Below are positions 1-64,000 of a stretch of 64,000 nt of DNA, one piece after another; the stretch's first letter is position 1; every line of letters begins with the position of its first letter. The position numbers and the translations under genes were made by a program. The stretch lies in IMG/VR virus record IMGVR_UViG_3300021057_000274, positions 62,001 to 126,000 of that record. The stretch is one strand, 5' to 3'. The notes below the pieces were generated by a model, which searched no databases, had not been told where the DNA came from, and worked only from the letters and a program-made list of their open reading frames with translations.

Positions 1-66
1 GTTTCTTTTGGATTTACTTTCGCGTAACTTCGTGATAAAATCTCTCAATAGTTCACGGAGGCGTGA

Positions 67-333
67 ATGTCTCGGCAGTTCCAGCTGCTCTCGTTTCGCA
101 CCGATCATGCCCAGTGTGCTTGCGGCTCGCGCCGCGAGACCTCGACGCTAGTCTGGTTCGGAAAGATCGTCCCTACCCTCGCCGAGGCGTGGGAGCACAT
201 GACGACAGACGCAGAGGGGCGGCGCTTCATCTTCGGTTACCGCGTCGAGTTTCGCGTCTCGCGCGACGGCGGCCAGACCTGGAGCGGCAACCTCTTCCAA
301 CAGCAAAACATCCCGGTCTACGACTCGCCGTGA
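67..333 (+). CDS. hypothetical protein
   Basis: ORF with GGAG RBS downstream of promoter-like motif at 14-40. Confidence 0.7.
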   Translation: MSRQFQLLSFRTDHAQCACGSRRETSTLVWFGKIVPTLAEAWEHMTTDAEGRRFIFGYRVEFRVSRDGGQTWSGNLFQQQNIPVYDSP

Positions 334-533
334 AAACTAGCACCCTCAAGGTCGAGACGACCTTCAAGAAGATCGGCTCGGATCAAACCGTCGTCGGCAA
401 GCCGGGCGATCAGGTGCAATACGAGCGCTCCCCGGTCGACATGTCGATCGTCATCTGGCTCGGAAAATTCTCACGGCGCGGCGCGTGGTACACGAAGGTA
501 GAGCCCACCAAGATCCATGAGGTGATCGCTTGA
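330..533 (+). CDS. hypothetical protein
   Basis: GTG start overlapping upstream TGA (GTGA coupling). Confidence 0.6.
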   Translation: MKTSTLKVETTFKKIGSDQTVVGKPGDQVQYERSPVDMSIVIWLGKFSRRGAWYTKVEPTKIHEVIA

Positions 534-630
534 AGCCACGTTACAAGCTGCTCTACAGCTATCGATGGGGCCGCGGTGAGTGGTGGACCCCGAGGCTGAA
601 GCTGGTGGTTCGGTGACTCCGACCGTCGCG

Positions 631-954
631 ATGTGGGTGGTCCTGGTGCCGACCGAGATCCGACGCCCGGTGGGCAAGCGTCAGCACTACTCCGTGCGGT
701 ATCATCGCACGTGGGACGCGAAGGTGCGTGAGATCACCGGGGGCTTGACGATCATGTCACCCGCGAGGGGGCAGTGGGTCGCTCCGAACGGTGAGCTCTT
801 CAAGGAGCGGATGATTCCGGTGCAGGTCATGGCGACGCGAGAGCAGATCGATCAGATCGTCGACCTCACCCTCAAGCACTACGACCAGCTCGCCGTTCTC
901 TGCTACAAGCTGAGCAGCGAGGTCATCATGCGCTACGCGTCGGAGGCCAAATGA
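631..954 (+). CDS. hypothetical protein
   Basis: ORF; ATG at 631 preferred to upstream GTG. Confidence 0.7.
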   Translation: MWVVLVPTEIRRPVGKRQHYSVRYHRTWDAKVREITGGLTIMSPARGQWVAPNGELFKERMIPVQVMATREQIDQIVDLTLKHYDQLAVLCYKLSSEVIMRYASEAK

Positions 955-1214
955 TCGTTTGGGTTGAAGACAGGAAATTTTCGGGGGTCTACAACGCGGA
1001 AAACCTTCCGCAGTGGAATCTTCACGGCCAACTCAAGATCAACTGGAACCTCTGGATCGAGACTCGCCCAGTCTATTGTGACCGTGGACGTTATCTCGCC
1101 AAGACAGACGCCCCGCTCGACGCGCAAGAGGGATTTCCGCGCTATTACTTCGACCTGGAGATCGCCAAGCGTGAGCTTCAAGCGTGGATTGACGCTCGAA
1201 AGGAGTTAAGGTGA
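951..1214 (+). CDS. hypothetical protein
   Basis: ATGA overlap with upstream gene. Confidence 0.7.
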   Translation: MIVWVEDRKFSGVYNAENLPQWNLHGQLKINWNLWIETRPVYCDRGRYLAKTDAPLDAQEGFPRYYFDLEIAKRELQAWIDARKELR

Positions 1215-1513
1215 GAGAGTGGCCCTGGAAGAAGAAAGGTTTTATCGGCTTCAAGTACATCCCTCATGACCGCGGAGACGTCTTCAACAAGCTTCACGAG
1301 ATCATGCTCAAGGGTTGCTATCAAGACTCGATGAATGGCTACTCTCAAGAGTTCGCGAGCTTGGCCGACCTGACGAACCAGTATCAACAGCTCAAGCTGC
1401 TCGGGATTCTGGACGAGGGCGACATGGAGGAGCGGGCGGCCTACGTTGTCTGGTACGCCAACGGGCCGGGACGGGTCTACGTGCGCGACTTCGACTGGGG
1501 AAAGCGCGGATGA
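1211..1513 (+). CDS. hypothetical protein
   Basis: GTGA overlap, GGAG RBS. Confidence 0.7.
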   Translation: MREWPWKKKGFIGFKYIPHDRGDVFNKLHEIMLKGCYQDSMNGYSQEFASLADLTNQYQQLKLLGILDEGDMEERAAYVVWYANGPGRVYVRDFDWGKRG

Positions 1514-1547
1514 GCTGGCCGATCGATGAGGGGCGCTCGGAGGAAGA

Positions 1548-2216
1548 TTGATCGACCACGACCTCGTCAAGCGAGTGCGCACGGCGTTCGGAGATGAGTG
1601 TACCGTCGCTCTGTTCGGGTCGCGCGTCTACGGCACCGACGATCGCTTCTCGGATCATGACTTCATGATCCTCTACAAGGGCTCTCGTAACTTCGGCAAG
1701 AGCTTGAACAAGCGAGCCGCGCAGCTCAACCAGCGCACGATCAACCTCCATGTCTACGCCGCGGCTCAGTTTCAAGCTGCTCTCTACTCGCATGAGCCGA
1801 TCGCGGTCGAGCTCTGGATGCTCCCGAGCGAGTTCGTTCTCCAGGGACCGCACCCGGACAAGATCTGCTGGTGGCAGATCGACCACGGAGGGGCAGGAAA
1901 TTTTCACAAGTTTCATCACGCGTTCACGAAGAACGTCCAGAGCACGTGGAAGAAGGCTGAGAAGCGATTCTGGATCGATCGCCGTAGCTCGTTGAAGTGC
2001 GTCTTTCACGCGCTACGCACTCTCGAGTTTGGGGTTCAGATCGCAAAGCAAGGACGGATCACCAACTGGCGGCGCATGAATCACGTGCTAGCCGCTGTTC
2101 ACCAACCCCCGTGCGTGGAGTGGAGTCAAGTCGGCGCACGCTTTCATGGCCAACTGCAAGAGCTCACTCAGGAGTTTAACCAATCATGCCGTTCTCTGTC
2201 CTCAAGCCGCCGTTAG
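1548..2216 (+). CDS. Pol-beta superfamily nucleotidyltransferase
   Basis: LFGSRVYG...SDHD = GS/DxD motif. Confidence 0.75.
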   Translation: MIDHDLVKRVRTAFGDECTVALFGSRVYGTDDRFSDHDFMILYKGSRNFGKSLNKRAAQLNQRTINLHVYAAAQFQAALYSHEPIAVELWMLPSEFVLQGPHPDKICWWQIDHGGAGNFHKFHHAFTKNVQSTWKKAEKRFWIDRRSSLKCVFHALRTLEFGVQIAKQGRITNWRRMNHVLAAVHQPPCVEWSQVGARFHGQLQELTQEFNQSCRSLSSSRR

Positions 2217-2410
2217 TCCTCTCGGAGGACGACAAGAACGCTCTCGCGCGCTCGACGAACCAGGAGCTCAGCGCGAAGTTTCAGAGGGATCTCAGCATCG
2301 ATCGCCAGATCAACGTGATCCTGCGCAAGCTCGTCGACAAGGTCGAAGCAAAGGTGCTAGAGCGCCAACGAGACAAAGAGAAGAGCCCCGAGACTCCAAA
2401 GGCTCCCTGA
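2186..2410 (+). CDS. hypothetical protein
   Basis: ORF in co-oriented run. Confidence 0.6.
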   Translation: MPFSVLKPPLVLSEDDKNALARSTNQELSAKFQRDLSIDRQINVILRKLVDKVEAKVLERQRDKEKSPETPKAP

Positions 2411-2437
2411 TTTACTTCACGACGATTAGATGATATA

Positions 2438-2713
2438 GTGCACGATATGAAGACTCTCGCCGAGGAAAAGATTCTCACCGTCTTCGACTGGAGAGATCCG
2501 TCGACTCTCCCAAGCGCGGCCGGGCTCTACGAGCGCCGAACGAAGCTGGGAGTCACCGTCGATTATTGGGACGGTGAGGCGTGGTATCGCGCTGGCAAGA
2601 CGAGCGAGCCCCTCATCAAGTGCGCCAACCAACACATCTTTCCTTGGCGCCGATATCTCGTAGCTAAGAACGCGCTGTATCGTCCGCTCGAGGGGATCAT
2701 CATCCGGCGGTGA
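2438..2713 (+). CDS. hypothetical protein
   Basis: ORF after promoter motif 2412-2440; start may be ATG 2447. Confidence 0.6.
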   Translation: MHDMKTLAEEKILTVFDWRDPSTLPSAAGLYERRTKLGVTVDYWDGEAWYRAGKTSEPLIKCANQHIFPWRRYLVAKNALYRPLEGIIIRR

Positions 2714-3339
2714 GATACGGGCGCGAGTACCTCGTCGGGTTTCTCCTGAGATGCGTCGTCTGGGTGTTGATGCACGTCGTCTATCGTCTTACCAAGGTTG
2801 GAGTTGAGAACATCCCGAAGCGTGGCCCGGGGGTCATCGTTTGCAACCACGTCTCGTTTCTCGATGCTCTCGTGATCACGGCCGCTTGTCCGCGTCCGAT
2901 CCGCTGGGTGATGGACCATCGCATCTACCGCACCCCAGTGATGAGCTGGCTCTTCAAGCTGTTGCGTGCGATCCCGATCGCGCCTGAGCGCGAGGACCGA
3001 GAGACCCTAGAGAGAGCTTACGACCGCATCGCTAGAGCCTTGGACAAGGGAGAGCTAGTCGGGATCTTCCCAGAGGGGCGCTTGACCAACACCGGTGACA
3101 TCCTCGAGTTTCGTGGCGGGGTGATGAGAATTCTCGAGCGCTACCCGGTCTACGTCGTGCCGATGGCGCTCTCGGGTCTGTGGCGCAGCCTGTTCGCGCG
3201 CAATCCCGAGAAGTACCGGTGGTGGACGCGAATCTGGCCGCGCGTGCGCGTAGTTGTCGGCGAGCCTGTCCCGCCTCTCGGAGTGACGCCTCAGATGTTA
3301 CACACGATCGTCGCTGGATTGAGAGGGGCTTGGAGATGA
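2710..3339 (+). CDS. plsC: 1-acyl-sn-glycerol-3-phosphate acyltransferase
   Basis: NHVSFLD (HxxxxD) and FPEG motifs. Confidence 0.9.
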   Translation: MRYGREYLVGFLLRCVVWVLMHVVYRLTKVGVENIPKRGPGVIVCNHVSFLDALVITAACPRPIRWVMDHRIYRTPVMSWLFKLLRAIPIAPEREDRETLERAYDRIARALDKGELVGIFPEGRLTNTGDILEFRGGVMRILERYPVYVVPMALSGLWRSLFARNPEKYRWWTRIWPRVRVVVGEPVPPLGVTPQMLHTIVAGLRGAWR

Positions 3340-3434
3340 GTGGTGAGAACGCTCTCCGTAGCGCGTTAGGAATTCCGAACTAGCTCTTCAAAAAGTAGTT
3401 TACCTTTGAAAAGAGCTGTGATATATTCTTCCTC

Positions 3435-3527
3435 GCGGTGGCTATTGGTCGGGTTACTCCCACACATGCCAGCGGCGACGCCCCTCGGGGCTAGCCGCTA
3501 CCAATCACTTGGTCAGATCTCCATCGC
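3435..3527 (+). ncRNA. Y-RNA-like structured RNA, copy 1
   Basis: Ends pair (gcggtgg/ccatcgc); inner stem ttggtcgggt/acttggtcag; 22/23-nt identity with copy 2. Confidence 0.55.
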
Positions 3528-3530
3528 TTT

Positions 3531-3572
3531 AGCGTCGCCCGGTGATCGAGGGTTCGACTCCCTCGCGGCGCT
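3531..3572 (+). ncRNA. tRNA-like minihelix (acceptor stem plus T arm)
   Basis: agcgtcgc/gcggcgct 8 bp; GAGGG-TTCGACT-CCCTC. Confidence 0.6.
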
Positions 3573-3574
3573 CC

Positions 3575-3640
3575 TGCAACGGCTATAGGTCGGGTTACTC
3601 CCATCCTTCATGCGAACACTTGGCCTAATCTTCCGTTGCA
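3575..3640 (+). ncRNA. Y-RNA-like structured RNA, copy 2
   Basis: tgcaacgg/ccgttgca outer stem; taggtcgggt/acttggccta inner stem. Confidence 0.55.
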
Positions 3641-3662
3641 AACAATTCTCCACGGAGGCACC

Positions 3663-5876
3663 GTGACACAGCTCTCGAAGAACATCGTCGCCCTGTCCAA
3701 GGGCCTGGTCGTGATCCCGCGGGGATCTGGCCTCAAGATGCAGTTGCGCGAGGACGTATACGCGGCCTCCCTCCAAGCGTCGCTGATGCAGCTCGGCTAC
3801 ATGCTGAGCCGCGAGGCGTACGCCCTCGCCCTCTCGGCGCCGGCCGAGTGGGTCAAGGAGTTCTACGACGAGGCGATCCCGTACCTCAAGGAGGCGGTCG
3901 GGGCGAAGCGCGACTACCGTGCGATGTATCGCAACTTCCCCCAGCAGGTCATGGACCTGTCACACGTCGATCTGTTCATCAACGCGATCACTCACTATTG
4001 GTCAAACGGCCAGTGGGAGCCGCCGCACGAGCTAGCTGAGCGCGGCGTCAAGTTCGAGAGCACCGAGTTCAAGCTGCTGAAGCCGATCGACGAGGCCGGT
4101 TTTCTCAACCTCTTCACCCAGATGGTGGCGATCGGCCAAGCGCTCACTCCTCAAGACCGCAAGATCGTCGAGTGGTTCATCGACTCGGGGCTGAAGCTCA
4201 CCCTGCCAGAGACGATCCCGTTCAAGGAGACCCTGTGCCTGCTCGCTGCGAAGGGTCTCAACGTTCCGGTGAAGACTCCGACCGACGTGCTCCGCATCGC
4301 GGTTCACCTGTCTGGCGGTGACATCTCGCTGCCGGGCATCCCGTCGGCGAAGGTGAAGGCGCCGACCGGTGGCCGCTACTCCTCCGCTCGCTATTGGGAG
4401 ACCTACTATCGAGAGAGCGCCGAGAGAGCCGCGGCCGCCGCGCGCGAAGCGTTCAAGTTCAGGAAGTTCAAGCGACCGCAGCGACGCCTGCTGCTCGAGA
4501 TGCTTGACCGCGTCGCCGACGTCGCCGAGATGCAACGCTACCTCGGCCGCTGGCTCCGTCTGGGTGAGATCCTCCACCCGGGCGAGTTTGCCGGAAAGTT
4601 CCCACGCGCCCACGCGGCGTTCAAGACCCTTCGTAACCAGGAGGGACCAGACACTCGAGTCCGCACGTTCGACGCGCAGGTCAACCTCGCTTTCGCCGCG
4701 AGCGCGAGGGCTGGTTTGAAGGTTTTGACGACCCGGCCGGGCGAGTTCGCTCGCCGCCTGGATTGGCTGCTCCGCACCCATGACGCCGAAGCGGTCATGG
4801 ACGTTTTCACCGAGATCGCGCCGCGAATCAGCTCGAAGGTGCTGTTCGAGCTGTGGACTCACCTGGTCAATCGTGAGACTCCGGGCGCGGCGCGGACGGT
4901 CATGCTCAAGGGTCGCGGCGCGAAGTTTAAGACCCTTCCGACCCTCCCGGCGCTCCCGACCGACGTCGTGCAGCTCGCGACGCGGACGATCGCTAAGGCC
5001 CTCAAGGGCAAGATCAAGGACGCGAAGCTGCCGAGCCTGGGTAACGTTTGGATCGACCCGCAGCTGGCGACCCTGCCGCTGCCAGCGTCGATGCGTGACA
5101 TGAACACCGGTCTCAAGACGTACGTTCGCGGCACCCGTCTGCCGTTCCGCGGGGACGCGAAGGTGGTTCGCGCGTTCGTGCACTGGTACGACGAGGACGG
5201 GACTCAAGACATCGACCTGAGCTTCTCGTTCCACGGCCACAGCCTGGAGGCGATGGGGCACGTCAGCTTCACGAACCTGCGCGAGGGGGCGTGGGCGGTG
5301 CACTCGGGCGACATCCGTCACCGGGTCGGCTCGTGCGCGGAGTACATCGATGTCAACATCGAGAAGGCTCGCCAGCGCGGCGTCCGCTACGTGATGGTGC
5401 ACTGCTACAACTTCAACGGTCGTCCGATGCACACGGTGCCAGAGTGCCGCTTCGGGATGATGGAGCGCGAGCACCAGCGCTCGAACGAGATCTTCGAGGC
5501 GCGCACCGTGACCAACGCGATGCCCCTGATCAACCAGGGCACCACGGTCCTGGCGTGCATTCTCGATCTCCAGGAGCGCTGCATGATCTGGGCGGACATG
5601 GAGGCGGATCGCTACCTGGCGGTCGTTGAGAACACCGCGAGCAAGGCCGCGGAGGCGATCCGCAAGCTGGTGGGTCGTCCTGCGATCTCGGTCGCCGACC
5701 TGCTGCGCATGCACGCCGAGGTGCGCGGCGAGGTGGTGCAAGACGAGGCTCGCGCAGACACGAAGTTCAAGGCCGAGGACCTGACGACGGATTACGTCAC
5801 GATCGCGGGGCTGATGTCCCTCGACGCGCCGGCCAAGAAGGCGCCGGCGTCTAAGCGAGTGAAGATCGCCGCGTAA
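3663..5876 (+). CDS. large protein with C-terminal TerD-like domain (resembles SCO0854/MXAN_6230-type proteins)
   Basis: GGAGG RBS plus GTG; RPGEFARRLDWLLR; C-terminal DIDLS..HSGDI..AEYIDV TerD-like motifs. Confidence 0.7.
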   Translation: MTQLSKNIVALSKGLVVIPRGSGLKMQLREDVYAASLQASLMQLGYMLSREAYALALSAPAEWVKEFYDEAIPYLKEAVGAKRDYRAMYRNFPQQVMDLSHVDLFINAITHYWSNGQWEPPHELAERGVKFESTEFKLLKPIDEAGFLNLFTQMVAIGQALTPQDRKIVEWFIDSGLKLTLPETIPFKETLCLLAAKGLNVPVKTPTDVLRIAVHLSGGDISLPGIPSAKVKAPTGGRYSSARYWETYYRESAERAAAAAREAFKFRKFKRPQRRLLLEMLDRVADVAEMQRYLGRWLRLGEILHPGEFAGKFPRAHAAFKTLRNQEGPDTRVRTFDAQVNLAFAASARAGLKVLTTRPGEFARRLDWLLRTHDAEAVMDVFTEIAPRISSKVLFELWTHLVNRETPGAARTVMLKGRGAKFKTLPTLPALPTDVVQLATRTIAKALKGKIKDAKLPSLGNVWIDPQLATLPLPASMRDMNTGLKTYVRGTRLPFRGDAKVVRAFVHWYDEDGTQDIDLSFSFHGHSLEAMGHVSFTNLREGAWAVHSGDIRHRVGSCAEYIDVNIEKARQRGVRYVMVHCYNFNGRPMHTVPECRFGMMEREHQRSNEIFEARTVTNAMPLINQGTTVLACILDLQERCMIWADMEADRYLAVVENTASKAAEAIRKLVGRPAISVADLLRMHAEVRGEVVQDEARADTKFKAEDLTTDYVTIAGLMSLDAPAKKAPASKRVKIAA

Positions 5877-5880
5877 GTAG

Positions 5881-5910
5881 TTTACTTTTCGCGCGATCTG
5901 TGATTAAATA
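5881..5910 (+). promoter_or_regulatory. sigma70-like early promoter (representative of recurring motif)
   Basis: TTTACT-N~17-TG.TAAAT; similar at 14, 2412, 3399, 9503, 12724, 17270, 29319, 38798. Confidence 0.6.
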
Positions 5911-5996
5911 TCTTCTACCGTAGTGCGAATCCTGGGGTCCCGGGTGGGATCGCCAGCCATCGAGACGATTTTTCAACGAACCAAGTGGAGAACGTT

Positions 5997-6335
5997 ATGA
6001 AGTCCTAGGTTTCCGAACAAAAGCACTGGACGTACTGCTTCCTCCGCGGTGATCTCCCGATCGCCCAGCAGGCGCTCCAAGCCGGACATGCTCTCCTCGA
6101 GCTCGGCATCAAGCACGGCCCGTCGCCCGACGGTCATCCCAGCATCATCTTCCTGGACACAAAGGACAAGCAAGAGCTCGAAGCTGCTCTCGACTTGACG
6201 CGCTCTCACGGGCTCAAGACGTACGAGTTCCACGAGCCGTACAAGAACTGGGGCCTCACGTCGTTCGCGACGCAACCGATTCCGGAAGATCAGCGTCACC
6301 TCTTCAAGCAGTTCAACCTCTGGAGGAAGTCATGA
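5997..6335 (+). CDS. Pth2-like peptidyl-tRNA hydrolase with in-frame TAG at codon 4
   Basis: GGAG RBS, ATG AAG TCC TAG then 108 sense codons; RGDL..QQALQAGHA and EP...LTSFATQP motifs; missed by ORF track. Confidence 0.7.
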
Positions 6336-6478
6336 ACCAGCAGCTCAAGGATAAGCTCGTCGAGTTTCTCGAGTACGCAGCTCAGCGAGAGGAGGACTCG
6401 GACCAAACCAGTGATCACTACGTCAAGTGGGCGCGAGAGCTCGCCGACGAGGTCAAGAGGGAGAAGCTCGATGCGTAA
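6332..6478 (+). CDS. small hypothetical protein
   Basis: ATGA overlap, GGAGG RBS, 48 aa. Confidence 0.6.
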   Translation: MNQQLKDKLVEFLEYAAQREEDSDQTSDHYVKWARELADEVKREKLDA

Positions 6479-6746
6479 GGAGATGACCGAGCTGGAGCTC
6501 AAGTTCGGCTTTGAGCTCGCATGCGAGCTCAAGGAGATCGTGAAGGCGTACGCGAGAGAGCACAAGCCGGCTGACGTCTGGCATCGCCCCTTCGAGGGCG
6601 AGCCCTCACAGGTCGACTTTGACGGAGGGCTAGTCAACGTTAAGTTCAGCCGCTACATCATGGGCTGCAACGAGTACGAGCACCAGGAGTGCTCGTACGG
6701 CGTCGATGACATCATCGAGTGGTACTTCTGGGGGAGCCATGGGTGA
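6471..6746 (+). CDS. hypothetical protein
   Basis: ORF overlapping upstream stop. Confidence 0.65.
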   Translation: MRKEMTELELKFGFELACELKEIVKAYAREHKPADVWHRPFEGEPSQVDFDGGLVNVKFSRYIMGCNEYEHQECSYGVDDIIEWYFWGSHG

Positions 6747-6855
6747 CTTCTCGCGTTGTCCTCACGACGACTTTCTAGGTTACTGCAAGCAGTGCAACCC
6801 TAACCTTTGCCAGGAGTGCTACATGCAACCGTGTGAGTGTGAAGTTCCGCCGTAG
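6739..6855 (+). CDS. Cys-rich 38-aa peptide, in frame with downstream HD gene across TAG
   Basis: GGAG RBS; 7 Cys; TAG at 6853-6855. Confidence 0.55.
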   Translation: MGDFSRCPHDDFLGYCKQCNPNLCQECYMQPCECEVPP

Positions 6856-6882
6856 GTTTCCCTCGATCAGCTGATCGAGCAG

Positions 6883-7482
6883 ATGAAGACGTGCGAGCAG
6901 GCCCGCGGCCTCTCGATCTACCAGCACGGCCTCGACGTGGCCAACCGCTATCGTGACCTCTACGAGTACCTCGAGACAGGAAAGACCGTCTACAAGTGGG
7001 ACATTCCCGAGGAGTCACTTCTCGAGACTCCCGTTCTCTACCGGGTGGCCCTCCCGCCCAAGGACGTGCGCACGTACCACATCTTCCATGATTGCGGCAA
7101 GCCCTACTGTCTAACGATCGACGCTGATGGGAAGAAGCACTTTCCGAACCACGCCGCCGAATCGGCTCGGGTGTTCCGAGAGCTGTTTATCGAGAATCGG
7201 GAGTTCGACGCGACTAAGGACTCTGGATTGCTGCTCATGACCGAGCAGCTCATCAAGCTCGACATGTGGGCGCACACTTGTCGCGGCGAGGAGATCACCG
7301 AGTTTTGCAAGCATCCGCTGGCGCCGACGCTCCTCCTGACGGCTTGGGCCGAGATCCACGCGAACGCCGAGATGTTCGGTGGCTTCGAGTCCACCTCGTT
7401 CAAGATCAAGAGGAAACACCTGGCCAAGGTCACCAGGCGATTGCACGCTTACCTGTGCGAGCAATTAGAGCTACCGAAATAG
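6883..7482 (+). CDS. HD-domain phosphohydrolase-like protein
   Basis: QHGLDV...FHDCGKP...HAAES. Confidence 0.7.
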   Translation: MKTCEQARGLSIYQHGLDVANRYRDLYEYLETGKTVYKWDIPEESLLETPVLYRVALPPKDVRTYHIFHDCGKPYCLTIDADGKKHFPNHAAESARVFRELFIENREFDATKDSGLLLMTEQLIKLDMWAHTCRGEEITEFCKHPLAPTLLLTAWAEIHANAEMFGGFESTSFKIKRKHLAKVTRRLHAYLCEQLELPK

Positions 7483-7495
7483 GTAACCACCTACC

Positions 7496-8278
7496 TCAGA
7501 ACGGAATGTCCTCAAGTTCAGGCTCCTCACGCCGAGGAGCCTGACGTTGCTTTCTCTTGTAGCTGGGACCAGAGGTAAACTCAGGAAAGTCATCAAGATC
7601 AAGCTCCGCGCGCATGAAGCGGTCATGTACTTGCTGCGGAGTTTCGCCGACCCAGACCGGGTCGATGATCACGATCGTGCCGTCATCTCGCATCATGAAG
7701 TTATCCTCCTTGATGTCAGGCGACCAATCGACGTGGAGGCTGATCTCCATGTACGCCTTGCAGAGCGACTTAAACCAAGGTACCCGGTCGAACAGCTCTC
7801 GCTGCTGGATCTTCATGACAGATCCGTCAGGCATGCGGTACTCGATCTTCGGAGCTTCACGATCTAGCTCATCTTTGCCGTGCTCCATGCGGTTGAGCAA
7901 GCTAGACGCGTTCTCGAGATAGTCCGCGATGAAGCGAGCGATCTCGGCGTGAAGCTCTTTGAGCTTCTCGACCTTGATTACCCATAGAAAGTCCTTGCCT
8001 GAGTCCTCGCGAGTGTGAAACTTGTGAAGCTTCAACGGCCGCTTGACAATTTTCGGGTAGTGCTTGCTAGGATGCTTGATGACGAAATCAATAAAGTCAA
8101 GATAGGCCGGATCGTTCTCGATGATCTTGATCACGTAAGGCCACCTGTCGTGAGTGAAGACCTGTCCATACTCTCCGCTCCCGACGAACTTGATCCCGAA
8201 GCGTCTCGCCATCTTGATGAGATCGCCCGTGCTCTTTCCGTGGAAGCGCTTGACGCCGATGAGCTCATTGAGAAGCAT
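7496..8278 (-). CDS. protein kinase-like fold protein
   Basis: GSGEYGQV Gly loop, VIK, DIKEDN catalytic loop, IIDP; TAAATA upstream. Confidence 0.75.
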   Translation of the reverse strand: MLLNELIGVKRFHGKSTGDLIKMARRFGIKFVGSGEYGQVFTHDRWPYVIKIIENDPAYLDFIDFVIKHPSKHYPKIVKRPLKLHKFHTREDSGKDFLWVIKVEKLKELHAEIARFIADYLENASSLLNRMEHGKDELDREAPKIEYRMPDGSVMKIQQRELFDRVPWFKSLCKAYMEISLHVDWSPDIKEDNFMMRDDGTIVIIDPVWVGETPQQVHDRFMRAELDLDDFPEFTSGPSYKRKQRQAPRREEPELEDIPF

Positions 8279-8320
8279 GACAATATTTAAGCGTGTCAGA
8301 TCTTGTGTTATGATCACGAG

Positions 8321-8911
8321 GTGAAACTTTTCATAGACACGGAGTTCTCAGATTTTCTAGATCCCCATCTCATCTCGCTCGGAGCGGTGACCGAGGACCT
8401 CATGAACGAGTACTACGTTGAGATCAGCGACTACGATCGCCGGCTCTCATCGAGCTTCGTCAGAGAGGTCGTCGAGCCCCTCCTCGATCTCCCAAAGCAC
8501 GGCAAGACGTACATGCAAGCCTCGCTCGAGTTCGGCCTCTGGCTGGGTGAGCTCGCTCAAGGATTGCCTGGGGACGAGAAGCTCTACGTCACGGTTGACT
8601 ATGCGACCGACTGGGAGCTGATGCTCGACCTGCTTCAAACTGACCTGAGCCTCCTGCCCAAGGTTAACAAGGCGTTCACTCTGATCAACAATGATCTGCT
8701 CCATCGCGTCGTGATCCGGTGCAGTCAGCTCGCGGTGCCGAACATGAATCAGAAGTGCGAGGGTGCGGCCGAGGCCTTCGGCCAGGGCCTAATGAGCTAC
8801 TTCGTCGAGAACAAGCTTCCGATCCACCACGCTCTCAACGATGCTAAGGCGAACGCTCACGGGTGGCGGAACGCGATGACGTGGATTGAGAAGAACGTGC
8901 ACCCGATCTAG
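8321..8911 (+). CDS. DEDDh 3'-5' exonuclease
   Basis: FIDTEF...D...HHALND. Confidence 0.85.
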   Translation: MKLFIDTEFSDFLDPHLISLGAVTEDLMNEYYVEISDYDRRLSSSFVREVVEPLLDLPKHGKTYMQASLEFGLWLGELAQGLPGDEKLYVTVDYATDWELMLDLLQTDLSLLPKVNKAFTLINNDLLHRVVIRCSQLAVPNMNQKCEGAAEAFGQGLMSYFVENKLPIHHALNDAKANAHGWRNAMTWIEKNVHPI

Positions 8912-9048
8912 CGTAGTACGTCGACATTCATAAGAAGGATAAGATCGACCTCGTCACTAACATGATCAAGCATTGCAAGGTGCCACACGAGCTAGCGATC
9001 AAGATGCTAGAATACATGAACGCCCGACTCGGCTAGGTAAATAGCCTC

Positions 9049-9471
9049 ATGAAGATTCTTGAAACCCTGCTTAGCGTCGTTGAAGCTAAGACCTCATCTG
9101 ACGACTCAGACCTCGCCAAGAAGGTCAAGGCCGCGCTAGTCGGGAAGACCGTCAAGGCCTTCGGTGGCAAGCCAGGTCTCTACGCCAAGCACGACGGGCC
9201 AGTTAAGTTTGTGATCACGAACACGCGAACGATCACGTACGACCACGACAGCCTGGCTCACTTCGCCTCGCTGAACGTCTACCTCGCGCTTGAGGCTAAG
9301 AATCACATCTACAGGCTAGATTTCATCGGTGACCTGTACACCGACGAAGGCCTCGAGAACGAGATCCGCAAGCTCCTCAAGCCGATCAAGCTGATCACCA
9401 AGATCAGCTACTCCGAGTCGGGCATGCAAGGTAAGGACTTCGTTAACTTCGACCTGCGGCTCGTCGACTAG
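9049..9471 (+). CDS. hypothetical, putative virion internal protein
   Basis: TAAATA at 9038; MKILE N-terminus. Confidence 0.7.
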   Translation: MKILETLLSVVEAKTSSDDSDLAKKVKAALVGKTVKAFGGKPGLYAKHDGPVKFVITNTRTITYDHDSLAHFASLNVYLALEAKNHIYRLDFIGDLYTDEGLENEIRKLLKPIKLITKISYSESGMQGKDFVNFDLRLVD

Positions 9472-9545
9472 TTCTTCTGGACTACACGTCCGCAAAAGGT
9501 GTTTACTTTCTGACTGGACCGTGTTATGATGCTTCCATTGCGGCT

Positions 9546-9553
9546 TATAAATA
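9546..9553 (+). promoter_or_regulatory. T4-type late promoter TATAAATA ahead of tRNA cluster 1
   Basis: Exact TATAAATA 13 nt before tRNA; an early-type promoter also lies at ~9503-9533. Confidence 0.6.
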
Positions 9554-9565
9554 GCCTCAAGCGAT

Positions 9566-9643
9566 AGCGGAGTGGAGCAGCCCGGTAGCTCGTTGGCCTC
9601 ATAAGCCAAAGGTCGTTGGTTCGAATCCAACCTCACGCAACCA
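9566..9643 (+). tRNA. tRNA-Met(CAU), initiator-like 1:72 mismatch
   Basis: Cloverleaf, loop CTCATAA, CCA; bulge in acceptor stem. Confidence 0.8.
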
Positions 9644-9762
9644 GCTCAGCACCTTCCCCGAGGTGCAAAGCTAACTAGCGGTGGATCGCTAGCACAATCT
9701 GAAAAATCAGTCGTTTCTCCACCTAAGCACAAACGACCGTCGGACGCTGTAACCGACATTTT

Positions 9763-9836
9763 GCGGGTGTGGTACAATGGTAGCATGCAACCTTGCCAAG
9801 GTTGAGACGAGGGTTCGATTCCCTTCACCCGCTCCA
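9763..9836 (+). tRNA. tRNA-Gly(GCC)
   Basis: Cloverleaf, loop TTGCCAA, U73, CCA. Confidence 0.95.
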
Positions 9837-9899
9837 GTAGGTAGTTGTAAAAGGTCGACCGCCCACATGGGGCGGCGGATTTGAAGGTACCTACGCAGT

Positions 9900-9970
9900 G
9901 CGGGTGTAGCTCAATGGTAGAGCAACTGCCTTCCAAGCAGAAGACGGGGGTCCGATTCCCCTCACCCGCT
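9900..9970 (+). tRNA. tRNA-Gly(UCC), no genomic CCA
   Basis: Cloverleaf, loop CTTCCAA. Confidence 0.9.
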
Positions 9971-9972
9971 CC

Positions 9973-10046
9973 GAGGTTGTCGTCTAAGTGAAGACGCTGG
10001 GGCCCCAAAATCTCCAGAAACGGTGGTTCAAACCCATCCGACCTCG
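9973..10046 (+). ncRNA. tRNA-like RNA with 11-nt anticodon loop
   Basis: gaggttg/cgacctc acceptor, D and T arms; loop GCCCCAAAATC. Confidence 0.6.
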
Positions 10047-10171
10047 CCGATGCTGGAGTTCAAACGCGAAGCCGGTTTCCGGAGCTAGCTCAACCTGAAC
10101 TCGCAGCAGAAGCATCACAGGGTTGGGGGTTTCGCGGACCTCTGTGTTTCAAGAGCTTTGCTGATGCGTCT

Positions 10172-10247
10172 GGGGAAGTAGCTCAGCTGGGAGAGCGCAA
10201 CGTTCGCAACGTTGAGGTCGAGGGTTCGATCCCCTTCTTCTCCACCA
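10172..10247 (+). tRNA. tRNA-Ala(CGC)
   Basis: Cloverleaf, G3-U70, CCA. Confidence 0.95.
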
Positions 10248-10302
10248 CGTTAGTCCCGTAACTAGTACTCGGGACAGTGATCGGTGAGACTCCGATCAAG
10301 TT

Positions 10303-10378
10303 GGGGCCTTAGCTCAGCTGGGAGAGCGTATGCATGGCATGCATAAGGTCAAGGGTTCGATCCCCTTAGGCTCCACCA
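10303..10378 (+). tRNA. tRNA-Ala(GGC)
   Basis: Cloverleaf, G3-U70, loop ATGGCAT. Confidence 0.95.
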
Positions 10379-10506
10379 ATCGCGCACTGAGCGGAGACGC
10401 TTGGGGCGAAAGAGGGTTCAAAGCTGGTGCTGAGAAGTCGGGGTAAGAGCTAACGCCCAACCCGAGAACCTCAGGATGATGCTCGCTTTGATTGCGTTAG
10501 CACCAA

Positions 10507-10581
10507 GCGGAATTAGTTCAGTGGCTAGAACGAGAGCTTCCCAAGCTCAAGACGCGGGTCCGATTCCCGCATTCCGCTCCA
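10507..10581 (+). tRNA. tRNA-Gly(CCC)
   Basis: Cloverleaf, loop TTCCCAA, CCA. Confidence 0.95.
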
Positions 10582-10683
10582 GCGGGGTCGAGAAGTGGAG
10601 AACTAGGAAGAAATTCTGAGGTTCGCATCTCACTGGCCTCATAAGCCAGACAAGGCAGCGTTCAAATCCTGCCCCCGCAACCA
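10582..10683 (+). tRNA. tRNA-Met(CAU)-like with enlarged D loop
   Basis: gcgggg/ccccgc acceptor, CTCATAA loop, CCA; D stem gaga/tctc encloses ~34 nt. Confidence 0.65.
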
Positions 10684-10759
10684 GTAGAAGCCCGCAACGG
10701 GTCTACGCCAACCGGCTTTAAGAAGAAAGGCTGTTAGCCGGTCAGCCTCAAGGAGCAGT

Positions 10760-11587
10760 ATGATGTACAACAACAAGCTCGCCGTGGCGATCCTCAATAA
10801 CGGCCAGGTGTTGCGCGAACGCGGCGACACCGTCTACCTCCCCTTTGGTTCAGAGTACGCCATCCGCGTCAAGAACCTCAACACGACCAAGGCATCGGTC
10901 AAGGTTGAGATCGACGGCAAGGAGGCGACCGAGGGAGTAGCGCTCATCATCGACCCTAACGAGAGCTTCGACCTCGAGCGCTTCATCAAGAACGGCAACC
11001 TCAACCAGGGAAACCGCTTCAAGTTCATCCAGCGCACCGCGGCAGTCGCGAGGCATCGCGGCGTCAGCATCGACGACGGGCTGATCCGCGTCACGTTCCA
11101 GTTCGAGCGTCCCTACGTGCGCCCGAGCACGTGGCCATGGGTTGAACGTCGACGCAGCAGCTGGACTCTCGGCGGCACTCCCTACGGCAGGCGCTCCACC
11201 GACAACGGGAGAAGCTCTTGGACCGCAGGAGGTCTCGGATCAAGCGGGAGCTCTTACAGCGCTAGCGCCTCTAACTCCGTGCTTCGGTCGAAGTCATCAA
11301 CTGTCTACGACGGTGACGCGCAGTGCTCGCTAGAACCAGATCCGGTCGGAGTCACAGCGGCTGGAAGCGTCTCTGACCAGCAGTTTCAAGTCGTCAGCTC
11401 TCTCAATCTCGATCCTCAAGAGCACGTCATGGTGCTCCGCTTGCTCGGAGAGTCCGCCGAGACGAAGATCAAGGTGACGAAGCCGCTGACGGTCAAGTCG
11501 AAGCCCAAGTGCTCCTCGTGCGGCTTGAAGTGCAAGTCGTCCTGGAGATCTTGTCCGCGATGCAGCACTAGCCTCGAGATCGTCTAG
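10760..11587 (+). CDS. hypothetical protein with C-terminal zinc ribbon
   Basis: GGAG RBS; CSSC..CPRC. Confidence 0.8.
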   Translation: MMYNNKLAVAILNNGQVLRERGDTVYLPFGSEYAIRVKNLNTTKASVKVEIDGKEATEGVALIIDPNESFDLERFIKNGNLNQGNRFKFIQRTAAVARHRGVSIDDGLIRVTFQFERPYVRPSTWPWVERRRSSWTLGGTPYGRRSTDNGRSSWTAGGLGSSGSSYSASASNSVLRSKSSTVYDGDAQCSLEPDPVGVTAAGSVSDQQFQVVSSLNLDPQEHVMVLRLLGESAETKIKVTKPLTVKSKPKCSSCGLKCKSSWRSCPRCSTSLEIV

Positions 11588-11985
11588 TGGGAAGCCGAAG
11601 CCAGCGGCGACGCGATCGCCTCGGAATCCGGGCGACCGGACACACTCCTGAGGGAAAGCAGGTCATGGGCGGGATGTTCAAGCTCGTCAACGAGCACGGC
11701 GTGCCGCTCTCGATCCTGCTCTTCAAGCTTGACGAGAGCGGTTGCGTTCTAGACTGGCAAGACTTCGTGCAAGACGCTCTAGAAGCAGGTTGGACGATCA
11801 AGGGTCTCACCTCACGGGTTGAGGAAGCTCTGATCGACAGCTCGTACAACAAGATCTCGCGTGACGAGATCTTGAGCAGGTTGAAGTTACTCGTCGTAAA
11901 GCTCTACGCCGAGACACAAGAAAGTGAAAAATTCCATGCCAAAGCGCATAAACATCAAGCCGGTCAAGAAGACCAAAACTCCTAA
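11587..11985 (+). CDS. hypothetical protein with AlaRS-helical-domain-like motif
   Basis: FKLVNEHGVPL..E..LD...F resembles AlaRS FRLYDTYGFP motif. Confidence 0.5.
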   Translation: MGSRSQRRRDRLGIRATGHTPEGKQVMGGMFKLVNEHGVPLSILLFKLDESGCVLDWQDFVQDALEAGWTIKGLTSRVEEALIDSSYNKISRDEILSRLKLLVVKLYAETQESEKFHAKAHKHQAGQEDQNS

Positions 11986-12679
11986 GCTCACTCGCATCCT
12001 CTTCGTTCTCGACGAGTCGACCTCGATGGGATCGGTTCGCAACGAGACGATCGCAGGTTTCAACACCTTCCTCGAGGAGCAAAAGAAGATCAAGGGGAAG
12101 GCGACGATGACCCTAGTCAAGTTCAGCTCGGCCCCAAAGATGGTCTTCTCGAACGTTCCGATCGAGCACGTCCAACCGCTCGATCACACGACGTTCACCC
12201 CAAACGGATGGACGGCGCTCTACGACGCGGTCGGCGATGCGATCACGAGCTGCGGTGACCTCAAGCCGAAGGGCGTCAAGACGATCCTCGCGATCCTGAC
12301 CGACGGCGAGGAGAACAAGAGCTATCGCTTCTCGTTCGAGCGCATCACGGCGATGCTCAAGGAGTGCCAGGGCAACCCGAGCGAGCCCTGCGCAGATGAC
12401 TGGGAGGTGCTCTACCTCGGGTCACAGATGGGTGCGCGCCAAACCGCGATCGACATGGGCATCAAGCTCCAGAACGTCGCCGCGTTCGACGTCGGCGCCA
12501 AGGGCATGTCCGACGCGATCAAGACGATGTCGGCGACGGCCTCGTCCTACCGCGGAATCGACCAGAACATCGGTGGAGTCTTCTACGCCGCCGGCGCGGT
12601 AGACACCCAAGCGATGTACGAGACGATCAAGAAGGAGATCACGACCACAACCGTAACGACGAAGAAGGCCGACAAGTAA
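11936..12679 (+). CDS. von Willebrand factor A domain protein
   Basis: LDESTSM MIDAS, TALYDA, TDGEEN. Confidence 0.9.
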   Translation: MPKRINIKPVKKTKTPKLTRILFVLDESTSMGSVRNETIAGFNTFLEEQKKIKGKATMTLVKFSSAPKMVFSNVPIEHVQPLDHTTFTPNGWTALYDAVGDAITSCGDLKPKGVKTILAILTDGEENKSYRFSFERITAMLKECQGNPSEPCADDWEVLYLGSQMGARQTAIDMGIKLQNVAAFDVGAKGMSDAIKTMSATASSYRGIDQNIGGVFYAAGAVDTQAMYETIKKEITTTTVTTKKADK

Positions 12680-12687
12680 CGAAAGCT

Positions 12688-12715
12688 TTCGGGGAGGCTC
12701 GCGAGCCTCCCCGAA
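12688..12715. terminator. GC-rich hairpin, probable terminator
   Basis: 13-bp perfect inverted repeat after vWA stop. Confidence 0.55.
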
Positions 12716-12757
12716 GCCCGCGGTTTACCTCTCGCGTCTCTCATGATATAATTTCTC

Positions 12758-13708
12758 ATGAGCAATTCCTACAACCTTCAATTTCAGAAGGATCGGACCT
12801 TTCTCAAGGCCTACATGTTGGGGAGAGGATACTCCCTCGGGCTCAAGGCTCTCGGCTTCTCAGAGCGACACCACACCGGACTCAGGAAGGACAAGCAGAC
12901 CCCGGAGTTTCATCACCAGGTTCAGATCGCTCTCTCGGTTCTCGATCTCAAGGGGCTCATCAACGAGGAGCTCGCGATCGTCATCGCTCTCCTCCATGAC
13001 GTTCAGGAGGATCACCGCGTTCCGACCGAGGCGATCCGCCGCGAGTTTGGCGACGATGTCGCCTCCGTCAACTGGAAGATGACCAAGAAGTTTGTCGAGA
13101 CCGACGGCACGCTCACGGTCAAGGACAGAGAAGCTTACATCATCGATCTCTCACTTGACGCGACTGGTTCGATCGTCAAGGGGCTTGACCGAGTCAACAA
13201 TCTTCAGACGATGATCGGCGTCTTCACCGTCGAGAAGATGCAGAGCTACGCCGACGAGGCGGAGACGATCTTCCTCCCGATGCTGAAGAAGGCGTCGAAG
13301 CACTTCCCCGAACAACATCACGCGTATCAGGCCGTGCAGCAAACGATGAAGCGCCAGCTCAAGTGGATTCGCGCTTACATCGACTTGCACCAGCGCCTCG
13401 AAGCTCACATCGATCATGTCGAGATGGAGCACGAGGCAACGATCGTAGAGCGAAACGCGGCGCTAAAGACGAACGCTGATTTGCGTCACTTCACAGAAAC
13501 TCTTCAAGAGAAAAATCGAGGACTCGCAGAGATTGCCGCCAAAGGGGTGACGGAAATAAACCGCGCGCTGATTCGTGCCGTTGCTAAAGCGCTTCTCGAG
13601 AACCGCGTGACAGGTGACAAGCATGACAGCGTCTTACAGCGTCTTGCATGGCGTCATGCGCGAGCTGGGCATCTCCGAGCTCGAGATGATCCAATTTCGC
13701 GACGATAA
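12758..13708 (+). CDS. HD-domain (p)ppGpp hydrolase-like (RelA/SpoT HD) protein with coiled-coil tail
   Basis: H.G.RK...P..H, LLHDVQED, K..DRVNN; possible indel near 13645. Confidence 0.8.
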   Translation: MSNSYNLQFQKDRTFLKAYMLGRGYSLGLKALGFSERHHTGLRKDKQTPEFHHQVQIALSVLDLKGLINEELAIVIALLHDVQEDHRVPTEAIRREFGDDVASVNWKMTKKFVETDGTLTVKDREAYIIDLSLDATGSIVKGLDRVNNLQTMIGVFTVEKMQSYADEAETIFLPMLKKASKHFPEQHHAYQAVQQTMKRQLKWIRAYIDLHQRLEAHIDHVEMEHEATIVERNAALKTNADLRHFTETLQEKNRGLAEIAAKGVTEINRALIRAVAKALLENRVTGDKHDSVLQRLAWRHARAGHLRARDDPISRR

Positions 13709-13800
13709 GGTGAGCGGAGACATCAACCAGACCTAACTTTCCTATCTCCCAGCGGCGGCCAGGTTAAATAAGAGGGCCAACTAAAGCTCGGAGATGTGAA

Positions 13801-14208
13801 TTGAAGCTAAACGAACTTAAGGCCGCGATGATCCAGCGGTTCTTTAAGAGCACCAACGGTCTAGGTGACGATCGTCTCGACGAGATCCTAGGGTCTCTAG
13901 GGACCGCGATCACAGAGGAGATCGACAGCTTCTTGACCGTTGGAAGCTCCGAGTCGCATGAGGCTAGCAAAGCCTTCAGTCGATTCATCTCGGGTGACCG
14001 GGCCTTCCTCACCGTCTGCGAGGAGGAGGGCCACAAGAACAAGATCTTCTTCGCGGCGCTCAGGTCAGGAAAGAAGATCTCCTACGTCGACCTGTCGGAC
14101 GGTGAGATCAAGGTTGAGCTAGGTACCTTCGCGCAGATCAAGGAAGCTCTCAAGCAAGCTCAAGCGCTCAACGACGACATCTTCTTTGAGATCGCGGTCG
14201 AGGGATGA
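13801..14208 (+). CDS. hypothetical, putative virion internal protein
   Basis: TAAATA 13765; MKLNEL. Confidence 0.7.
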   Translation: MKLNELKAAMIQRFFKSTNGLGDDRLDEILGSLGTAITEEIDSFLTVGSSESHEASKAFSRFISGDRAFLTVCEEEGHKNKIFFAALRSGKKISYVDLSDGEIKVELGTFAQIKEALKQAQALNDDIFFEIAVEG

Positions 14209-15635
14209 GGATCACCGAGGTTTACCGGCGCAAGACTACCCCCGAGGGGTGGATCGAGATCGGCGAGATCGGCCGGACGATCTTTGGTCAACAAAATCAG
14301 TACTTCGCTCGATACTTCGAGATGCCCGAGATCGTCAAGGACCTGCGGGTGAACGGCGACCCCGCCGACTATCACAGCTGGTCGATCCACCCCGACGACA
14401 AGGACAAGTTCGTTGAGCGCGTGAGAGAGCATTCAAAGAGCAAGGGACTAGCTGAAGCCGACACCCCACCTTCACCCAAGCCGGAAGATCCAGTCAAGCA
14501 GGAGATCAAAGCTGAGGTTACTAAGCGAACGGGGTCGGCGCGCACCAACTTTGCTCAAGAGTACCAGCGACGCTCCGCTCGCCAGGCAGAGATCAACGAG
14601 CTGAGCAAGCAAGGCACCTCCGAGCTCAACATCAAGGAGGCGATCATCAAGATCGCCGAGGACGATAACAAGGCCTACCCCCAGTTTCACGGCAAGTGGA
14701 AGGGCAAGGACTGGCGCGTGATGCGGTGCAACCACCGCGTCAAGACGAAGGGTTACCCAGCCGCCGAGAGGGGGGACCTCGTGCTAGCCAAGAAGGAGCC
14801 TGCGCAGGAGCACGAAAAGCACAAGGGCGACGAGCGTGTCACCTTCTACTCGATCCGGAACGCCGTTGACACGATCAGCATGAAGGCTAAGTCATTCGTG
14901 CCGCTCTCTACCGTGACAGAGAGTAAGACTGAGATCAAGAAGCTCTTTAAGAAGGGTGGCTTCTTAAAGTGGAACAACATCACGAACAAAGAAGCTCGCG
15001 AAGCAGGAATCGCACCTAACGACCTAGTACCTGCGACTTTGAATCAAACTTACGACAAGAAGATCTTGGGGCTTCGCATCGACGGACGGCCTTATCTTCT
15101 CAACGAGGGTCATCCCGGCTTCGACAGCTACTACACGGTGCGACGTGCAGGAGGCTATGAGGAGTACGAGGTCGCGAAGTTCTCGGACCGCAAGGAGCCT
15201 GAGTACGTCGAGTGGGTCAAGAAGAAGGACGACAAGAACTTTGAGTCATCCTCTCACAGCTTCCGCAAGATGGGGCAGCTTGACAAGTCGATCGTCATCG
15301 TCAAGCAGTTCATCGCGGACGGTGAGCCTGACCTCGTCTACTACACCGTCGAGGAGAAGCCAAAGCGTCACGCGGTGAAGCACAAGATGGGCGGCGAGGG
15401 CCCGCAGCCAGACATGTTCTCAGAGGGAAGGTTGGGAGATCTTCAGGCAGAGCTCACTAGACTGAAGGTACCTAGCTTTCACATGAACGCCGTCATGAAC
15501 GCGGCGACGCAAGCCTCCTCCTACACCGATTTCGTCAGCATGCTCAGAAAACGCGAGCTTCTCCTGAAGCACGGCAACGAGGGGATGGAGGAGATCTACC
15601 GCACCGTACGCTCGATGATGAAGAGGACCTCATGA
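14205..15635 (+). CDS. hypothetical, putative virion internal protein
   Basis: 476-aa ORF, MRITE start, coupled. Confidence 0.8.
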   Translation: MRITEVYRRKTTPEGWIEIGEIGRTIFGQQNQYFARYFEMPEIVKDLRVNGDPADYHSWSIHPDDKDKFVERVREHSKSKGLAEADTPPSPKPEDPVKQEIKAEVTKRTGSARTNFAQEYQRRSARQAEINELSKQGTSELNIKEAIIKIAEDDNKAYPQFHGKWKGKDWRVMRCNHRVKTKGYPAAERGDLVLAKKEPAQEHEKHKGDERVTFYSIRNAVDTISMKAKSFVPLSTVTESKTEIKKLFKKGGFLKWNNITNKEAREAGIAPNDLVPATLNQTYDKKILGLRIDGRPYLLNEGHPGFDSYYTVRRAGGYEEYEVAKFSDRKEPEYVEWVKKKDDKNFESSSHSFRKMGQLDKSIVIVKQFIADGEPDLVYYTVEEKPKRHAVKHKMGGEGPQPDMFSEGRLGDLQAELTRLKVPSFHMNAVMNAATQASSYTDFVSMLRKRELLLKHGNEGMEEIYRTVRSMMKRTS

Positions 15636-16138
15636 AGCTTAAGACTGTCTTGACCGAAGCCCCGAAGTGGACAAAGCACCCGACTCGCAAGGGGGTACTG
15701 ACTCGCACGATCTCACCTGAAGAGCGGAAGCGTGAGGAGGAAAAGGAATCTGCTCCCAAGAAGAGCGCGAGCAACGAGCAGAAGTGGCTCCAACCGATTC
15801 CTGAGCTGGACGTCTCGGAGATCAAGAAGGCGTGCAAGAACGGAGGTAATGACATCGGCGCCGAGATCGAGGAGGCCACGCGAGGGCAATCCTTCGTCAA
15901 GGAGGTCACGTACGATCCTGAGCACATCGGGGTCCCTGAAGCGAAGCGGAAGTATAAGTTCAAGAGTGACAGCGACATGCCGAAGCGCAAGGTCGCAGCC
16001 GTCAAGTATGACCTCTTCGTCTACTACGACGCGAAGGAAGCTGGGATCGAGACCGACGCCGATCACGTCGAAGAGATGGTGAAGATCATCATCTATCGTG
16101 ATCCGATTAACCCGAAGCGCTTGATCGGAACGTACTAA
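15632..16138 (+). CDS. hypothetical, putative virion internal protein
   Basis: MKLKTVLTE start. Confidence 0.75.
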   Translation: MKLKTVLTEAPKWTKHPTRKGVLTRTISPEERKREEEKESAPKKSASNEQKWLQPIPELDVSEIKKACKNGGNDIGAEIEEATRGQSFVKEVTYDPEHIGVPEAKRKYKFKSDSDMPKRKVAAVKYDLFVYYDAKEAGIETDADHVEEMVKIIIYRDPINPKRLIGTY

Positions 16139-16139
16139 G

Positions 16140-16697
16140 TTGAAGTTCAAAGCTTTTCTCGCTGAGTCGGTCACCTTCGGCGCGACGATCCATCGCGTAG
16201 AGAAGGACGGGCAGCGCTCGCATGACTTCACTCCGTTCGAGAAGGAGAAGGAGATCGACTGTCGTGAGTGCCACTACCACGGCAAGTCCGAGCACTGCTG
16301 GATGTGCAAGGGAACGGGAAAGGAGAAGGTTTGGGTGACCGACTACGACAAGATTCAGCTCTCAAACTCGGGCGCGCTCGCCTTCTTGAGCGCGATCGGT
16401 GAGAAGGTCAACGGCGACGAGAGCTTAGTCGGCGGGTGGGATAACTCGGAGCTCCCTGAGCTCCGACGGAGGCTCATTCGGATGAAGAACGGCGACCTAA
16501 AGCACCATGAGACGCCACCGAGCGATGAGCAGCGCGTCCGCGGGGTCAAGCATGACGGAAACGTAGCGACGATCGAGCGCGGCCCTCGCATGATCAGTTA
16601 CGGACGAACCGCCGCACAGTACGGCGAGCTGATCGACGACTTGCTCAAGCTCATCGACTTCGCTCAGAAGCACGACGCAGGAGTGAGCTGGGCATGA
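16140..16697 (+). CDS. hypothetical with CxxC..CxxCxGxG zinc finger
   Basis: MKFKAFLAE start; CREC..CWMCKGTG. Confidence 0.75.
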   Translation: MKFKAFLAESVTFGATIHRVEKDGQRSHDFTPFEKEKEIDCRECHYHGKSEHCWMCKGTGKEKVWVTDYDKIQLSNSGALAFLSAIGEKVNGDESLVGGWDNSELPELRRRLIRMKNGDLKHHETPPSDEQRVRGVKHDGNVATIERGPRMISYGRTAAQYGELIDDLLKLIDFAQKHDAGVSWA

Positions 16698-17263
16698 AGA
16701 TCATCGAGCTCGTCGAGGGCGAGGTCATCAACATCGAGGACAAGCTTACCAAGAAGGTCAGGTCAGAATTTCGTGACAAGCTCAGCAAGATTGCCGACGA
16801 CTTGCCTCGCGCTTTCAAGCAGCAAAAGGACCAGGAGAACTGGCTCTCAGACGAGCTCAAGCGAATCAAGGAGATTCCGAACAAGGAGTTCGGAAAGGCC
16901 GAGCTCATGAAGGTGCGTCCGCTCTTCAAAGATCGCGTCGGTGGCTTCCAGATCACCGACGCGATCGTCAGCAACATGCATCGCCTCGAGTGGATCAGAG
17001 ACGGCGAGGAGTACGATAACTCGGCGACCGGCGAGACCAAGGAAGAGTTTGAGCTCGCCAAGAGGTACTTCAGTGAGAACCACGAGAAGCTCATTCAAGT
17101 TCTTCAGAAGCAGATCGACGAGCTGCGAAAGCTCGCCGAGGAAGCTCGCAAGCTGAAGTGGTACGCGCCGTGGGAGCGCTACTCGATGTACGGGTACGAC
17201 CTTCATCAGTACAAGCGTGACCTGGAGTCCCTCAAGCAGTTCAAGAAAGCGTTAAAGCTCTAA
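16694..17263 (+). CDS. hypothetical, putative virion internal protein
   Basis: MKIIELVE start. Confidence 0.75.
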   Translation: MKIIELVEGEVINIEDKLTKKVRSEFRDKLSKIADDLPRAFKQQKDQENWLSDELKRIKEIPNKEFGKAELMKVRPLFKDRVGGFQITDAIVSNMHRLEWIRDGEEYDNSATGETKEEFELAKRYFSENHEKLIQVLQKQIDELRKLAEEARKLKWYAPWERYSMYGYDLHQYKRDLESLKQFKKALKL

Positions 17264-17325
17264 ATTTCATTTACTTTTGAGTGATTTTGAGTTAAAATGC
17301 CTCTATTGCTACTTCGGAGGCGAAC

Positions 17326-17805
17326 GTGGCGCAAGTCTTTGACCTGAATGAGCTTCTTCACGAGGACGCGCTGCCTTGTAGCTTCGCGTATCTCGACATC
17401 GACGAGCTTCAGATGACGGTCGGGGACTTCTTCTCACGCAACTACGCTCGCGACCTGGTCAACTTCACCCCGATCGACTACCCGGGCTCGCAGCACAAGC
17501 GCGTGCTTCAAGCGTTTCTCCTGCGTCAGCCGATTCCCCGTTTCATCCTCGCCAACAATGACTCTAGCGGCGCCCTGAAGATTCTCAAGGGCCACGCGAT
17601 CATCGAGGCGATGGAGTACGTCTATCGCAATTACAAGAGCACCGACAGAGCGCTCGCCCGCCGTGTCCTGACCTCGATGATCACCTTCACGATCGTTCGT
17701 CGACACAGCGAAGCTCACAAACCCTTCGGTCGATTCGGTATCGACAACGAGACGCTCTACCTGAACTTCCTCAAGTTTCTCGACGCGTGCAACGAGTCGC
17801 GCTGA
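17326..17805 (+). CDS. hypothetical, weak DUF262/ParB-like
   Basis: LL..PIP.F.L segment; GGAGG RBS; early promoter upstream. Confidence 0.5.
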   Translation: MAQVFDLNELLHEDALPCSFAYLDIDELQMTVGDFFSRNYARDLVNFTPIDYPGSQHKRVLQAFLLRQPIPRFILANNDSSGALKILKGHAIIEAMEYVYRNYKSTDRALARRVLTSMITFTIVRRHSEAHKPFGRFGIDNETLYLNFLKFLDACNESR

Positions 17806-17987
17806 GTCTCGTCGCTCTCTGCCTCACAGGATGCGCCTCGGTCTGCCCTGAAGACACCCAGCGCCACGTCATCGCGAAGACGGTCGGCGGGCTCACCCAG
17901 TACTCGGTACCTTATGTCAGCCGAATGCCGGTACCGGTCTACGCGGAAATTCCAGTCACCGTCAGCGTCTGCCGCCCGGTCGAGTAG
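17787..17987 (+). CDS. small putative lipoprotein
   Basis: Hydrophobic N-terminus with LTGC lipobox. Confidence 0.55.
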   Translation: MQRVALSLVALCLTGCASVCPEDTQRHVIAKTVGGLTQYSVPYVSRMPVPVYAEIPVTVSVCRPVE

Positions 17988-18049
17988 TTCACAAGAACTA
18001 ACGGCAGTGTTTACAAGCTACTAGATTCCGATTACAATTACTCCAAGTT

Positions 18050-18422
18050 GCACGGAGGTCCGCAAGGCTCAAGTCGGACTAGGCAGGCCCCACAAGGGTC
18101 GAACAGCAGTTCGAGCCTCCCACGCAACCCAGTTACGAAGGTTCTCCGGGTGGACTCCGGGGAAGAGATCGCAGTATAACGCCAGACCCTGTCGGTTAAG
18201 AGCCAGGGACCAACCGGTGAGACCGTGGACGCCGAGAGGCAGAGGTCAAGTCCGGGAACCCCGCAGGGCGGACTGGGTATAGCGGCCGATCGTAACGCTC
18301 TGTGGAATTCGTTTTGGATCCGCGGCTGGTGCAGTACGCAGTTCGCCACTACGCGCTGAGGTACCGAGGTGAAGAGGCTCCAGATAGACGGCCGTCTAGC
18401 TGGAGCGGATAGGGTCCAAAAC
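18050..18422 (+). ncRNA. unassigned ~370-nt structured RNA
   Basis: TTTACA-N17-TACAAT promoter; multiple nested stems, GNRA loops; no credible ORF. Confidence 0.55.
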
Positions 18423-18532
18423 AAATTGCACAAAGTTGTTTACAAGCGAGGGAGACTGTGATACCATCGCTCTTCGAGTTGCACATGATTAACCTTTTCG
18501 GAAAATTGAGCACCGGTATAAATACCAGCACA

Positions 18533-18655
18533 ATGAGAACCTCCTTTACAAAACCAGCGCAAATTAGGACCGCCGCCGGCGAGCATCGAGAGACGATGCA
18601 GCCGTGCGTCAATCCTGATACGCGCTCCTCGATCGGAGGCGGAAGCTCAAACTAA
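18533..18655 (+). CDS. 40-aa putative leader peptide
   Basis: Follows TATAAATA 18517; overlaps antiterminator arm. Confidence 0.5.
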   Translation: MRTSFTKPAQIRTAAGEHRETMQPCVNPDTRSSIGGGSSN

Positions 18656-18718
18656 CGAGATCTTCCGCTAAGGCAGCACCCGGTCGAGGGGTCCAGAGAT
18701 GGACCCCTCATTCGTTTT
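18625..18718 (+). promoter_or_regulatory. attenuator (antiterminator/terminator pair) upstream of main tRNA array
   Basis: 18625-36 pairs 12 bp with 18680-91, which overlaps terminator stem 18686-94/18701-09 plus U-rich tail. Confidence 0.65.
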
Positions 18719-18748
18719 GGAGTCAAGCGGTTGAAGTTGTAGCACGAT

Positions 18749-18824
18749 GCGCCTGTAGCTCAGTGGAGAGAGTGCCGCGCTACGAACGCGGAGGTCGGGG
18801 GTTCGATCCCCTCCAGGCGTGCCA
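18749..18824 (+). tRNA. tRNA-Arg(ACG)
   Basis: Cloverleaf, CCA. Confidence 0.95.
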
Positions 18825-19028
18825 GAGGTTAAGTCGATGACCTCGATGTAACACCTAGAAGTCGACAACGCCGGTGAATCAGGGCGTGGGGAACCAAGTA
18901 CTGGTTGGATGCTGAAATGAAGCCGCGGTTTTACCCTTAAGCGCGGTGGATGACTGAGAAAGGGCGCTGTAGCCGGTCTAGCATGGGTGTCGAAGTCGAC
19001 TCCCCCTCGATCGGAGCGGTGACAAGAT

Positions 19029-19100
19029 ACGCCCGCCGATGGATTTTCGGCGCCAGGTCTTCTAAACCAGGATAGGAGGGTTCGATTCCTTCCGGGCGTG
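19029..19100 (+). tRNA. tRNA-Arg(UCU), no genomic CCA
   Basis: Loop CTTCTAA; A-A mismatch in anticodon stem. Confidence 0.75.
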
Positions 19101-19103
19101 CCT

Positions 19104-19177
19104 TCCCACATAGCTCAATGGTAGAGCCGCTGGTTGTGAACCAGATTGCCCGGGTCCGATTCCCGGTGTGGGACCCA
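19104..19177 (+). tRNA. tRNA-His(GUG)
   Basis: Loop TTGTGAA, C73, CCA. Confidence 0.9.
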
Positions 19178-19193
19178 GTAGTTGCAGTTCAAT

Positions 19194-19286
19194 TCCTCGG
19201 TACTCTAACGGTAAGAGACCTGGCTGTTAACCAGACGTATCCCGCCACCGAGCGGTATGGAGGTTCGAGTCCTCCCTGAGGAGCCA
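19194..19286 (+). tRNA. tRNA-Asn(GUU) with long variable region
   Basis: Loop CTGTTAA, G73, ~23-nt variable region. Confidence 0.85.
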
Positions 19287-19289
19287 AAT

Positions 19290-19364
19290 GGGTGCGTAGC
19301 TCAGTGGTAGAGCGGGAACCTGTTAAGTTCCGGGTCGAAGGTTTGATTCCTTCCGTGCCCTCCA
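19290..19364 (+). tRNA. tRNA-Asn(GUU)
   Basis: Loop CTGTTAA, CCA. Confidence 0.85.
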
Positions 19365-19375
19365 CAATTCAGTAA

Positions 19376-19441
19376 CCGGGAAGTCCTAGTGACGTATTGC
19401 CGCGGCTGCCATCGTTGGCACGTAGGCTAGGACTTCCCGGT
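19376..19441. repeat. 15-bp perfect inverted repeat hairpin
   Basis: accgggaagtcctag/ctaggacttcccggt. Confidence 0.8.
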
Positions 19442-19455
19442 AGAAGTACAACATT

Positions 19456-19530
19456 GGCTCATTGATGAATGGGTTATCATACTACCCTGTCACGGTAGGT
19501 TAGCGGGTTCGAGTCCCGCATGGGTCGCCA
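19456..19530 (+). tRNA. tRNA-Asp(GUC)
   Basis: Loop CTGTCAC, G73, CCA. Confidence 0.95.
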
Positions 19531-19534
19531 AAAT

Positions 19535-19615
19535 GCGCTTCGGGAGGTTGAATCTCAACAGGTCGGGTCGCTCCCGTCTGTAAAACATGGGTTAAATTCC
19601 TGTGGAAGCGCGCCA
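19535..19615 (+). ncRNA. tRNA-like RNA with non-canonical core
   Basis: gcgcttc/gaagcgc-G-CCA, degenerate T arm, no normal anticodon arm. Confidence 0.55.
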
Positions 19616-19660
19616 AAATTAGAGGCTGACGATTCTGGGCGGCAATCTAGAGTCGGCGGT

Positions 19661-19767
19661 TTGTCGTTGAGGGTGGCTCCTCAGGACCCCGAGTAGGACG
19701 GTGAGATCTTGCCGGATCGAGCCGTTTGAAACGGGTCCTGTCGGTGGTTCGATTCCACCACGACTTC
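19661..19767 (+). ncRNA. tRNA-like RNA with expanded anticodon arm
   Basis: gtcgt/acgac, D-like hairpin, ggaccc/gggtcc enclosing ~45 nt, canonical T arm. Confidence 0.5.
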
Positions 19768-19954
19768 ACTCTAACCCTCTTCATGAAGCTGTGGGTAGAT
19801 CACCCTGCCACAAATCGGGTGATGAGGTCCGATCGCCTTCGTCCGTGGCATGCATGGCGCCAGGGCGATACCCCAGCAGTAACTGCGGCCGTCACCGAAC
19901 TTTATGCGAGAAAGTTCAGCGGTGACGAGGAGGAGGCGAACTGCTCGTTCAGTT

Positions 19955-20029
19955 GTCCCATTCGTCTAGTGGCTAGGACACAACCCTTTCAAGGTTGAGA
20001 ACGGGGATCGAAACCCCGATGGGACACCA
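19955..20029 (+). tRNA. tRNA-Glu(UUC)
   Basis: Loop CTTTCAA, CCA. Confidence 0.95.
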
Positions 20030-20033
20030 CTAT

Positions 20034-20109
20034 CTGGGTGTAGGTCAGCGGCGAGACTGCCTGGTCCGGAGCCAGGAGGCCGTGGGTTCGAGTCCCACCA
20101 CCCAGACCA
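20034..20109 (+). tRNA. tRNA-Pro(CGG), C33
   Basis: C1-G72, A73; loop TCCGGAG. Confidence 0.9.
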
Positions 20110-20149
20110 AAGCGGCCCCCAGCGCCGCTCTAAGCCGAGGCTGGGGCAT

Positions 20150-20225
20150 CGGAGAGTCGCCTAGCGGCTATGGCGCCTGCTTTGGGAGCAGGATACCGTG
20201 GGTTCGAGTCCCACCTTTCCGACCA
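20150..20225 (+). tRNA. tRNA-Pro(UGG)
   Basis: Loop TTTGGGA, CCA. Confidence 0.95.
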
Positions 20226-20235
20226 ACACATCAAT

Positions 20236-20310
20236 CGCTTCTTGGCGGCAAGCTGCCGTGCTCCCACTAGAAGGGAGAGCGAGGAGGTTCACGCCCTCCA
20301 GGAGCGACCA
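20236..20310 (+). tRNA. atypical tRNA, UAG anticodon (Leu-like) without long arm
   Basis: Full cloverleaf plus CCA; loop ACTAGAA; D loop lacks GG; T loop TTCACGC. Confidence 0.55.
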
Positions 20311-20311
20311 C

Positions 20312-20385
20312 GGGTCCGTAGTTCAATGGTAGAATGTTACCTCGACACGGTAGAGACGAAGGTTCGATTCCTTCTGGACCCACCA
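20312..20385 (+). tRNA. tRNA-Val(GAC), C33
   Basis: Loop TCGACAC, CCA. Confidence 0.9.
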
Positions 20386-20391
20386 AAATTT

Positions 20392-20465
20392 GGGCTACAA
20401 GCTTTAAGGTGAAGCATCTGGCTCTTACCCAGAAGAACGGGGATCATTACCCCGGTAGCCCACCA
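20392..20465 (+). tRNA. tRNA-Lys(CUU)
   Basis: Loop CTCTTAC, CCA. Confidence 0.9.
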
Positions 20466-20468
20466 GCA

Positions 20469-20617
20469 TTCGGTAGTGACCTAACGTTCAGGACGAAAGG
20501 AATCGTGCGGTCGCCCTAGTACCAGCTCTGGGTGACTAAACGGAGTCGAGTAGGCCTGCTCGCAAAAGGGATCGGTCAGGGACTGGTACTCCAGAGGTTC
20601 GACTCCTCCTACCGGAC
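20469..20617 (+). ncRNA. 149-nt tRNA-like RNA with expanded D and anticodon arms
   Basis: ttcggtag/ctaccgga, agtaccag/ctggtact, GG-TTCGACT-CC T arm. Confidence 0.55.
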
Positions 20618-20625
20618 TAAACTAG

Positions 20626-20702
20626 GGTTCTTTAGCTCAGATGCGTAGAGCGCCGAGCTTACACCTCGGATGTCGGGGGTTCAAGTCCCTCAGGAACCAC
20701 CA
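20626..20702 (+). tRNA. tRNA-Val(UAC)
   Basis: Loop CTTACAC, CCA. Confidence 0.95.
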
Positions 20703-20704
20703 AT

Positions 20705-20780
20705 GGCGATGTGGTGAACTGGCTATCACGCGGCTCTCATAAGGCTGAGTAGACGGGATCGAAACCCTCCATCGCTACCA
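20705..20780 (+). tRNA. tRNA-Met or Ile2 (CAU)
   Basis: Loop CTCATAA, CCA; identity not resolvable by eye. Confidence 0.9.
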
Positions 20781-20881
20781 TTCTAGGAAGTTGGGACTGC
20801 TCAAGCGGACGGAGTCCGGTAGCCCTCGCGGGGAGACCAATGAGTTGTGGTTCGATTCAACGCCTAGCTTTTATTGCGCTT

Positions 20882-20956
20882 CCCTCATTCGTCTAATGGT
20901 CAGGGCCCGTGCTTGATAGGCGCGTGACGGTGGTTCGATTCCATCATGAGGGACCA
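20882..20956 (+). tRNA. tRNA-Ile(GAU)
   Basis: Loop TTGATAG, CCA. Confidence 0.9.
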
Positions 20957-21046
20957 ACAGCAGCCGAGAAGCAGGCCCGTCGGTCGGTTAGAGAGCCTTC
21001 CGCACGTGCGCTCCGTGAAGCCACGGCAAACGGACTGCTGCATTAT

Positions 21047-21121
21047 CAGGGTGTAGCTCAGTGGGAGAGTGCTACGTCGGGAACGTAGAGGCCGCAGGTT
21101 CAATCCCTGCCACCCTGACCA
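21047..21121 (+). tRNA. tRNA-Pro(GGG), C33
   Basis: C1-G72, A73; loop TCGGGAA. Confidence 0.9.
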
Positions 21122-21224
21122 ATAGCTGGCTTGCAAGTGACGAGAGGTCATCATGCTTCGGAGCGCACGCTGGGGATAAGCTCCCAGCGCAGCGACCTAG
21201 ACGGCAAGCTGGCGGGCCTTATTT

Positions 21225-21295
21225 CAGAGCGTAGCGTAGTGGTAGCGTACCTGGCCTGGAACCAGGAGGTGTTGGTTCGATTCCAGCCGCTCTGA
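21225..21295 (+). tRNA. tRNA-Pro(UGG), C33, no genomic CCA
   Basis: C1-G72, A73; loop CCTGGAA. Confidence 0.85.
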
Positions 21296-21297
21296 CC

Positions 21298-21385
21298 GGG
21301 GGAAGATGTAGGTTCGAATCCTATCCAATGGCCATAAGCCCGTGAGGGTGGCTGGCAGGTAGCTCAACCGGCAGAGCAGCTCCCC
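21298..21385 (+). ncRNA. circularly permuted tRNA-like RNA (T arm before D arm; YrlA-like topology)
   Basis: GTAGG-TTCGAAT-CCTAT precedes TAGCTC-AACCGGCA-GAGC; ends gggga/tcccc pair. Confidence 0.6.
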
Positions 21386-21391
21386 TTTCTG

Positions 21392-21467
21392 GTACATTAG
21401 CTCATGGGGTTAGAGCGCGCGCCCGATAAGCGCGGGGTGGAAGGTTCGAGTCCTTCATGTACCACCA
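21392..21467 (+). tRNA. tRNA-Ile(GAU), C33
   Basis: Loop CCGATAA, CCA. Confidence 0.9.
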
Positions 21468-21600
21468 GACAACACCGTTGCTTCTCACCGAGAGAAGCCA
21501 GCTAGCAAGCGAAGCAGACATTCGTCTAGATCACTGCGACTGGACCCGGAATCCCTCGCGTGGTGGCCGATTGTCGGCTAGGACGGATTCGTTGTCTACT

Positions 21601-21673
21601 GGGGGATGTAGCCGGGGCACAGGAACGCCTTGCAAGCGATCCGCGATGGGTTCAACTCCCATATCCTCCACCA
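21601..21673 (+). tRNA. tRNA-Ala(UGC), atypical D and anticodon stems
   Basis: G3-U70, loop CTTGCAA, CCA. Confidence 0.75.
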
Positions 21674-21774
21674 GATCTTTAGCTCAAACGGGTAAGAGCG
21701 GCGGGACAGATAACCCGCGTCAAGGTGAGCTACGGCGAGCCGAGTGCGGCGACCCCATGCCGTAAGATCTACCA
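21673..21774 (+). ncRNA. tRNA-like RNA with 8-nt anticodon loop and replaced T arm
   Basis: agatctt/aagatct-A-CCA, canonical D arm, gcggg-ACAGATAA-cccgc, tacggc/gccgta arm. Confidence 0.6.
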
Positions 21775-21778
21775 AACT

Positions 21779-21849
21779 GGGCTGTTAGTTTAGCGGGAAA
21801 ACACTGCGCTTGCACCGCGGAATCCGGGGTTCGACTCCCCGACGGTCCA
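21779..21849 (+). tRNA. tRNA-Ala(UGC), no genomic CCA
   Basis: G3-U70, loop CTTGCAC. Confidence 0.9.
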
Positions 21850-21863
21850 CCCACAGATAGGAG

Positions 21864-22052
21864 ATGATCATGTTACCGATCGACGAAGCTGTCAAGCTCA
21901 CCGACATGGATGAGCTGGGTCGTGAGGAGTGGGAGCGTCTCTTCATCTCGACGAACCCGATGTGGAACGTCAGCCCGACCGAGGTCATGAGCGAGGTCAG
22001 AAGGTTGGGTGAACGTCGTAAGGAGCTCCTCAAGGGAGTTCGCTGGTTCTAA
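21864..22052 (+). CDS. small hypothetical protein inside tRNA array
   Basis: AGGAG RBS, 62 aa. Confidence 0.65.
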   Translation: MIMLPIDEAVKLTDMDELGREEWERLFISTNPMWNVSPTEVMSEVRRLGERRKELLKGVRWF

Positions 22053-22057
22053 GCTGT

Positions 22058-22131
22058 TGGGGATTGGTGAAATGGTATCATGTGAGATTCTGACTCTCAA
22101 GTCGTAGGTTCGATTCCTACATCCCCTGCCA
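22058..22131 (+). tRNA. tRNA-Gln(CUG)
   Basis: Loop TTCTGAC, G73, CCA. Confidence 0.95.
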
Positions 22132-22180
22132 CACAACGTCCCTCCACGCCTCTCAACGATGCGCACCCAGGAGGGCCTCT

Positions 22181-22253
22181 GTGCCTCAGACCAATCTGGT
22201 GATGGACCGAGCCTGAAAGCCTCGGAAGCTCGGTTCGATTCCGAGGGGGCACA
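22181..22253 (+). tRNA. tRNA-Phe(GAA), no genomic CCA
   Basis: Loop CTGAAAG; C31-C39 mismatch. Confidence 0.8.
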
Positions 22254-22255
22254 CC

Positions 22256-22348
22256 GGTAGGTGGCGCTGGCGCGCGGCTGGGCCTTATAGACCCGGGAGA
22301 CTGGCCGGACTGGCTGGAACGGCGAGGGTTCGAATCCCCGACCTACCA
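22256..22348 (+). tRNA. tRNA with UAU anticodon (Ile-type) and long variable arm
   Basis: ggtaggt/acctacc-A; loop CTTATAG; ~25-nt variable region. Confidence 0.65.
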
Positions 22349-22453
22349 CCTGTAAGAATCTCCCGAGGTTTGACCCGAGGAGTCGTTAGAGAAGATGATA
22401 TCTCGCTGGCGACGGCCAGAGAACCCCGGGGATGACAGACTCCCGGGACGATT

Positions 22454-22529
22454 GGCCCTTAAGCTAATCAGGTGAAAGCGCCGGTCTGAAAAGCCGGAGA
22501 GTCTGGTTCGATACCAGAAGGGGCCACCA
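22454..22529 (+). tRNA. tRNA-Phe(GAA)
   Basis: Loop CTGAAAA, CCA. Confidence 0.95.
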
Positions 22530-22547
22530 ATACAGGAGGATCGCCAA

Positions 22548-22634
22548 ATGTTCAAAGCTTGGTGGGACAATGGGGCAACGAGAGGCTTTGGGATGCGCTT
22601 ATTCCGGAGCTGGCTTTGTGGTGATTGCTGCTAG
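22548..22634 (+). CDS. 28-aa Trp/Cys-rich peptide
   Basis: AGGAGG RBS; MFKAWWDNGATRGFGMRLFRSWLCGDCC. Confidence 0.45.
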   Translation: MFKAWWDNGATRGFGMRLFRSWLCGDCC

Positions 22635-22653
22635 AGCGATTCCGGACAGACAG

Positions 22654-22731
22654 ATGACATGGAGCTGGTACTTCTTTCTCGGATTTCGCGTACGTGGAAA
22701 GCACTTAATTGATTTTCGCTGGACGAAGTAG
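22654..22731 (+). CDS. 25-aa aromatic-rich peptide
   Basis: MTWSWYFFLGFRVRGKHLIDFRWTK; weak RBS. Confidence 0.35.
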   Translation: MTWSWYFFLGFRVRGKHLIDFRWTK

Positions 22732-22737
22732 ATCTGT

Positions 22738-22810
22738 TGGGGTGAGGATTGGCATCTACGGATGGCTTTGAACCATCTCGGACACGGTTCGATTCCGTGC
22801 GCCCCTGCCA
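22738..22810 (+). tRNA. tRNA-Gln(UUG)
   Basis: Loop CTTTGAA, G73, CCA. Confidence 0.85.
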
Positions 22811-22966
22811 AGGTTGATGGAATGATCATCGACGCCTAGAAGAGCGTGCACGCTTCCTCCAGAGCGGCTAGACGTGAGGAGGATTTTGGATGAAGGGCTA
22901 TCCTCGTTCGATTCGAGGCGTCCTGAACGAAACGGCGCCGAGTCGGTGGAAGCCCGGCGCCTGCAT

Positions 22967-23038
22967 GTCCCGTTGGATTTCCGGGTAGATCGCTGGGACT
23001 TCACCCCAGAGAGACGGGTTCAACTCCCGTACGGGACG
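22967..23038 (+). tRNA. tRNA-Glu(UUC), C33, no genomic CCA
   Basis: Loop ACTTCAC, G73. Confidence 0.85.
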
Positions 23039-23045
23039 CCCCCAC

Positions 23046-23134
23046 GGGGCGCGACGCTGAAGACACCGCCGCGGGCTCAACGCTAGGCCACCGCGGTAAG
23101 ACTTCGGGGCGGACGGTTTCCGCGCGCTCCACCA
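23046..23134 (+). ncRNA. Ala-acceptor tRNA-like RNA resembling a tmRNA TLD with no mRNA domain
   Basis: ggggcgc/gcgctcc with G3-U70, A73, CCA; stemless D region; accgc/gcggt arm. Confidence 0.55.
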
Positions 23135-23151
23135 AATGATACAATAGCTAG

Positions 23152-23907
23152 ATGCTCTACGTAGGAACCAGCGGCTTCCAGTACAAGCACTGGAACGACG
23201 GCGTGTTCTACCCGTCTGGCGTCAAGGATCGCTTGGCGTTTCTCAGCCAACGGATGAACGCTCTCGAGATCAACGCGTCGTTCTACAGCATTCCAAAACC
23301 GGGGAGCGTGCGGCGCTGGAGCGAGAAGCTTCCGCAGAACTTCAAGCTAACGCTCAAGGCTCCTCGGTCGGTCACGCACCGACGTCGCCTCAAGCTGCGG
23401 AGCGACCCGACGATCAAGCAAGGCTGGGACCTCCTCCGCTACTTCTCGGAGGGCGTTCTTCAGATCGCTCCGCAGCAGCGAGGACCTGTTCTCGTGCAGT
23501 TGGAGCACAGATTTAAGATCGATCTCGACCGCTTAGAGGCCGTGCTGGAGTTCTTCAGAGTTCTCCAGCTGACCGTTGCGCTCGAGGTAAGGTGTACCTC
23601 CTGGCTTCGGATGGAGACGCTCAGGCTGCTTCGAGAGTATCGAGGCGCGTTGGTCTCCGCGGATTGGAGGGAGTGCACGGTGCCGATCTACGACACGGGA
23701 AGCTTCGTGTACGTGCGCCGCCACGGGTCGCTCGGACGATACTTCGGGTCATACTCGAGGGCCAAGCTCCAGGCTGATCTCGACGCGGTAGCGCCGTACC
23801 TAGAGCAAGGGCGCGACGTCTACGTCTTCTTCAACAATGACGGCGGCGGCGCGGCCCCGAGGAACGCAGTAAGCATGCTTAAGTTAGCAGATGTCCGATT
23901 CGTCTAG
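23152..23907 (+). CDS. DUF72 (YecE-like) family protein
   Basis: YVGTSGFQY.HW..FYP, EINASFY, KAP..TH, FFNN. Confidence 0.9.
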   Translation: MLYVGTSGFQYKHWNDGVFYPSGVKDRLAFLSQRMNALEINASFYSIPKPGSVRRWSEKLPQNFKLTLKAPRSVTHRRRLKLRSDPTIKQGWDLLRYFSEGVLQIAPQQRGPVLVQLEHRFKIDLDRLEAVLEFFRVLQLTVALEVRCTSWLRMETLRLLREYRGALVSADWRECTVPIYDTGSFVYVRRHGSLGRYFGSYSRAKLQADLDAVAPYLEQGRDVYVFFNNDGGGAAPRNAVSMLKLADVRFV

Positions 23908-23967
23908 TGGTAAGGACGCTAGCCCCTCAAGCTGGAAACCCGGGTTCGATTCCCGGCTCGGACGCCA
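23893..23967 (+). tRNA. tRNA-Glu(CUC), C33
   Basis: Loop CCCTCAA, CCA; overlaps DUF72 stop. Confidence 0.9.
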
Positions 23968-23968
23968 C

Positions 23969-24042
23969 GCGGATTTGGTCTAATGGTATGACGTGAGATC
24001 GCCAGTCTCAAAGCGCGGGTTCGATTCCCGCAATCCGCTCCA
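23969..24042 (+). tRNA. tRNA-Gly(GCC), C33
   Basis: Loop TCGCCAG, U73, CCA. Confidence 0.9.
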
Positions 24043-24117
24043 ACGTTGGTCGCGCGCTTGACCGTTCCGCGAGATAAGAGAGGAGGTCTCTAAAATGAGA
24101 TCCGCCAACGTTTCAAT

Positions 24118-24192
24118 GGTACCCATGGTGTAATGGAAGCACTTCTCCCTGTGAAGGAGGTAGCACCGGATCGATACCGGTTGGGTACCCCA
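24118..24192 (+). tRNA. tRNA-His(GUG) with G-1
   Basis: G-1:C73, loop CTGTGAA, CCA. Confidence 0.95.
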
Positions 24193-24195
24193 TAA

Positions 24196-24270
24196 CTCGC
24201 TGTGGTGAAACGGACATCACGATCCTCTCCTAAAGGGTAAGTCCAGGTTCAATTCCTGGCAGCGAGGCCA
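24196..24270 (+). tRNA. tRNA-Arg(CCU)
   Basis: Loop CTCCTAA, CCA. Confidence 0.95.
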
Positions 24271-24271
24271 T

Positions 24272-24346
24272 CTCCGGTCCAGTGGCATTCTGGCACAGCG
24301 GCTACGAACCGCAGTTGCGGGAGTTCGATTCTCTCACCGGGGTCCA
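24272..24346 (+). tRNA. tRNA-Arg(ACG)
   Basis: Loop CTACGAA, CCA. Confidence 0.8.
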
Positions 24347-24353
24347 AACACAT

Positions 24354-24427
24354 GTCGGTGTGGTCCAATGGCAGGGCGATTGGCTGCAACCCAATAGACG
24401 GGGGTTCGATTCCCTTCACCGACTCCA
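24354..24427 (+). tRNA. tRNA-Cys(GCA)
   Basis: Loop CTGCAAC, U73, CCA. Confidence 0.95.
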
Positions 24428-24630
24428 AAGAAAAAGCGGCGCCCGATGAGTTGGGCGCCGCTGGAGGACCGGCCCTTCGCAGGGAGGGGAGGAGGGGCCG
24501 GTTGGACGAATTTCAATGTATCACTCTCTCCCGAGAAAGTAAACAGATTCTTGCAAGAAGAAAGCACTTCGACCTCAGCCTGGCCGGGCGGTCGAAAAGT
24601 TGGGGTAAGAGCCCTCATGGCTAGGCGCAG

Positions 24631-24704
24631 GCCCGGTTCGTACAGTGGTAGTACGCCTGTTTCGTAAACAGGATGCGGGGGTCCGATTCCCTCACTGGGC
24701 ACCA
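24631..24704 (+). tRNA. tRNA-Thr(CGU)
   Basis: Loop TTCGTAA, CCA. Confidence 0.95.
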
Positions 24705-24705
24705 T

Positions 24706-24780
24706 CTCGCTGTAGTGAAGTGGACATCACGGTCTCCTCCGAAGGGACAAGCCCAGGTTCGATTCCTGGCAGCGGGGCCA
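24706..24780 (+). tRNA. tRNA-Arg(CCG)
   Basis: Loop CTCCGAA, CCA; body nearly identical to Arg(CCU). Confidence 0.95.
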
Positions 24781-24798
24781 AGCTACATAAATAGCCTC

Positions 24799-25125
24799 AT
24801 GAAGCTCTCAGACCTCTTCGAGACCAAGTCCAACTTTTACGTGAAGCTGTGGGGGAAGGTGAACGACGTCCAGATCGACGGCGTCTCCGACCTCGAGGAC
24901 CTCCACGAGAAGATCGGCACAGGCGCTTCGAATCCGATCAAGAAGAAGATTGAGGCGGCGTTCGCCGAGCTGGTCAACGCTAAAGGCGACCACTACGCCG
25001 CCGAGATTCAAGAGGTGATCTGGGAGCACAATGACGAGTTCTTCGGCGTTGACCTCTACGTCAGCACTCCAGACCTTGACGGTGAAGCTCCCCGCACGGT
25101 GCGCGGCGAAGTTCACCAGTCGTGA
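24799..25125 (+). CDS. hypothetical, putative virion internal protein
   Basis: TAAATA 24788; MKLSDLFE. Confidence 0.75.
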   Translation: MKLSDLFETKSNFYVKLWGKVNDVQIDGVSDLEDLHEKIGTGASNPIKKKIEAAFAELVNAKGDHYAAEIQEVIWEHNDEFFGVDLYVSTPDLDGEAPRTVRGEVHQS

Positions 25126-25454
25126 GACTCAACGAGATCTTCTCCTACGAGGACGACGAGGAGCGTCGCATTCAAGCTCGTCGCAAGCGCGACACGTACG
25201 GTGCTCCACTACATCCCAGCAAGGCCAACACCTTCGTCGCCAAGTTGCTCGACAAGCATGACGGCAACCCGAAGGCGGCACTCGCTGAGCTCGTCGACGA
25301 GATCGACGACTACCAGCGGAGCCGCGGCAAGAACGGCCCGATGATGACGCTCTACACCGCGATGCACCAGATGCTCTTGGACTACGTCAAGAACCCAAGC
25401 GCCTTTCAGCGGTTCATGCAAAAGGTTGTCAAGACTCCGCCCGATAAACTTTGA
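25122..25454 (+). CDS. hypothetical, putative virion internal protein
   Basis: GTGA coupling; MRLNEIF. Confidence 0.7.
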   Translation: MRLNEIFSYEDDEERRIQARRKRDTYGAPLHPSKANTFVAKLLDKHDGNPKAALAELVDEIDDYQRSRGKNGPMMTLYTAMHQMLLDYVKNPSAFQRFMQKVVKTPPDKL

Positions 25455-25513
25455 CGGTGAAGCCTTCTCTTGTAAAGAAGCGGAAGTCGGTTCGAATCCG
25501 GCATCGGGCACCA
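25439..25513 (+). tRNA. tRNA-Thr(UGU)
   Basis: Loop CTTGTAA, CCA; overlaps upstream CDS end. Confidence 0.9.
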
Positions 25514-25524
25514 AACTCAACAAC

Positions 25525-25598
25525 GCTCTTGTAGTCCATTGGTAAGATGCATCCTTGGTAAGGATGAGAACAGGGTTCGATTCCCTGCTGGAGCACCA
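25525..25598 (+). tRNA. tRNA-Thr(GGU)
   Basis: Loop TTGGTAA, CCA. Confidence 0.9.
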
Positions 25599-25614
25599 CG
25601 TAGAAAGTCATCAA

Positions 25615-25854
25615 ATGAATCTCAAGGACATGGTCTCAGGCAACAAGCTCGTGCGGTTCTCCTTTTACCGTGAGGGCCAGCTCTGGTACAAGACGGAGTG
25701 CGGCTTCGAGTTTCCCGTGCCCACCGATCCCAACGAGATCGGCACCGCCGTCTTCCTCGCGGAGGACAAGGCGCTGCTCTTCATGCGGTACATCAGGAAG
25801 CACCTCGACTATCTCAACAAGGCCAAGCAAGAACAAGCTGGAGATGCCGGTTAA
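25615..25854 (+). CDS. hypothetical protein
   Basis: 79-aa ORF with phage-like codon use. Confidence 0.7.
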   Translation: MNLKDMVSGNKLVRFSFYREGQLWYKTECGFEFPVPTDPNEIGTAVFLAEDKALLFMRYIRKHLDYLNKAKQEQAGDAG

Positions 25855-25969
25855 GACCCGGCCGGGCGCGCGTGAGTTACCGCGGCACGTAGTTTAAACC
25901 TAGAACGCCAGCTACTCACTTAGGAGTCAAACATGACGCACCTCCGAAAACATCCCGCTACACCTCGAC

Positions 25970-26675
25970 GGGAGAGTGGTGTTAACGGTTGAGCACAGCG
26001 GACTTATTCATGAGCTTGATGCGCTATGTAAAATAGACGTCATGCTCATGTGTCAGCACTGCAATAGATCCACATCGCAACGTCAAGCGCTCATCATGCA
26101 TGAGCGGTCGTGTAAGCAGAATCCTAATAGAGTGCCCGGGAAGAATTCCTGGTCCAATCCAACCTACAAAATGTCGGAAGAGACTAGGCAGAAGCTTCGT
26201 GAGAGCACGATCCGAAGAAATCGAAGCATGTCTCTAGAGTGCGCAGGAAGATCTCTGAGGGGCGGATCAGGTATCTGCGTGACCATCCTGAGATGGTGCC
26301 ATACAAACTCAATCATAAATCTAAGGGTAGATCTTTCCCGGAGAGATACTGGGGAGAGCTCCTGAAGAAATACGGTCTAGAGTTCGTCGAGCAGTTTCAG
26401 GAATCTACCTACACGCTTGACTTCGCATTCCTTGATCGCAAGATCGACCTCGAGATTGACGGAGAACAACACTACGTCGATCCTAGGATTGTTTCCTCTG
26501 ATCAGCGCCGAAATGCTTTTCTTGAGGGACGAGGATGGAAGATTGTTCGAGTGCGCTGGTCTAAGTACCAGCAGCTTTCTGGAGATGATCGCGAAAAGTT
26601 CGTCACGAATCTCGTTGAAAGCCTGACGACAGGTTAATCCGACAGGTCTCGGTTCGAATCCGAGTTCTCCTACCA
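25970..26675 (+). tRNA. tRNA-Lys(UUU) split by 628-nt insert (exons 25970-26005, 26634-26675)
   Basis: Joined exons give gggagag/ttctcct-A-CCA and cgga-CTT|TTAA-tccg. Confidence 0.8.
26042..26637 (+). CDS. EDxHD/DUF559 homing endonuclease with Zn finger and NUMOD3-like repeats; one -1 frameshift near 26239
   Basis: CQHC..HERSC; SEETRQKL; ER..LDF..LEIDGEQH..DQRRN..GWK.VR. Confidence 0.8.
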
Positions 26676-26749
26676 CGTAATTGTGTGTGTTCTTTTGAGT
26701 GATTTTGAGATATAATGTCTCATATTCAACGGTCCTGGAGGCGGGAAAC

Positions 26750-27148
26750 GTGGAAAAGATCACCAAGTTCGACAAACACAATCTTCAACTCCTTCGCCAA
26801 GAGATGAACGCCGCGCTAGCCACAGTCGGGGCGAAGTACGGCATCAAGGCAAACATCGGTAACATCAAGTACAGCGAGTCGGCATTCTCTTGCCCGCTAG
26901 CGGTGATCGTTGAATCCGCGGTCGCAGATCCCCGGCTCGAGAGCGTGGCGCCAGAATCGATCATCCACCTCAAAAAGAAGTGCGGTGACAAGGCCCTCCT
27001 CAAGCAGATCACCTACAACGGCCGCAAGATGGTGGTCGTCGGACTACGCGGCAGCAATTTTCTGGTGCGTGTTGACGGTGTCGACGGCGTCCGGAAGTTC
27101 AAGGGCCGTTGCTTCAGCGAAATATACGACGCGATCCTGAACCAATAG
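26750..27148 (+). CDS. hypothetical protein
   Basis: GGAGG RBS, TATAAT promoter upstream. Confidence 0.75.
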   Translation: MEKITKFDKHNLQLLRQEMNAALATVGAKYGIKANIGNIKYSESAFSCPLAVIVESAVADPRLESVAPESIIHLKKKCGDKALLKQITYNGRKMVVVGLRGSNFLVRVDGVDGVRKFKGRCFSEIYDAILNQ

Positions 27149-27359
27149 AATCGCATAAATCGAATGATGCCTCCCGGGTAACCGGGAGCGCAAGCGGAGC
27201 TAGATGACCTGATCTAGCTTCGGCCGTCTCTGGAATTAGCGTCGAGCGTCACGTTGACGCGCGCAAGCTAAGGAGTTACTCCTGAAGCCTCGCGTGATGC
27301 CGCACGCCGGACCCAGTTGGGGCGTATCAGGTAGCTTGCATTTTTCTAGGGAGCAGATC

Positions 27360-28025
27360 GTGCTGTACACGTTTGTCGGAGATGTCCACGGAAAGTGGGA
27401 GGCCGTCGAAGCGGCCCTGGCCAACGACGGCCAGGTGATCTTCGTGGGTGACATCGTCGACTCGTACGGAGATCGAGGAGTAGAAGATTATCGCCGCTGT
27501 TACGATCTCATCCTCGCCGCGATCGAGAAGGGTAAGGCTCGCGCGATCTTCGGTAACCACGAGCTCTCGTACTACATGCCGTATACACATGCGGCGTCAG
27601 GGAAGACAGACGCGTCGATCGACATGATGAAGGAGTACGAGGCCAAGCTCATGCAGAAGTTCGAGCCGTTTATTCTGCTTAACTCGCGATTTCTGGTGTC
27701 ACACGCCGGGCTCAGCAATGAGATCTGGGAAGCTGGATATCTCGATCAAGCCGATGACTTGCAAGCTCGCCTCACGATGTGGTGGCATGATCTTAAGTCA
27801 CCTATGCACTGGATCGGTGTCGTGCGTGGCGGAAAACAATTCGTCGGCGGGATGTTCTGGTGCGACTTTCGCCGGGAATTTCAACCAGTATCTGGGTTGA
27901 CTCAAGTGTTCGGTCACACCCGCGGGCGTGACATCCGCTTCGCGGAAGATCCAGTCAAGGGTGGGTCTTATTGCATCGACTGTCTAGACTTCACGGAGAA
28001 CAAGTTCCTCCAGCTAGACGTCTAA
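27360..28025 (+). CDS. calcineurin-like metallophosphoesterase
   Basis: GDVHG, GDIVD, GNHE, HAG, GHT. Confidence 0.92.
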   Translation: MLYTFVGDVHGKWEAVEAALANDGQVIFVGDIVDSYGDRGVEDYRRCYDLILAAIEKGKARAIFGNHELSYYMPYTHAASGKTDASIDMMKEYEAKLMQKFEPFILLNSRFLVSHAGLSNEIWEAGYLDQADDLQARLTMWWHDLKSPMHWIGVVRGGKQFVGGMFWCDFRREFQPVSGLTQVFGHTRGRDIRFAEDPVKGGSYCIDCLDFTENKFLQLDV

Positions 28026-28034
28026 GAAGTAACC

Positions 28035-28108
28035 GCCTCTGTACGTCAATGGCAGACCACCGCTCCCACACAGCGGGAACTCTGGTTCGATTCCAGACAG
28101 AGGCACCA
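28035..28108 (+). tRNA. tRNA-Val(CAC), C33
   Basis: Loop CCCACAC, CCA. Confidence 0.9.
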
Positions 28109-28140
28109 GTCTCACCTGCCACGTGTAGGAGGAGCATCGG

Positions 28141-28174
28141 AGGGCCTTAGGCAGAGATGCCTAGGGCCCTTTGT
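28141..28174 (+). terminator. intrinsic terminator-like hairpin
   Basis: agggccttaggca/tgcctagggccct plus TTGT. Confidence 0.55.
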
Positions 28175-28217
28175 CATTTCTGGAGTCTCGTTCTGAGAGT
28201 CCAAAGTAAATACTCGC

Positions 28218-28862
28218 ATGAAACTCACCGAAATTCTCCTTGAGCGTCGCGGCTACTACGCACCGCACTACAATGACGAGGACAAGCGCCAGGTCGGTTA
28301 CACGAAGGACTGGCTTGACCAGCTCGGCGTGACCCAAGCTGACATCGATCAAGCGATCGTAAAGGCCAAGCAGACCAAGGCCTTCAAGGATCTCATAGAA
28401 GCTGGCTTCAAGTATGACGGCACCAAGCGCACCGAAAAGAACGGCACGCTTCGCTTCGCGCTTCCAATTTTCCTCGACGTGCCTGCTGGGCACCGCAAGC
28501 GTACTGGAGAACGTTGGTATCAGATCATGGCGAACGGCCTGATCAGGCAAGAGGATGAGACCAAGGGCGTTCTCAAGGGTCGCGGCCCGATGAAGTCGCC
28601 GAAGACTCGCGTCGTGCCGGGCAACGCGGTTAAGTCGCTCGTGCGCACGTACGAGACCGCGATGGAGGAGCTAGCGAAGAAGAAGGTGCGCAACAAGGCG
28701 GTGAGAGAAGCGCTGAATCCGCGCGGCAACCTCAAGGAAGATGACACTTGTCCGAGCTGCAAGAAGGGCGTTCTAGAGGCAGGTCGAGTACGAGACTCGA
28801 GCATGCCAGACGCCGATTGGCTCCAGTGCTCTGATTGCGACTTTCAAACGGATCCAGAGTGA
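28218..28862 (+). CDS. hypothetical, putative virion internal protein with C-terminal Zn ribbon
   Basis: TAAATA 28207; MKLTEILLE; CPSC..CSDC. Confidence 0.8.
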   Translation: MKLTEILLERRGYYAPHYNDEDKRQVGYTKDWLDQLGVTQADIDQAIVKAKQTKAFKDLIEAGFKYDGTKRTEKNGTLRFALPIFLDVPAGHRKRTGERWYQIMANGLIRQEDETKGVLKGRGPMKSPKTRVVPGNAVKSLVRTYETAMEELAKKKVRNKAVREALNPRGNLKEDDTCPSCKKGVLEAGRVRDSSMPDADWLQCSDCDFQTDPE

Positions 28863-29056
28863 AACCCTCCCTCAAGAGCTATCTCAACGAGACCCCGAGC
28901 GTGGCGACCGATAGCCAGATCCAGCACGGCTTTGACAAGCTAGACGGAAAGATCGAAGCGCTCGCGAGGGAGCTCGCGAAGCTCACCAAGGACAACGGCG
29001 GCGATCCAGCCGAGGTGGCGAAGTACTTCGTCAAGAAGTACATGCTCTTCGTATGA
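28859..29056 (+). CDS. small hypothetical protein
   Basis: GTGA coupling; LKSYLNE. Confidence 0.6.
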   Translation: MKPSLKSYLNETPSVATDSQIQHGFDKLDGKIEALARELAKLTKDNGGDPAEVAKYFVKKYMLFV

Positions 29057-29256
29057 GGTTCAAGGCCATGCTCACAGAAGCTGCTACAAAGTACGTGACG
29101 GTAACCGTAAACGTTGAGACACACAAGATCTTGAGCGTCGACGGGGTCTTTAGCAGCGTGGCGGAGGCGCAAGCCCACGTTGACAAGATGAACGAGTTTC
29201 ACGGCAGGGACGTCAAATACAAGACCACCGTAGAACCAGTCACCAAGCCGCGATAA
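29053..29256 (+). CDS. small hypothetical, putative virion internal protein
   Basis: MRFKAMLTE. Confidence 0.65.
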   Translation: MRFKAMLTEAATKYVTVTVNVETHKILSVDGVFSSVAEAQAHVDKMNEFHGRDVKYKTTVEPVTKPR

Positions 29257-29270
29257 TCGCTAAATTTACG

Positions 29271-29304
29271 AGAAGGCTCTCTTTATTGAGAGCCTTCTTC
29301 ATTT
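29271..29304 (+). terminator. intrinsic terminator
   Basis: gaaggctctc/gagagccttc plus TTCATTT. Confidence 0.7.
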
Positions 29305-29381
29305 ATGCAACATGCTTGTTTACTTTTTGTCAGCATTTTGATACAATTCTCCTATCATAAACGTTCCGGAGCTCTAGGAAT

Positions 29382-30887
29382 ATGACGGTAGCCCAGGCGG
29401 TTCAGCAAGCTTTCGAAGATTCCGAACAACAAGCTGCGTTCTTCGCCTGGGTCAGAGACGGCTTCGGCTCCTGCATCCTCGAAGCGGTCGCCGGCGCCGG
29501 CAAGACCTCCACCCTCCTCAAGGCGCTCGCGATGATGGTCGGTACCATCTTCTTCGGCGCTTACAACAAGGGCATCGCGGTCGAGATCAAGGCCAAGGCC
29601 GCCTCGATCATGCGCCCTGGCCTCTTCATCAGCACCATGCACGCCGCCGGCCTGAAGGGCTGCCGCAGCAAGTGGAATAAGACCGAGGTCGACAACTCCA
29701 AGTGCACCAAGATCTTCCGCCGCATCCCCGAGGGCGACCCGCGACGCCAGTTCGAGGGTCAAGTTCTCTCCCTCGTGTCCTACGCCAAGCAAGCCGCCTT
29801 CGGTGTCACCGGGCAGCCAGCGATCGAGAACACCTCCGCGTGGGTTCGTCTCGCCGAGCACTTCGACGTCGAGTGCGGCGAGAGCAACGAGCACCTCGAC
29901 ACGATCATCAAGCTCGCTCAGCGCCTCCTGGTCGCCTCGAACGCCGCCTGCGCCGAGTCGCTCGACTACGACGACATGGTGTACGCGCCGCTGGTGCACC
30001 GCGTCAAGATGTGGAAGCACGACTGGGTGCTCATCGACGAGGCGCAAGACACCAACGCGGCTCGTCGTCTCCTCGCGCTCGCCATGCTCAAGCCGAACGG
30101 CCGCCTCGTCGCCGTCGGTGATCGTCACCAGGCGATCTACGGCTTCACCGGCGCTGACCACGACGCGCTCGACCTGATCGGCGCCGCCGTCAACGCCCAG
30201 CGCATGCCCCTCACCGTGACCTTCCGCTGCCCGCAAGAGGTCGTCAAGGTTGCCCAGCGGTACGTGTCGCACATCCAAGCCGCTCCGACCGCTCCGATGG
30301 GTGTGGTTCGTGAGCTCAAGACCGACCTCATCACCGAGGCCAAACCGGGCGACGTCGTCCTCTGCCGCTTCAACAAGCCGCTCATCGAGAACGTCTACGC
30401 CTTCATCGCCGCCGGCGTCCCGGCCAAGGTGGAGGGCCGTGAGATCGGCAACGGCCTCAAGCAACTGGCCGGGCGCTGGAAGGTCAAGTCGTACGACGCG
30501 CTCCTCTCCCGCCTCGACGCCTTCGTCGAGCGCGAGACCAAGAAGCTGACCGAGCGCGACCAGCTGACCAAGCTCGAGGGTGTCCTCGACCGCGTCGAGT
30601 GCCTGAAGGTGATCATCGGTCGGGCCATGGCCAAGAAGCCGAGCACGTCCACCCCGGTCGAGGACGTCAACGCCGAGATCGACGCGATCTTCGCCGATAA
30701 CGTCCACGGCGGGAAGGTCGTGACGTTCTCGACGATCCACAAGGCCAAGGGCCGTGAGTGGAACAAGGTGTGCTGGCTCCAGATGCCGCCCTCCCCGTTC
30801 GCCAAGCAGGACTGGGAGATGCAGCAAGAGACCAACCTGATGTACGTCGCAGCGACCCGCGCTAAAAAGGAGCTCGTTCTGTGCTAG
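29382..30887 (+). CDS. UvrD/Rep-family SF1 helicase
   Basis: AGAGKT, DEAQD, GD.HQAIYGF.GA, TIHKAKG.EW, YVAATRA. Confidence 0.95.
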   Translation: MTVAQAVQQAFEDSEQQAAFFAWVRDGFGSCILEAVAGAGKTSTLLKALAMMVGTIFFGAYNKGIAVEIKAKAASIMRPGLFISTMHAAGLKGCRSKWNKTEVDNSKCTKIFRRIPEGDPRRQFEGQVLSLVSYAKQAAFGVTGQPAIENTSAWVRLAEHFDVECGESNEHLDTIIKLAQRLLVASNAACAESLDYDDMVYAPLVHRVKMWKHDWVLIDEAQDTNAARRLLALAMLKPNGRLVAVGDRHQAIYGFTGADHDALDLIGAAVNAQRMPLTVTFRCPQEVVKVAQRYVSHIQAAPTAPMGVVRELKTDLITEAKPGDVVLCRFNKPLIENVYAFIAAGVPAKVEGREIGNGLKQLAGRWKVKSYDALLSRLDAFVERETKKLTERDQLTKLEGVLDRVECLKVIIGRAMAKKPSTSTPVEDVNAEIDAIFADNVHGGKVVTFSTIHKAKGREWNKVCWLQMPPSPFAKQDWEMQQETNLMYVAATRAKKELVLC

Positions 30888-31099
30888 ACTACGAAAGACT
30901 TGAAATCATGCGAAAGTTCAACCGCGAGGCGATGGGAACGAACGCTGTGCTGCTCGCCCTGGGATCGATGACTTTAGTGTTCACAGGCCAAATGGACGGG
31001 TTTCTGGCGGCTCTCGCGATCGCCTTTCTGTCCGCCTCGTGGGTCGCTTACAACGCCGACGTCGCCGTGGTTTTAGGGATGACCGACAATGAGACCTAA
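30881..31099 (+). CDS. small membrane protein
   Basis: Two hydrophobic segments. Confidence 0.6.
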   Translation: MLDYERLEIMRKFNREAMGTNAVLLALGSMTLVFTGQMDGFLAALAIAFLSASWVAYNADVAVVLGMTDNET

Positions 31100-31346
31100 C
31101 TTCAAGCGCTTCATGCGCACCGGCAACCCACTGGATCTCTACCGCGAGGACCCGAAGCCAGCCCTCGTCGTCAAGGAGGGGGTCGAGGGCTACTACCGCT
31201 ATCACCTCGCGGAGCAGAGCAAGTACCTCTCGCTCTGTGGCAAGCGCGTGATGAACACCAGCGTGCCAGTTCGTGCGTGGGGCACCCGTACTCACCTCGG
31301 TGAGAAGTGGTGCGACCGATGCAAGCAGCTAGAGAACCAGCGATGA
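31089..31346 (+). CDS. hypothetical protein
   Basis: Coupled ORF; H..C..C..C. Confidence 0.7.
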   Translation: MRPNFKRFMRTGNPLDLYREDPKPALVVKEGVEGYYRYHLAEQSKYLSLCGKRVMNTSVPVRAWGTRTHLGEKWCDRCKQLENQR

Positions 31347-31687
31347 GATTCTGGGCAAGCTGGTGGTCTGGTAATTACGCTGACGAGGGATGCACGAAGC
31401 CACCCTTCGAGACCTGGGTCACCGGGCAGCGCTTCCGCCAGGGCGACGGGCTTAACAAGGCTCAGCTCGAGGAAGCGAGCAAGATCACGAATCAGCGTAA
31501 GTACGACGCGTACCTGAACAAGCACTCGCGAGACGACTGCTCGATGTGCGCGGTGATCGACGCCGAGAGCGAGGATGATGTCGAAAAGCTCGTGCGCCAG
31601 CACTTTCCAGACGCCGAGATGCGATTTTGCGAGGTCCGCCCAGCAGATTACGATCCTCGCAAAACTTCAGGTGGGAGGTTCAAGTGA
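31343..31687 (+). CDS. hypothetical protein
   Basis: ATGA coupling. Confidence 0.7.
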   Translation: MRFWASWWSGNYADEGCTKPPFETWVTGQRFRQGDGLNKAQLEEASKITNQRKYDAYLNKHSRDDCSMCAVIDAESEDDVEKLVRQHFPDAEMRFCEVRPADYDPRKTSGGRFK

Positions 31688-31842
31688 GAGAGGTTTATCT
31701 CGAGCACCACCTCTGGACCGAATCACTCGGCTGGATAAAGGTGGGTGAGTACGCGCTCACCGAGGACCAGGCTGAAGCGAAGAAGCTCGAGATCAAGAAG
31801 CGCAACCCCGAGGATGACGTCAAGTTCGTGGAGCGCAAGTGA
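31684..31842 (+). CDS. small hypothetical protein
   Basis: GTGA coupling, GGAGG RBS. Confidence 0.55.
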   Translation: MREVYLEHHLWTESLGWIKVGEYALTEDQAEAKKLEIKKRNPEDDVKFVERK

Positions 31843-32327
31843 GCCACAGAGGCGACACCAAGATCTTCAACCGTCCGATCTGTGTTGATGATTACGGTAC
31901 AGAGGTCTACGTGTGTCACTGGACCAAAAAGCTCGTTTGGGCGGATGAGGCGATCCTCTTGGGATCGTTTTACCCAGGAATTCACGGGGTCTATGTCTCG
32001 GCCCCAGATTCGCATGAAGCTCGGCGCAACTCTCACCGGGCCTTCAACGAGATGGACCGGAACTGCAACACTTGCAAGCATCTCAAGCGAATCAAGTTTG
32101 ATCCTGTCGGAATCGTGCGCGTTCCGCTGGTGAAGGACGGCAAGCCAGCAGGTTTCAGGGATGTCAGGGTCACCTCTGGATTCATCCCAGCGCTGTGCAC
32201 GAGCACGCCGCTTGCTCACCCTTACCCGGTGACCTTTGACGGGCAGGGGCCCTTCAGCATTAAGTTTCACCCGGATGACGCGATGAACATGCCTTGCTAC
32301 GAGCCGAGGGACCCGTGGAGACCCTGA
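31839..32327 (+). CDS. hypothetical protein
   Basis: GTGA coupling; CNTC. Confidence 0.7.
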   Translation: MSHRGDTKIFNRPICVDDYGTEVYVCHWTKKLVWADEAILLGSFYPGIHGVYVSAPDSHEARRNSHRAFNEMDRNCNTCKHLKRIKFDPVGIVRVPLVKDGKPAGFRDVRVTSGFIPALCTSTPLAHPYPVTFDGQGPFSIKFHPDDAMNMPCYEPRDPWRP

Positions 32328-32488
32328 GCGAAAAGTCGATGGTCACTTGGGAGTTCTTCCAGCAGCTGAAAGGCCAGACCGTGCAGGACGTCACGCTCAG
32401 GCGCGAAGGCGATACCATTACCGACGTGACGCTGAAGTTCACTAACAAGCGTGCCGTCACCTTTAACATCTCCCAACGAAAAACTTGA
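32315..32488 (+). CDS. small hypothetical protein
   Basis: ORF in run. Confidence 0.5.
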   Translation: METLSEKSMVTWEFFQQLKGQTVQDVTLRREGDTITDVTLKFTNKRAVTFNISQRKT

Positions 32489-32572
32489 TGAATTCGCGAG
32501 AATTCACACAAAAAGAAGAAATTTTGAGAGAATTTGTGATATAATTCTCTTGTACCACTCACGGAGGCGTGG

Positions 32573-32767
32573 ATGGCCAAGGCGATTCAAGCAGGAGAGC
32601 TGAAGTGCGGCGACGTCATGCTAGTCGGCGACCCCGAGCTTCAAGCCGACGCGACACGCACCGTCCTCACCGCGGAGCAAGTCGAGATGGACGTCACTCA
32701 CGTCGTCTTCACAGACGGCACAGACCAGTGGCTCCCCCGCACCACCGTCGTCGCGATCGAAGCATGA
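32573..32767 (+). CDS. small hypothetical protein
   Basis: GGAGG RBS after TGATATAAT promoter. Confidence 0.7.
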   Translation: MAKAIQAGELKCGDVMLVGDPELQADATRTVLTAEQVEMDVTHVVFTDGTDQWLPRTTVVAIEA

Positions 32768-33312
32768 CCGATACCGCCAACTGGGATCCATACGAGGGCA
32801 GGAGCAACCCCGCCGCAGGCGCCCGCTTCGTTCCGCTCGTTTTCGCCGAGGTGCGCAAGCTTCTCGAGGACGAGATGGGGTTCGAGCGCGTCCAGGTCGC
32901 TAAGACTCGCGAGCTCGTCTGGCAACGCCGCGTCACCGTCAAGGACGTACCGACTCACTACGCCGTTCGTGTCTACTCTACCTTGGAGCCGGACGGAATT
33001 TGCCGCAACAACGGAGCAGACGCTATCCGCGTTTGCCTCGTTGACCTCGAGCAGGGAGAGTGGATCCTCTCCGTCGAGAAGAAGGTTCTCCGCACCAAGA
33101 GCGCGCTCGAGAACCTTCGGCAACGAGCTCGTGACGTGTACGGCTACGTCCTCAACAAGAACCACCGCTGCCCGAAGTGCAACAGGTTGATGGTGGTCAA
33201 GAAGGCGAAGAAGGCCGGCACCACCGCGAGCTACTTCTTCGGTTGTCTCGGTTACTTCCGCGACCCGAAGTGCACCCACTCAACCAGCCTCATCCCGGAG
33301 ACCGCCAAGTGA
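32764..33312 (+). CDS. hypothetical with topoisomerase-type C4 zinc finger
   Basis: CPKC..MVVK....FFGC..Y...C. Confidence 0.75.
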   Translation: MTDTANWDPYEGRSNPAAGARFVPLVFAEVRKLLEDEMGFERVQVAKTRELVWQRRVTVKDVPTHYAVRVYSTLEPDGICRNNGADAIRVCLVDLEQGEWILSVEKKVLRTKSALENLRQRARDVYGYVLNKNHRCPKCNRLMVVKKAKKAGTTASYFFGCLGYFRDPKCTHSTSLIPETAK

Positions 33313-33560
33313 AAGCCGCTATCCATGTTCCGCTGAACACCCAACACGGGCGCTATCCGCGCCTCCAGGTCAACAAGCACGGCGAGGTCGTTCTGGTTAT
33401 CGAAAACCGTGGCTTGCTGTCGACTGAAATTTTGGTCGGCAAGCTGCCCGGATCGAAGTCGACAGTGCCGCTCGGGAAGCGCTTCGACGACTGGGAAGTC
33501 GCTGGTGAGCTAACCGATTACGATGGCGAGGTTACCATCTCGCTCAAGAACGAGCAATGA
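33309..33560 (+). CDS. hypothetical protein
   Basis: GTGA coupling. Confidence 0.6.
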   Translation: MKAAIHVPLNTQHGRYPRLQVNKHGEVVLVIENRGLLSTEILVGKLPGSKSTVPLGKRFDDWEVAGELTDYDGEVTISLKNEQ

Positions 33561-33880
33561 TTTCGATCCTCAAGTTGCTCTTCGTGCTCAGTTGTCTCTA
33601 CCTCGCGTTCAAGTGGGTGCTAAACCGGGGCATTCGAGCGATCATGCGCGAGACACAGCTCTTCATGCTCGTCAATGAGAACGGCGAGATCGACGATCCC
33701 CAAAGCCGGTACATCCAGCGCAAGTACGTCAACGACTACGGCTGGCATGGCAAGTTCTACATCACCGAGTGGGCTCGCGTAGTGCTTCTCCGCGACGGCA
33801 CGTTCAAGATGGCGAGCGACTGGTTTCGCGCTGGCCCAGAGTTCAAGGGATTCAAGTTTCAACCGATCGCTCGCAACTAA
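33557..33880 (+). CDS. hypothetical with N-terminal TM
   Basis: ATGA coupling; hydrophobic N-terminus. Confidence 0.7.
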   Translation: MISILKLLFVLSCLYLAFKWVLNRGIRAIMRETQLFMLVNENGEIDDPQSRYIQRKYVNDYGWHGKFYITEWARVVLLRDGTFKMASDWFRAGPEFKGFKFQPIARN

Positions 33881-33918
33881 ATTTTCTCTAGAGCCGTTGA
33901 AGTGATAAGATAGTCACG

Positions 33919-34368
33919 ATGGCTAGAGAGCAAGTTGAAAATCCCGTAACCTGTGCGCTCGCGGTGATCGTTCCCGGGCGCCGGGTTCTCCTCGCTCACC
34001 CGACAGGCGCCAACTACGTCAACGGCTGGACCCTTCCGAAGGGAATCAAGGAGCCGAGCGAGACCGAAGCTGAGGCCGCCGCTCGAGAGTGCTTCGAAGA
34101 AACTGGTCTAGACTTAAGAGAGCGTGCAGGCAAGCTGCGAGATCACGGTCGCTTCAAGTACCAGCCCCACAAGGACTATCATCTCTTTTCGGTTCACCTC
34201 GCTGACGAGGTCCCTCTCGCGCGCTTGAAGTGTGAGTCGATGTTCATCTCGAACATGATCTTCTACCCCGAGGTAGATGCCTTCACCTACATTCGCCTCG
34301 ATCAAGCTCACATGCTCTTGTCGAGGAGACAGGGAAAGATCTGGGAAGCGGTTTGGAACCAGCTCTAG
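33919..34368 (+). CDS. NUDIX hydrolase
   Basis: PKG..E..E....AARECFEETG Nudix box. Confidence 0.92.
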   Translation: MAREQVENPVTCALAVIVPGRRVLLAHPTGANYVNGWTLPKGIKEPSETEAEAAARECFEETGLDLRERAGKLRDHGRFKYQPHKDYHLFSVHLADEVPLARLKCESMFISNMIFYPEVDAFTYIRLDQAHMLLSRRQGKIWEAVWNQL

Positions 34369-34403
34369 GTATACAAGTACACCTTCTCATGTTACAATGC
34401 ACT

Positions 34404-34668
34404 AGCTTCGGTCTCGATCCGTCGCGCCCGCAAGGGTGAGGAAAGTCGGGACTGCACAGAGTGGGTGTCCAAGCTCTAGGGCAGGCGAAAGCCGTAAACC
34501 GGCCTCACGGTCGGCAACCGTAACTTGGCCCGCAGCAACCTAAACAGGAGATGATGACTCTACTCGACGAGTCTCCGGGTTGGGGCACGATCGCGAGAGC
34601 GTCGGGCGGCCGTAACCGCCAGTCGAATGACGGAATAAAACAGAATCCCGCTTACGGGGACCGAAGCT
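34404..34668 (+). ncRNA. rnpB: RNase P RNA, compact (reduced S domain)
   Basis: P1 agcttcggtctc/gggaccgaagct; GAGGAAAGTC and ACAGAATCCCGCTTA form P4. Confidence 0.9.
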
Positions 34669-34684
34669 GTTTTGTGGGGGAACG

Positions 34685-35773
34685 ATGACCGAAGAAAAAG
34701 TTAGCATCAAGATCTTAGGGGCTGGACGAGTTGGAATCGCAGTCTCGCTGATGCTCGAGGAGCTTAACGCGCGGCGAGATCTAGGATGGCGGATCTCACT
34801 CGTTGACAACAACCCCGACTTAGGTCTCGTGCGTGATCTAAGAGACGTCAAAGTCATCACTGACGAGATCAAGAGCGCAACAACCGTCATCTGTTGTCTC
34901 CCGGTGTCAGTGATGAGGGCGGTGAAGCCTGGCATGATCTGTGCGAACCACGGAGTCAATTACATCGACATCACCGAGGATGTCGATCTGAGCTTGATGC
35001 ATCGGACGTACGGCGCGGTCGCCGAGAGCAACGGCTCCGTTCTCATGCCCCAGTGCGGATTAGCGCCAGGGATCATCAACATCGCGGCTGGCTCGATCTA
35101 TCGTCGCTTCGCCGACGGTGAGGAAAACGGGTGTCTTGACCTCTTTCTCAGGGTAGGTGCCCTGCCTCTCTTTCCGACCAATTCGCTCAAGTACGGGCTC
35201 ACTTGGAGCTTGGAGGGACTGATCAACGAGTACATCAATCCCTGTGACGCGATCGAGGGGTGGAAGCGAGTACGCGTTCCAGCGCTCGAGGATCTAGAAG
35301 AGCTGATGATCGCTGGAGTTCACCTCGAGGCGTTCTCAACCTCAGGTGGACTGGGATCACTCGCCCAATCTCTGAAGGGTAAGGTTCGCAACCTCAATTA
35401 CAAGTCGGTCAGGTATCCCGGTCATCACCACTTGATCAAGTTCATGCTCCAAGAGCTCGCTCTATCTAGAAAGAAGATCGAGGGCCTGCTGAGGAACACC
35501 CTCCCTCAGGTGAGCGATGACGTCGTTTACATCTCCGTCATCGGGAAGGGCGTCGTCAACGGCCAAGCTAAGCACGAGGTGTGGAGCACCGCCGTGACTG
35601 GAAAGCGGGGGTTGACGGCTCTCCAGTTGACCACGGCGCTCGGCGCCTCGGCGATGGTCGAAAACATTCACGTTAACGGCTTCTCTAGGAAGGGGTTGGT
35701 TCTCCAAGAGGACCTTGACTTGACCGCTGTCATCTTCGGATCAGACATCAACAACCAATGGAACGTCTTTTAA
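34685..35773 (+). CDS. saccharopine dehydrogenase-family oxidoreductase
   Basis: LGAGRVG Rossmann motif, NYIDITE, QCGLAPG, YKSVRYPGH. Confidence 0.88.
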   Translation: MTEEKVSIKILGAGRVGIAVSLMLEELNARRDLGWRISLVDNNPDLGLVRDLRDVKVITDEIKSATTVICCLPVSVMRAVKPGMICANHGVNYIDITEDVDLSLMHRTYGAVAESNGSVLMPQCGLAPGIINIAAGSIYRRFADGEENGCLDLFLRVGALPLFPTNSLKYGLTWSLEGLINEYINPCDAIEGWKRVRVPALEDLEELMIAGVHLEAFSTSGGLGSLAQSLKGKVRNLNYKSVRYPGHHHLIKFMLQELALSRKKIEGLLRNTLPQVSDDVVYISVIGKGVVNGQAKHEVWSTAVTGKRGLTALQLTTALGASAMVENIHVNGFSRKGLVLQEDLDLTAVIFGSDINNQWNVF

Positions 35774-36168
35774 CTCGTGAAGAGTTCAAGGTGCTCGTCT
35801 TCAAGCGAGACAAGCACACCTGCGTCGTGCCTAAGTGCGGGCGTCCTGCGGTTGACGCTCACCACATCCTCGACCGCAAGCTCTTTAAGGACGGCGGATA
35901 CTACCTTGCTAACGGAGCCTCGCTCTGTGGAGCGTGCCACTGGGACGCTGAGACGGGAGTGATCACTGTCGAGCAAGTTCGTGAGTACTCGAAGATCGAG
36001 ATCGTCATCCTTCCGCCCGGCTTCAATCCTAGATTCACCTACGATAAGTGGGGCAACAGCTACCACGCGGTCGACCACGGCACGAAAGCCATGAAGGGGC
36101 CGCTCTTTCATGACGCTGGAGTTCAAAAGATCTTGAAGCAAACGGGACGAATTCGGTACTTCTTTTAG
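35758..36168 (+). CDS. HNH endonuclease-like protein
   Basis: RDKHTC..C....AHHI....LC..CH. Confidence 0.75.
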   Translation: MERLLTREEFKVLVFKRDKHTCVVPKCGRPAVDAHHILDRKLFKDGGYYLANGASLCGACHWDAETGVITVEQVREYSKIEIVILPPGFNPRFTYDKWGNSYHAVDHGTKAMKGPLFHDAGVQKILKQTGRIRYFF

Positions 36169-36233
36169 TGTACATCGCTAAATTTACATGATATGATCGG
36201 CACCGTGAGTCAACAACGTCAGAGGGAGATCTC

Positions 36234-36887
36234 ATGAGCTTCGCGACAGCTGCAAACGTTTTCGCTCAAAACCGCGTCTTACGCAACACGTTCTTTCTGC
36301 TCGCTCTCAGCTTCATCACCACGATCGCTGGGACGATCGGCGGCATCATGGCAGGGTTGCCAGCCTGGGGTAGCGAGAACCCCGTCACCTTCGCGGTGAT
36401 CAGCCTGGTCGGCGCCATCGGCTTGATCTTCCTGACCCACGCGTTTCGAGACGACGCGTTGGGAGTTCCTCTCTTCCTCGCCTTCTCTCTCTTTGAGGGT
36501 GGCGCGATCTGCGGGTTGATCAATCAGGTCTGGACCAACCCAGGCGGCCCGATGATCATCGCGAACGCGTTCGCTGGCACCGCGCTCGTCACCGTCGGCT
36601 GTTCGATCTACGCGATGGTCACCAAGCGCGACTTCAGCGTCTTCGGCGGCTTTCTCTTCGGAAGCTTGTTAGCGCTTCTCGGCCTGATGGTCCTCGCGCT
36701 AGTCTTTGGCTTCTATGGCACGTGGATCTCTTACCTCGCGATTCCGCTCTTCTCGTTCTACCTGATCTGGGACGTGCAACGAGTCGTCGACGGTGGCGAA
36801 GACAACTACATCTCAGCCGCGATCGGCATCTACCTAGACGTCCTGAACATCTTCTTGCACATGCTCAACATCGGCAAGGATGATTGA
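36234..36887 (+). CDS. Bax inhibitor-1/YccA family membrane protein
   Basis: 7 TM, NYISAAIGIYLDVLNIF. Confidence 0.9.
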   Translation: MSFATAANVFAQNRVLRNTFFLLALSFITTIAGTIGGIMAGLPAWGSENPVTFAVISLVGAIGLIFLTHAFRDDALGVPLFLAFSLFEGGAICGLINQVWTNPGGPMIIANAFAGTALVTVGCSIYAMVTKRDFSVFGGFLFGSLLALLGLMVLALVFGFYGTWISYLAIPLFSFYLIWDVQRVVDGGEDNYISAAIGIYLDVLNIFLHMLNIGKDD

Positions 36888-37022
36888 CACCTCTCCTAAG
36901 ATCGGTGAGCTCGCCTTCGGTTGCTTTTCAATCGGAGTCGGGCTCGGCTTCGGCACGCCGTTGGGGTGGTGGCGATTCCGATCGCGATCGGGCTCTTTTT
37001 CATCCTTCCTGCGAGGTAACCA

Positions 37023-37526
37023 ATAGACAAGAGACACCGCATCAATCGAGAGATCACCGCACCGCAAGTTAGAGTCGTCTCCGCCTCTGGCGACCAGATG
37101 GGCGTCATGACGGTCTTCGAAGCTCTCACTCTAGCTGAAGAGAAAAATCTTGACCTAGTCGAGTTCGCCCCCACCGCGGTGCCGCCCGTTTGCAAGATGA
37201 TCGACTACGGGAAGTTCCTTTACCAGCTCCAAAAGAGCACCCAACGTCAGAAGACGCCTGAGCTGAAGGAGATTCAGCTACGTCCGTCGGTCGACGAGGG
37301 AGATTACAAGATCAAGGTGCGAAAGATCATCGAGTTTCTCACTGACGGTCACAAGGTAAAGGTCGCTCTCAGGTTCAAGGGGCGCGAGATCACTCATCGA
37401 GAGATCGGCGACGCTTTGCTCACGCGGCTTCAAGATGACACCAAGGCCCACGGCAACGTCGAGAGCTATCCCAAGCTCGAGGGCAAGCAGATGATCATGG
37501 TCCTCTCACCCCAGAAAAAACACTGA
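37023..37526 (+). CDS. infC: translation initiation factor IF-3, non-canonical ATA start
   Basis: INREI..VRV, DLVE..P..PPVCK..DYGKF, KVKV..RFKGRE; GAGGT RBS before ATA. Confidence 0.92.
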   Translation: MDKRHRINREITAPQVRVVSASGDQMGVMTVFEALTLAEEKNLDLVEFAPTAVPPVCKMIDYGKFLYQLQKSTQRQKTPELKEIQLRPSVDEGDYKIKVRKIIEFLTDGHKVKVALRFKGREITHREIGDALLTRLQDDTKAHGNVESYPKLEGKQMIMVLSPQKKH

Positions 37527-37714
37527 TGTACTGGCTCGTCACGTACGAGCACCAGGGACAGCTCGGGGAGGAAGTGTGGAGAGGGTCTCTAGGAAAGTGG
37601 CGTCTTGATGCTCTCAGACTCGAGGAACGTGCGCAGTCAGGGCCGTACTTCCTCGTGAACGCCGTCACGATCTCCGAGGATGAGTATTACCAGCTGGAGC
37701 ACAAGATCGGATAA
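37526..37714 (+). CDS. small hypothetical protein
   Basis: TGATG coupling. Confidence 0.6.
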   Translation: MYWLVTYEHQGQLGEEVWRGSLGKWRLDALRLEERAQSGPYFLVNAVTISEDEYYQLEHKIG

Positions 37715-37742
37715 ATAGCAGTCTACCTCTACGGAGACTGCT

Positions 37743-38630
37743 ATGACCGGGCTTTCGGACTACTTCTCGTCGTTCACGATGACGCCTGACTACAAGGCGC
37801 CGTCGCTCTCGTTCTCAAAGGTCTGGGATCAGGCCGACACCTACTACTTCACGTATCCGACCGCTGGCGTTTGGGCCGCGGACGTGATCACGTTCACCGC
37901 TAAAAACCACAACCTGATTTCAACCGACTCGGTCATCGTCGAGAGCAACGTCGACGCGTGGAACATCGGTGCCGTCACCGCAACTGTCACGAACGCGAAC
38001 ACCTTCACCGTCCCCCGCGTCGGTGATCCGGTGATCGCCTTCCCAAACCGCGCGTCGGTGACTCCGAACGGGTCGGTCAGTCCAACCCCGCCGTGGACGC
38101 GACAGACTGGACCCACCGGTGGCACCGCGAACGGCACGCTGACGAAGGTAGTTGCGAATCGCGCGAGCGCGATCGCTGAAACATGGACGCTAACCTCTAC
38201 CAACGCCACTACGTTCACCGTGGTTGGCTCGCTGTCGGGCTCAAAGGCAAACGCCACCGTCGGTGTCGACTATGACAATGGGATCATCGCCTTCCTCTTG
38301 ACCGCTGGAACGACCGCGTTCCACACAGGTGGAGCTACGGTCTTCACGATCACCGTGATGGGCGGCAATCTGCTCTGGACTAGGGTGTCTTGCAAGAAGT
38401 ACTCGCGCTTGATGTTCAAGCCGACGGCCATCCAGATCGCCGCTGCTACTGGCGGCGGAACGTTGAAGGTGATGGGAAAGTTGCATCCTGACGCGGGGTG
38501 GCACGAGATCGTTGCGGCCTCTGGGGCGGCAGCGCTTCACACCTATCCGACATTTCAGTACAACCTGGTGCGACTTGAGCGAGTAGGCGGAAGCGATTCC
38601 GACATGCCGATCTGCTACACCCAGAGCTAA
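37743..38630 (+). CDS. putative structural protein
   Basis: TAAATA 37712; Thr/Gly-rich beta composition. Confidence 0.7.
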   Translation: MTGLSDYFSSFTMTPDYKAPSLSFSKVWDQADTYYFTYPTAGVWAADVITFTAKNHNLISTDSVIVESNVDAWNIGAVTATVTNANTFTVPRVGDPVIAFPNRASVTPNGSVSPTPPWTRQTGPTGGTANGTLTKVVANRASAIAETWTLTSTNATTFTVVGSLSGSKANATVGVDYDNGIIAFLLTAGTTAFHTGGATVFTITVMGGNLLWTRVSCKKYSRLMFKPTAIQIAAATGGGTLKVMGKLHPDAGWHEIVAASGAAALHTYPTFQYNLVRLERVGGSDSDMPICYTQS

Positions 38631-38631
38631 G

Positions 38632-38808
38632 ATGCGCGCGGTTGTGTTCGTAGGGCTCTGGCTGCTCGGATTCATCACCGTCGTCACGGCCATCGAACCT
38701 CCGCCGCCGCCCTTCGAAATGTGTGTCGGAAAGCACGTCTATCTCGTGAAAAACAACGAGATGACAAGATCCGCAAAGGCTTGCACCGGCAAGACGTGGT
38801 TTACTTAA
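38632..38808 (+). CDS. small protein with N-terminal TM
   Basis: 58 aa, hydrophobic N-terminus. Confidence 0.5.
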   Translation: MRAVVFVGLWLLGFITVVTAIEPPPPPFEMCVGKHVYLVKNNEMTRSAKACTGKTWFT

Positions 38809-38834
38809 GAGATTGGCGGTGATACAATCTCCGG

Positions 38835-39236
38835 GTGAGGCGCGATTGGGAATTCGATCCGAGTGAGCTTCCAGCTGACCTAGCTCTCCCAGAGGGGGCA
38901 TCCTGGAAGCCTGAGGTCTTCAAGCGAAAGGTCAGCCGACGCACGATCGTTCCGAAGATCTCGTGCTACGAGCTCAACGGGGTGCGTCTCAAGGATCTCC
39001 ACGCCTTCTTATCGAAGCTCATCCGTGACAACAATCCCAAGGCGGATTCTCCTCTCTTCATCGACGACGTCATCATGGGTCACGACTCCGACTATGATGA
39101 GTCTTGGCTGACGATCTGCGTCGACACCCCCGAGACCGACGAGGAGTACTTGACTCGACTCCGTCAGCATCGAAAGCGGCTGATCAGCTCGCTCAAGGGG
39201 CGTCAAGCTGCCGCGGCCAAGCGAGCTCAAAGGTGA
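38835..39236 (+). CDS. hypothetical protein
   Basis: Early promoter upstream. Confidence 0.7.
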   Translation: MRRDWEFDPSELPADLALPEGASWKPEVFKRKVSRRTIVPKISCYELNGVRLKDLHAFLSKLIRDNNPKADSPLFIDDVIMGHDSDYDESWLTICVDTPETDEEYLTRLRQHRKRLISSLKGRQAAAAKRAQR

Positions 39237-39991
39237 GCTTCATCCCGAAGGTCCACGCCTCTCTCGCTCGCGGCGCGACACGCACGGTGCTTCGTGAGGG
39301 GCGGAGGGACATGGAGGAGCGGATCAGCAAGATCCCTGAGTGGGTGCCTGTCCGCGACGAGCGAACCGCTCGCCGAAGCTATCCGGTGCTCCGACGGTTC
39401 TTCGACAAGACAACGATCATCGGGAGGGTCGAGTACGCCAAGAAGCACTCCTCGATCAAGATCGTCTCTCTCGAGCCGCGGCGCAGAGGTGAGTTCGACG
39501 AGCTCTACGCGAGCTCGACGGTCGCAGGTAACGGGATCTTTCAAAGCAAGTGGATGAAGTTCAGAATTACTCACCACGCGATCGATCGATTTCAACAACG
39601 TCACTCCGGGGTCCTTCAAGATCTCGAGACGCTGATCGACGAGTTTGCTCCCACGGTCATCGCCGGTACTACCGTCGAGGAAGAGAAACCTCAGAACGTC
39701 TTGCTTCCAGCGGTACACGGAGCATGCATCATGAGCTTCGAGGAGGGGTCAGGCGAGCGCTACGTCTCGACCTACCTCTCAGACAATGAGCTTCGCCCCG
39801 AGCAGCTCGCGGAGCGAGAGAGACTGATGGAGAGGGTGATCAGCCTCGCGTGCGGAAGCGCGCTTCCGCTAGCTCGCCGAGGTACCTTCGCAGGACGAAA
39901 CGACACCGTCGAGTGCTACCTGCGCTCGTCGTTGCAGCCACGCGTCGCGGCGCGAGCTCTATCTCACCAGAAGGCCAAGAACAAATCTTGA
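39233..39991 (+). CDS. hypothetical protein
   Basis: GTGA coupling; start uncertain. Confidence 0.65.
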   Translation: MSFIPKVHASLARGATRTVLREGRRDMEERISKIPEWVPVRDERTARRSYPVLRRFFDKTTIIGRVEYAKKHSSIKIVSLEPRRRGEFDELYASSTVAGNGIFQSKWMKFRITHHAIDRFQQRHSGVLQDLETLIDEFAPTVIAGTTVEEEKPQNVLLPAVHGACIMSFEEGSGERYVSTYLSDNELRPEQLAERERLMERVISLACGSALPLARRGTFAGRNDTVECYLRSSLQPRVAARALSHQKAKNKS

Positions 39992-40290
39992 AGTTGATGT
40001 GCATCGACGGAATTCCGTCGAGGGGTCTCTTCAGCGGAAGCGTATACGAGCAGCTAGCCTACCACGCGTGCTGCGGGATCAGTCCCTTTCCGCTGATCAG
40101 CGTCGATCGCTCGACGGGGCGGACCTTGCCCTGCGTTTGCAAGAGATGCCAGACTAGGGCTCCAGATGCCCCCAACGGGTGGTACAACGCGCGCCGCTTC
40201 ATTCCCTTCAATCCAGACGTAGAGAAGCTGGGCGATCTCGTCGATGAGATCATCCCGGAGCCTCTAGTCGAGGAAATTCTGAGTAAATAA
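39988..40290 (+). CDS. hypothetical Cys-containing protein
   Basis: TTGA coupling. Confidence 0.55.
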   Translation: MKLMCIDGIPSRGLFSGSVYEQLAYHACCGISPFPLISVDRSTGRTLPCVCKRCQTRAPDAPNGWYNARRFIPFNPDVEKLGDLVDEIIPEPLVEEILSK

Positions 40291-40361
40291 TCGCACCCAG
40301 CTGTGGCGTGGCCTCTCTCGGCTGCTCCGATAACTAACTTAGAAAAGAGGATCTGCTTGAG

Positions 40362-40748
40362 ATGCAAGAAATTTCTGGAGGTGTCGGGCTTCACCTGCTG
40401 TTAGACCTACACGGCGTCAAGCCTGAGCTTCTGATCGACCTCGAGTCGATCAAGAAGATCTTGGTAGAAGCTTCGAGAGCTACTGGAGCTACAGTTCTGA
40501 GCTGCGAGGGAAGATCCTTCGGCGAGGGACTGGGAGTCACGGCGATGACGATTCTCTCAGAGAGCCATTGCTCGATTCACACGTGGCCAGAGCTAGGTAA
40601 GGCTATGCTCGACATGTTCACGTGCGGAGCATGCAATCCTCGACGCAGCATTCCTGTCTTTGATCGTTACTTCAAGCCAGAGTACATGAACGTCGATCTC
40701 CTTCACCGCGGCTCAACCATAGGCCTCGTTCCAAATTATGACTTCTAA
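40362..40748 (+). CDS. speD: S-adenosylmethionine decarboxylase proenzyme
   Basis: GLHLLLDL; LSESH.SIHTWPE; DMFTCG. Confidence 0.95.
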   Translation: MQEISGGVGLHLLLDLHGVKPELLIDLESIKKILVEASRATGATVLSCEGRSFGEGLGVTAMTILSESHCSIHTWPELGKAMLDMFTCGACNPRRSIPVFDRYFKPEYMNVDLLHRGSTIGLVPNYDF

Positions 40749-41106
40749 TCCTCGTCTAGCGTTCACCTCCGCCACGCTCGAGCGCATCAAACAGCTCGAA
40801 GAACGCTTGCATCAGCTTGGAGTGAGGAGCGTGAGCATGACCGTCAACTCTCTCATGGGGGCCGGCTCTTGCACCTCTGATGAGCTAGCAAACAGTTTTC
40901 TAGATCTCATCGAGGCAGGGTTAGACGGGAAGACGAAATCGATGAAGATCGAAGATACGATGAGGATCGAAGATCCACCAGAGGTCCAGCTAAATGTACC
41001 AAGGCCCATAGGTAGGTTACCATTTACCTCTCAACAGGTGTTCCAGCCTGTCATTGCACCAACGCCTACCTTAAGGGAGAACGATGAAGTTGGAAAAAGG
41101 TTTTAA
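40738..41106 (+). CDS. hypothetical protein
   Basis: Coupled ORF. Confidence 0.65.
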   Translation: MTSNPRLAFTSATLERIKQLEERLHQLGVRSVSMTVNSLMGAGSCTSDELANSFLDLIEAGLDGKTKSMKIEDTMRIEDPPEVQLNVPRPIGRLPFTSQQVFQPVIAPTPTLRENDEVGKRF

Positions 41107-41317
41107 GTGCCCGGGCGCGCTGAAGACGATGATCATCACGATGAACATGAGCCCCGCGGCCAAGAAGACGATGATGCTCGCCGAGCAGACGCGCGCCAAC
41201 AAGCACCGCGAGATGCTCAAGCGCAAGTGGGTTGACGTCGTGAGCGACTCAACGACGCCGAAGCAGCGCCGCAGCACGACGAACGTCGCAAACGTCGTGA
41301 TCGGTGATCCCGAGTGA
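41084..41317 (+). CDS. small basic hypothetical protein
   Basis: ORF; start uncertain. Confidence 0.5.
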   Translation: MKLEKGFKCPGALKTMIITMNMSPAAKKTMMLAEQTRANKHREMLKRKWVDVVSDSTTPKQRRSTTNVANVVIGDPE

Positions 41318-41523
41318 AGAGGTCCCCAAAGCCTGGCGACATCCAGGTCGGTGACACCGTCAAGTGGAACTTCGGCAGAGTCGAGGTGATCGACGAGGCG
41401 ACCGACCTCGCCGCGATCGGGCCTGGGCGGTGGTTCATGATCAACGAGGACGGTGGAGTTTGGGTGAGTGAGGAAGCTGTTCTACGACGGTATGCTTCTG
41501 CTCACCGCAAGAAGAACTGGTGA
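41314..41523 (+). CDS. small hypothetical protein
   Basis: GTGA coupling. Confidence 0.6.
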   Translation: MKRSPKPGDIQVGDTVKWNFGRVEVIDEATDLAAIGPGRWFMINEDGGVWVSEEAVLRRYASAHRKKNW

Positions 41524-42014
41524 TGGGAGCTCGAACCTTTTCAACTAGCCCCAGAATTTACTCGGACATGGACGGGGTCGTCGCTGACTATGAGAGGTCG
41601 GCGGATGAGAAGGGCTTGAGCTATCGCGAGGCTCGCTTCGTGCCTGGCTTTTACCTTGAGCTTCCAGTGATGCTTGGCGCTCAAGACGCGATCACAGCTC
41701 TTGACCAGGCGGGGTTTGAGATCTTCTTTCTCACGAAGCCGCCCTCGAAGAATCCCTACGCAGCCTCGGAAAAGCTCATGTGGATGATGCGGCACTTTCC
41801 CAAGTACTACGACCGCGTCATCATCACCCCTGACAAGGGATGCGTCGGTTACTCGACCGACTTCCTGGTCGATGATCATCCAGAGTGGGCGAACGCTCAC
41901 ACGTTTCGCGGGAAGGTGATTCACTTCGGCCAGCAACCCCACGAGAACTGGGACGCGATCGTCACCTGGTTTCTCGAGATGAACTACATCGAGCAACTCG
42001 TAAAAGCGCTGTGA
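41520..42014 (+). CDS. HAD-family 5'(3')-deoxyribonucleotidase
   Basis: DMDGVVADY, K..W...HFP, LVDD. Confidence 0.88.
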   Translation: MMGARTFSTSPRIYSDMDGVVADYERSADEKGLSYREARFVPGFYLELPVMLGAQDAITALDQAGFEIFFLTKPPSKNPYAASEKLMWMMRHFPKYYDRVIITPDKGCVGYSTDFLVDDHPEWANAHTFRGKVIHFGQQPHENWDAIVTWFLEMNYIEQLVKAL

Positions 42015-42226
42015 AGTTCATCGTTTGGCTCTTGATCTCGTTTCCGCTAGCTAACCCTAACGCGATTGACTATGTCGGTTATGCTGATGAGACAAGTTGC
42101 AAGATCTGGGCCGCGATCACTAACATGATCAAAAATCCACGGTATTACTCGTACTGCCAGCCACTTACGGTTCACGAGACACCTATCAAGGATATCGAAG
42201 ATATCTTAAAGGATGATCTGAAGTAG
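42011..42226 (+). CDS. small hypothetical protein
   Basis: GTGA coupling. Confidence 0.5.
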   Translation: MKFIVWLLISFPLANPNAIDYVGYADETSCKIWAAITNMIKNPRYYSYCQPLTVHETPIKDIEDILKDDLK

Positions 42227-42229
42227 GCG

Positions 42230-42260
42230 TGAAAAAGGCCGCATAATGCGGCCTTTTTCA
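42230..42260. terminator. bidirectional terminator between convergent units
   Basis: tgaaaaaggccgc-ataat-gcggcctttttca. Confidence 0.85.
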
Positions 42261-42276
42261 ATCTGCACCTCAACTA

Positions 42277-42861
42277 TCAGTCGAGGAAGTCCTTGATCGC
42301 CTGAAGGATCGCGCCCTTAGCAGCGGTCGCTTCGGCCGTGTTGGTCAGCTTACGCACGTCACGCCCATTGATCGTCAGGACGTCAATGACGCCGTGCTCA
42401 CCGTCGACCGAGGTCGCGATCGCGTGGGTCTTGCCTGCCGCGGTCAGAGCTGCAAGCAAGCCGCCGCCCGTGCCCGTCGTTCCGTCCGAGATCGAGATCG
42501 TCGAGTCCAAACCTGTGGTCTTGGCCACGGTGCCGCTAGTGATCTTGAGGTCGCCGCTGACGACCGCGCAGGTCGTGCCGCCGACAGCTGCATTCAAATC
42601 AGTTTGGAGCTCGGACGCGAGAGCGGTGAACGTCTGAACATCGGATCCAGTCACCGTGCAGACAGTATCGGCAGCTCCGTCGATCGATACCTTGAGCGTG
42701 TAAGTGGTCGCGTCGTTCGCGAGACCCGTCGCACCGCCGCCGGTGATGTTCGGGGTGAAGTTGATCGTTTGGTGACCGCTTGCGTTAGCAGCGCCGCCGT
42801 CAGAGGCAACGTTGAAGAGACGTGCGCTGATCAGAACTTCTTGCGTCTTAGTCTTAGCCAT
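42277..42861 (-). CDS. putative structural protein
   Basis: TAAATA 42924-42919; Thr/Gly-rich. Confidence 0.75.
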   Translation of the reverse strand: MAKTKTQEVLISARLFNVASDGGAANASGHQTINFTPNITGGGATGLANDATTYTLKVSIDGAADTVCTVTGSDVQTFTALASELQTDLNAAVGGTTCAVVSGDLKITSGTVAKTTGLDSTISISDGTTGTGGGLLAALTAAGKTHAIATSVDGEHGVIDVLTINGRDVRKLTNTAEATAAKGAILQAIKDFLD

Positions 42862-42971
42862 TCAAATTCTCCTGGGGTAAAGGTAAACTCCTCTGCTCAG
42901 CGCAGAAGTTTGTCGGTCTATTTATGAGGAAGCTATCCTGCTTCACTCAAGACCTGATATAATGAACTATT

Positions 42972-43487
42972 ATGAACATTAGAATCGAAGACGACGGCGT
43001 CACTCACGTCAACGTTTACTCTCGAGGTCGAACCGAGCTCGGGAGGCTTCTCAGTAACTTTTCTAACCTTCCGTTCATCTTCGAGGAGCAGATCTACGCT
43101 AGCGTCGAGGCGTGGTGGTACGTCAACAGCCTCGTGCTCTGGGGTTGCGTCTTTGACGAGGAGACGCGAGAGGCCGTCAGCTCTCTCAAGTTTATGCACG
43201 GAGCCTCGGCAAAGACCCTAGGCAGAGGATTGCACTCCCTCTTGCTAGGAACAGAGCGTACACAGCCTCCCTCTCGCGAGGTTCTCAAGGCGGTATACCA
43301 CGCCAAGATCGACGCTTATCCGCGACTGAAGAGTGACCTTCTGGGATGCAAGCTTCCGTTTGACCACTACTATGTCATGAGTGAGAGAATCGTCCACACC
43401 CCGAAGCATCGGTGGACGGGACAGCTGTGGAACGAGGTGCGAGCAGACCTGCTCGCTGAGAGCGGGATCTTTACTTCTTCCGCTTAA
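42972..43487 (+). CDS. NADAR-like protein
   Basis: LSNFS..PF....YASVEAWW resembles NADAR motif; own TATAAT promoter. Confidence 0.55.
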   Translation: MNIRIEDDGVTHVNVYSRGRTELGRLLSNFSNLPFIFEEQIYASVEAWWYVNSLVLWGCVFDEETREAVSSLKFMHGASAKTLGRGLHSLLLGTERTQPPSREVLKAVYHAKIDAYPRLKSDLLGCKLPFDHYYVMSERIVHTPKHRWTGQLWNEVRADLLAESGIFTSSA

Positions 43488-43995
43488 TCAGCTCATCGAA
43501 CATGGCGTGAGCCTCGGTACGCTTCTTAGGCTCAGGCTTAGGCTCTGGCTTCTTTGGCTCAAGCGTTGACTCTGTTCTAATCGGCTCTGGGGTCGGAGGA
43601 GGAGGCGCCGAGGGTGCTGTCTGGATCGGAGGAGGTGTCGGCGCGCCCATCGTTACCTTGAACGCGGGAGCTTGCGAACCCGAGGGCTTCACGGAGATTC
43701 CAGAGACCGTCGGCTTAGGTGCGAGCTTAAGCTCGCACGTGTCGCTCGCCGGGACATAATAGTGGTCACCGATGACGACGCTGATGTTGCAGGAGTAACT
43801 GCCAGGAGCTAGGAACTTGTCAAGCACCGGCACCTTCACCTCGTAGACTCCAGAGCTCTTCTCCACCGCCGGGAAGGACAAGGTCATGTCACCGGCGTTG
43901 ATGTTGAAGCAGGTCTGGAGGGATCCCTGGAGATCTCCAGTGATCAGCATCTCAAACTCGAAGGTAGCAGCTTCGCCGCACTTGAACTCGATCAT
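43471..43995 (-). CDS. hypothetical late protein, paralog of 51378-52256
   Basis: TFEFEM.ITG shared N-terminus; TAAATA upstream. Confidence 0.75.
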   Translation of the reverse strand: MIEFKCGEAATFEFEMLITGDLQGSLQTCFNINAGDMTLSFPAVEKSSGVYEVKVPVLDKFLAPGSYSCNISVVIGDHYYVPASDTCELKLAPKPTVSGISVKPSGSQAPAFKVTMGAPTPPPIQTAPSAPPPPTPEPIRTESTLEPKKPEPKPEPKKRTEAHAMFDELIKRKK

Positions 43996-44004
43996 AGCAG
44001 CTAT

Positions 44005-44343
44005 TTATCTCCAGAAGAGCTTGATGAAGTTCCTGACTGGAGTTACGACAAATTTATCAACCGCGATCGACACTCTCTCGTTAGCCGACTTGAGAGAGGT
44101 AAGCTTCATCTGAACGACGTGAGCTGTCTTAGGGGTGACCTCAAAGGTATTTCTGAACGACTTTTTACCTACCCTCATGTGAAAGTGAAGATAAGCGGTC
44201 TGGCGTTCTTCTTCAGGTCTTCGATGCGGAAACCCGCCAGGACTGACTGGGGGTTGTTCAATTACTACCTCTACCTCAACTCCGAAGATCAGCTTCATGC
44301 GAAACATCTTGGAGTTGAAGAGCTTAGCTCCGAACAGCTTCAT
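44005..44343 (-). CDS. hypothetical protein
   Basis: C-half resembles C-terminus of 52253-54862. Confidence 0.65.
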   Translation of the reverse strand: MKLFGAKLFNSKMFRMKLIFGVEVEVVIEQPPVSPGGFPHRRPEEERQTAYLHFHMRVGKKSFRNTFEVTPKTAHVVQMKLTSLKSANERVSIAVDKFVVTPVRNFIKLFWR

Positions 44344-45038
44344 GAGTCATCAAACGTCGGGTTAACCCTGTTTCCGTTGACGTCGTACTGCATCTGGATC
44401 CGGTCCTTGGTGCCGTCCATCGACTTGAAGGTCTCGGTAGACGTACCGACCCCAGACGTCCGGCCGAACAGCGCGGCGACCATGCGCTTGACGTAGGTGA
44501 TGACAGGGAGTCCCTCAGAGACGTAGTTCCAGACTTGAGCGACGAGAGATGGGGTGGCAGACGGAGTAGAAACCGTACCGTCGATTCCGAGCCGGTGACG
44601 AATCTGAGCGCGCTCATCTGACGACCAGTCCGTTGATCCCTCAGCGGCGTTAGTGATCGTCGAGTTGACTGAGCCTAGCGTGAAAACATTGACGTAGCTA
44701 GTCGGAAGCACGGCGTCCATAGTTTCGTTGGACGCGTTGACGGCGACAAGATTTCCACCCTTGATCTTGGCGGTAACGAAGGTTGGGCCTGGCCTAGCTT
44801 GAAAGGATAGCTTGGCGTTGAGGAGAGTCGCCGTGATCCCGAGAGTGACCCCGTCGCCCAGGTCGTCCTTTCCAGACGCGCTGACGATGTGGGGGTACTG
44901 AATGTTGCTCAGCTTTTCCTCGTTGAACCGGCAAGTATCAACGAGGTCTTGGATCAAGATGTCAAGCGAGGGTGAGAGAACGGTGATGATCCGCGGGCTC
45001 ACGTTCCAGTCGATGACGACATCATTTCTTACCGACAT
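44340..45038 (-). CDS. putative structural protein
   Basis: ORF in late operon. Confidence 0.75.
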   Translation of the reverse strand: MSVRNDVVIDWNVSPRIITVLSPSLDILIQDLVDTCRFNEEKLSNIQYPHIVSASGKDDLGDGVTLGITATLLNAKLSFQARPGPTFVTAKIKGGNLVAVNASNETMDAVLPTSYVNVFTLGSVNSTITNAAEGSTDWSSDERAQIRHRLGIDGTVSTPSATPSLVAQVWNYVSEGLPVITYVKRMVAALFGRTSGVGTSTETFKSMDGTKDRIQMQYDVNGNRVNPTFDDS

Positions 45039-45201
45039 CTCGGATGGCCTCTAGCTCGTATAATATGCGCGTCTCTCGCTCGATCGCGACCCTCTCGTCG
45101 ATGATCGCGGACTCAAAGACGCCTATGTTCTGCTTGCGGCGATCAATCTGCCGCTTGAGCGCCTCGATGTCGTATCCTAGCTCCTCCTTGGTCAGAGCCA
45201 T
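45022..45201 (-). CDS. small coiled-coil protein
   Basis: MALTKEELGYDIEALKRQI..., 59 aa, not in ORF track. Confidence 0.6.
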   Translation of the reverse strand: MALTKEELGYDIEALKRQIDRRKQNIGVFESAIIDERVAIERETRILYELEAIRDVGKK

Positions 45202-45206
45202 GGGAG

Positions 45207-47675
45207 TTAGGTTACGATGGTGTCGGGCGTGCGGATGATGTTGTTCGACAGACCTGTGTTTACCACCGTAGCCTCGGTCGAGTACGGGAGCATGCTGCCC
45301 TTTTGGCGTGCGCGCACCAGGACAGGGATGTCAGCCAGATAAGTCAAGCCCGCCGACTCGGTGCCAGGCGTTCCGTCTGACCCAGTAGTCTCGTAAGAGT
45401 TGAGGAGCGGAACGTAATAAGTGTCGGACGTCGTGGTAGCCACGGGGAGAGTGTTGATCGTGTAAGAATCACCTGTAGTTTGCCCTGCGATCGCCGGAAA
45501 GATCTCGACCTGGTTGTCGCTGACGACGGTGGTGATGTAAGAGATCGCGGAACGAGTAGAGTTTCTGATCAGGTCACCGACCTTGGCGCCAGCAAAAGCT
45601 CCGGCATCCACGATCGTGTCAGTGTCGGTGCCAGCGTCGGCGGTCAGCGCGCCAGAGGATGCGAGAACGAACGTGGTGGTCGCCCACGACGAAAATCGCA
45701 GGCGGTACTCGACGTTCGCCGACACGTCGACCAAGATGATCGTGCCACCGGTAGAGCGACCGACGGTGTCAGCCGGGATAGTTCCGCCGGTGACGACCGA
45801 CGTCGCACCCAGCGACTGAGCGGTTCCGGTAAACATGTCCTTCTTGATCGAACCGCCGGCGCCGGTCAGCTTGAAGACCGACACCTTGTCGCCCGCGCGG
45901 GTGTTAGTTACCGAGACGGTGATCTTGGTCGGAGCCGAAACGACGGTACCCAAGTCATCTAGAGCCTGGAAGTTGTTAGCGTCGGCTGCCAGGTAGTTCT
46001 TCAAGATGACGCCAGGTGCTAGGAACCACTTGCCACCGGCGAAGGTGCCGAAGGGAGCGGCCTTGATCGGAGTGATCGAGGTGCAGACGGGGGTTGAGAC
46101 GTAGTTCGAGCCGTCAACCCTGATGTCGTCGGTGTTGTTGAAGGTGCCGCGCGTGTTGCGTAGCACGAGGATCTTGTCAGGCAGAGTGCCGCCGGCGAGG
46201 TGATGAGCGACGACCACACCGGTCGCGTTTGAGTTAAGCTGAGTGACCGTAGCCCCCTCAGCGATCGTGCCGGTGAGCGTACCGTAGGTGATGCGATACT
46301 CGGTGCCGATGTACCGTTCGCCCTGAATGCCGTCGGTGTCAGTCGTGTCGGTGTTGCCACGGCGGAAGAGGTACTTCGTCCGCTCATAACCCTGCTTCAC
46401 CGTGTAAGTGCTCGCCAGGTCGATCGCGATCGAGTAGTTCTCGTTGGTTCCGTCCTCGTTCAGGTCGACCGATTCGTCTTGAGCGTGGGTGATCGTGACC
46501 GTCGAGTAAGTGGCGGGACCCGCGTTGGCCGGCGTTCCTGCGGTGCAGGTCGCGTCGCCGTCTGCGATGCCTGTGTACTCCTTGATCGCGTCACCGTTCG
46601 AAAAGTCAGTGATGACTCCCCCGGTGCCGCCGATCAGGTAATACGTGATCGTCGGGGTGGCGCCTGTCGTCGCCGCGGTGATGCGGGCTCGCTTACCGCT
46701 CGTGGTCGCCGCTGCCCAGTTCGCTCCGACGTAGAGGTAATTACCGACCGTGAAGGTGCCCGTGCCCGCGGATCCGGTGAAGGTGCGATAGCCGGTGTCA
46801 TTGTTTAGATCCCCTCCGGTCGACAGCGGGATCGGGTTGCGGCCACCCGCAGATAGATCGACGATGTAGTTGTCTTGCGTGTTGCCGTACTCGCGGGCAA
46901 ACACCGTGACGTAACCCTGGTCGACCAGCGTGCCGGTCTCCTTGACGTTGACCAAGATGTCGATGTGGCCATCGCTCCACCAATCTTCGGTCGTGCTCTT
47001 GTACTTCCTGAGAACCGCCGCGGGCGACCCCTGGTAGACGTAGAGGTGAGTGAAGTCGACCAGCGAGCCGATCGAGTAGATGTTCGCCCAGAGCGACTCG
47101 CCTGAGACAGCGGCCGACGCTTGGGTGACGCTTCCAGTGCCGCCCGTGACCGAGACGGTACCAGAGGTCGAGTCCCAGTCGTTTGCGGCCGCGTTAGACG
47201 CCGGGCGGATCCACGCGTACTTCGTGGCGCCGACGTTGTTGAAGTCGAGGAGAGTGCCAGAGTCACCGCCGGTCGCGTTCGTGACGGTCTTGCCGATGTC
47301 AGACGCGACGAAGTCGGTGCCCGTCGTGTAGGTGATGCGAACGATGCCGGTGTTCGTGCCAGTGGAGCGAGCCCACGAAGCGGTCTTGAGCGAGCCACCC
47401 TTGAGGTACTCGACCGAGGTGCGGTCGATGAACCACGGATCCTTGTCGCCTGACTCGATGATGCCGATCGTGTACTCGGTCGGCGTTTGAGCCGACATCG
47501 GAATGCCGTCGTCCATCTGAGTGAGCTCGTCGAACAGGTCTTGAAGAGCCGAGTAAACCTGGTTGGCGGTGTCGATCGTCGTCGGAGAGACAGAAGTATC
47601 CCGAACGAGCCGCTTCTGACGATTCTCAGCTTCGTAGTAAACTATCCAACGGCCACCTAGGATCGTGTCGCTCAT
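45207..47675 (-). CDS. putative tail/surface structural protein
   Basis: 822 aa, Thr/Gly-rich; TAAATA upstream. Confidence 0.8.
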   Translation of the reverse strand: MSDTILGGRWIVYYEAENRQKRLVRDTSVSPTTIDTANQVYSALQDLFDELTQMDDGIPMSAQTPTEYTIGIIESGDKDPWFIDRTSVEYLKGGSLKTASWARSTGTNTGIVRITYTTGTDFVASDIGKTVTNATGGDSGTLLDFNNVGATKYAWIRPASNAAANDWDSTSGTVSVTGGTGSVTQASAAVSGESLWANIYSIGSLVDFTHLYVYQGSPAAVLRKYKSTTEDWWSDGHIDILVNVKETGTLVDQGYVTVFAREYGNTQDNYIVDLSAGGRNPIPLSTGGDLNNDTGYRTFTGSAGTGTFTVGNYLYVGANWAAATTSGKRARITAATTGATPTITYYLIGGTGGVITDFSNGDAIKEYTGIADGDATCTAGTPANAGPATYSTVTITHAQDESVDLNEDGTNENYSIAIDLASTYTVKQGYERTKYLFRRGNTDTTDTDGIQGERYIGTEYRITYGTLTGTIAEGATVTQLNSNATGVVVAHHLAGGTLPDKILVLRNTRGTFNNTDDIRVDGSNYVSTPVCTSITPIKAAPFGTFAGGKWFLAPGVILKNYLAADANNFQALDDLGTVVSAPTKITVSVTNTRAGDKVSVFKLTGAGGSIKKDMFTGTAQSLGATSVVTGGTIPADTVGRSTGGTIILVDVSANVEYRLRFSSWATTTFVLASSGALTADAGTDTDTIVDAGAFAGAKVGDLIRNSTRSAISYITTVVSDNQVEIFPAIAGQTTGDSYTINTLPVATTTSDTYYVPLLNSYETTGSDGTPGTESAGLTYLADIPVLVRARQKGSMLPYSTEATVVNTGLSNNIIRTPDTIVT

Positions 47676-47725
47676 TCAATGATCTCCAAAGATGGTCTAT
47701 TTACTCCTACGCGGTAAGCGGGCTC

Positions 47726-48148
47726 TTAAGCGATCGAATCTGGGATCTGGACAACGAATACCGAAGTTCCTGGAGAGATCTGGATGAATCCAGTTGGCGT
47801 CACCGACGCCACCGTCGTGAACGGTTGATATTTTTGTGACGAGCTACCCTTGCGCAGCTTGACCAAAACGGTGTTGTCACCGATCGGGCCAAACCATGAT
47901 ACTTGAATAGTTTGAGGGTCGGACGATATGGTACCGCTAGCAAGCACCTCGTTGTTAGACTGCCGCAGTATCGCGTATCTGGATCCGATCTGCGCATTTT
48001 GCAATACAAAGCCCACCGTAAGCCAAGCTGCGGCTGGATCTCTTGGTCTAGAAATTACCGCGTTATTATGTGGATACGCCCCCTTGAATCCCGAATCTAC
48101 GGTGTTAGTGGCCGGTAAGAACGGAGAGTGACTTATCAGTGAAGCCAT
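47726..48148 (-). CDS. hypothetical structural protein
   Basis: ORF in fibre module. Confidence 0.65.
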   Translation of the reverse strand: MASLISHSPFLPATNTVDSGFKGAYPHNNAVISRPRDPAAAWLTVGFVLQNAQIGSRYAILRQSNNEVLASGTISSDPQTIQVSWFGPIGDNTVLVKLRKGSSSQKYQPFTTVASVTPTGFIQISPGTSVFVVQIPDSIA

Positions 48149-50382
48149 TATGTCAGATCTAATTCCGGATTGATGAAGATATACTTACCGTTGGTCGAAG
48201 CTGGACAGACGCCGTGATAACTCAAAGTGGCTGTTATCTCCGTATTCTGTTTGATAGCAAATTCAGTTGTCAACGTCAATTTTTTCGAGAAATAGTTATT
48301 GTAAGGTGACGACTGCGTCCAAGCGGGGCCAGCTGCATACTGCGTGGTGGACCCATACTTGGTCTGTTGCTTTCTGATGTTACCAGAGCTGTCGATATAG
48401 CAGATCGACAGCCGAAGATTGCAGGGATTGATATCTGCTTGGGCGATGTCGTCAGAGCATAGGATGTAGACGTTCACCGTTTTTGTAGCTGCGGTCGCGG
48501 TGTAAAACATGTTTAGTCTAGCTGCGGTATATGTGCAGTGAAGACCTAGATATTGACCGAACCACAATGACCTCAAGGACCATAGAGTTCCGTCATCTAG
48601 CATCGCGTTGTAGTATGGCCACGGGGACTCGGCGCCGATCCACTCGGTATACCCGACCGGATTTTCATATCGATATATCTTCCGATCTTTAGTGGTTAAC
48701 AACCCGTAGCTGAGCAACTCAGGACTTGGATTAGTACCGGTGTACTTGCCTAGGATACCGAAAGAGATATCAGCTGGAGCTGTCTTTAGTGAGCCACCGC
48801 AGTTCTCGAACACAATTTGATTCAGAGCGGTCGCCGCCTGGGTGCCTTGAAAGCCTCCGTCAAATAATTTGAATGTCTTAGTAGCATCGTCTTCATCGTA
48901 GAAGACGCAATCTTTTATTCTCAATATAGTTCCATTAGGCGTAGTATTGCCATTAGGCTTTACTATGCCAGCGGTGGGCTGTGACAACAACCCCTTCCAT
49001 GTAAACTCGCAGCCTTCCAGAACATCTCCCATTCTCGGGGATGCATGCTGCCCGTAGGGTTGGATAGTATTTCCAACAAAGTTATTAGACTTTAGGTTTC
49101 TAAGCTTGCAATAACGGTATTGATGGAAAGTAGTGGAAGAGCTATGAGCGGGAAGTTGAATACACGCAAACGCTCCTGAAGTTGAGCTATTGTTAATACG
49201 TAGTTCTAAACCTTCCATTATATTGTACCAAGTGTTACCACCAGTACCATGACTTCCTAACGAAAACATCTTTGTACTAGTGCTTTGTACATTAACATCA
49301 ATAACGAATCTACCATTGCCGACAAACTTTAGATTCCTACCAGCAAAGTGGGTTCCGTGAGCGAAAGAGGAGTTCGTTATGTAGATGGTAAATGTCCCAG
49401 CTTCTGACCACTTTAAACCATCATCGATGATGATAGTGACTTCTCGATTTGAAGTTGGGCCTAGCGTAGACGATGAATAAGTGTGAGAGAAGCACTTTGA
49501 ACCTACCGCGGTGTGAGTGCCTGACTGAGAACCTGAAGTGTTTACCGCTGATCCACCCACCGTCGTTGAAATCTGAAAAGCATCCGCGGTGAGACCTGAA
49601 GAGATGACAAAATAGGTCGTACCAGCGGTTATCCCAGTGGGTAAAGCACCTGTTGTGCTGAATACAACTGGGGCTCCTGAGGTTAATCTATGGTTAGTCC
49701 AAGAAATAACCCCAGGAGAAGCAATTGTTATCGTTACAGTGGATGACGTAGCAGATCTGACGTGAATCTTATCACCCGCCCCCGTTCCGTTCCCCCACAC
49801 CGTCGAAATCCATGCTCCATAAGTAGCGACCGTCACCGCGCCGCCGTTGATGGTTTGAGGCAAGGAGGCTTCATTGTAAAAATAGCGCCATGGGCCAGAG
49901 ACCCCGCCTGTAAATTGGTTCGTCGTGATAGTTCCAGAGTGCCCAGCGAAGTTTGGGATGATGCTTGTATTGGCTCCTGAATCATTTAACTTCGTGGTGG
50001 CTACCCTGGCCATGATCTCGCACACGGCGCCTGTCGCTCTCGCCCATACCGTGGTGTTGACCCGCGGCGCGCTATAAGTGCCGTCAAACCAAGCCGAGGT
50101 GATCACGGCCGTGGACGAGTTGATGGCGCTAGCCATGTTGGTTGCCATGGTCGCAGGAGTAGCATTGTACGTGGGCGTGATCACAGTTGATCCAAAGATC
50201 GAAACTCCGCCGCTAGTCGGAGCAGAACCCTGAGACGCAAAGTCGACAGAGGCCGTAGCTACGGTGCCGCCCGTGGCGGCCTTGCCGTCTCCGTCCTCCG
50301 GGGTGTTCCACGTTGGGGACGAGGCAGGGTATCCACCAGAGTGGTACTGAGCCGCGTTATGATCACAGTAAAAGTCAGGCAT
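48148..50382 (-). CDS. putative tail fibre / receptor-binding protein
   Basis: 744 aa; ASPGVISW.NH.L..G..V.F.TTG.LP.G..AGT.YFV module typical of tail proteins. Confidence 0.7.
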   Translation of the reverse strand: MPDFYCDHNAAQYHSGGYPASSPTWNTPEDGDGKAATGGTVATASVDFASQGSAPTSGGVSIFGSTVITPTYNATPATMATNMASAINSSTAVITSAWFDGTYSAPRVNTTVWARATGAVCEIMARVATTKLNDSGANTSIIPNFAGHSGTITTNQFTGGVSGPWRYFYNEASLPQTINGGAVTVATYGAWISTVWGNGTGAGDKIHVRSATSSTVTITIASPGVISWTNHRLTSGAPVVFSTTGALPTGITAGTTYFVISSGLTADAFQISTTVGGSAVNTSGSQSGTHTAVGSKCFSHTYSSSTLGPTSNREVTIIIDDGLKWSEAGTFTIYITNSSFAHGTHFAGRNLKFVGNGRFVIDVNVQSTSTKMFSLGSHGTGGNTWYNIMEGLELRINNSSTSGAFACIQLPAHSSSTTFHQYRYCKLRNLKSNNFVGNTIQPYGQHASPRMGDVLEGCEFTWKGLLSQPTAGIVKPNGNTTPNGTILRIKDCVFYDEDDATKTFKLFDGGFQGTQAATALNQIVFENCGGSLKTAPADISFGILGKYTGTNPSPELLSYGLLTTKDRKIYRYENPVGYTEWIGAESPWPYYNAMLDDGTLWSLRSLWFGQYLGLHCTYTAARLNMFYTATAATKTVNVYILCSDDIAQADINPCNLRLSICYIDSSGNIRKQQTKYGSTTQYAAGPAWTQSSPYNNYFSKKLTLTTEFAIKQNTEITATLSYHGVCPASTNGKYIFINPELDLT

Positions 50383-50388
50383 GCGCTA

Positions 50389-50910
50389 TTAACCGTCTAC
50401 GATTAGGTGGCTTGGAACAAGATGCTTAGCAGAGGGAGGAATTGAAGACGCAGGAATGACGCTTTCTTGGCCAACAGCGTTGCTCAAGCAGCAAGCCACC
50501 GACTTGTCTTCGAGAGCGTAAATTTCATGCTCGGTCTCCTTGGCGATGTATAAGATCTTTGGAGCCTTGAAGATATTTTCCTTGCCGTCTACCTTGACCA
50601 TAAATGAACCAGCAACCAGCATCAAGGCGTGTTCATACGGGTGCCTGTGCTCAGGATAGAACGTTCCCTTCTTGGGGAAGTGCATCAAGAACACTCCAAC
50701 CTCTCCTATGACCGCCGTAGAGAGCGATATCACGTTGGCCGGAATTCCATCATCCAAATTGGGGTCTGGCTCATAAACGTGGTCATGGTCATGAAAATCA
50801 AAACCTATCCATTCTGTCTTTTCGCCGTTGTACATGTGAATGAGGCGATTTTCATCCCGAACATGATGTGTTAAGTTACGACACGTGTCCTTGCAATAGA
50901 CCTTATACAT
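50389..50910 (-). CDS. cupin-domain protein
   Basis: HRHPYEH..L..G, HEI. Confidence 0.75.
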   Translation of the reverse strand: MYKVYCKDTCRNLTHHVRDENRLIHMYNGEKTEWIGFDFHDHDHVYEPDPNLDDGIPANVISLSTAVIGEVGVFLMHFPKKGTFYPEHRHPYEHALMLVAGSFMVKVDGKENIFKAPKILYIAKETEHEIYALEDKSVACCLSNAVGQESVIPASSIPPSAKHLVPSHLIVDG

Positions 50911-51331
50911 AGAGAATTTGATTTGCTCTTTCTTGCGTTAGGATCCCAACAGAAACTAGATGGGCCATGCTCTGGAGAGTCTCACTGCTAGTGTTTGTCA
51001 CCTTCCTCCCAGAGGCGGCTGCGATATCCAGAAGGTGGATGATGTCCTCCGCGACGGGATCAGTTTTTGCCCTCGTTCTGATGGTTACTCGCTCTTGGAC
51101 GGTAAACCTATTCAAGAAGACGAAAGGATCCCATTCTCGATATTCTTGCGCTACAACTACTTCCGGTTCAATAACTTCAGTGTGTCCATGAGTATCAAAT
51201 TCTTGGCTTTGCCACTCTACTGGAGCATCAGTGTCTGAGTTATAGACGTGCAAAATTCGATTAGCTAGCCGCACCGACTCATGTGCAGGGTCGGTACAAT
51301 TTGCTAGACATCTAACCTCGAATGTTTTCAT
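50903..51331 (-). CDS. putative tail-fibre assembly/chaperone protein
   Basis: F..RFT..ER..I...GILT.ER..QIL C-terminus. Confidence 0.55.
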   Translation of the reverse strand: MKTFEVRCLANCTDPAHESVRLANRILHVYNSDTDAPVEWQSQEFDTHGHTEVIEPEVVVAQEYREWDPFVFLNRFTVQERVTIRTRAKTDPVAEDIIHLLDIAAASGRKVTNTSSETLQSMAHLVSVGILTQERANQILYV

Positions 51332-51377
51332 TTACGATCGATTATTTGAATACAAGCTCATTGTTTCAAACATTTTT

Positions 51378-52256
51378 CTAGTGAAATTTCTTCAACATTT
51401 GCCCTAGAAGAGCATCTACCTCTTGCTTCTTCTTCTCTTCAACCGGACGTACAGCTCTCTTAGCACCTACATAAGCAGCGAAAGACCCAGGCTTTTTCTC
51501 CTCAAGTCGCTTCTCTTCTAGCTTCTTCCTCTCAGCTAACTTAGCTTCTAACTTTCTCTTTTCCTCGAGCAACTTAGCTTCTAGCTTTCGCTTTTCCTCA
51601 AGCTTACGTGTTTCGTGCTGCTTTTCTTCTGGTAAACCAAAGATTCTTCTAAGCTTCTCTTCGGGTGTCTCTCGAGGTGGCTCCTCAGTCTTCAAGGGAG
51701 CTTCTGGAATGGATTTTTCTTCTGACTTCGCCCCCACGGACGTCTCAATTAACGGTTCAAACTTCACTGGCTCTGGTTGCACCTCGATGACCTTAGGCTT
51801 CTCCTCAGGGAGGTTGATCGGGGCTTTAATTGTGGGAGCCTTTTCTTCGGCCCTCATCTCGTCCTTCTTCTCCTGAGGCTTCTCGGTTCCAGGCTCCATC
51901 ACCTGAACGGTCACCGACGGAGCCGCGAGATCGTCGAAGTCAGAGGTAATCTTAGCCCCTGAAACGACTGGTTTGTCGTTCTCTCGCACCTCACACGTGT
52001 TGACGATCGGAACGAAGTGATGACCGCCGATGACGATCGCGATCTCACAAGGGTAAGTACCGACGTCGAGGTAACGATCTAGCGGAGGAACCGTGACCTC
52101 CCAGACCCCTGCGCTCTTCTGGTTCGCAGGGATCGAGATCGCGACGCTCTCCGGGTTTTTGATCGTGAAGTGCCCCACGGGAACCCCGCTCACGGTTCCC
52201 GTGACCTGCATCTCAAATTCAAACGTGGTTGGCTCGCCGAGTTTGAAGATCATCAC
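51378..52256 (-). CDS. hypothetical late protein with Glu/Lys-rich tail, paralog of 43471-43995
   Basis: TFEFEM.VTG; KLEAKL/KLEEK repeats. Confidence 0.75.
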   Translation of the reverse strand: MMIFKLGEPTTFEFEMQVTGTVSGVPVGHFTIKNPESVAISIPANQKSAGVWEVTVPPLDRYLDVGTYPCEIAIVIGGHHFVPIVNTCEVRENDKPVVSGAKITSDFDDLAAPSVTVQVMEPGTEKPQEKKDEMRAEEKAPTIKAPINLPEEKPKVIEVQPEPVKFEPLIETSVGAKSEEKSIPEAPLKTEEPPRETPEEKLRRIFGLPEEKQHETRKLEEKRKLEAKLLEEKRKLEAKLAERKKLEEKRLEEKKPGSFAAYVGAKRAVRPVEEKKKQEVDALLGQMLKKFH

Positions 52257-54862
52257 TGACTATTTAGCCTTAACTTAATAGCCACATTAATCTCTTCGTC
52301 TGGCGTCTTGCTCGCAGATCTCCGCTTGACGTAGACCCTTGGATTGCCTGGCTCGATCTCGATCCTCTTGAGGTAGGTCTCTCCGTCAAAGAGGATCTCG
52401 AAGGTGAGATAGTCCCTTTCGGTTGTCCTGTCATCATCACCTCTAAAGCTAGCTGGTGACGCGCGGGTGTTAGAGTCAACCCGCGCGACGGCTACGAGGC
52501 TAGCTGATCCGAGGAGCGTCGACTTGCCGCTGACGATCTTGGACGCGGAGGCTGAGACGGCGCTCTCGCCAGCCAACTCGCCTTGGGCTCTGTTCTCCGT
52601 CGTCGCTGAGGGAGTGACGGCGCTAGAGCTTGAGAGAGTCGTGCTCCCTCGGCTCTCGTTTGAAGCTTCTGGCGTGACCGTGCTGTTGCTCGAGAGCGAC
52701 GCGGTCGCCCTGATCTCCTTTACCGCAGCTGCTGATAGCGCGCCGATGCCTGGCAGAGCCGCGGCCGCGCGCTTCTCGAGCTTACCTGCCCCCGACAGCG
52801 CGCTTGAGCTCTCGAGCGTCGAGACAGCTCGACTCTCGTTGCTAGCGACCCCAGACAGAGCGCCGATGCCTGGCAGAGTGACGGCGGCTCGAGCTTCGTT
52901 CTGAGCCGTCGCGATGATCGCCGCGGACCCAGAGAGAGAAGCCGCGCCGCGGCTATCGATCGTCGCCGCTGGGGTGAGCGCGCTGTTGCTAGACAGCGCC
53001 GCCGCACCCCGGCTCTCGCTTGCAGCGGCGCTTTCTAGGGAGCTCTGACCAGCTAGCAGCGCCGCAACGTTTCTGATTCGCGAAGCTGTAGCGGTTAACG
53101 CGCCGGTGCCAGAGAGGGACGCGCCGGCGCGGCTCTCGCTCGAAGCTGTCGGCGTAACCGTACCGTCACCGGTCAGGGACGCGCTCGCCCGATTTTCATT
53201 GGTGGCGGTCCCCGACAGAGCGCCAGCCCCCTCAAGCCCAGCAGCTGCCCGGCTTTCACTTTGAGCAGTTGCGGCCAGGATGGCCGCCCCGTTAAGCGAT
53301 GAAGCTCCGCGATTTTCATTTCTGGCGGAGGCGATGATCGAGCTGCTGCTCGCAAGCTGAGCGGTCGCGTTAGCTTCGCTTCGCGCCGCGGCCTCTAGCG
53401 TGCTTGCAGCCGCGAGAGCAGCAGCCGCACGCTTTTCAATCTTGCCTGTCGCAGCTAGAGCGCTCGCGCCCTCGAGAGTAGAAGCTCCTCGATTTTCGTT
53501 GCTAGCGTGGGCGTTGATCGAGCTAGCTCCTGCTAGCGACGACGCTGACCTAGCTTCGTTCTGAGCCGCGCCCACGACGGCGCTCGCAGACTCGAGAACC
53601 GCCGCAGCTTGATTTTCGTTCTGAGCCGCGGCTGCCAGAGCGCTTGATCCTGCTAACGTCGCCTCGCCGCGAGTCTCGATCTTGCCTGTCGCAGATAGGG
53701 TGCTTGCTCCGTCAAGAGCTGCAGCTCCCCGAGCCTCGCTTCGCGCGACAGGCACGACCGCTCCCTCGCCCGTTAACGAAGCCGCGGCTCTAACCTCCTT
53801 CCGGGCTGAAGCTGCTAACGTCGAGCTAGAAGCTAACGTCGCGGCGGCGCGGCTCTCGCTCTGGGCGACCGCGACGAGCGCGCCGACACCGTTTAGAGAA
53901 GCCGCTGCGCGGCTCTCGTTGGTCGCCGAGCTGCTTAGAGAGCCCTGCCCGCTTAGCGACGCGGCGGAGGCTAGAACCAGAACGGAAGCCGCGGACAGGG
54001 TTCCTGCGCCAGCGAGCGTAGTAGAGCCGCGGCTCTCGTTCGTCGCTGCGGCCGAGAGAGCGCTTGCTCCGCTCAGAGTCGCAGCTGCTCGGCTCTCGCT
54101 CCGAGCTGCGGCGGTGACGGTGCTTGCCCCTGCTAACGTAGCTTCGGCGCGGGTCTCGATGCTTCCTGACGCGCTAAGAGCGCTAGAACTTGATAGCGAA
54201 GCCGCAGCTCGACTCTCGACTGTGCCTGCTAGAGCGATCGAGCCTGCTCCAGCTAACGTCGTAGCGGCTCGATTTTCGTTTTGAGCTGATGGAGATAGCG
54301 TTGAGCTGCCGGCGAGAGAGGTTGACCCGCGGCTCTCGTTTGTAGCGACAGCCGCAACGGTGCCGGTACCTGTCAGCGTCGCCGAGGATCGAGCTTCACT
54401 CTGCGCCGAAGCTGAGAGAGTTCCAGCTCCAGCTAGCGCGCTAGCTGCGTCGTGTGTCCGAACGACGGAAGCGACCGCCGAGACGCTGCCTGCGCCGGCT
54501 AGACTTGAAGTTGCTCGGTTTTCGTTCTTAGCCGCGGCGGCGACGGTGCTAGATCCGCTGAGAGCGGTCGCTGCGCGGTTTTCATTGACAGCCGTCGGTG
54601 TGACCGTCCCTGCGCCAGCCAACGTGGCGACAGCTCGGCTCTCGTTGCTAGCTGCTGGAGCGACCGTTCCTGCGCCAGCTAACGTGGCAGCGGCGCGGCT
54701 CTCGTTTCTTGCGACAGCCGAAACGGTACCTGCGCCAGCAAGAACTGCGGCTGACCGGTTTTCGTTGTTAGCTACCGCGGAGAGAGAACCGGAGCTGCTT
54801 AGGGTAGCAGCTCCGTCATGTACAACTCCACCCCCACCCTGGTTCGCAAGGAGCAGGGACAT
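52253..54862 (-). CDS. Ala/Ser/Gly-rich protein with ~40 tandem 20-aa repeats
   Basis: NE(S/N)RAAATLAGAGTVSAxAx unit repeated. Confidence 0.85.
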   Translation of the reverse strand: MSLLLANQGGGGVVHDGAATLSSSGSLSAVANNENRSAAVLAGAGTVSAVARNESRAAATLAGAGTVAPAASNESRAVATLAGAGTVTPTAVNENRAATALSGSSTVAAAAKNENRATSSLAGAGSVSAVASVVRTHDAASALAGAGTLSASAQSEARSSATLTGTGTVAAVATNESRGSTSLAGSSTLSPSAQNENRAATTLAGAGSIALAGTVESRAAASLSSSSALSASGSIETRAEATLAGASTVTAAARSESRAAATLSGASALSAAATNESRGSTTLAGAGTLSAASVLVLASAASLSGQGSLSSSATNESRAAASLNGVGALVAVAQSESRAAATLASSSTLAASARKEVRAAASLTGEGAVVPVARSEARGAAALDGASTLSATGKIETRGEATLAGSSALAAAAQNENQAAAVLESASAVVGAAQNEARSASSLAGASSINAHASNENRGASTLEGASALAATGKIEKRAAAALAAASTLEAAARSEANATAQLASSSSIIASARNENRGASSLNGAAILAATAQSESRAAAGLEGAGALSGTATNENRASASLTGDGTVTPTASSESRAGASLSGTGALTATASRIRNVAALLAGQSSLESAAASESRGAAALSSNSALTPAATIDSRGAASLSGSAAIIATAQNEARAAVTLPGIGALSGVASNESRAVSTLESSSALSGAGKLEKRAAAALPGIGALSAAAVKEIRATASLSSNSTVTPEASNESRGSTTLSSSSAVTPSATTENRAQGELAGESAVSASASKIVSGKSTLLGSASLVAVARVDSNTRASPASFRGDDDRTTERDYLTFEILFDGETYLKRIEIEPGNPRVYVKRRSASKTPDEEINVAIKLRLNSQ
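52480..54830 (-). repeat. degenerate 60-bp tandem repeat array (coding)
   Basis: Recurring cggctctcgtt/gattttcgtt at 60-nt spacing. Confidence 0.85.
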
Positions 54863-54891
54863 GGATTAATCCTCTATAGTGTCGCTACCTG

Positions 54892-55302
54892 TTATGCTAC
54901 GGTGATGTCTAGGTCACCAGCCAAGAAGCGGAAAGTGTCACCGGTGTTGACCGTCTTCGCTTGGGTGAGCGCGCCGTACATCAAGACGTTGACGTTCGTG
55001 CCCCAGGTCGTGTTCGTTAGGTGGTCGACCACCGCGACGTGAGTTACCGTGCCCCAGTCACCTGTAGCGGTGGTCCAGTCAACGTTGCTTGAGTTTTGAG
55101 TCGCTCCGCCAGACGCCGCGTCTAGGGTAACCGCCATTCTGGCGTAAGAGCCGCCGCTGACCTCGGCCGACGGGTTGTTCGCCTCGAGGCCGGTGACAGC
55201 CGTAAAGAGCGCCAGATAGACCGTCGACGGCGGAGTGAACGCCTGGTTCCGCAGCATGTGGTTGATGATCTGATTTTCAAAGTAATCACTAAATGCGGAC
55301 AT
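54892..55302 (-). CDS. small phage tail-fibre-associated protein
   Basis: SDYFEN..L...AFT.PSTVYLALFT..EVSGGSYAR; TATAAATA upstream. Confidence 0.75.
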   Translation of the reverse strand: MSAFSDYFENQIINHMLRNQAFTPPSTVYLALFTAVTGLEANNPSAEVSGGSYARMAVTLDAASGGATQNSSNVDWTTATGDWGTVTHVAVVDHLTNTTWGTNVNVLMYGALTQAKTVNTGDTFRFLAGDLDITVA

Positions 55303-55384
55303 TTGATTTCCCTAAGAGGATCGTGAAACTATTTATAGCTCGGTGAGAGTGTACTTTTCCATCTCGATAGTTTAAGATAAACCG

Positions 55385-56374
55385 GTGAGCGGAAATCTTC
55401 GAGTCGGGTTAGTCGGACGAAAGCCAGCCAAGGTCACAGATGACATCACCGACCTCGAGCGCTTGATGCGCGAGGTCGCGAGGGTGATCGCTCACCATGG
55501 AAAGCTCATCGTTGAGGAGAGCACGTACAACTACCTCTTCACTCGCGACAACATCACGAAGATCGGCCTGATCGGTGAGTGGTCATCGCTCAGGGGAGCA
55601 AATCTCGATCTAGCGGTTGTGGTCGGAGGTGACGGCACGATGCTAGAGGCGGCGCGAAATCTCTACAACATTCCGTTGATCGGCGTCAACATGGGGCGAC
55701 TAGGCTTCATCACCGACCTCCCCAGAGTCGGAGCCGCGCAGGTCATTGATCTCATCCTACGCGATTGGGCCGCGTGGGATCGAGAGCGATCGAGCGACGG
55801 TCCTGTTCCAGCATACCCGAAGAACGTCACCCTCGAGAGACGCGCGCTCATCCACGCCGAGAGAGACAACGTCTCTTGGGGAGACGCCCTCAACGACATC
55901 GTCATCTCAAAGACGGGCGGACGCATCCTCGAGTTCAAGGTCTTCGTGGATGAGAAGTTCGCTTACAAGGTTCGAGCCGACGGGTTGATCATCTCCACCC
56001 CGACCGGCTCTACGGCTTACGCCTACTCCGCGGGTGGGTCAATCTTGAGCCCCGGGTCACACACCCTACAACTCATTCCGATGATGCCCCAAACACGATC
56101 CTACAGTCCGCTGATCATCAGCGACAGGGAGTGCGTCAGGGTTGAGATGGTGGCTGGTGAGGCTCGGATCTGGGCCGACGGCATCGATTCGGGAACGATC
56201 GTGCAACCAGATCTGGTCAAGCCAGCGATCTCCCGCAACAGCTCCTGGGTGAACGTGTGTCGCTCTTTTCATGACGCGGTTTTTGTTCACCCCCACTTCT
56301 CGGATCTGGATTACGAGTACTTCCAGACCCTCCGAGAAAAACTCAACTGGCATCTCGAGCCAGGAACACGATGA
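55385..56374 (+). CDS. nadK: NAD+ kinase
   Basis: GGDGT, LNDIV, TPTGSTAY..SAGG. Confidence 0.95.
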   Translation: MSGNLRVGLVGRKPAKVTDDITDLERLMREVARVIAHHGKLIVEESTYNYLFTRDNITKIGLIGEWSSLRGANLDLAVVVGGDGTMLEAARNLYNIPLIGVNMGRLGFITDLPRVGAAQVIDLILRDWAAWDRERSSDGPVPAYPKNVTLERRALIHAERDNVSWGDALNDIVISKTGGRILEFKVFVDEKFAYKVRADGLIISTPTGSTAYAYSAGGSILSPGSHTLQLIPMMPQTRSYSPLIISDRECVRVEMVAGEARIWADGIDSGTIVQPDLVKPAISRNSSWVNVCRSFHDAVFVHPHFSDLDYEYFQTLREKLNWHLEPGTR

Positions 56375-56604
56375 ACAACCAAAAAGAGCAACAGAGTCAG
56401 GTAGCAAACGTCGTCGGTGACGTGATCACCACGGCAGCAGAAGTCGCGATAATCGTCGGATCAAACGCCGCTCAGGCTGGAGAGAAGGCTGCTGAGCTAG
56501 CGGCTGAGCTCGCGAGCGGCGTAGTTGAGGTCGCAAGTGACGTGGCTGGAAATGTCGGTGAAGCTGTGGGCGAAGTGCTCGGCGGCTTGACCGACATCCT
56601 CTAG
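56371..56604 (+). CDS. small acidic Ala/Val-rich protein
   Basis: ATGA coupling. Confidence 0.6.
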   Translation: MNNQKEQQSQVANVVGDVITTAAEVAIIVGSNAAQAGEKAAELAAELASGVVEVASDVAGNVGEAVGEVLGGLTDIL

Positions 56605-56879
56605 TGCCTGTCAACCTGAAGGTCGCAGCAGCCAAAACTCGCGACCTTCTCAAGCAAGCTCAGTACCAGCTCGGTCCGATCTATTCTGGCGACCCCTCCC
56701 TCTCTCTGGAGCACTTGATCGAGATGCTTGACAAGCTCGAGTCTGGAGAAATTGACGGCGAGAAGGGACACCGCTGGCTTGGTTGGGCACAATGCCTCAT
56801 GTGTGCGCGCGACGTCGCCTCTCTAGAAGACTTGAAGATCATCAACAAATCTTCAAAGATCTCGCAAGAAGCCGGATAA
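56604..56879 (+). CDS. hypothetical protein
   Basis: K.HRWLGWAQ motif. Confidence 0.65.
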
Positions 56880-56928
56880 TCTAGCAGTACTGGTATACTT
56901 TTCCACAGGATGTGGTTATAATTCTCCT

Positions 56929-58035
56929 GTGGACCCCAAGATCTATCTGGTAGGCGGCGCTGTACGAGACCACGTGCTGGGAGTTCTCAGCAAGGATCGT
57001 GACTACGTCGTCGTCGGGGCCACTCCCGAGTGGATGATTGAGCGCGGCTTCAAGCGGGTGGGAGCCGACTTCCCGGTTTTCTTGCACCCTGAGACCAGGT
57101 ACGAGTACGCCCTGGCGCGGCAAGAGCGCAAGACCGGCCCAGGCTATCACGGCTTCGACACTCGGTTCGACCCCAGCATCACGCTGGAGGACGATCTGCG
57201 TCGTCGTGACTTGACGATCAACGCGATGGCGATGACCGACGAGGGTGAGATCATCGACCCGTTCGGCGGCTTGACCGACCTGAAAGCTGGCGTGTTGCGT
57301 CACACCAGCGAGGCCTTCGCCGAGGATCCGTTGCGCGTCTTGCGCGTCGCTCGCTTCGCCGCTCGCTATGATTTCACGATCGACCAGACCACCGTCGAGC
57401 TGGCGCGGAAGATCGTCGCTTCAGGCGAGCTGAACTCCCTGCCGCGCGAGCGCTTCTGGACCGAGCTGTGGAAGGGTTTCAACGAGAAGCATCCCTCCAA
57501 GATGATCTCCGCTCTGGAGAACATGAACGCGATTGCGACGGCACCGCTGAACCAGTACTTCGGCAGAAATTTCTCTCTGGACGTCACCGTCGAGAAGATG
57601 AAAGCCGCCGAAAAGAAGTCACTCCCGGCGATCGCCGTTGCAGCTCTGACCCTGGGGCCGATAGACGCCGACAAAGCGAACGAGCTGCGGGTGCCCTCAG
57701 ACGTGTACCGCGTTCATGTCTGGGCCAATAAGCTGGCGATGCTGCACACCCATGACACGGCTGAGAAGATGATCAAGTTCATGGGAAGCATCAAGTATGA
57801 CATCACCAACCCCGACTACTATGCGGCGCTGAGAACTAGCGAGCTGATCGCGTCGCTGATGCTGGACGATCGCAACTTTTCTCGGTGGCACGAGATGAGC
57901 GGCCGAATGGTCATGGTCGACGCCGAGCTGAAGAAGACCAACTTCAAGGAGGTCGCCGAGAACGGGCCGAAGGCGACCATCAGGGAGCGGATTAACGCCG
58001 CTCGCTTAGCCGCGGCCCGGAGAGCTTTCAGCTAA
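56929..58035 (+). CDS. cca: tRNA nucleotidyltransferase (CCA-adding enzyme, class II, no HD domain)
   Basis: [36 protein letters not shown]. Confidence 0.95.
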
Positions 58036-58047
58036 CGGAGACGCCAC

Positions 58048-58251
58048 ATGGATGAGGAGATGTACAAAGAGGTGAGGCAGATGTTTTGGCTCAAGACCTT
58101 CGACTCGGCGGTGCGCTCGGCGGATTGCGCGAACGCGCCCCACGCGACTGCGAGGCTCGCTGGCGAGATCGCTGATGCCGCGTGCAACGAGCTGGACAAG
58201 CGGATGAAGCCGAAGCCGAAGACCGAGCCGCGCGGCACGAAGGCAACCTGA
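58048..58251 (+). CDS. small hypothetical protein
   Basis: GGAG RBS. Confidence 0.6.
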   Translation: MDEEMYKEVRQMFWLKTFDSAVRSADCANAPHATARLAGEIADAACNELDKRMKPKPKTEPRGTKAT

Positions 58252-58529
58252 TGCGCCGCCTCGAGCGAGTCATTCCGGACGCGCCGCGTCCCTTCCGCAT
58301 CTACAACTCAAAGGCGCGTCGCTTCTTCCGCTGGTACCTCTTCAAGTACAAGGACCGCGCGATGAAGCAAGCCTTCTGGATCGCGCACTGGGTACCTGGC
58401 GTCGCGGTCGAGCTGATCGATATTCGCAACGGCAATTGCCACGGCGTCTACGTCGGGCGACGCGTCGGCGAGAAGATCGTCGTTGAGGCGGTCCGTGAAA
58501 CCATCAAAACGCACAAGGAGTTCAAATGA
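58251..58529 (+). CDS. hypothetical protein
   Basis: TGATG coupling. Confidence 0.65.
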   Translation: MRRLERVIPDAPRPFRIYNSKARRFFRWYLFKYKDRAMKQAFWIAHWVPGVAVELIDIRNGNCHGVYVGRRVGEKIVVEAVRETIKTHKEFK

Positions 58530-58909
58530 AAGGTGACCGCAAGCGGCTAGCCGCTCTCAAGAAGGCCCAGCAAGCCGCACAAACTCCCTCCGCTCAGGCC
58601 AAGCGCACTGCCGGCATCCGCGCCTACCACGCTCGGCGCCGAGCTCAGCAAGCTGCCCAGCAACAGCAGGGCGAGCGCCTCGGTAGGGCGCAAGACAAGC
58701 GCCTCGCCGCGGCGCAAGCCGAGCAAGTTCGCTACCCCGTCGCCGAGTTCATTCCCGGCGGCAGGCAGCCCAACCTCGAGCTCGAGGGCGACCGTCCGCG
58801 TCCGGCGACCTCGTCCAAGCTGATCCAGAGCGCCGAGCAGCGCTTGGACCTGGCGAGGGCCCTAGTCGCGACGGTGCACGAGCTCATCAACCCCAAGAAG
58901 CGATCATGA
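58526..58909 (+). CDS. basic hypothetical protein
   Basis: GGAG RBS; Ala/Gln/Arg-rich. Confidence 0.7.
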   Translation: MKGDRKRLAALKKAQQAAQTPSAQAKRTAGIRAYHARRRAQQAAQQQQGERLGRAQDKRLAAAQAEQVRYPVAEFIPGGRQPNLELEGDRPRPATSSKLIQSAEQRLDLARALVATVHELINPKKRS

Positions 58910-59199
58910 AGTCGAAGAAGTCATCCCTCTCGCGAGCGAAGCAGCTCGCGCTAGCCCGCAAGAGCGCCGCGAAGAAGAGCTCTCGCTCTCGTAAAGCTAC
59001 GAGAGCTCTTCGAGGCAAGCCTGCGGCGTCCGTCAGGACGGTGAAGATGACGGACGTCTTCAAGGACCTTCGTCCGAAGATCAACGACCTCCCGGAGACC
59101 GTGCCGGTGCGCATCAACCCGGACGAGATTTACACCGGCTTCTGGCAGACCAACCTCATCCGGCTGACCCGGATGGAGGGAGGAGGCAACCTACCGTGA
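58906..59199 (+). CDS. basic hypothetical protein
   Basis: Lys/Arg/Ser-rich N-terminus. Confidence 0.65.
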   Translation: MKSKKSSLSRAKQLALARKSAAKKSSRSRKATRALRGKPAASVRTVKMTDVFKDLRPKINDLPETVPVRINPDEIYTGFWQTNLIRLTRMEGGGNLP

Positions 59200-59459
59200 G
59201 GATGCGCTGGGCGGTTCCTGTTAGACACGAGTACAACCACCCCCGCAAGCACGAAGAGCTTCTGTGCTACTGGGTACGGTACCCAGATCACAAGAAGCTC
59301 GAGGTGACGAGCGGGAAGTCGCCCTCAAGGTGGACCGAGGTGCCGCTCGTCAACGTCTTTGAGCCCTTGACTCAAGCCTGCGGCTGCTGCCTCCTGAAGA
59401 AGGGTGAAGTGCCAGCAGATCTCCCCGAGAACAAAATCTTAACTCGGACCAAGTTTTAG
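59196..59459 (+). CDS. hypothetical protein
   Basis: GTGA coupling, GGAGG RBS. Confidence 0.65.
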   Translation: MRMRWAVPVRHEYNHPRKHEELLCYWVRYPDHKKLEVTSGKSPSRWTEVPLVNVFEPLTQACGCCLLKKGEVPADLPENKILTRTKF

Positions 59460-59509
59460 TTGCTCAAGCTAGCAACTGTAAATAGAGGAACCACTTACCG
59501 AGGTTCCCT

Positions 59510-60289
59510 ATGAAGGCTTTTGAGATCGGACTTACCGAAGAGCGCCAGAGCGGGCACAGCTTCGTCTACACCTTCATCTCTCCGATGGGATTCTGCATCG
59601 ACGAGGGCATCGCGGAGCAAATCCTCGGAAATCTCGACTCCGACACGATCACTGACTCCGAGTGGAAGAAGGCTCGCGACGCGATCTGTGACTGGAACAC
59701 CTTCTTCTCCTTCGACGCGCACGAGGTCCGCGGCATCATCGAGGAAGCGCTCTCAAACAGCAAGCATCAAATGAATGACAAGGATGAGGACGATCCCGAG
59801 ACCGAGGTCGAGGAGAATCGTCCCAGCCGACATGATCGCTTCAAGCAAGATCCGGTCGAGGACGCGATCGCTGACGCGGAGGCTTTCGAGAAGGACATCA
59901 ATGATGCGGTCGAGGACGCGATCGTCGAGCTAGCCAAGGACGGCAACGAGGCTGAGCTTCATCAGTACGTCCACCATGAGACCCTCAAGGAAGCTGTCAA
60001 GCTCATCCGCTTCCGCGTCCGCAAGAACGCGACGATGGGCTCTCACTACGCGCTCTTCTCTGACGTAGTTTGCTCACGACGCCTCGAGAAGGAGGAGGTC
60101 AAGGAGCTGAAGGAGGAGCTCTCGGGCCAGTTCTCCGACGGCTGGGGTGAGGGAGTCGAGCAACGCTCCTTCGGCGATCGTCACGGCACCGGGCGCGGCG
60201 GACCAGGACTCTTCTACATCAAGCTCTGGTGGTCTAGCCACGGCGAGCACGAGAGAAACTTGCCGAAGTGGAGCATCCAAGAGATCTAA
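59510..60289 (+). CDS. acidic hypothetical late protein
   Basis: TAAATA 59479. Confidence 0.75.
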   Translation: MKAFEIGLTEERQSGHSFVYTFISPMGFCIDEGIAEQILGNLDSDTITDSEWKKARDAICDWNTFFSFDAHEVRGIIEEALSNSKHQMNDKDEDDPETEVEENRPSRHDRFKQDPVEDAIADAEAFEKDINDAVEDAIVELAKDGNEAELHQYVHHETLKEAVKLIRFRVRKNATMGSHYALFSDVVCSRRLEKEEVKELKEELSGQFSDGWGEGVEQRSFGDRHGTGRGGPGLFYIKLWWSSHGEHERNLPKWSIQEI

Positions 60290-60344
60290 TTTTCCATCTC
60301 TTGATTCGGTGATAAAATTGACTCTCTCATCACACGGAGAGTCG

Positions 60345-60995
60345 ATGACGAAGCCACTCAGGGTTGTGAACTTTTTTGCAGGGCCTGGCACCGGAAAGAG
60401 CACCACCGCGACCGCGCTCTTCGCTGAGCTCAAGTACCAGGGCTACAACACCGAATACGTCTCAGAGTACGCGAAGGACGCGACCTGGGAGCGCCGCGGC
60501 GAGAAGGTCTTCAAGTCTCAAGAGTACATCTTCGGCAAGCAACACTTTCGCCTCTCGCGCGTCGCGGAGGAGGTCGACTTCGTCATCACCGACAGCCCGG
60601 TCCTCCTCGCGATCGCGTACACTCCCTCAGACTACTACATGCCCTCTCTCATCAAGACGATCAAGGAGGCGCACGACAACTACGAGAGCATCAACATCCT
60701 GCTCGAGCGCTCAGATCAAAAGGCCTACAATCCTGCCGGTCGCAACCAGACCGAGGCCGAGGCCAGGGAGAAGGACGTCGTGATGAGGGGTGTCGTCGAG
60801 AAGAACTGTCCCTTCTACTACACGATGCCGTTCGGGCGCGTCAACCCGTGGCAAGTGATCGACCTGATGTTCGATCACGGTTGGATCGAGGACGTCAGCA
60901 AGGCGCTCCAAGCTACACAGAGCGCGATCTCAGCCGCGCAAGAAGCCGCCAAATTTTACGAGAGAAGACTCGCCAGGCTCGCCGAGTGCTCCTGA
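60345..60995 (+). CDS. NadR-type (AAA_28) P-loop kinase/ATPase
   Basis: AGPGTGKST, EYVSEYAK, ITDSP. Confidence 0.8.
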   Translation: MTKPLRVVNFFAGPGTGKSTTATALFAELKYQGYNTEYVSEYAKDATWERRGEKVFKSQEYIFGKQHFRLSRVAEEVDFVITDSPVLLAIAYTPSDYYMPSLIKTIKEAHDNYESINILLERSDQKAYNPAGRNQTEAEAREKDVVMRGVVEKNCPFYYTMPFGRVNPWQVIDLMFDHGWIEDVSKALQATQSAISAAQEAAKFYERRLARLAECS

Positions 60996-61180
60996 GGCTA
61001 CGTTGGAATTGTGTCACTTCGTTTTTCAGTGCTTTCAAGACATCGATGTAGAGGCGATCCTTTACTTAGTGTTAGCTGGGATATTTGGAAGCGTGCTTAC
61101 TATGACTTTAAACCGAGAGAAAAGATGAGAATTGAGTAGAAAAGCGGCGAGATCTGTGATATAATCTCTCTACTTTAACT

Positions 61181-61255
61181 GCTCCCTTAGCTCAGCGGCA
61201 GAGTACGGGACTCTAAATCCTAGGGTCGTGGGTTCGAATCCCACAGGGAGCACCA
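61181..61255 (+). tRNA. amber-suppressor tRNA (anticodon CUA)
   Basis: Cloverleaf, loop CTCTAAA, A73, CCA; own TGATATAAT promoter. Confidence 0.88.
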
Positions 61256-61269
61256 CTTAGGAGACCAGG

Positions 61270-61986
61270 TTGACCTGGCTCAAGACGACCGGTAAGCTGT
61301 CGTACGTTGACGAGCGGGCGCTCACGGACGGCAAGGCCTTCAAGAAGACCTGGAAGTCGCGGACCCTCATCGCGAACCTTCCGCGCCACTGTCACCTCGA
61401 CCAGTACTACATCTGGCTGCTCACTCGCCGCTTCGGTCCGTGGGCTGAGCTGACGCGCCCCCTCTTCGGTCTCCACGTCACGATCATTCGCGGTGACGAG
61501 CGCTTCGACCAGAGGTACGAGGAGCTCTGGGGCCGCTGGGCTGGCACGAAGATCGACATCGAGTACAACCCGATCCCGCAGCTCAACTGGCGATTCTGGT
61601 CGCTAGAGGCGCGCTCGAACGAGTTCGGTGAGCTGCGCGAGCGCTTCGGTCTCAACCCGGTCATCAACTTCCACATCACGGTCGCGCGCGCCAACACGAG
61701 CATCATGATGAGCAAGAACGCGCGAAAGCGTGACCCGGAGATGGTGATCCGTGAGTTGCTCAAGCAAATTCCCGGCGGTCGGGGCGGTCGTTACGACTTT
61801 CGCAAGGACCTCGAGCGCACCGCTAGCGAGATCAAGCTCGGATTTCTTCGCGGCACCCAAGCGTGGGATCGCATCATCGAGATCGTGTTCGCGCACCTTC
61901 CCAAGCCCCAGGCGGATTGGGAGGCTCAAGTCGTCGCGTACATTAACATGGTACCTGTCCACCAAGTCATGGAGAAGGCCGCATGA
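61270..61986 (+). CDS. 2H-phosphoesterase-like protein
   Basis: Two HxT motifs: LHVTII and FHITVA. Confidence 0.6.
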   Translation: MTWLKTTGKLSYVDERALTDGKAFKKTWKSRTLIANLPRHCHLDQYYIWLLTRRFGPWAELTRPLFGLHVTIIRGDERFDQRYEELWGRWAGTKIDIEYNPIPQLNWRFWSLEARSNEFGELRERFGLNPVINFHITVARANTSIMMSKNARKRDPEMVIRELLKQIPGGRGGRYDFRKDLERTASEIKLGFLRGTQAWDRIIEIVFAHLPKPQADWEAQVVAYINMVPVHQVMEKAA

Positions 61987-62207
61987 GAGAACGCTACAAG
62001 CTAGTTCGCAGCTCGCTCTCCGCTCACTGCTGCTTCGTCGGGACGGTCATCGACACCGATCGCCCGCACTTTCAAGATAACGCGAAGACGGTGCAGATGG
62101 TCGTGAACGGCGAGCTGCTCTACGAGAGCATCTGCGAGGTTTTCGACGAGAGGGACGGCGAGAAGATCGTCCAAGCTCTCAACCTCCTCGAGAAGCTCAG
62201 GTCGTGA
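61983..62207 (+). CDS. small hypothetical protein
   Basis: ATGA coupling. Confidence 0.65.
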   Translation: MRERYKLVRSSLSAHCCFVGTVIDTDRPHFQDNAKTVQMVVNGELLYESICEVFDERDGEKIVQALNLLEKLRS

Positions 62208-62518
62208 GCGACGTCCTGATCCTCGCCGGGATGTGCTTTCTCGCGATGGTAGCCTACGGCTACTACCGCAAGGTCAAGTATGGTCCGGTGATCTTAAAGG
62301 TTAGAGTGCTCGACTACGTCGACGCCCTCGAGATCCCCTCTCGAGAGGCTCGCAAGCCTGGAAAGCCCCACTACGCCTCTAAGTCCGAGATAAAGCGTTG
62401 GTGCGACTCGAGCGTCGTCATGATCAACGGGCGGCCTCGCGGGTGGCGAGAGCAGGTGAAATTTCCTGTCAACAGCCTGGTCTTCTTCCCGAAGGGGAAG
62501 CGGATCACGATCTTCTAA
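62204..62518 (+). CDS. hypothetical, N-terminal TM, S4-like motif
   Basis: SKSEIKRW....V.ING. Confidence 0.55.
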   Translation: MSDVLILAGMCFLAMVAYGYYRKVKYGPVILKVRVLDYVDALEIPSREARKPGKPHYASKSEIKRWCDSSVVMINGRPRGWREQVKFPVNSLVFFPKGKRITIF

Positions 62519-62715
62519 TGCGCCCCGAGCCCAAGTTTGGCTTCGATTGGCTTGTCGAGGACACGACAGGCAAGCGCTACGTTGTGGTTGATCGCAACTG
62601 GAGCGAGCAAGACGAGACCTGGTGGTACAGGCTCGTCCCGCAATGGTCTCTGCCGCCGGGGAGGTTTCACCGGCTGTACGGGCTCCCCGAAGATTCACTA
62701 AAGGAGGTAACATGA
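62518..62715 (+). CDS. small hypothetical protein
   Basis: TAATG coupling. Confidence 0.55.
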   Translation: MRPEPKFGFDWLVEDTTGKRYVVVDRNWSEQDETWWYRLVPQWSLPPGRFHRLYGLPEDSLKEVT

Positions 62716-63263
62716 TCGAGCAACGAAACGGCGACGTCCTCAACGTCCCCGAGGGCATCATCGTTCACGGATGCAATTGCCTCGGGGTGATGGGCGCCGG
62801 CGTCGCTCTCCAGGTAAAGAGCCGCTTTCCTGAGGCCTTCAAAGCTTACCGCAAGCAATTCGAGTCCTCCTACGTGTTCGGCGTCGACCCGTTCATGAAG
62901 AAGTACCACGAGTACAACGGTCTCAACCTCGGCGACATCATCGCGGTTCAAGTAGGCGAGAAAAAGTGGATCATCAACGCGATGACGCAGGAGAAGTTCG
63001 GCACGGACAAGCGGCACGTCAACTACGAAGCCGTAGCTACCTGCTTCGAGAAGGTCAGTGAGTTCGCGCGATCGGTGCTCGCTGAATTTTATGGACGCGG
63101 AGATGGAACGCTCGACCTCCAGAGAGCGATCGATCACCCTCTCCAGATCTGCTTTCCAGCGATCGGAGCAGGTCTCGCTGGAGGAAACTGGAAGATCATC
63201 GCAAACATCATCGACAACACCGTTCCAGACACCTTCAAGAAGGTCCTCTATGTCTACACGTGA
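62712..63263 (+). CDS. macro domain (ADP-ribose binding/hydrolase) protein
   Basis: GD....IIVHGCNC.G.MGAGVA; FPAIGAGLAGG.W. Confidence 0.92.
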   Translation: MIEQRNGDVLNVPEGIIVHGCNCLGVMGAGVALQVKSRFPEAFKAYRKQFESSYVFGVDPFMKKYHEYNGLNLGDIIAVQVGEKKWIINAMTQEKFGTDKRHVNYEAVATCFEKVSEFARSVLAEFYGRGDGTLDLQRAIDHPLQICFPAIGAGLAGGNWKIIANIIDNTVPDTFKKVLYVYT

Positions 63264-63462
63264 ACGTTGCGCTGGTTGTCCGTACTTCGTCGTGCACTAC
63301 CCGGAGTACCGCGGGCACGGTGATCGCCCAGCAAAGCTGAAGCAGCCGCCTCGATAGAAGGCGGCTATTTAGGCGGGCGACTCTGGAAAACACCGCCTCT
63401 TGAGCGTGATAAATACCTGCAACGTCGGTGAGACGTTGCCAATCACCTCAGAGGAATACCAG

Positions 63463-63678
63463 ATGACGCCAGAAGAAGTCAGAGCCAAGCTTCGCGACAC
63501 GATCAACGCGCTCATTAAAGATGAGCCGGAGCAAGCCACCAAGTCCCTCCACGACGTGCTCGCCGCAAAGATGCGCGATCGCGTTAACCCACCCGAGCCG
63601 GTTGATCCCGCGGCTACCCCCGAGCCGGTTGATACAGACACGACTCCAGAGCCCAAGCCAGAGGCTGAGGTCGAGTAA
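63463..63678 (+). CDS. small late protein
   Basis: TAAATA 63410; GAGG RBS. Confidence 0.65.
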   Translation: MTPEEVRAKLRDTINALIKDEPEQATKSLHDVLAAKMRDRVNPPEPVDPAATPEPVDTDTTPEPKPEAEVE

Positions 63679-64000
63679 TGCTGGTAGTGCCCGTTCCCGG
63701 AGACAAGGTGAGGACGGTTGACGACAGCTCACCGCGCGTCGTCAGCTCCTTCACCAGTCTCAAGGATCAGCCTGCGGTTTACCTTGACCAGGAGACCTCC
63801 AAGGAGCGGTTCATCTACTTCTCTGACATCGTCGAGATCAACGGGGTCACCGTCGAGTACCAGTCTGACAGCAAGGTGTTCAGCGCGCTCGGGCCCCTCA
63901 AGCGCAAGTACAACATCCCGCAGCCGAAGGATGTCATCGTTGTACGGCTGCTCGAGAAGCCACACAACGACGAGAAGGAAGAAGTTGAGGTCACCAAGAT
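63678..64000 (+). CDS. hypothetical protein (runs off window end)
   Basis: TAATG coupling; open to 64000. Confidence 0.65.
   Translation, partial: MLVVPVPGDKVRTVDDSSPRVVSSFTSLKDQPAVYLDQETSKERFIYFSDIVEINGVTVEYQSDSKVFSALGPLKRKYNIPQPKDVIVVRLLEKPHNDEKEEVEVTK

Follow-up and report, generated by a model that had tools for sequence, protein, structure and literature searches.

Genomic context of the locus

The window analysed here comprises 64,000 nucleotides, corresponding to bases 62001–126000 of the 389,331-bp IMG/VR record IMGVR_UViG_3300021057_000274. Within it, a 316-nt intergenic gap separates genes encoding a NUDIX hydrolase and a saccharopine-dehydrogenase-like protein, and this gap holds a compact homolog of bacterial class A RNase P RNA (Table 1). 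A default Rfam scan of the window reported 35 tRNAs and an abiF motif but no RNase P. A permissive scan, however, gave a full-length match (model positions 1–367) to RF00010 (RNaseP_bact_a) at window positions 34406–34670 (+), with a score of 71.7 bits and E = 1e-21; in the whole record this was the only match (E = 1.3e-22). The score lies below the curated gathering score of 100 bits, and so default annotation misses it. Open reading frames overlapping the RNA (45 aa on the + strand and 139 aa on the − strand) were considered and rejected as the explanation of the locus: the minus-strand frame is antisense to the downstream gene, and the covariance model match explains the sequence.

The record is rated 98% complete by CheckV and is labeled "provirus", a label that derives from the trimming of about 6 kb from a 395,730-bp soil metagenome contig that is identical over the RNA. 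Several features identify it as a jumbo myophage. It has a uniform GC content of 55–61% and 48 tRNA genes, and it encodes a large terminase, a baseplate wedge protein (phrog_10646, E = 1e-257), virion proteins and a phage-type DNA polymerase (PHROG phrog_262). Its nearest cultured kin, at 36–44% identity in the baseplate protein, are Ralstonia phage RsoM2USA, Xanthomonas phages XacN1 and Xoo-sp13, Stenotrophomonas phages and the Escherichia PBECO4/121Q group, which suggests a proteobacterial host. The RNA lies about 96 kb inside the record, and two separate assemblies of soil runs, which may however be the source samples, each span window positions 32500–37500 in a single 96-kb contig with no differences. 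Closer relatives of this phage were not found: a megablast search of 4 kb against deposited phages returned nothing, DNA polymerase relatives in IMG/VR are only about 33% identical, and the downstream gene has no relatives there.

Table 1. Features of the RNase P RNA locus. Window positions count from the first base of the 64,000-nt window; RNA positions count from 34404 = 1.
Feature	Window position	Strand	RNA position	Description
Phage tRNA arrays	9570–10581, 18749–25598 and 28035–28108	+		40 tRNA genes; presumed substrates
NUDIX hydrolase gene	33919–34368	+		Upstream neighbor
Sigma-70-type promoter	34370–34398	+		−35 TATACA (34370–34375), 17-nt spacer, extended −10 TG (34390–34391), TACAAT (34393–34398); predicted start about 34404–34405
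Compact class A-like RNase P RNA	34404–34668	+	1–265	265 nt from P1 5′ end to P1 3′ end
P1	34404–34416 with 34655 and 34657–34668	+	1–13 with 252, 254–265	13 bp
P2	34418–34423 with 34629–34634	+	15–20 with 226–231	6 bp
P3	34425–34438	+	22–26 with 31–35	5 bp, GCAA loop
Conserved GAGGAAAGUC block and P4 5′ strand	34438–34451; pairs with 34646–34653	+	40–42, 44–48 with 243–250	AAG, bulged U at 34446 (U43), CGGGA at 34447–34451; 3′ strand UCCCG-CUU
P5	34452–34455 with 34532–34535	+	49–52 with 129–132	CUGC/GCAG
P6 pseudoknot (proposed)	34459–34462 with 34562–34565	+	56–59 with 159–162	GAGU in J5/7; proposed partner ACUC in the P16/P17 loop
Specificity-domain remnant	34463–34531	+		69 nt
P7		+		GGG/CCC, followed by a 3-nt bulge
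5-bp helix	34469–34473 with 34524–34528	+		CCAAG/CUUGG
P9	34484–34493	+		GGC-GAAA-GCC
Lineage-specific hairpin	34499–34514	+		6 bp, UCAC loop
P15, P16 and L15	34539–34584	+	P15 136–138 with 179–181; P16 144–149 with 168–173; L15 174–177	P15 3 bp; P16 6 bp; GGU at 34578–34580 (GGGU 34577–34580)
CCGGGUUGGGG	34575–34585	+		Aligned to CGGGUA of the model
P18 site	34588–34604 and 34605–34620	+	185–201 and 202–217	Two tandem hairpins; GAGA loop and 6-nt loop
J18/2 (..GUCGAAUG), P2 3′ strand, J2/4 and ACAGAAUCCCGCUUA block	34621–34653	+		J2/4 shortened; ACAGAAUCCCGCUUA block holds the P4 3′ strand
Saccharopine-dehydrogenase-like gene	34685–35773	+		Downstream neighbor

Anatomy and expression signals of the RNA

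The helix map was derived from the covariance model alignment with manual checking, and all 79 proposed pairs are canonical. The span given in a preliminary description of the locus, based on sequence alone, coincides exactly with the two ends of P1, and its account of a short P3 and a variant P4 is likewise confirmed. The catalytic domain retains P1–P5, P15/P16 and the L15 GGU motif, the site that pairs with the tRNA 3′-CCA in class A RNAs. The core motifs GAGGAAAGUC, the bulged U in P4, GCAA in J5/15, GGU in L15, GAAUG in J18/2 and ACAGAA are intact, and J18/2 and the ACAGAAUCCCGCUUA block are near consensus.

By contrast, the specificity (S) domain is cut from about 150 nt to 69 nt. P8 and P10–P14 are absent, and the 105 model positions covering P10–P14 are represented by 25 nt; the modules that typically bind the tRNA elbow in class A RNAs are therefore missing. 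The preliminary description proposed that the RNA lacks most of the S domain; this is correct, although P7 and P9 remain. The latter aligns with the GNRA-capped P9 of better preserved relatives, while the hairpin with a UCAC loop is found in no relative. Thermodynamic folding alone does not settle the pairing inside the remnant, and the whole-RNA fold z-score is only −1.87.

The promoter listed in Table 1 is the only sigma-70-like site within window positions 34000–35000 (shuffles give a mean of 0.3) and places the expected transcription start at the first base of P1. The P1 3′ strand is followed by GUUUUGU, but no hairpin-type terminator was scored on the + strand. Only two soil DNA runs hold the locus and no RNA-seq run holding it was listed; expression is thus inferred.

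Relatives in phage tRNA arrays

To identify relatives, we scanned for the P4 5′ and 3′ blocks at compact spacing, using a pattern with 27 specified bases that left two P4 positions free on each strand. IMG/VR held 4 true matches besides the record of the window itself, and 45 species' genomes and 82 metagenome contigs also matched. Six of the ten loci from a first, looser pattern scan gave no RNase P match and are taken as chance hits, in line with a rough estimate of the number expected from that pattern. About 31 loci (24 distinct sequences) have three or more tRNA genes within 2.5 kb. These include a 44.8-kb phage with direct terminal repeats, a terminase and more than 20 tRNAs, and a 674-kb contig in which 45 tRNAs, GOLLD and manA RNAs and a compact RNase P RNA lie within 15 kb; another locus (L175) holds a permuted tmRNA. 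GOLLD and tmRNA are different RNA families with different functions that share the same genomic niche. Further IMG/VR scans at other spacings found four intermediate-size RNAs, all in arrays, such that all 8 compact or intermediate-size matches in IMG/VR lie in arrays. Of nine full-size RNAs, only two are in arrays; the other seven are on short contigs without tRNAs and are probably host rnpB beside prophages. All the phage-array RNAs that were scored fall below the Rfam cut-off, at 53.7–94 bits.

The nearest distinct relative of the window RNA, L174, lies on a 154-kb contig and scores 119.6 bits against a covariance model built from the window RNA (R1), versus 348.7 bits for the window RNA itself. 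It shares the reduced S domain and the two-hairpin P18 site, but no flanking genes are in common. A search with a sub-lineage-specific 5′ motif found nothing, and blastn of the RNA against deposited phages gave one chance-level hit. None of five cultured relatives of this phage group, including XacN1, has a detectable RNase P RNA; the gene is therefore an accessory acquisition and not a clade-wide trait.

Comparison across the relatives indicates two routes to a small RNA. Most array-associated RNAs delete P18 and keep an S domain of about 104 nt, with P8, P9 and short P10–P12. The window RNA, L174 and two further RNAs (L013 and L176) instead keep structure at the P18 site and shrink the S domain to about 70–76 nt, with the window RNA at the small end. 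The same layout of two tandem hairpins, with unrelated sequence, occurs in L174 and L013, with changes on both sides in 4 of 6 and 5 of 5 pairs.

Selection on structure

Model R1, built from the window RNA and our nested structure, aligned 18 distinct array-associated RNAs. Standard pairs are formed in 93.5% of cells, against 57.3% in shuffles (0 of 500 as high) and 32–44% when partners are slid, and 52 of 65 pairs change on both sides. P1 (12 of 13 pairs), P2 (6 of 6), P3, P5, P7, the 5-bp helix, P9, P15 (3 of 3) and P16 (5 of 6) all covary, with 91–100% of cells paired in P1, P2, P3, P5, P15 and P16. This alignment was fitted to the structure of the model, which inflates pairing for the nested helices. 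P4, however, was not part of the fitted model, and the search pattern did not require complementarity there. Even so, its two variable pairs are complementary in 16/16 and 15/16 sequences (0 and 2 of 10,000 shuffles as good), in 24/24 and 23/24 array-associated RNAs, and in 79/79 and 72/79 of the others. Support for P6 is limited to one covarying pair within a sub-lineage, where GAGU/ACUC exchanges with GAGC/GCUC and 8 of 8 sequences are compatible; an alignment-free complementarity test was not significant.

Candidate substrates and protein partner

Turning to the presumed substrates, 42 of the 48 phage tRNA genes encode 3′-CCA, 33 of 48 have T at −1, and ten neighboring tRNA pairs are 1–16 nt apart. 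CCA and U(−1) are the substrate features read by the catalytic domain, through L15 GGU and the J5/15 adenosine, respectively (PMC6582537). This fits an enzyme that has lost its elbow-binding modules, although host RNase P would favor the same features. Across other phage loci, nearly all the RNAs keep GGU whether or not the neighboring tRNAs encode CCA; a test for co-adaptation was thus uninformative, and the CCA match in this phage is consistent with such recognition but not diagnostic.

No RnpA (PF00825) is encoded in the window or anywhere in the record, and no HARP-type protein-only RNase P (PF08745) was found in the record. Five other viral records also lack RnpA, though most of these are fragments. 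The RNA regions that typically contact RnpA in class A holoenzymes, namely P3, J18/2, J2/4 and the P15 region, are retained with near-consensus sequence. Use of the host protein is the simplest inference.

Comparison with known RNase P RNAs

Relative to class A RNAs such as E. coli M1 RNA, the window RNA is 265 nt instead of about 350–400 nt. It lacks P8 and P10–P14, including the two conserved S-domain regions that bind the tRNA elbow, its P3 is cut to 5 bp, its J2/4 is 12 nt shorter, and two tandem hairpins stand in place of the single P18 hairpin whose GNRA loop docks on P8. Compact, sub-threshold class A RNAs are not new in themselves. Lui et al. 2021 (PMC8172020) lowered Rfam thresholds to find RNase P RNAs of CPR/Patescibacteria that lack P13/P14/P16/P17 and, rarely, P12 or P18. 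Our own scans found 254–273-nt forms as the sole RNase P RNA in three CPR genomes, one Elusimicrobia genome and one 0.7-Mb gammaproteobacterial genome. The CPR RNAs are housekeeping genes of cells that presumably also encode RnpA, and about two-thirds of them lack the CCA-binding motif, whereas the window RNA keeps it and lies in a phage with 48 tRNA genes.

The nearest natural analog in architecture is the archaeal type T RNase P RNA of Pyrobaculum/Thermoproteaceae, which lacks most of the S domain and is reported to be active (Lai et al. 2010, cited in PMC7191817). Type T RNA is, however, a cellular gene of archaeal descent that works with archaeal protein subunits; the resemblance is architectural only, as the best match of the window RNA within the RNase P clan is the bacterial class A model. 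Mycoplasma fermentans RNase P RNA and engineered minimal RNAs (Siegel et al. 1996, cited in PMC8172020) are likewise small bacterial RNAs that lack P12 yet remain active, showing that the peripheral helices are dispensable for catalysis; the former is class B and cellular, and the latter are artificial.

What appears to be new is the phage location. Lui et al. reported that their megaphages showed "only tRNAs and a tmRNA" (PMC8172020), and a 2020 survey of huge phages and a 2026 review of jumbo phages do not mention RNase P. No report of phage-encoded forms, including the mini versions in giant phages mentioned in the preliminary description, was found in the open-access literature searched, although this does not prove that none has been published. 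Rfam 15 has no dedicated family, since no family reached its gathering score here.

Proposed function and alternatives

The feature is near certainly an RNase P RNA homolog and near certainly encoded by a jumbo phage. In the absence of activity or expression data, we propose as the most likely, though not secure, explanation that it is a working catalytic subunit of RNase P, of bacterial class A descent, that has lost most of its S domain. It would be transcribed from its own sigma-70-type promoter, fold into the catalytic domain supported by sequence and covariation, assemble with RnpA of the host, which is unknown, and cleave the 5′ leaders of the 48 phage pre-tRNAs. Substrate recognition should then rest on catalytic-domain contacts with the 3′-CCA and U(−1), both of which the phage tRNA genes supply. 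Because several tRNAs are only 1–16 nt apart, one cut at a downstream 5′ end would possibly leave the upstream tRNA close to its mature CCA end. Isolated catalytic domains of bacterial RNase P RNA also appear to be catalytically active, in line with this proposal. On the other hand, XacN1, which is probably unusually tRNA-rich, has no detectable RNase P RNA, and a large tRNA array may therefore not require one.

Other explanations are less likely. The RNA could be active without host RnpA, either alone or with an unrecognized phage protein that replaces RnpA and perhaps the lost S domain: no RnpA is encoded here or in the five other viral records, most neighboring small ORFs have no family match, and the tandem hairpins at the P18 site, found in three RNAs of unrelated sequence, could be a protein-binding platform. 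This seems unlikely given that the RnpA-contacting regions are kept, that no flanking protein gene is shared with L174, that in most relatives the RNA is flanked only by tRNAs, and that bacterial RNase P RNAs generally need the protein in vivo. A decaying relic of a captured cellular rnpB is similarly doubtful. The sub-threshold score, the largely lost S domain, the lack of close relatives and the absence from cultured relatives would fit such a relic, but the pairs are canonical, the core motifs are intact, a promoter is aligned to P1, the deletions are clean removals of peripheral helices as in functional CPR RNAs (PMC8172020), and family-wide compensatory changes show selection on structure.

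Somewhat less likely still is a decoy or regulator that sequesters host RnpA, or competes with host RNase P RNA, and so redirects or damps host tRNA maturation. Loss of the S domain would weaken tRNA binding while leaving the protein-binding regions intact, the promoter is strong and stand-alone, and absence from cultured relatives indicates that the RNA is dispensable for this phage type. Yet residues needed for catalysis and substrate docking but not for protein binding are conserved, including the P4 bulged U with its flanking adenosines, the L15 GGU and the J5/15 A; P4 covaries, as does one P6 pair within a sub-lineage; the family is embedded in tRNA arrays, which points to processing them; and a phage with 48 tRNA genes gains nothing from inhibiting RNase P. 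Least likely is a cellular origin, as the host flank of a provirus or a chimeric assembly. The "provirus" label and the occurrence of compact class A RNAs as the sole RNase P RNA of some cellular genomes could suggest this, but only about 6 kb of the contig was trimmed, the RNA lies about 96 kb inside the record between phage-type auxiliary genes and on the same strand as the tRNA arrays, GC is uniform, structural and replication genes lie on both sides, and both assemblies span the locus without a difference.

Implications

A broader possibility, about as likely as not, is that phage-encoded RNase P ribozymes are a widespread, so far undescribed class of viral accessory RNA. On this view they are size-reduced class A derivatives of about 240–300 nt, in or near tRNA arrays of phages from 45 kb to more than 670 kb, that went unnoticed because they all score below the Rfam threshold. 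They would give phages partial autonomy in tRNA maturation and represent repeated natural minimization of the ribozyme by at least two routes, deletion of P18 or stripping of the S domain, with the window RNA an S-domain-stripped bacterial counterpart of archaeal type T. Default Rfam thresholds miss these genes in phage and CPR genomes.

The RNA offers natural experiments in how small a bacterial RNase P RNA can be, and bears on the old question of how much of tRNA recognition must come from the S domain and how much from catalytic-domain contacts with CCA and N(−1). RNase P RNA is regarded as a cellular housekeeping ribozyme, and surveys of huge phages list tRNAs, tmRNAs, ribosomal proteins and translation factors, but not RNase P. 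A phage-borne copy would extend the known reach of viral takeover of translation to tRNA maturation.

Features of the tRNA arrays and of the RNA locus

The window contains a tRNA with the anticodon CUA, an amber suppressor that ARAGORN labels tRNA-Pyl, which has an Rfam tRNA score of 65.4 bits and an encoded CCA. In a crude gene call under code 11, about 20% of genes end in TAG and coding density is 92%; there is therefore no sign of genome-wide TAG recoding. Within the main tRNA array, a match to the abiF RNA motif (RF03085) lies between tRNA-Gln and tRNA-Phe and scores 48 bits, above its cut-off of 37. Additionally, a 93-nt tRNA-Asn(GUU) is positioned directly upstream of a normal 75-nt tRNA-Asn(GUU), and its extra length suggests an insertion or intron.

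Turning to the RNase P RNA itself, the P1 3' strand is followed directly by a U-run (GUUUUGU in the window), an arrangement also present at L174, the locus of the nearest distinct relative of the window RNA, and at loci L195 and L215. Possibly, the closing helix doubles as a terminator, an arrangement that the hairpin-based scan does not score. The auxiliary genes just downstream of the RNA encode a saccharopine-dehydrogenase-like enzyme and an AdoMet decarboxylase, both of which are polyamine-related, together with a Bax1-I membrane protein and a full-length translation initiation factor IF3.

Coordinates of features in the window and at two other loci
Sequence	Position	Strand	Feature
Window	19194-19286	+	tRNA-Asn(GUU), 93 nt
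Window	22140-22176	+	abiF RNA motif (RF03085)
Window	34669-34675	+	U-run after the P1 3' strand
Window	34685-35773, 37098-37526 and 40362-40748	+	Auxiliary genes downstream of the RNA
Window	61181-61255	+	tRNA with anticodon CUA
L208 (contig Ga0308157_10000029, 673,773 bp)	1995-2276, 3371-3553 and 10065-10491	-	Compact RNase P RNA, GOLLD RNA and manA RNA (listed without regard to position)
L175	4336-4620 and 7274-7580	-	Permuted tmRNA and compact RNase P RNA (listed without regard to position)

Compact RNase P RNAs in other phage arrays and in cellular genomes

Across 31 phage-array loci, the base after GGU in L15 tracks the tRNA genes. In 7 of 8 loci with CGGGUU, most neighbouring tRNAs encode CCA (L174, with 2 of 4, is a tie), whereas in loci with CGGGUA the tRNAs mostly lack CCA, a majority encoding it in only 2 of 14 loci. 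As shared ancestry was not controlled for, this association may only reflect lineage.

Compact class A RNAs also occur in cellular genomes. Among the genome contigs L102–L146 and the genomes G001–G005, class A RNase P RNAs of 254-273 nt are the only RNase P RNA in genomes of Shapirobacteria, Woesebacteria, Parcubacteria and Elusimicrobia, and in a 0.7-Mb 'Gammaproteobacteria' genome. Several matches are labelled Iainarchaeum (DPANN archaea), which may be mis-binned.

In two other arrays, a compact RNase P RNA is accompanied by further accessory RNAs. One 15-kb stretch of the 674-kb contig L208 holds 45 tRNAs, a compact RNase P RNA that lacks P18, a GOLLD RNA (166 bits) and a manA RNA. At L175, a 30-tRNA locus, a permuted tmRNA (120 bits) lies about 3 kb from a compact RNase P RNA. 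Finally, a phage of only 45 kb (L017/L201; IMGVR_UViG_3300031576_000105, 44,773 bp, with direct terminal repeats) that has a terminase and more than 20 tRNAs carries a 252-nt RNase P RNA. The trait is therefore not confined to jumbo phages.

What the first reader, a model, noticed from the sequence alone, without database searches (positions are those of the whole stretch)
61181..61255. Stand-alone amber-suppressor tRNA in a phage that still uses TAG as stop
Seen: canonical cloverleaf with CUA, its own promoter, far from the tRNA arrays. The loop CTCTAAA is one change from Lys(CUU) CTCTTAA. Many genes here end in TAG and ORFs are intact in code 11, so there is no global recoding. Inference: partial, timed suppression used as a regulatory switch.
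Basis: partly seen in the sequence, partly recalled or inferred. Interest (0 to 1): 0.72.

Follow-up and report, generated by a model that had tools for sequence, protein, structure and literature searches.

The report
Amber-suppressor tRNA in a jumbo phage
A 389-kb soil phage that uses the normal genetic code carries a well-formed tRNA that should read the UAG stop codon; related giant phages (XacN1, RsoM2USA) are already known to carry such tRNAs, and no phage gene that needs it could be found.

Summary
Window 61181-61255 (+) is a high-scoring tRNA (Rfam 65.4 bits) with anticodon CUA and an encoded CCA. It has its own sigma-70-type promoter and lies 33 kb from the nearest tRNA array. Two soil metagenome assemblies reproduce it exactly.

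The 389,331-bp genome uses the standard code. TAG ends 74 of 490 called genes, and treating TAG as sense adds 0.7 points of coding density.

The tRNA is not a recent mutant of the phage's own Lys tRNA. With the anticodon masked, its nearest relatives are the two published tRNA-Sup(CUA) genes of Xanthomonas phage XacN1. It belongs to a CUA family that also includes RsoM2USA and at least ten genes in uncultivated phage contigs. Stems in this family change by compensatory substitutions, while the CUCUAAA loop stays fixed.

In 10 of 14 members, this one included, positions 27:43 do not pair. In E. coli that feature raises amber suppression and lets CUA tRNAs read UAA.

No phage gene carries an in-frame TAG, and every read-through candidate failed, so the "timed regulatory switch" has no target. 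The inserted amino acid is unresolved (Lys most likely; Tyr or Gln possible).

Verdict: a new member of a known kind whose purpose is still open.

Side finding: an RF1-like gene interrupted by one in-frame TGA at a conserved Trp position.

The parts
60996..61180 (+). AT-rich non-coding spacer (about 42% GC against 58% for the genome) that holds the promoter. It follows the stop of the AAA_28 kinase-like gene (60147-60995).
61137..61165 (+). Sigma-70-type promoter TAGAAA-17 nt-TATAAT with extended -10 (TGaTATAAT, then ctctc). Member of a genome-wide phage promoter class.
   Evidence: 10 of 12 matches, TG present; 46 TGnTAnAAT sites, 35 intergenic, most followed by tCTC and preceded by a TTTACT-like -35
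61181..61255 (+). tRNA(CUA): 7-bp acceptor stem, 4-bp D stem, 5-nt variable loop, canonical T arm, discriminator A, encoded CCA.
61211..61217 (+). Anticodon loop CTCTAAA. The anticodon CTA is at 61213-61215; A37 and A38 follow A36.
   Evidence: the loop is identical in 13 of 14 family members
61206..61222 (+). Anticodon arm. C27 (61206) and A43 (61222) do not pair, leaving a 4-bp anticodon stem (G.U, G-C, G-C, A-U).
   Evidence: 10 of 14 CUA tRNAs against 15 of 130 other tRNAs lack this pair
61259..61264 (+). Ribosome-binding site (AGGAGA) for the next gene, starting 4 nt after the tRNA's CCA. No terminator lies between them, so tRNA and gene are probably one transcript.
   Evidence: inference from spacing
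61270..61986 (+). Downstream gene (238 aa) with two H-x-T motifs (HVTI, HITV): a 2H phosphoesterase-like protein.

Best explanation
This is a working amber-suppressor tRNA gene. It belongs to a conserved family of tRNA(CUA) genes carried by large soil and plant-associated phages that use the standard code (XacN1, RsoM2USA and uncultivated relatives).

Inferred mechanism:
- Host RNA polymerase transcribes it from an extended -10 promoter, as the first element of a transcript that continues into a 2H phosphoesterase gene.
- It is cut out of that transcript. It needs no CCA addition because CCA is encoded.
- A host aminoacyl-tRNA synthetase charges it, because the phage encodes none of the relevant ones. 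Lysine is the most likely residue (A73 plus U35); Tyr or Gln are possible.
- It then competes with release factor 1 at UAG codons.

Its anticodon arm has the features of strong suppressors: loop CUCUAAA and an unpaired 27:43. It may therefore also read UAA at a lower rate.

Because no phage gene contains an in-frame UAG, its effect must be general read-through of UAG-terminated reading frames, host and phage alike, rather than decoding of a recoded gene set.

Shown: the gene, its structure, its promoter class, family membership, covariation, standard code, and absence of in-frame TAG. Inferred: expression, charging, suppression, and the selective benefit.
For: - tRNA quality: 65.4 bits, ARAGORN call.
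- The sequence is confirmed in two assemblies.
- Promoter class.
- Family: with the anticodon masked, the best matches among the 104 other tRNAs of G000, XacN1 and RsoM2USA are XacN1 Sup1 (81%) and Sup2 (79%). The 21-nt variable-plus-T-arm motif occurs in none of the 104 non-CUA tRNAs of the three phages, but in this tRNA and both XacN1 Sup genes.
- Further CUA members lie in IMG/VR contigs of up to 335 kb.
- Covariation: 92% of cells paired, 14 of 21 pairs with changes on both sides, all 7 acceptor pairs compensated, and 0 of 500 shuffles reaching the observed values.
- The 27:43 pair is unpaired in 10 of 14 CUA tRNAs against 15 of 130 others (Fisher p = 2.8e-6). The mismatch types differ (C.A, A.C, G.G, G.A, A.A).
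- Published E. coli work links this mismatch to stronger UAG read-through and to UAA reading (PMC13092985 and its references 43, 79, 81).
- Standard code in G000, G001 and G002.
- No Lys/Asp/Asn-type, Glu/Gln-type or Tyr/Trp-type synthetase in the genome.
- Bacterial Lys identity is A73 plus U34/U35/U36. Many U35 amber suppressors insert Lys, and changing A73 to G73 shifts them towards Gln (PMC9976931).
- CUA suppressors were already reported in XacN1 (PMC5852040) and RsoM2USA (PMC8504454).
Against: - No expression, charging or suppression data exist. No RNA run was listed.
- TAG is not depleted (15% of stops) and there is no excess of nearby backup stops after TAG. An efficient suppressor would therefore extend about 74 phage proteins by a median of 17 residues, which looks costly.
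- The isolated RNA's minimum-energy fold is not the cloverleaf but a 7-bp hairpin (tRNA positions 29-35 with 41-47) that buries the anticodon. That pairing is not conserved in the family.
- Most IMG/VR family members were retrieved with a pattern that forced the T arm, so family size and uniformity are partly built in.
- The CUA tRNAs are related to one another, so the Fisher test overstates independence. Pairing at 27:43 in 4 of 14 is also what no constraint at all would give (6 of 16 base combinations pair).
Confidence: 0.72

Rival explanations
1. One reading: partial, timed suppression acts as a regulatory switch that turns on specific phage products (C-terminal extensions or fusions) at a set stage of infection.
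For: The tRNA has its own promoter, apart from the arrays. Eight TAG-ended genes are followed in frame, without another stop, by coding-like sequence, so read-through would make fusion proteins. In recoded phages, suppressor tRNAs are proposed to time late-gene expression (bioRxiv 10.1101/2021.08.26.457843).
Against: Seven of the eight downstream frames have a start codon 0-8 codons after the TAG. The best candidate, the DnaJ-domain gene plus 509 codons, has a stand-alone homologue in RsoM2USA (gene 438) that begins where this phage's GTG lies. The 678-codon case aligns to a PHROG from its own N-terminus. The fraction of such in-frame neighbours is 10.8% for TAG, against 4.3% for TGA and 16% for TAA. 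Extension lengths after TAG equal those after other stops. The XacN1 authors found no targets either (PMC5852040).
Confidence: 0.1
2. Stop-codon handling, or host-directed read-through. The tRNA keeps ribosomes moving at UAG when host RF1 is scarce or disabled, or it deliberately extends host proteins. In this reading it is one of several termination and rescue parts that these phages carry: an RF1-like factor, tmRNA, and tRNA(UCA).
For: G000 also encodes a domain-1-less RF1-like factor with a PxT-type motif and GGQ. G001 carries tRNA(CUA), tRNA(UCA), tmRNA and the RF1-like gene. tmRNA genes lie within a few kb of the CUA tRNA in L020, L023 and L026. The phage ends 43% of its genes in TAG or TAA, the RF1-readable stops.
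Against: The host is unknown, so host stop usage and RF1 supply cannot be compared. XacN1, RsoM2USA and G002 have the tRNA but no RF-1 domain gene, so the parts are not strictly linked. There are no functional data.
Confidence: 0.12
3. Evolutionary way-station: a suppressor acquired before a future TAG reassignment, as proposed for a standard-code relative of recoded gut phages.
For: A standard-code Agate phage with a newly acquired TGA suppressor was read this way (bioRxiv 10.1101/2021.08.26.457843).
Against: TAG is not depleted here (15% of stops), whereas stop-codon loss and low GC were proposed as the precursor state; this genome is 58% GC. The family spans phages of 32-58% GC with fully diverged acceptor stems. 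That points to long-term maintenance in standard-code genomes, not a transient state.
Confidence: 0.04
4. Not a decoder at all: a tRNA-shaped RNA used as a processing signal for the downstream mRNA, a decoy for a host anticodon nuclease, or a decaying pseudogene.
For: It sits 14 nt upstream of a 2H phosphoesterase gene, near a CCA-adding enzyme and a Macro-domain protein, in an RNA-repair-like neighbourhood. The ends of the anticodon stem are loosely paired across the family.
Against: The CUA anticodon and the whole CUCUAAA loop are kept in 13 of 14 diverged members, while the stems co-vary. The acceptor, D and T stems are 94-100% paired. An encoded CCA and a full set of tertiary-contact bases point to a chargeable tRNA.
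Confidence: 0.02

Closest known systems
tRNA-Sup(CUA) genes of Xanthomonas phage XacN1 (AP018399.1: 36047-36122 and 36130-36205; PMC5852040)
   Same: CUA anticodon in loop CUCUAAA, the same D arm, and an identical 23-nt variable loop plus T arm. Identity is 79-81% with the anticodon masked. 27:43 is unpaired. The host genome is a jumbo myovirus with the standard code and dozens of tRNAs, and in-silico read-through found no target genes there either.
   Different: XacN1 has two tandem copies inside a tRNA array in its 66-kb terminal repeat, with A73 and G73 discriminators. Here there is one copy, alone, with its own promoter, ahead of a 2H phosphoesterase gene. The acceptor and anticodon stems differ completely. 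XacN1 also has an unpaired 31:39. The XacN1 paper counts only 18 amber stops in the genome (PMC5852040); here there are 74.
Suppressor tRNA(CUA) of Ralstonia phage RsoM2USA (MG752970.1, about 55.7 kb; PMC8504454)
   Same: CUA in loop CUCUAAA, in a standard-code jumbo phage. That phage shares protein homologues with this one: CCA-adding enzyme at 58% identity, the 2H protein, and gene 438.
   Different: The RsoM2USA tRNA is 78 nt with a 7-nt variable region, a fully paired 5-bp anticodon stem, G73, and a different T stem. Its location is not syntenic.
Suppressor tRNAs of stop-codon-recoded phages (Lak, crAss-like, Agate, Jade; bioRxiv 10.1101/2021.08.26.457843)
   Same: A phage-encoded tRNA cognate to a stop codon, sometimes accompanied by a release-factor gene.
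   Different: Those phages carry many in-frame TAG or TGA codons in late genes and show low code-11 coding density. This genome has neither. TAG-recoded phages carry RF2, whereas this phage carries an RF1-like gene.
Laboratory E. coli amber suppressors with an unpaired 27:43 (tRNAThr2 G27-A43; tRNATrp CUA 27-43 mutants of Schultz and Yarus, as cited in PMC13092985)
   Same: A CUA anticodon, loop CUCUAAA, and a mismatch at the top of the anticodon stem.
   Different: Those are engineered or selected mutants of host tRNAs with known charging. This is a natural phage gene of unknown charging, and its decoding has not been measured.

Membership tests
tRNA (Rfam RF00005) | Covariance-model score above the gathering threshold (29 bits) | tested here: met
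   65.4 bits, E 5.6e-12, full model 1-71
tRNA (Rfam RF00005) | Cloverleaf supported by compensatory changes among relatives | tested here: met
   14 sequences: 92% of cells paired, 14 of 21 pairs changed on both sides, 0 of 500 shuffles as high; slid controls pair in 26-45% of cells
Amber-suppressor tRNA | Anticodon 5'-CUA-3' at positions 34-36 of a 7-nt loop with U33 | tested here: met
   Loop CTCTAAA at 61211-61217; confirmed in two assemblies
Amber-suppressor tRNA | Is expressed, aminoacylated, and inserts an amino acid at UAG | not testable with these tools
   No RNA run was listed. Only a promoter of the phage's common class and an encoded CCA speak for expression.
Jumbo-phage tRNA-Sup(CUA) family (XacN1 / RsoM2USA type) | Closest relatives, anticodon aside, are other phage CUA tRNAs | tested here: met
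   The two top hits among 104 tRNAs from unbiased sources are XacN1 Sup1 and Sup2. The shared 21-nt motif is absent from all 104 non-CUA tRNAs.
Jumbo-phage tRNA-Sup(CUA) family (XacN1 / RsoM2USA type) | Carried by a large phage genome that uses the standard code | tested here: met
   389 kb. Density is 0.857 under code 11 and 0.864 with TAG as sense. 74 genes end in TAG. The same holds for G001 and G002.
Stop-codon-recoded phage (code 15, TAG = sense) | In-frame TAG codons in genes and a clear gain in coding density when TAG is read as sense | tested here: not met
   The gain is 0.7 points, no more than for TAA. No TAG-interrupted gene was found.
tRNA-Pyl (ARAGORN's label) | The atypical tRNA-Pyl shape (short D loop without GG, 3-nt variable loop, 6-bp anticodon stem, no T-psi-C-R-A), as recalled from general knowledge | tested here: not met
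   The sequence has the GG of the D loop, a 5-nt variable loop, GTTCGAATC in the T loop and a 4-5-bp anticodon stem. pylS was not searched.
   A73 and U35 are present; positions 34 and 36 are C and A. A73 plus U35 also fits Tyr. Three family members have G73, which leans towards Gln.
   The phage's own Lys(CUU) is dissimilar, with an odd T loop. XacN1 Lys(CUU) at 78% and Lys(UUU) at 72% rank just behind the CUA tRNAs, level with an Arg and a Leu tRNA.

The most novel reading that the evidence does not exclude
The CUA tRNAs of standard-code jumbo phages are a dedicated, tuned class of strong suppressors. The unpaired 27:43, sometimes with an unpaired 31:39, lets them read both UAG and UAA. Together with a UGA-gated RF1-like factor, and with tmRNA and tRNA(UCA) in relatives, they would form a phage toolkit that re-sets how the infected cell handles stop codons without changing the phage's own code.
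Probability: 0.2. Interest if true: 0.7.

Novelty: new member of a known kind. Interest (0 to 1): 0.4.

Why it matters
Why phages that use the standard code keep a tRNA that reads a stop codon is an open question. It was raised for XacN1 in 2018 and has not been answered.

This case adds three things:
- The tRNAs form one conserved family across phages of 32-58% GC, so they are maintained by selection and are not accidents.
- The family tends to lack the 27:43 pair, a feature that E. coli genetics ties to stronger suppression and wobble to UAA. This gives a concrete, testable prediction.
- A careful search again finds no dependent gene. That points away from gene-specific switching and towards a general effect on termination.

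Two isolated phages, XacN1 and RsoM2USA, make the question testable at the bench.

Tried and rejected
- Close relatives and synteny. Megablast of the locus against GenBank phages found nothing. Protein-pattern and exact-DNA scans of IMG/VR found no near relative. tblastn of seven neighbouring proteins against every fetched locus showed no shared gene order around any CUA tRNA.
- Paralogy. No other tRNA of the genome is close; the best is Val(UAC) at 73-74%.
- Read-through targets. The DnaJ-domain gene (genome 148165-148992) plus 509 in-frame codons was rejected, because the RsoM2USA homologue is a separate gene starting at the position of this phage's GTG. Gene 161315-162496 (-) plus 678 codons was rejected, because the PHROG match starts at residue 13 of the extension and a GGAG site precedes the GTG. 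Six further pairs have starts 0-7 codons after the TAG.
- Adaptation of phage genes to suppression. There is no excess of nearby backup stops, no skew in the identity of the next stop, and no clear +4 base bias.
- Phage-encoded charging enzyme. No PF00152, PF00749 or PF00579 domain was found.
- Expression. No RNA run was listed.
- Bacterial origin. The CUA-plus-T-arm pattern occurs in only two MAG contigs out of 185,579 species genomes.
- Host flanks. IMG/VR labels the record 'provirus', but GC and gene density are uniform from end to end and no end repeats were seen.
- tRNA(UCA) next to the G000 RF1-like gene. None was found by ARAGORN or Rfam.

Full report
OBSERVATION

Window 61181-61255 (+) holds a 75-nt tRNA gene. 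ARAGORN reports anticodon cta. Its 'Pyl' label is only its default name for CUA. Rfam's tRNA model scores 65.4 bits (E 5.6e-12), the second best of the 36 tRNA matches in the window.

Read directly, the gene has:
- a 7-bp acceptor stem (GCTCCCT/AGGGAGC);
- U8 and A14, a 4-bp D stem and the GG of the D loop;
- anticodon loop CTCTAAA, with CTA at 61213-61215;
- a 5-nt variable loop and a T arm with GTTCGAATC;
- discriminator A and an encoded CCA.

The only departures from a textbook cloverleaf are a C27.A43 mismatch at the top of the anticodon stem and two G.U pairs. Folded alone with RNA parameters, the minimum-energy structure replaces the anticodon arm with a 7-bp hairpin that buries the anticodon. 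That pairing is not conserved in relatives, and I treat it as a caveat only.

Logan contigs from two soil-metagenome DNA runs cover window 60500-62500 with no difference. The anticodon is therefore not an assembly slip, although these runs may be the source samples.

GENOME AND CODE

The window is bases 62001-126000 of a 389,331-bp virus record with 57.8% GC. CheckV rates it 98% complete and IMG/VR labels it 'provirus'. I saw no compositional host flank and no end repeats.

The genome has 48 tRNA genes: arrays at 71.5-90 kb and 372.7-374.8 kb, and this one alone at 123,181. In the window the nearest tRNA is 33 kb away.

A codon-usage-based gene call gives 490 genes at 87.6% density, ending in TGA 279 times, TAA 137 times and TAG 74 times. 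With a cruder longest-ORF measure, density is 0.857 under code 11 and 0.864 if TAG is sense. The gain is no larger than for the other stops.

PROMOTER AND TRANSCRIPT

The consensus scan finds TAGAAA-17-TATAAT with an upstream TG at 61137-61165.

Across the genome there are 46 TGnTAnAAT sites. Thirty-five are intergenic, although only about 12% of the genome is. Most share a TTTACT-like -35 at 17 nt and tCTC just downstream.

The tRNA's site (TGATATAATctctc) fits this class, except that its -35 is weaker. An AGGAGA ribosome-binding site starts 4 nt after the CCA, and the next ORF starts at 61270 with no terminator between. That ORF has two H-x-T motifs and a weak 2H phosphoesterase match.

So the tRNA is probably the first element of a short operon. 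Nearby lie a CCA-adding enzyme (56929-58035), an NAD kinase, an AAA_28 kinase-like protein and a Macro-domain protein. Expression timing is inference only, because no RNA run was listed.

WHERE THE tRNA COMES FROM

It is not a recent copy of any other tRNA in the genome; the best match is Val(UAC) at 73-74%. The phage's own Lys(CUU) tRNA is very different, with loop CTCTTAC and an unusual T loop.

The literature shows that CUA suppressors have already been reported in standard-code jumbo phages:
- XacN1 has two, and its authors found no target genes by in-silico read-through (PMC5852040).
- RsoM2USA has one (PMC8504454).
- Atu_ph07 has a UCA suppressor (PMC6102473).

This phage is a distant relative of RsoM2USA: the CCA-adding enzyme is 58% identical over its N-terminal 200 residues, and other proteins match.

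Aligned with the XacN1 genes, this tRNA shares the D arm, the whole anticodon loop and an identical 23-nt variable loop plus T arm. The acceptor and anticodon stems are entirely different but still paired.

With the anticodon masked, XacN1 Sup1 (81%) and Sup2 (79%) are its best matches among the 104 other tRNAs of the three phages. The 21-nt variable-plus-T-arm motif occurs in none of the 104 non-CUA tRNAs.

Pattern scans of IMG/VR found further CUA tRNAs in contigs of 12-335 kb. These scans fixed the T arm, so the uniformity of that arm among those hits is built in. A scan of 185,579 species genomes found the pattern in only two MAG contigs.

On the 14-sequence alignment the cloverleaf holds in 92% of cells. 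Fourteen of 21 pairs show changes on both sides, including all seven acceptor pairs, and no shuffle of 500 reaches these values.

The CUA anticodon is therefore old and maintained while the stems turn over. That is the signature of a selected, functional tRNA.

A FAMILY TRAIT IN THE ANTICODON STEM

Positions 27:43 do not form a standard pair in 10 of the 14 CUA tRNAs, including this one. Among the other tRNAs of the same loci the figure is 15 of 130 (Fisher p = 2.8e-6). Only 3 of 14 have a full 5-bp stem, against 101 of 130.

The mismatch types differ (C.A, A.C, G.G, G.A, A.A), so the trait is not one inherited substitution. Related sequences still inflate the test. Pairing in 4 of 14 is also what a complete lack of constraint would give.

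In bacteria overall, 5.6% of tRNAs have a 4-bp anticodon stem (PMC13092985). That paper summarises older E. coli work. A natural G27-A43 mismatch makes a tRNAThr-derived CUA suppressor more efficient. Unpairing 27-43 in tRNATrp(CUA) lets it read UAA through C:A wobble.

The prediction follows that this family is tuned for strong suppression and may reach UAA. It is untested.

WHICH AMINO ACID

The genome encodes no Lys/Asp/Asn-type, Glu/Gln-type or Tyr/Trp-type synthetase, so a host enzyme must charge the tRNA.

The identity sets in PMC9976931 are:
- bacterial Lys: A73 with U34, U35, U36;
- Tyr: A73 with G34, U35;
- Gln: G73, U1-A72, G2-C71, G3-C70, G10, U35, G36;
- Trp: G73, A1-U72, CCA.

This tRNA has A73, G1-C72, C2-G71 and U35. 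That fits Lys or Tyr better than Gln or Trp. The same review notes that several U35 amber suppressors insert Lys, and that A73-to-G73 shifts them towards Gln.

In the family the discriminator is A in ten members, G in three and T in one, and the acceptor stems vary freely. Members may therefore not all carry the same residue. I rank Lys first without calling it shown.

IS THERE A TARGET?

For every called gene I followed the frame past the stop. Eight of the 74 TAG-ended genes run on for at least 40 coding-like codons, against 12 of 279 for TGA and 22 of 137 for TAA.

In seven of these, a start codon lies 0-8 codons after the TAG. They are simply neighbouring genes in the same frame.

The two longest cases were checked further:
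- The 678-codon extension matches a PHROG from its own residue 13, and a GGAG site precedes a GTG.
- The 509-codon extension after a DnaJ-domain gene has a stand-alone homologue in RsoM2USA (gene 438, E 1e-80) that begins where this phage's GTG lies.

Extension lengths after TAG (median 17 codons; 35% within 10 codons) match those after TGA and TAA. The phage has neither exploited nor guarded against read-through in any visible way.

G001 (335 kb, 42% GC) and G002 (290 kb, 32% GC) also carry CUA tRNAs. Both are standard-code by the same density test, with TAG at 12% and 7% of stops.

The 'regulatory switch' idea thus has no identified target. It cannot be excluded, but nothing supports it.

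SIDE FINDING RELEVANT TO MECHANISM

Outside the window, at genome 157,084-157,755, lies a release-factor gene that lacks domain 1. Its best match is RF1: 167 bits against 99 for RF2, with a PPT motif at the PxT position and an intact GGQ.

It is interrupted by a single in-frame TGA in a UGA-C context. After the TGA the next in-frame start codon is 84 codons away, yet coding potential continues. This is the only such case in the genome for any stop codon.

In uninterrupted homologues the TGA aligns with a conserved Trp. More than 5,000 short RF1-like homologues exist in metagenomes, and many are called from just after this point.

G001 has the same gene with an in-frame TGA about ten residues earlier. 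It also has a tRNA(UCA) 1.7 kb away, plus a tmRNA. G000 has no tRNA(UCA). XacN1, RsoM2USA and G002 lack an RF-1 domain gene.

The CUA tRNA cannot read UGA, so this is not its target. An RF1-type factor would, however, compete with it at UAG. tmRNA genes also sit within a few kb of CUA tRNAs in three contigs.

These parts suggest, but do not show, that these phages adjust stop-codon handling in the infected cell.

VERDICT

The gene is real and very probably a functional amber suppressor. It is a new member of a kind already described in XacN1 and RsoM2USA.

It is unsupported on the Lys origin and on the regulatory switch.

What is new here is the family-level picture: conservation with covariation, and the loose 27:43 pair. 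So is the pairing with a UGA-interrupted RF1-like gene in two genomes. The purpose of such tRNAs remains open.

Noticed in passing
outside the window: genome G000 157,084-157,755 (+) = L021:1207-1878: Domain-1-less RF1-like release-factor gene (PPT motif, GGQ intact) interrupted by one in-frame TGA (L021:1342-1344, context GGT TGA C). The TGA aligns with a conserved Trp in uninterrupted homologues. It is the only in-frame stop with coding potential on both sides in the whole genome. More than 5,000 short homologues exist in metagenomes.
   Followed up: partly
G001 (IMG/VR, 335,552 bp): L028:1195-1860 (+) and L040:5422-5493 (-): The same RF1-like gene with an in-frame TGA (L028:1294-1296) about ten residues earlier than in G000. 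A tRNA with anticodon UCA (opal suppressor) lies 1.7 kb away. The genome also has a tmRNA and a tRNA(CUA), yet looks standard-code (TGA ends 146 of 372 ORFs).
   Followed up: partly
L020:7834-8163, L023:5843-6231, L026:6716-7090: tmRNA genes lie 1-3 kb from the CUA tRNA in three uncultivated phage contigs. G000 itself has no tmRNA.
   Followed up: no
whole genome G000; in the window e.g. 12744-12752, 29339-29347, 32537-32545, 61157-61165: A phage promoter class: TTTACT-like -35, 17-nt spacer, extended -10 TGATAyAAT, then tCTC. There are 46 TGnTAnAAT sites, 35 of them intergenic, most just upstream of a gene start.
   Followed up: partly
window 55385-63263: The gene block around the tRNA looks like RNA maintenance plus NAD metabolism: NAD kinase (55385-56374), CCA-adding enzyme (56929-58035), AAA_28 kinase-like (60147-60995), 2H phosphoesterase with two HxT motifs (61270-61986) and a Macro-domain protein (62622-63263).
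   Followed up: partly
window 22140-22176 (+): Rfam abiF RNA motif (RF03085, 48 bits against a gathering score of 37) between tRNA-Gln(CUG) and tRNA-Phe in the tRNA array.
   Followed up: no
window 20392-20465 (+): The phage tRNA-Lys(CUU) has loop CTCTTAC and a non-canonical T loop (GGGGATCATTACCCC, no TTCGA). The same oddities occur in the RsoM2USA Lys(CUU) tRNA, so they are conserved.
   Followed up: no
window 19194-19286 (+) and 19695-19767 (+): A 93-nt tRNA-Asn(GUU), about 18 nt longer than its neighbour copy. Also a 73-nt 'tRNA-Ser(UGA)' without a long variable arm that ARAGORN calls but Rfam does not list at its gathering score.
   Followed up: no
outside the window: genome G000 374,601-374,674 (L003:4602-4675): One of the two phage tRNA-Trp(CCA) genes has an unpaired C31.A39 at the bottom of its anticodon stem. 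Its anticodon arm (GGAGC CTCCAAA ACTCT) resembles that of several CUA family members (e.g. L016b GGAGT CTCTAAA ACTCT).
   Followed up: no
L029:1520-1595 (-) and L030:1940-2016 (+): The only two hits for the CUA-plus-T-arm pattern in 185,579 species genomes are contigs of two 'Candidatus Obscuribacterales' MAGs. They may be phage contigs binned with the bacteria.
   Followed up: no
window 61209-61227: In isolation the RNA prefers a 7-bp hairpin (tRNA positions 29-35 with 41-47) that pairs the anticodon CUA with UAG of the 3' stem and variable loop. The pairing is not conserved in the family.
   Followed up: partly
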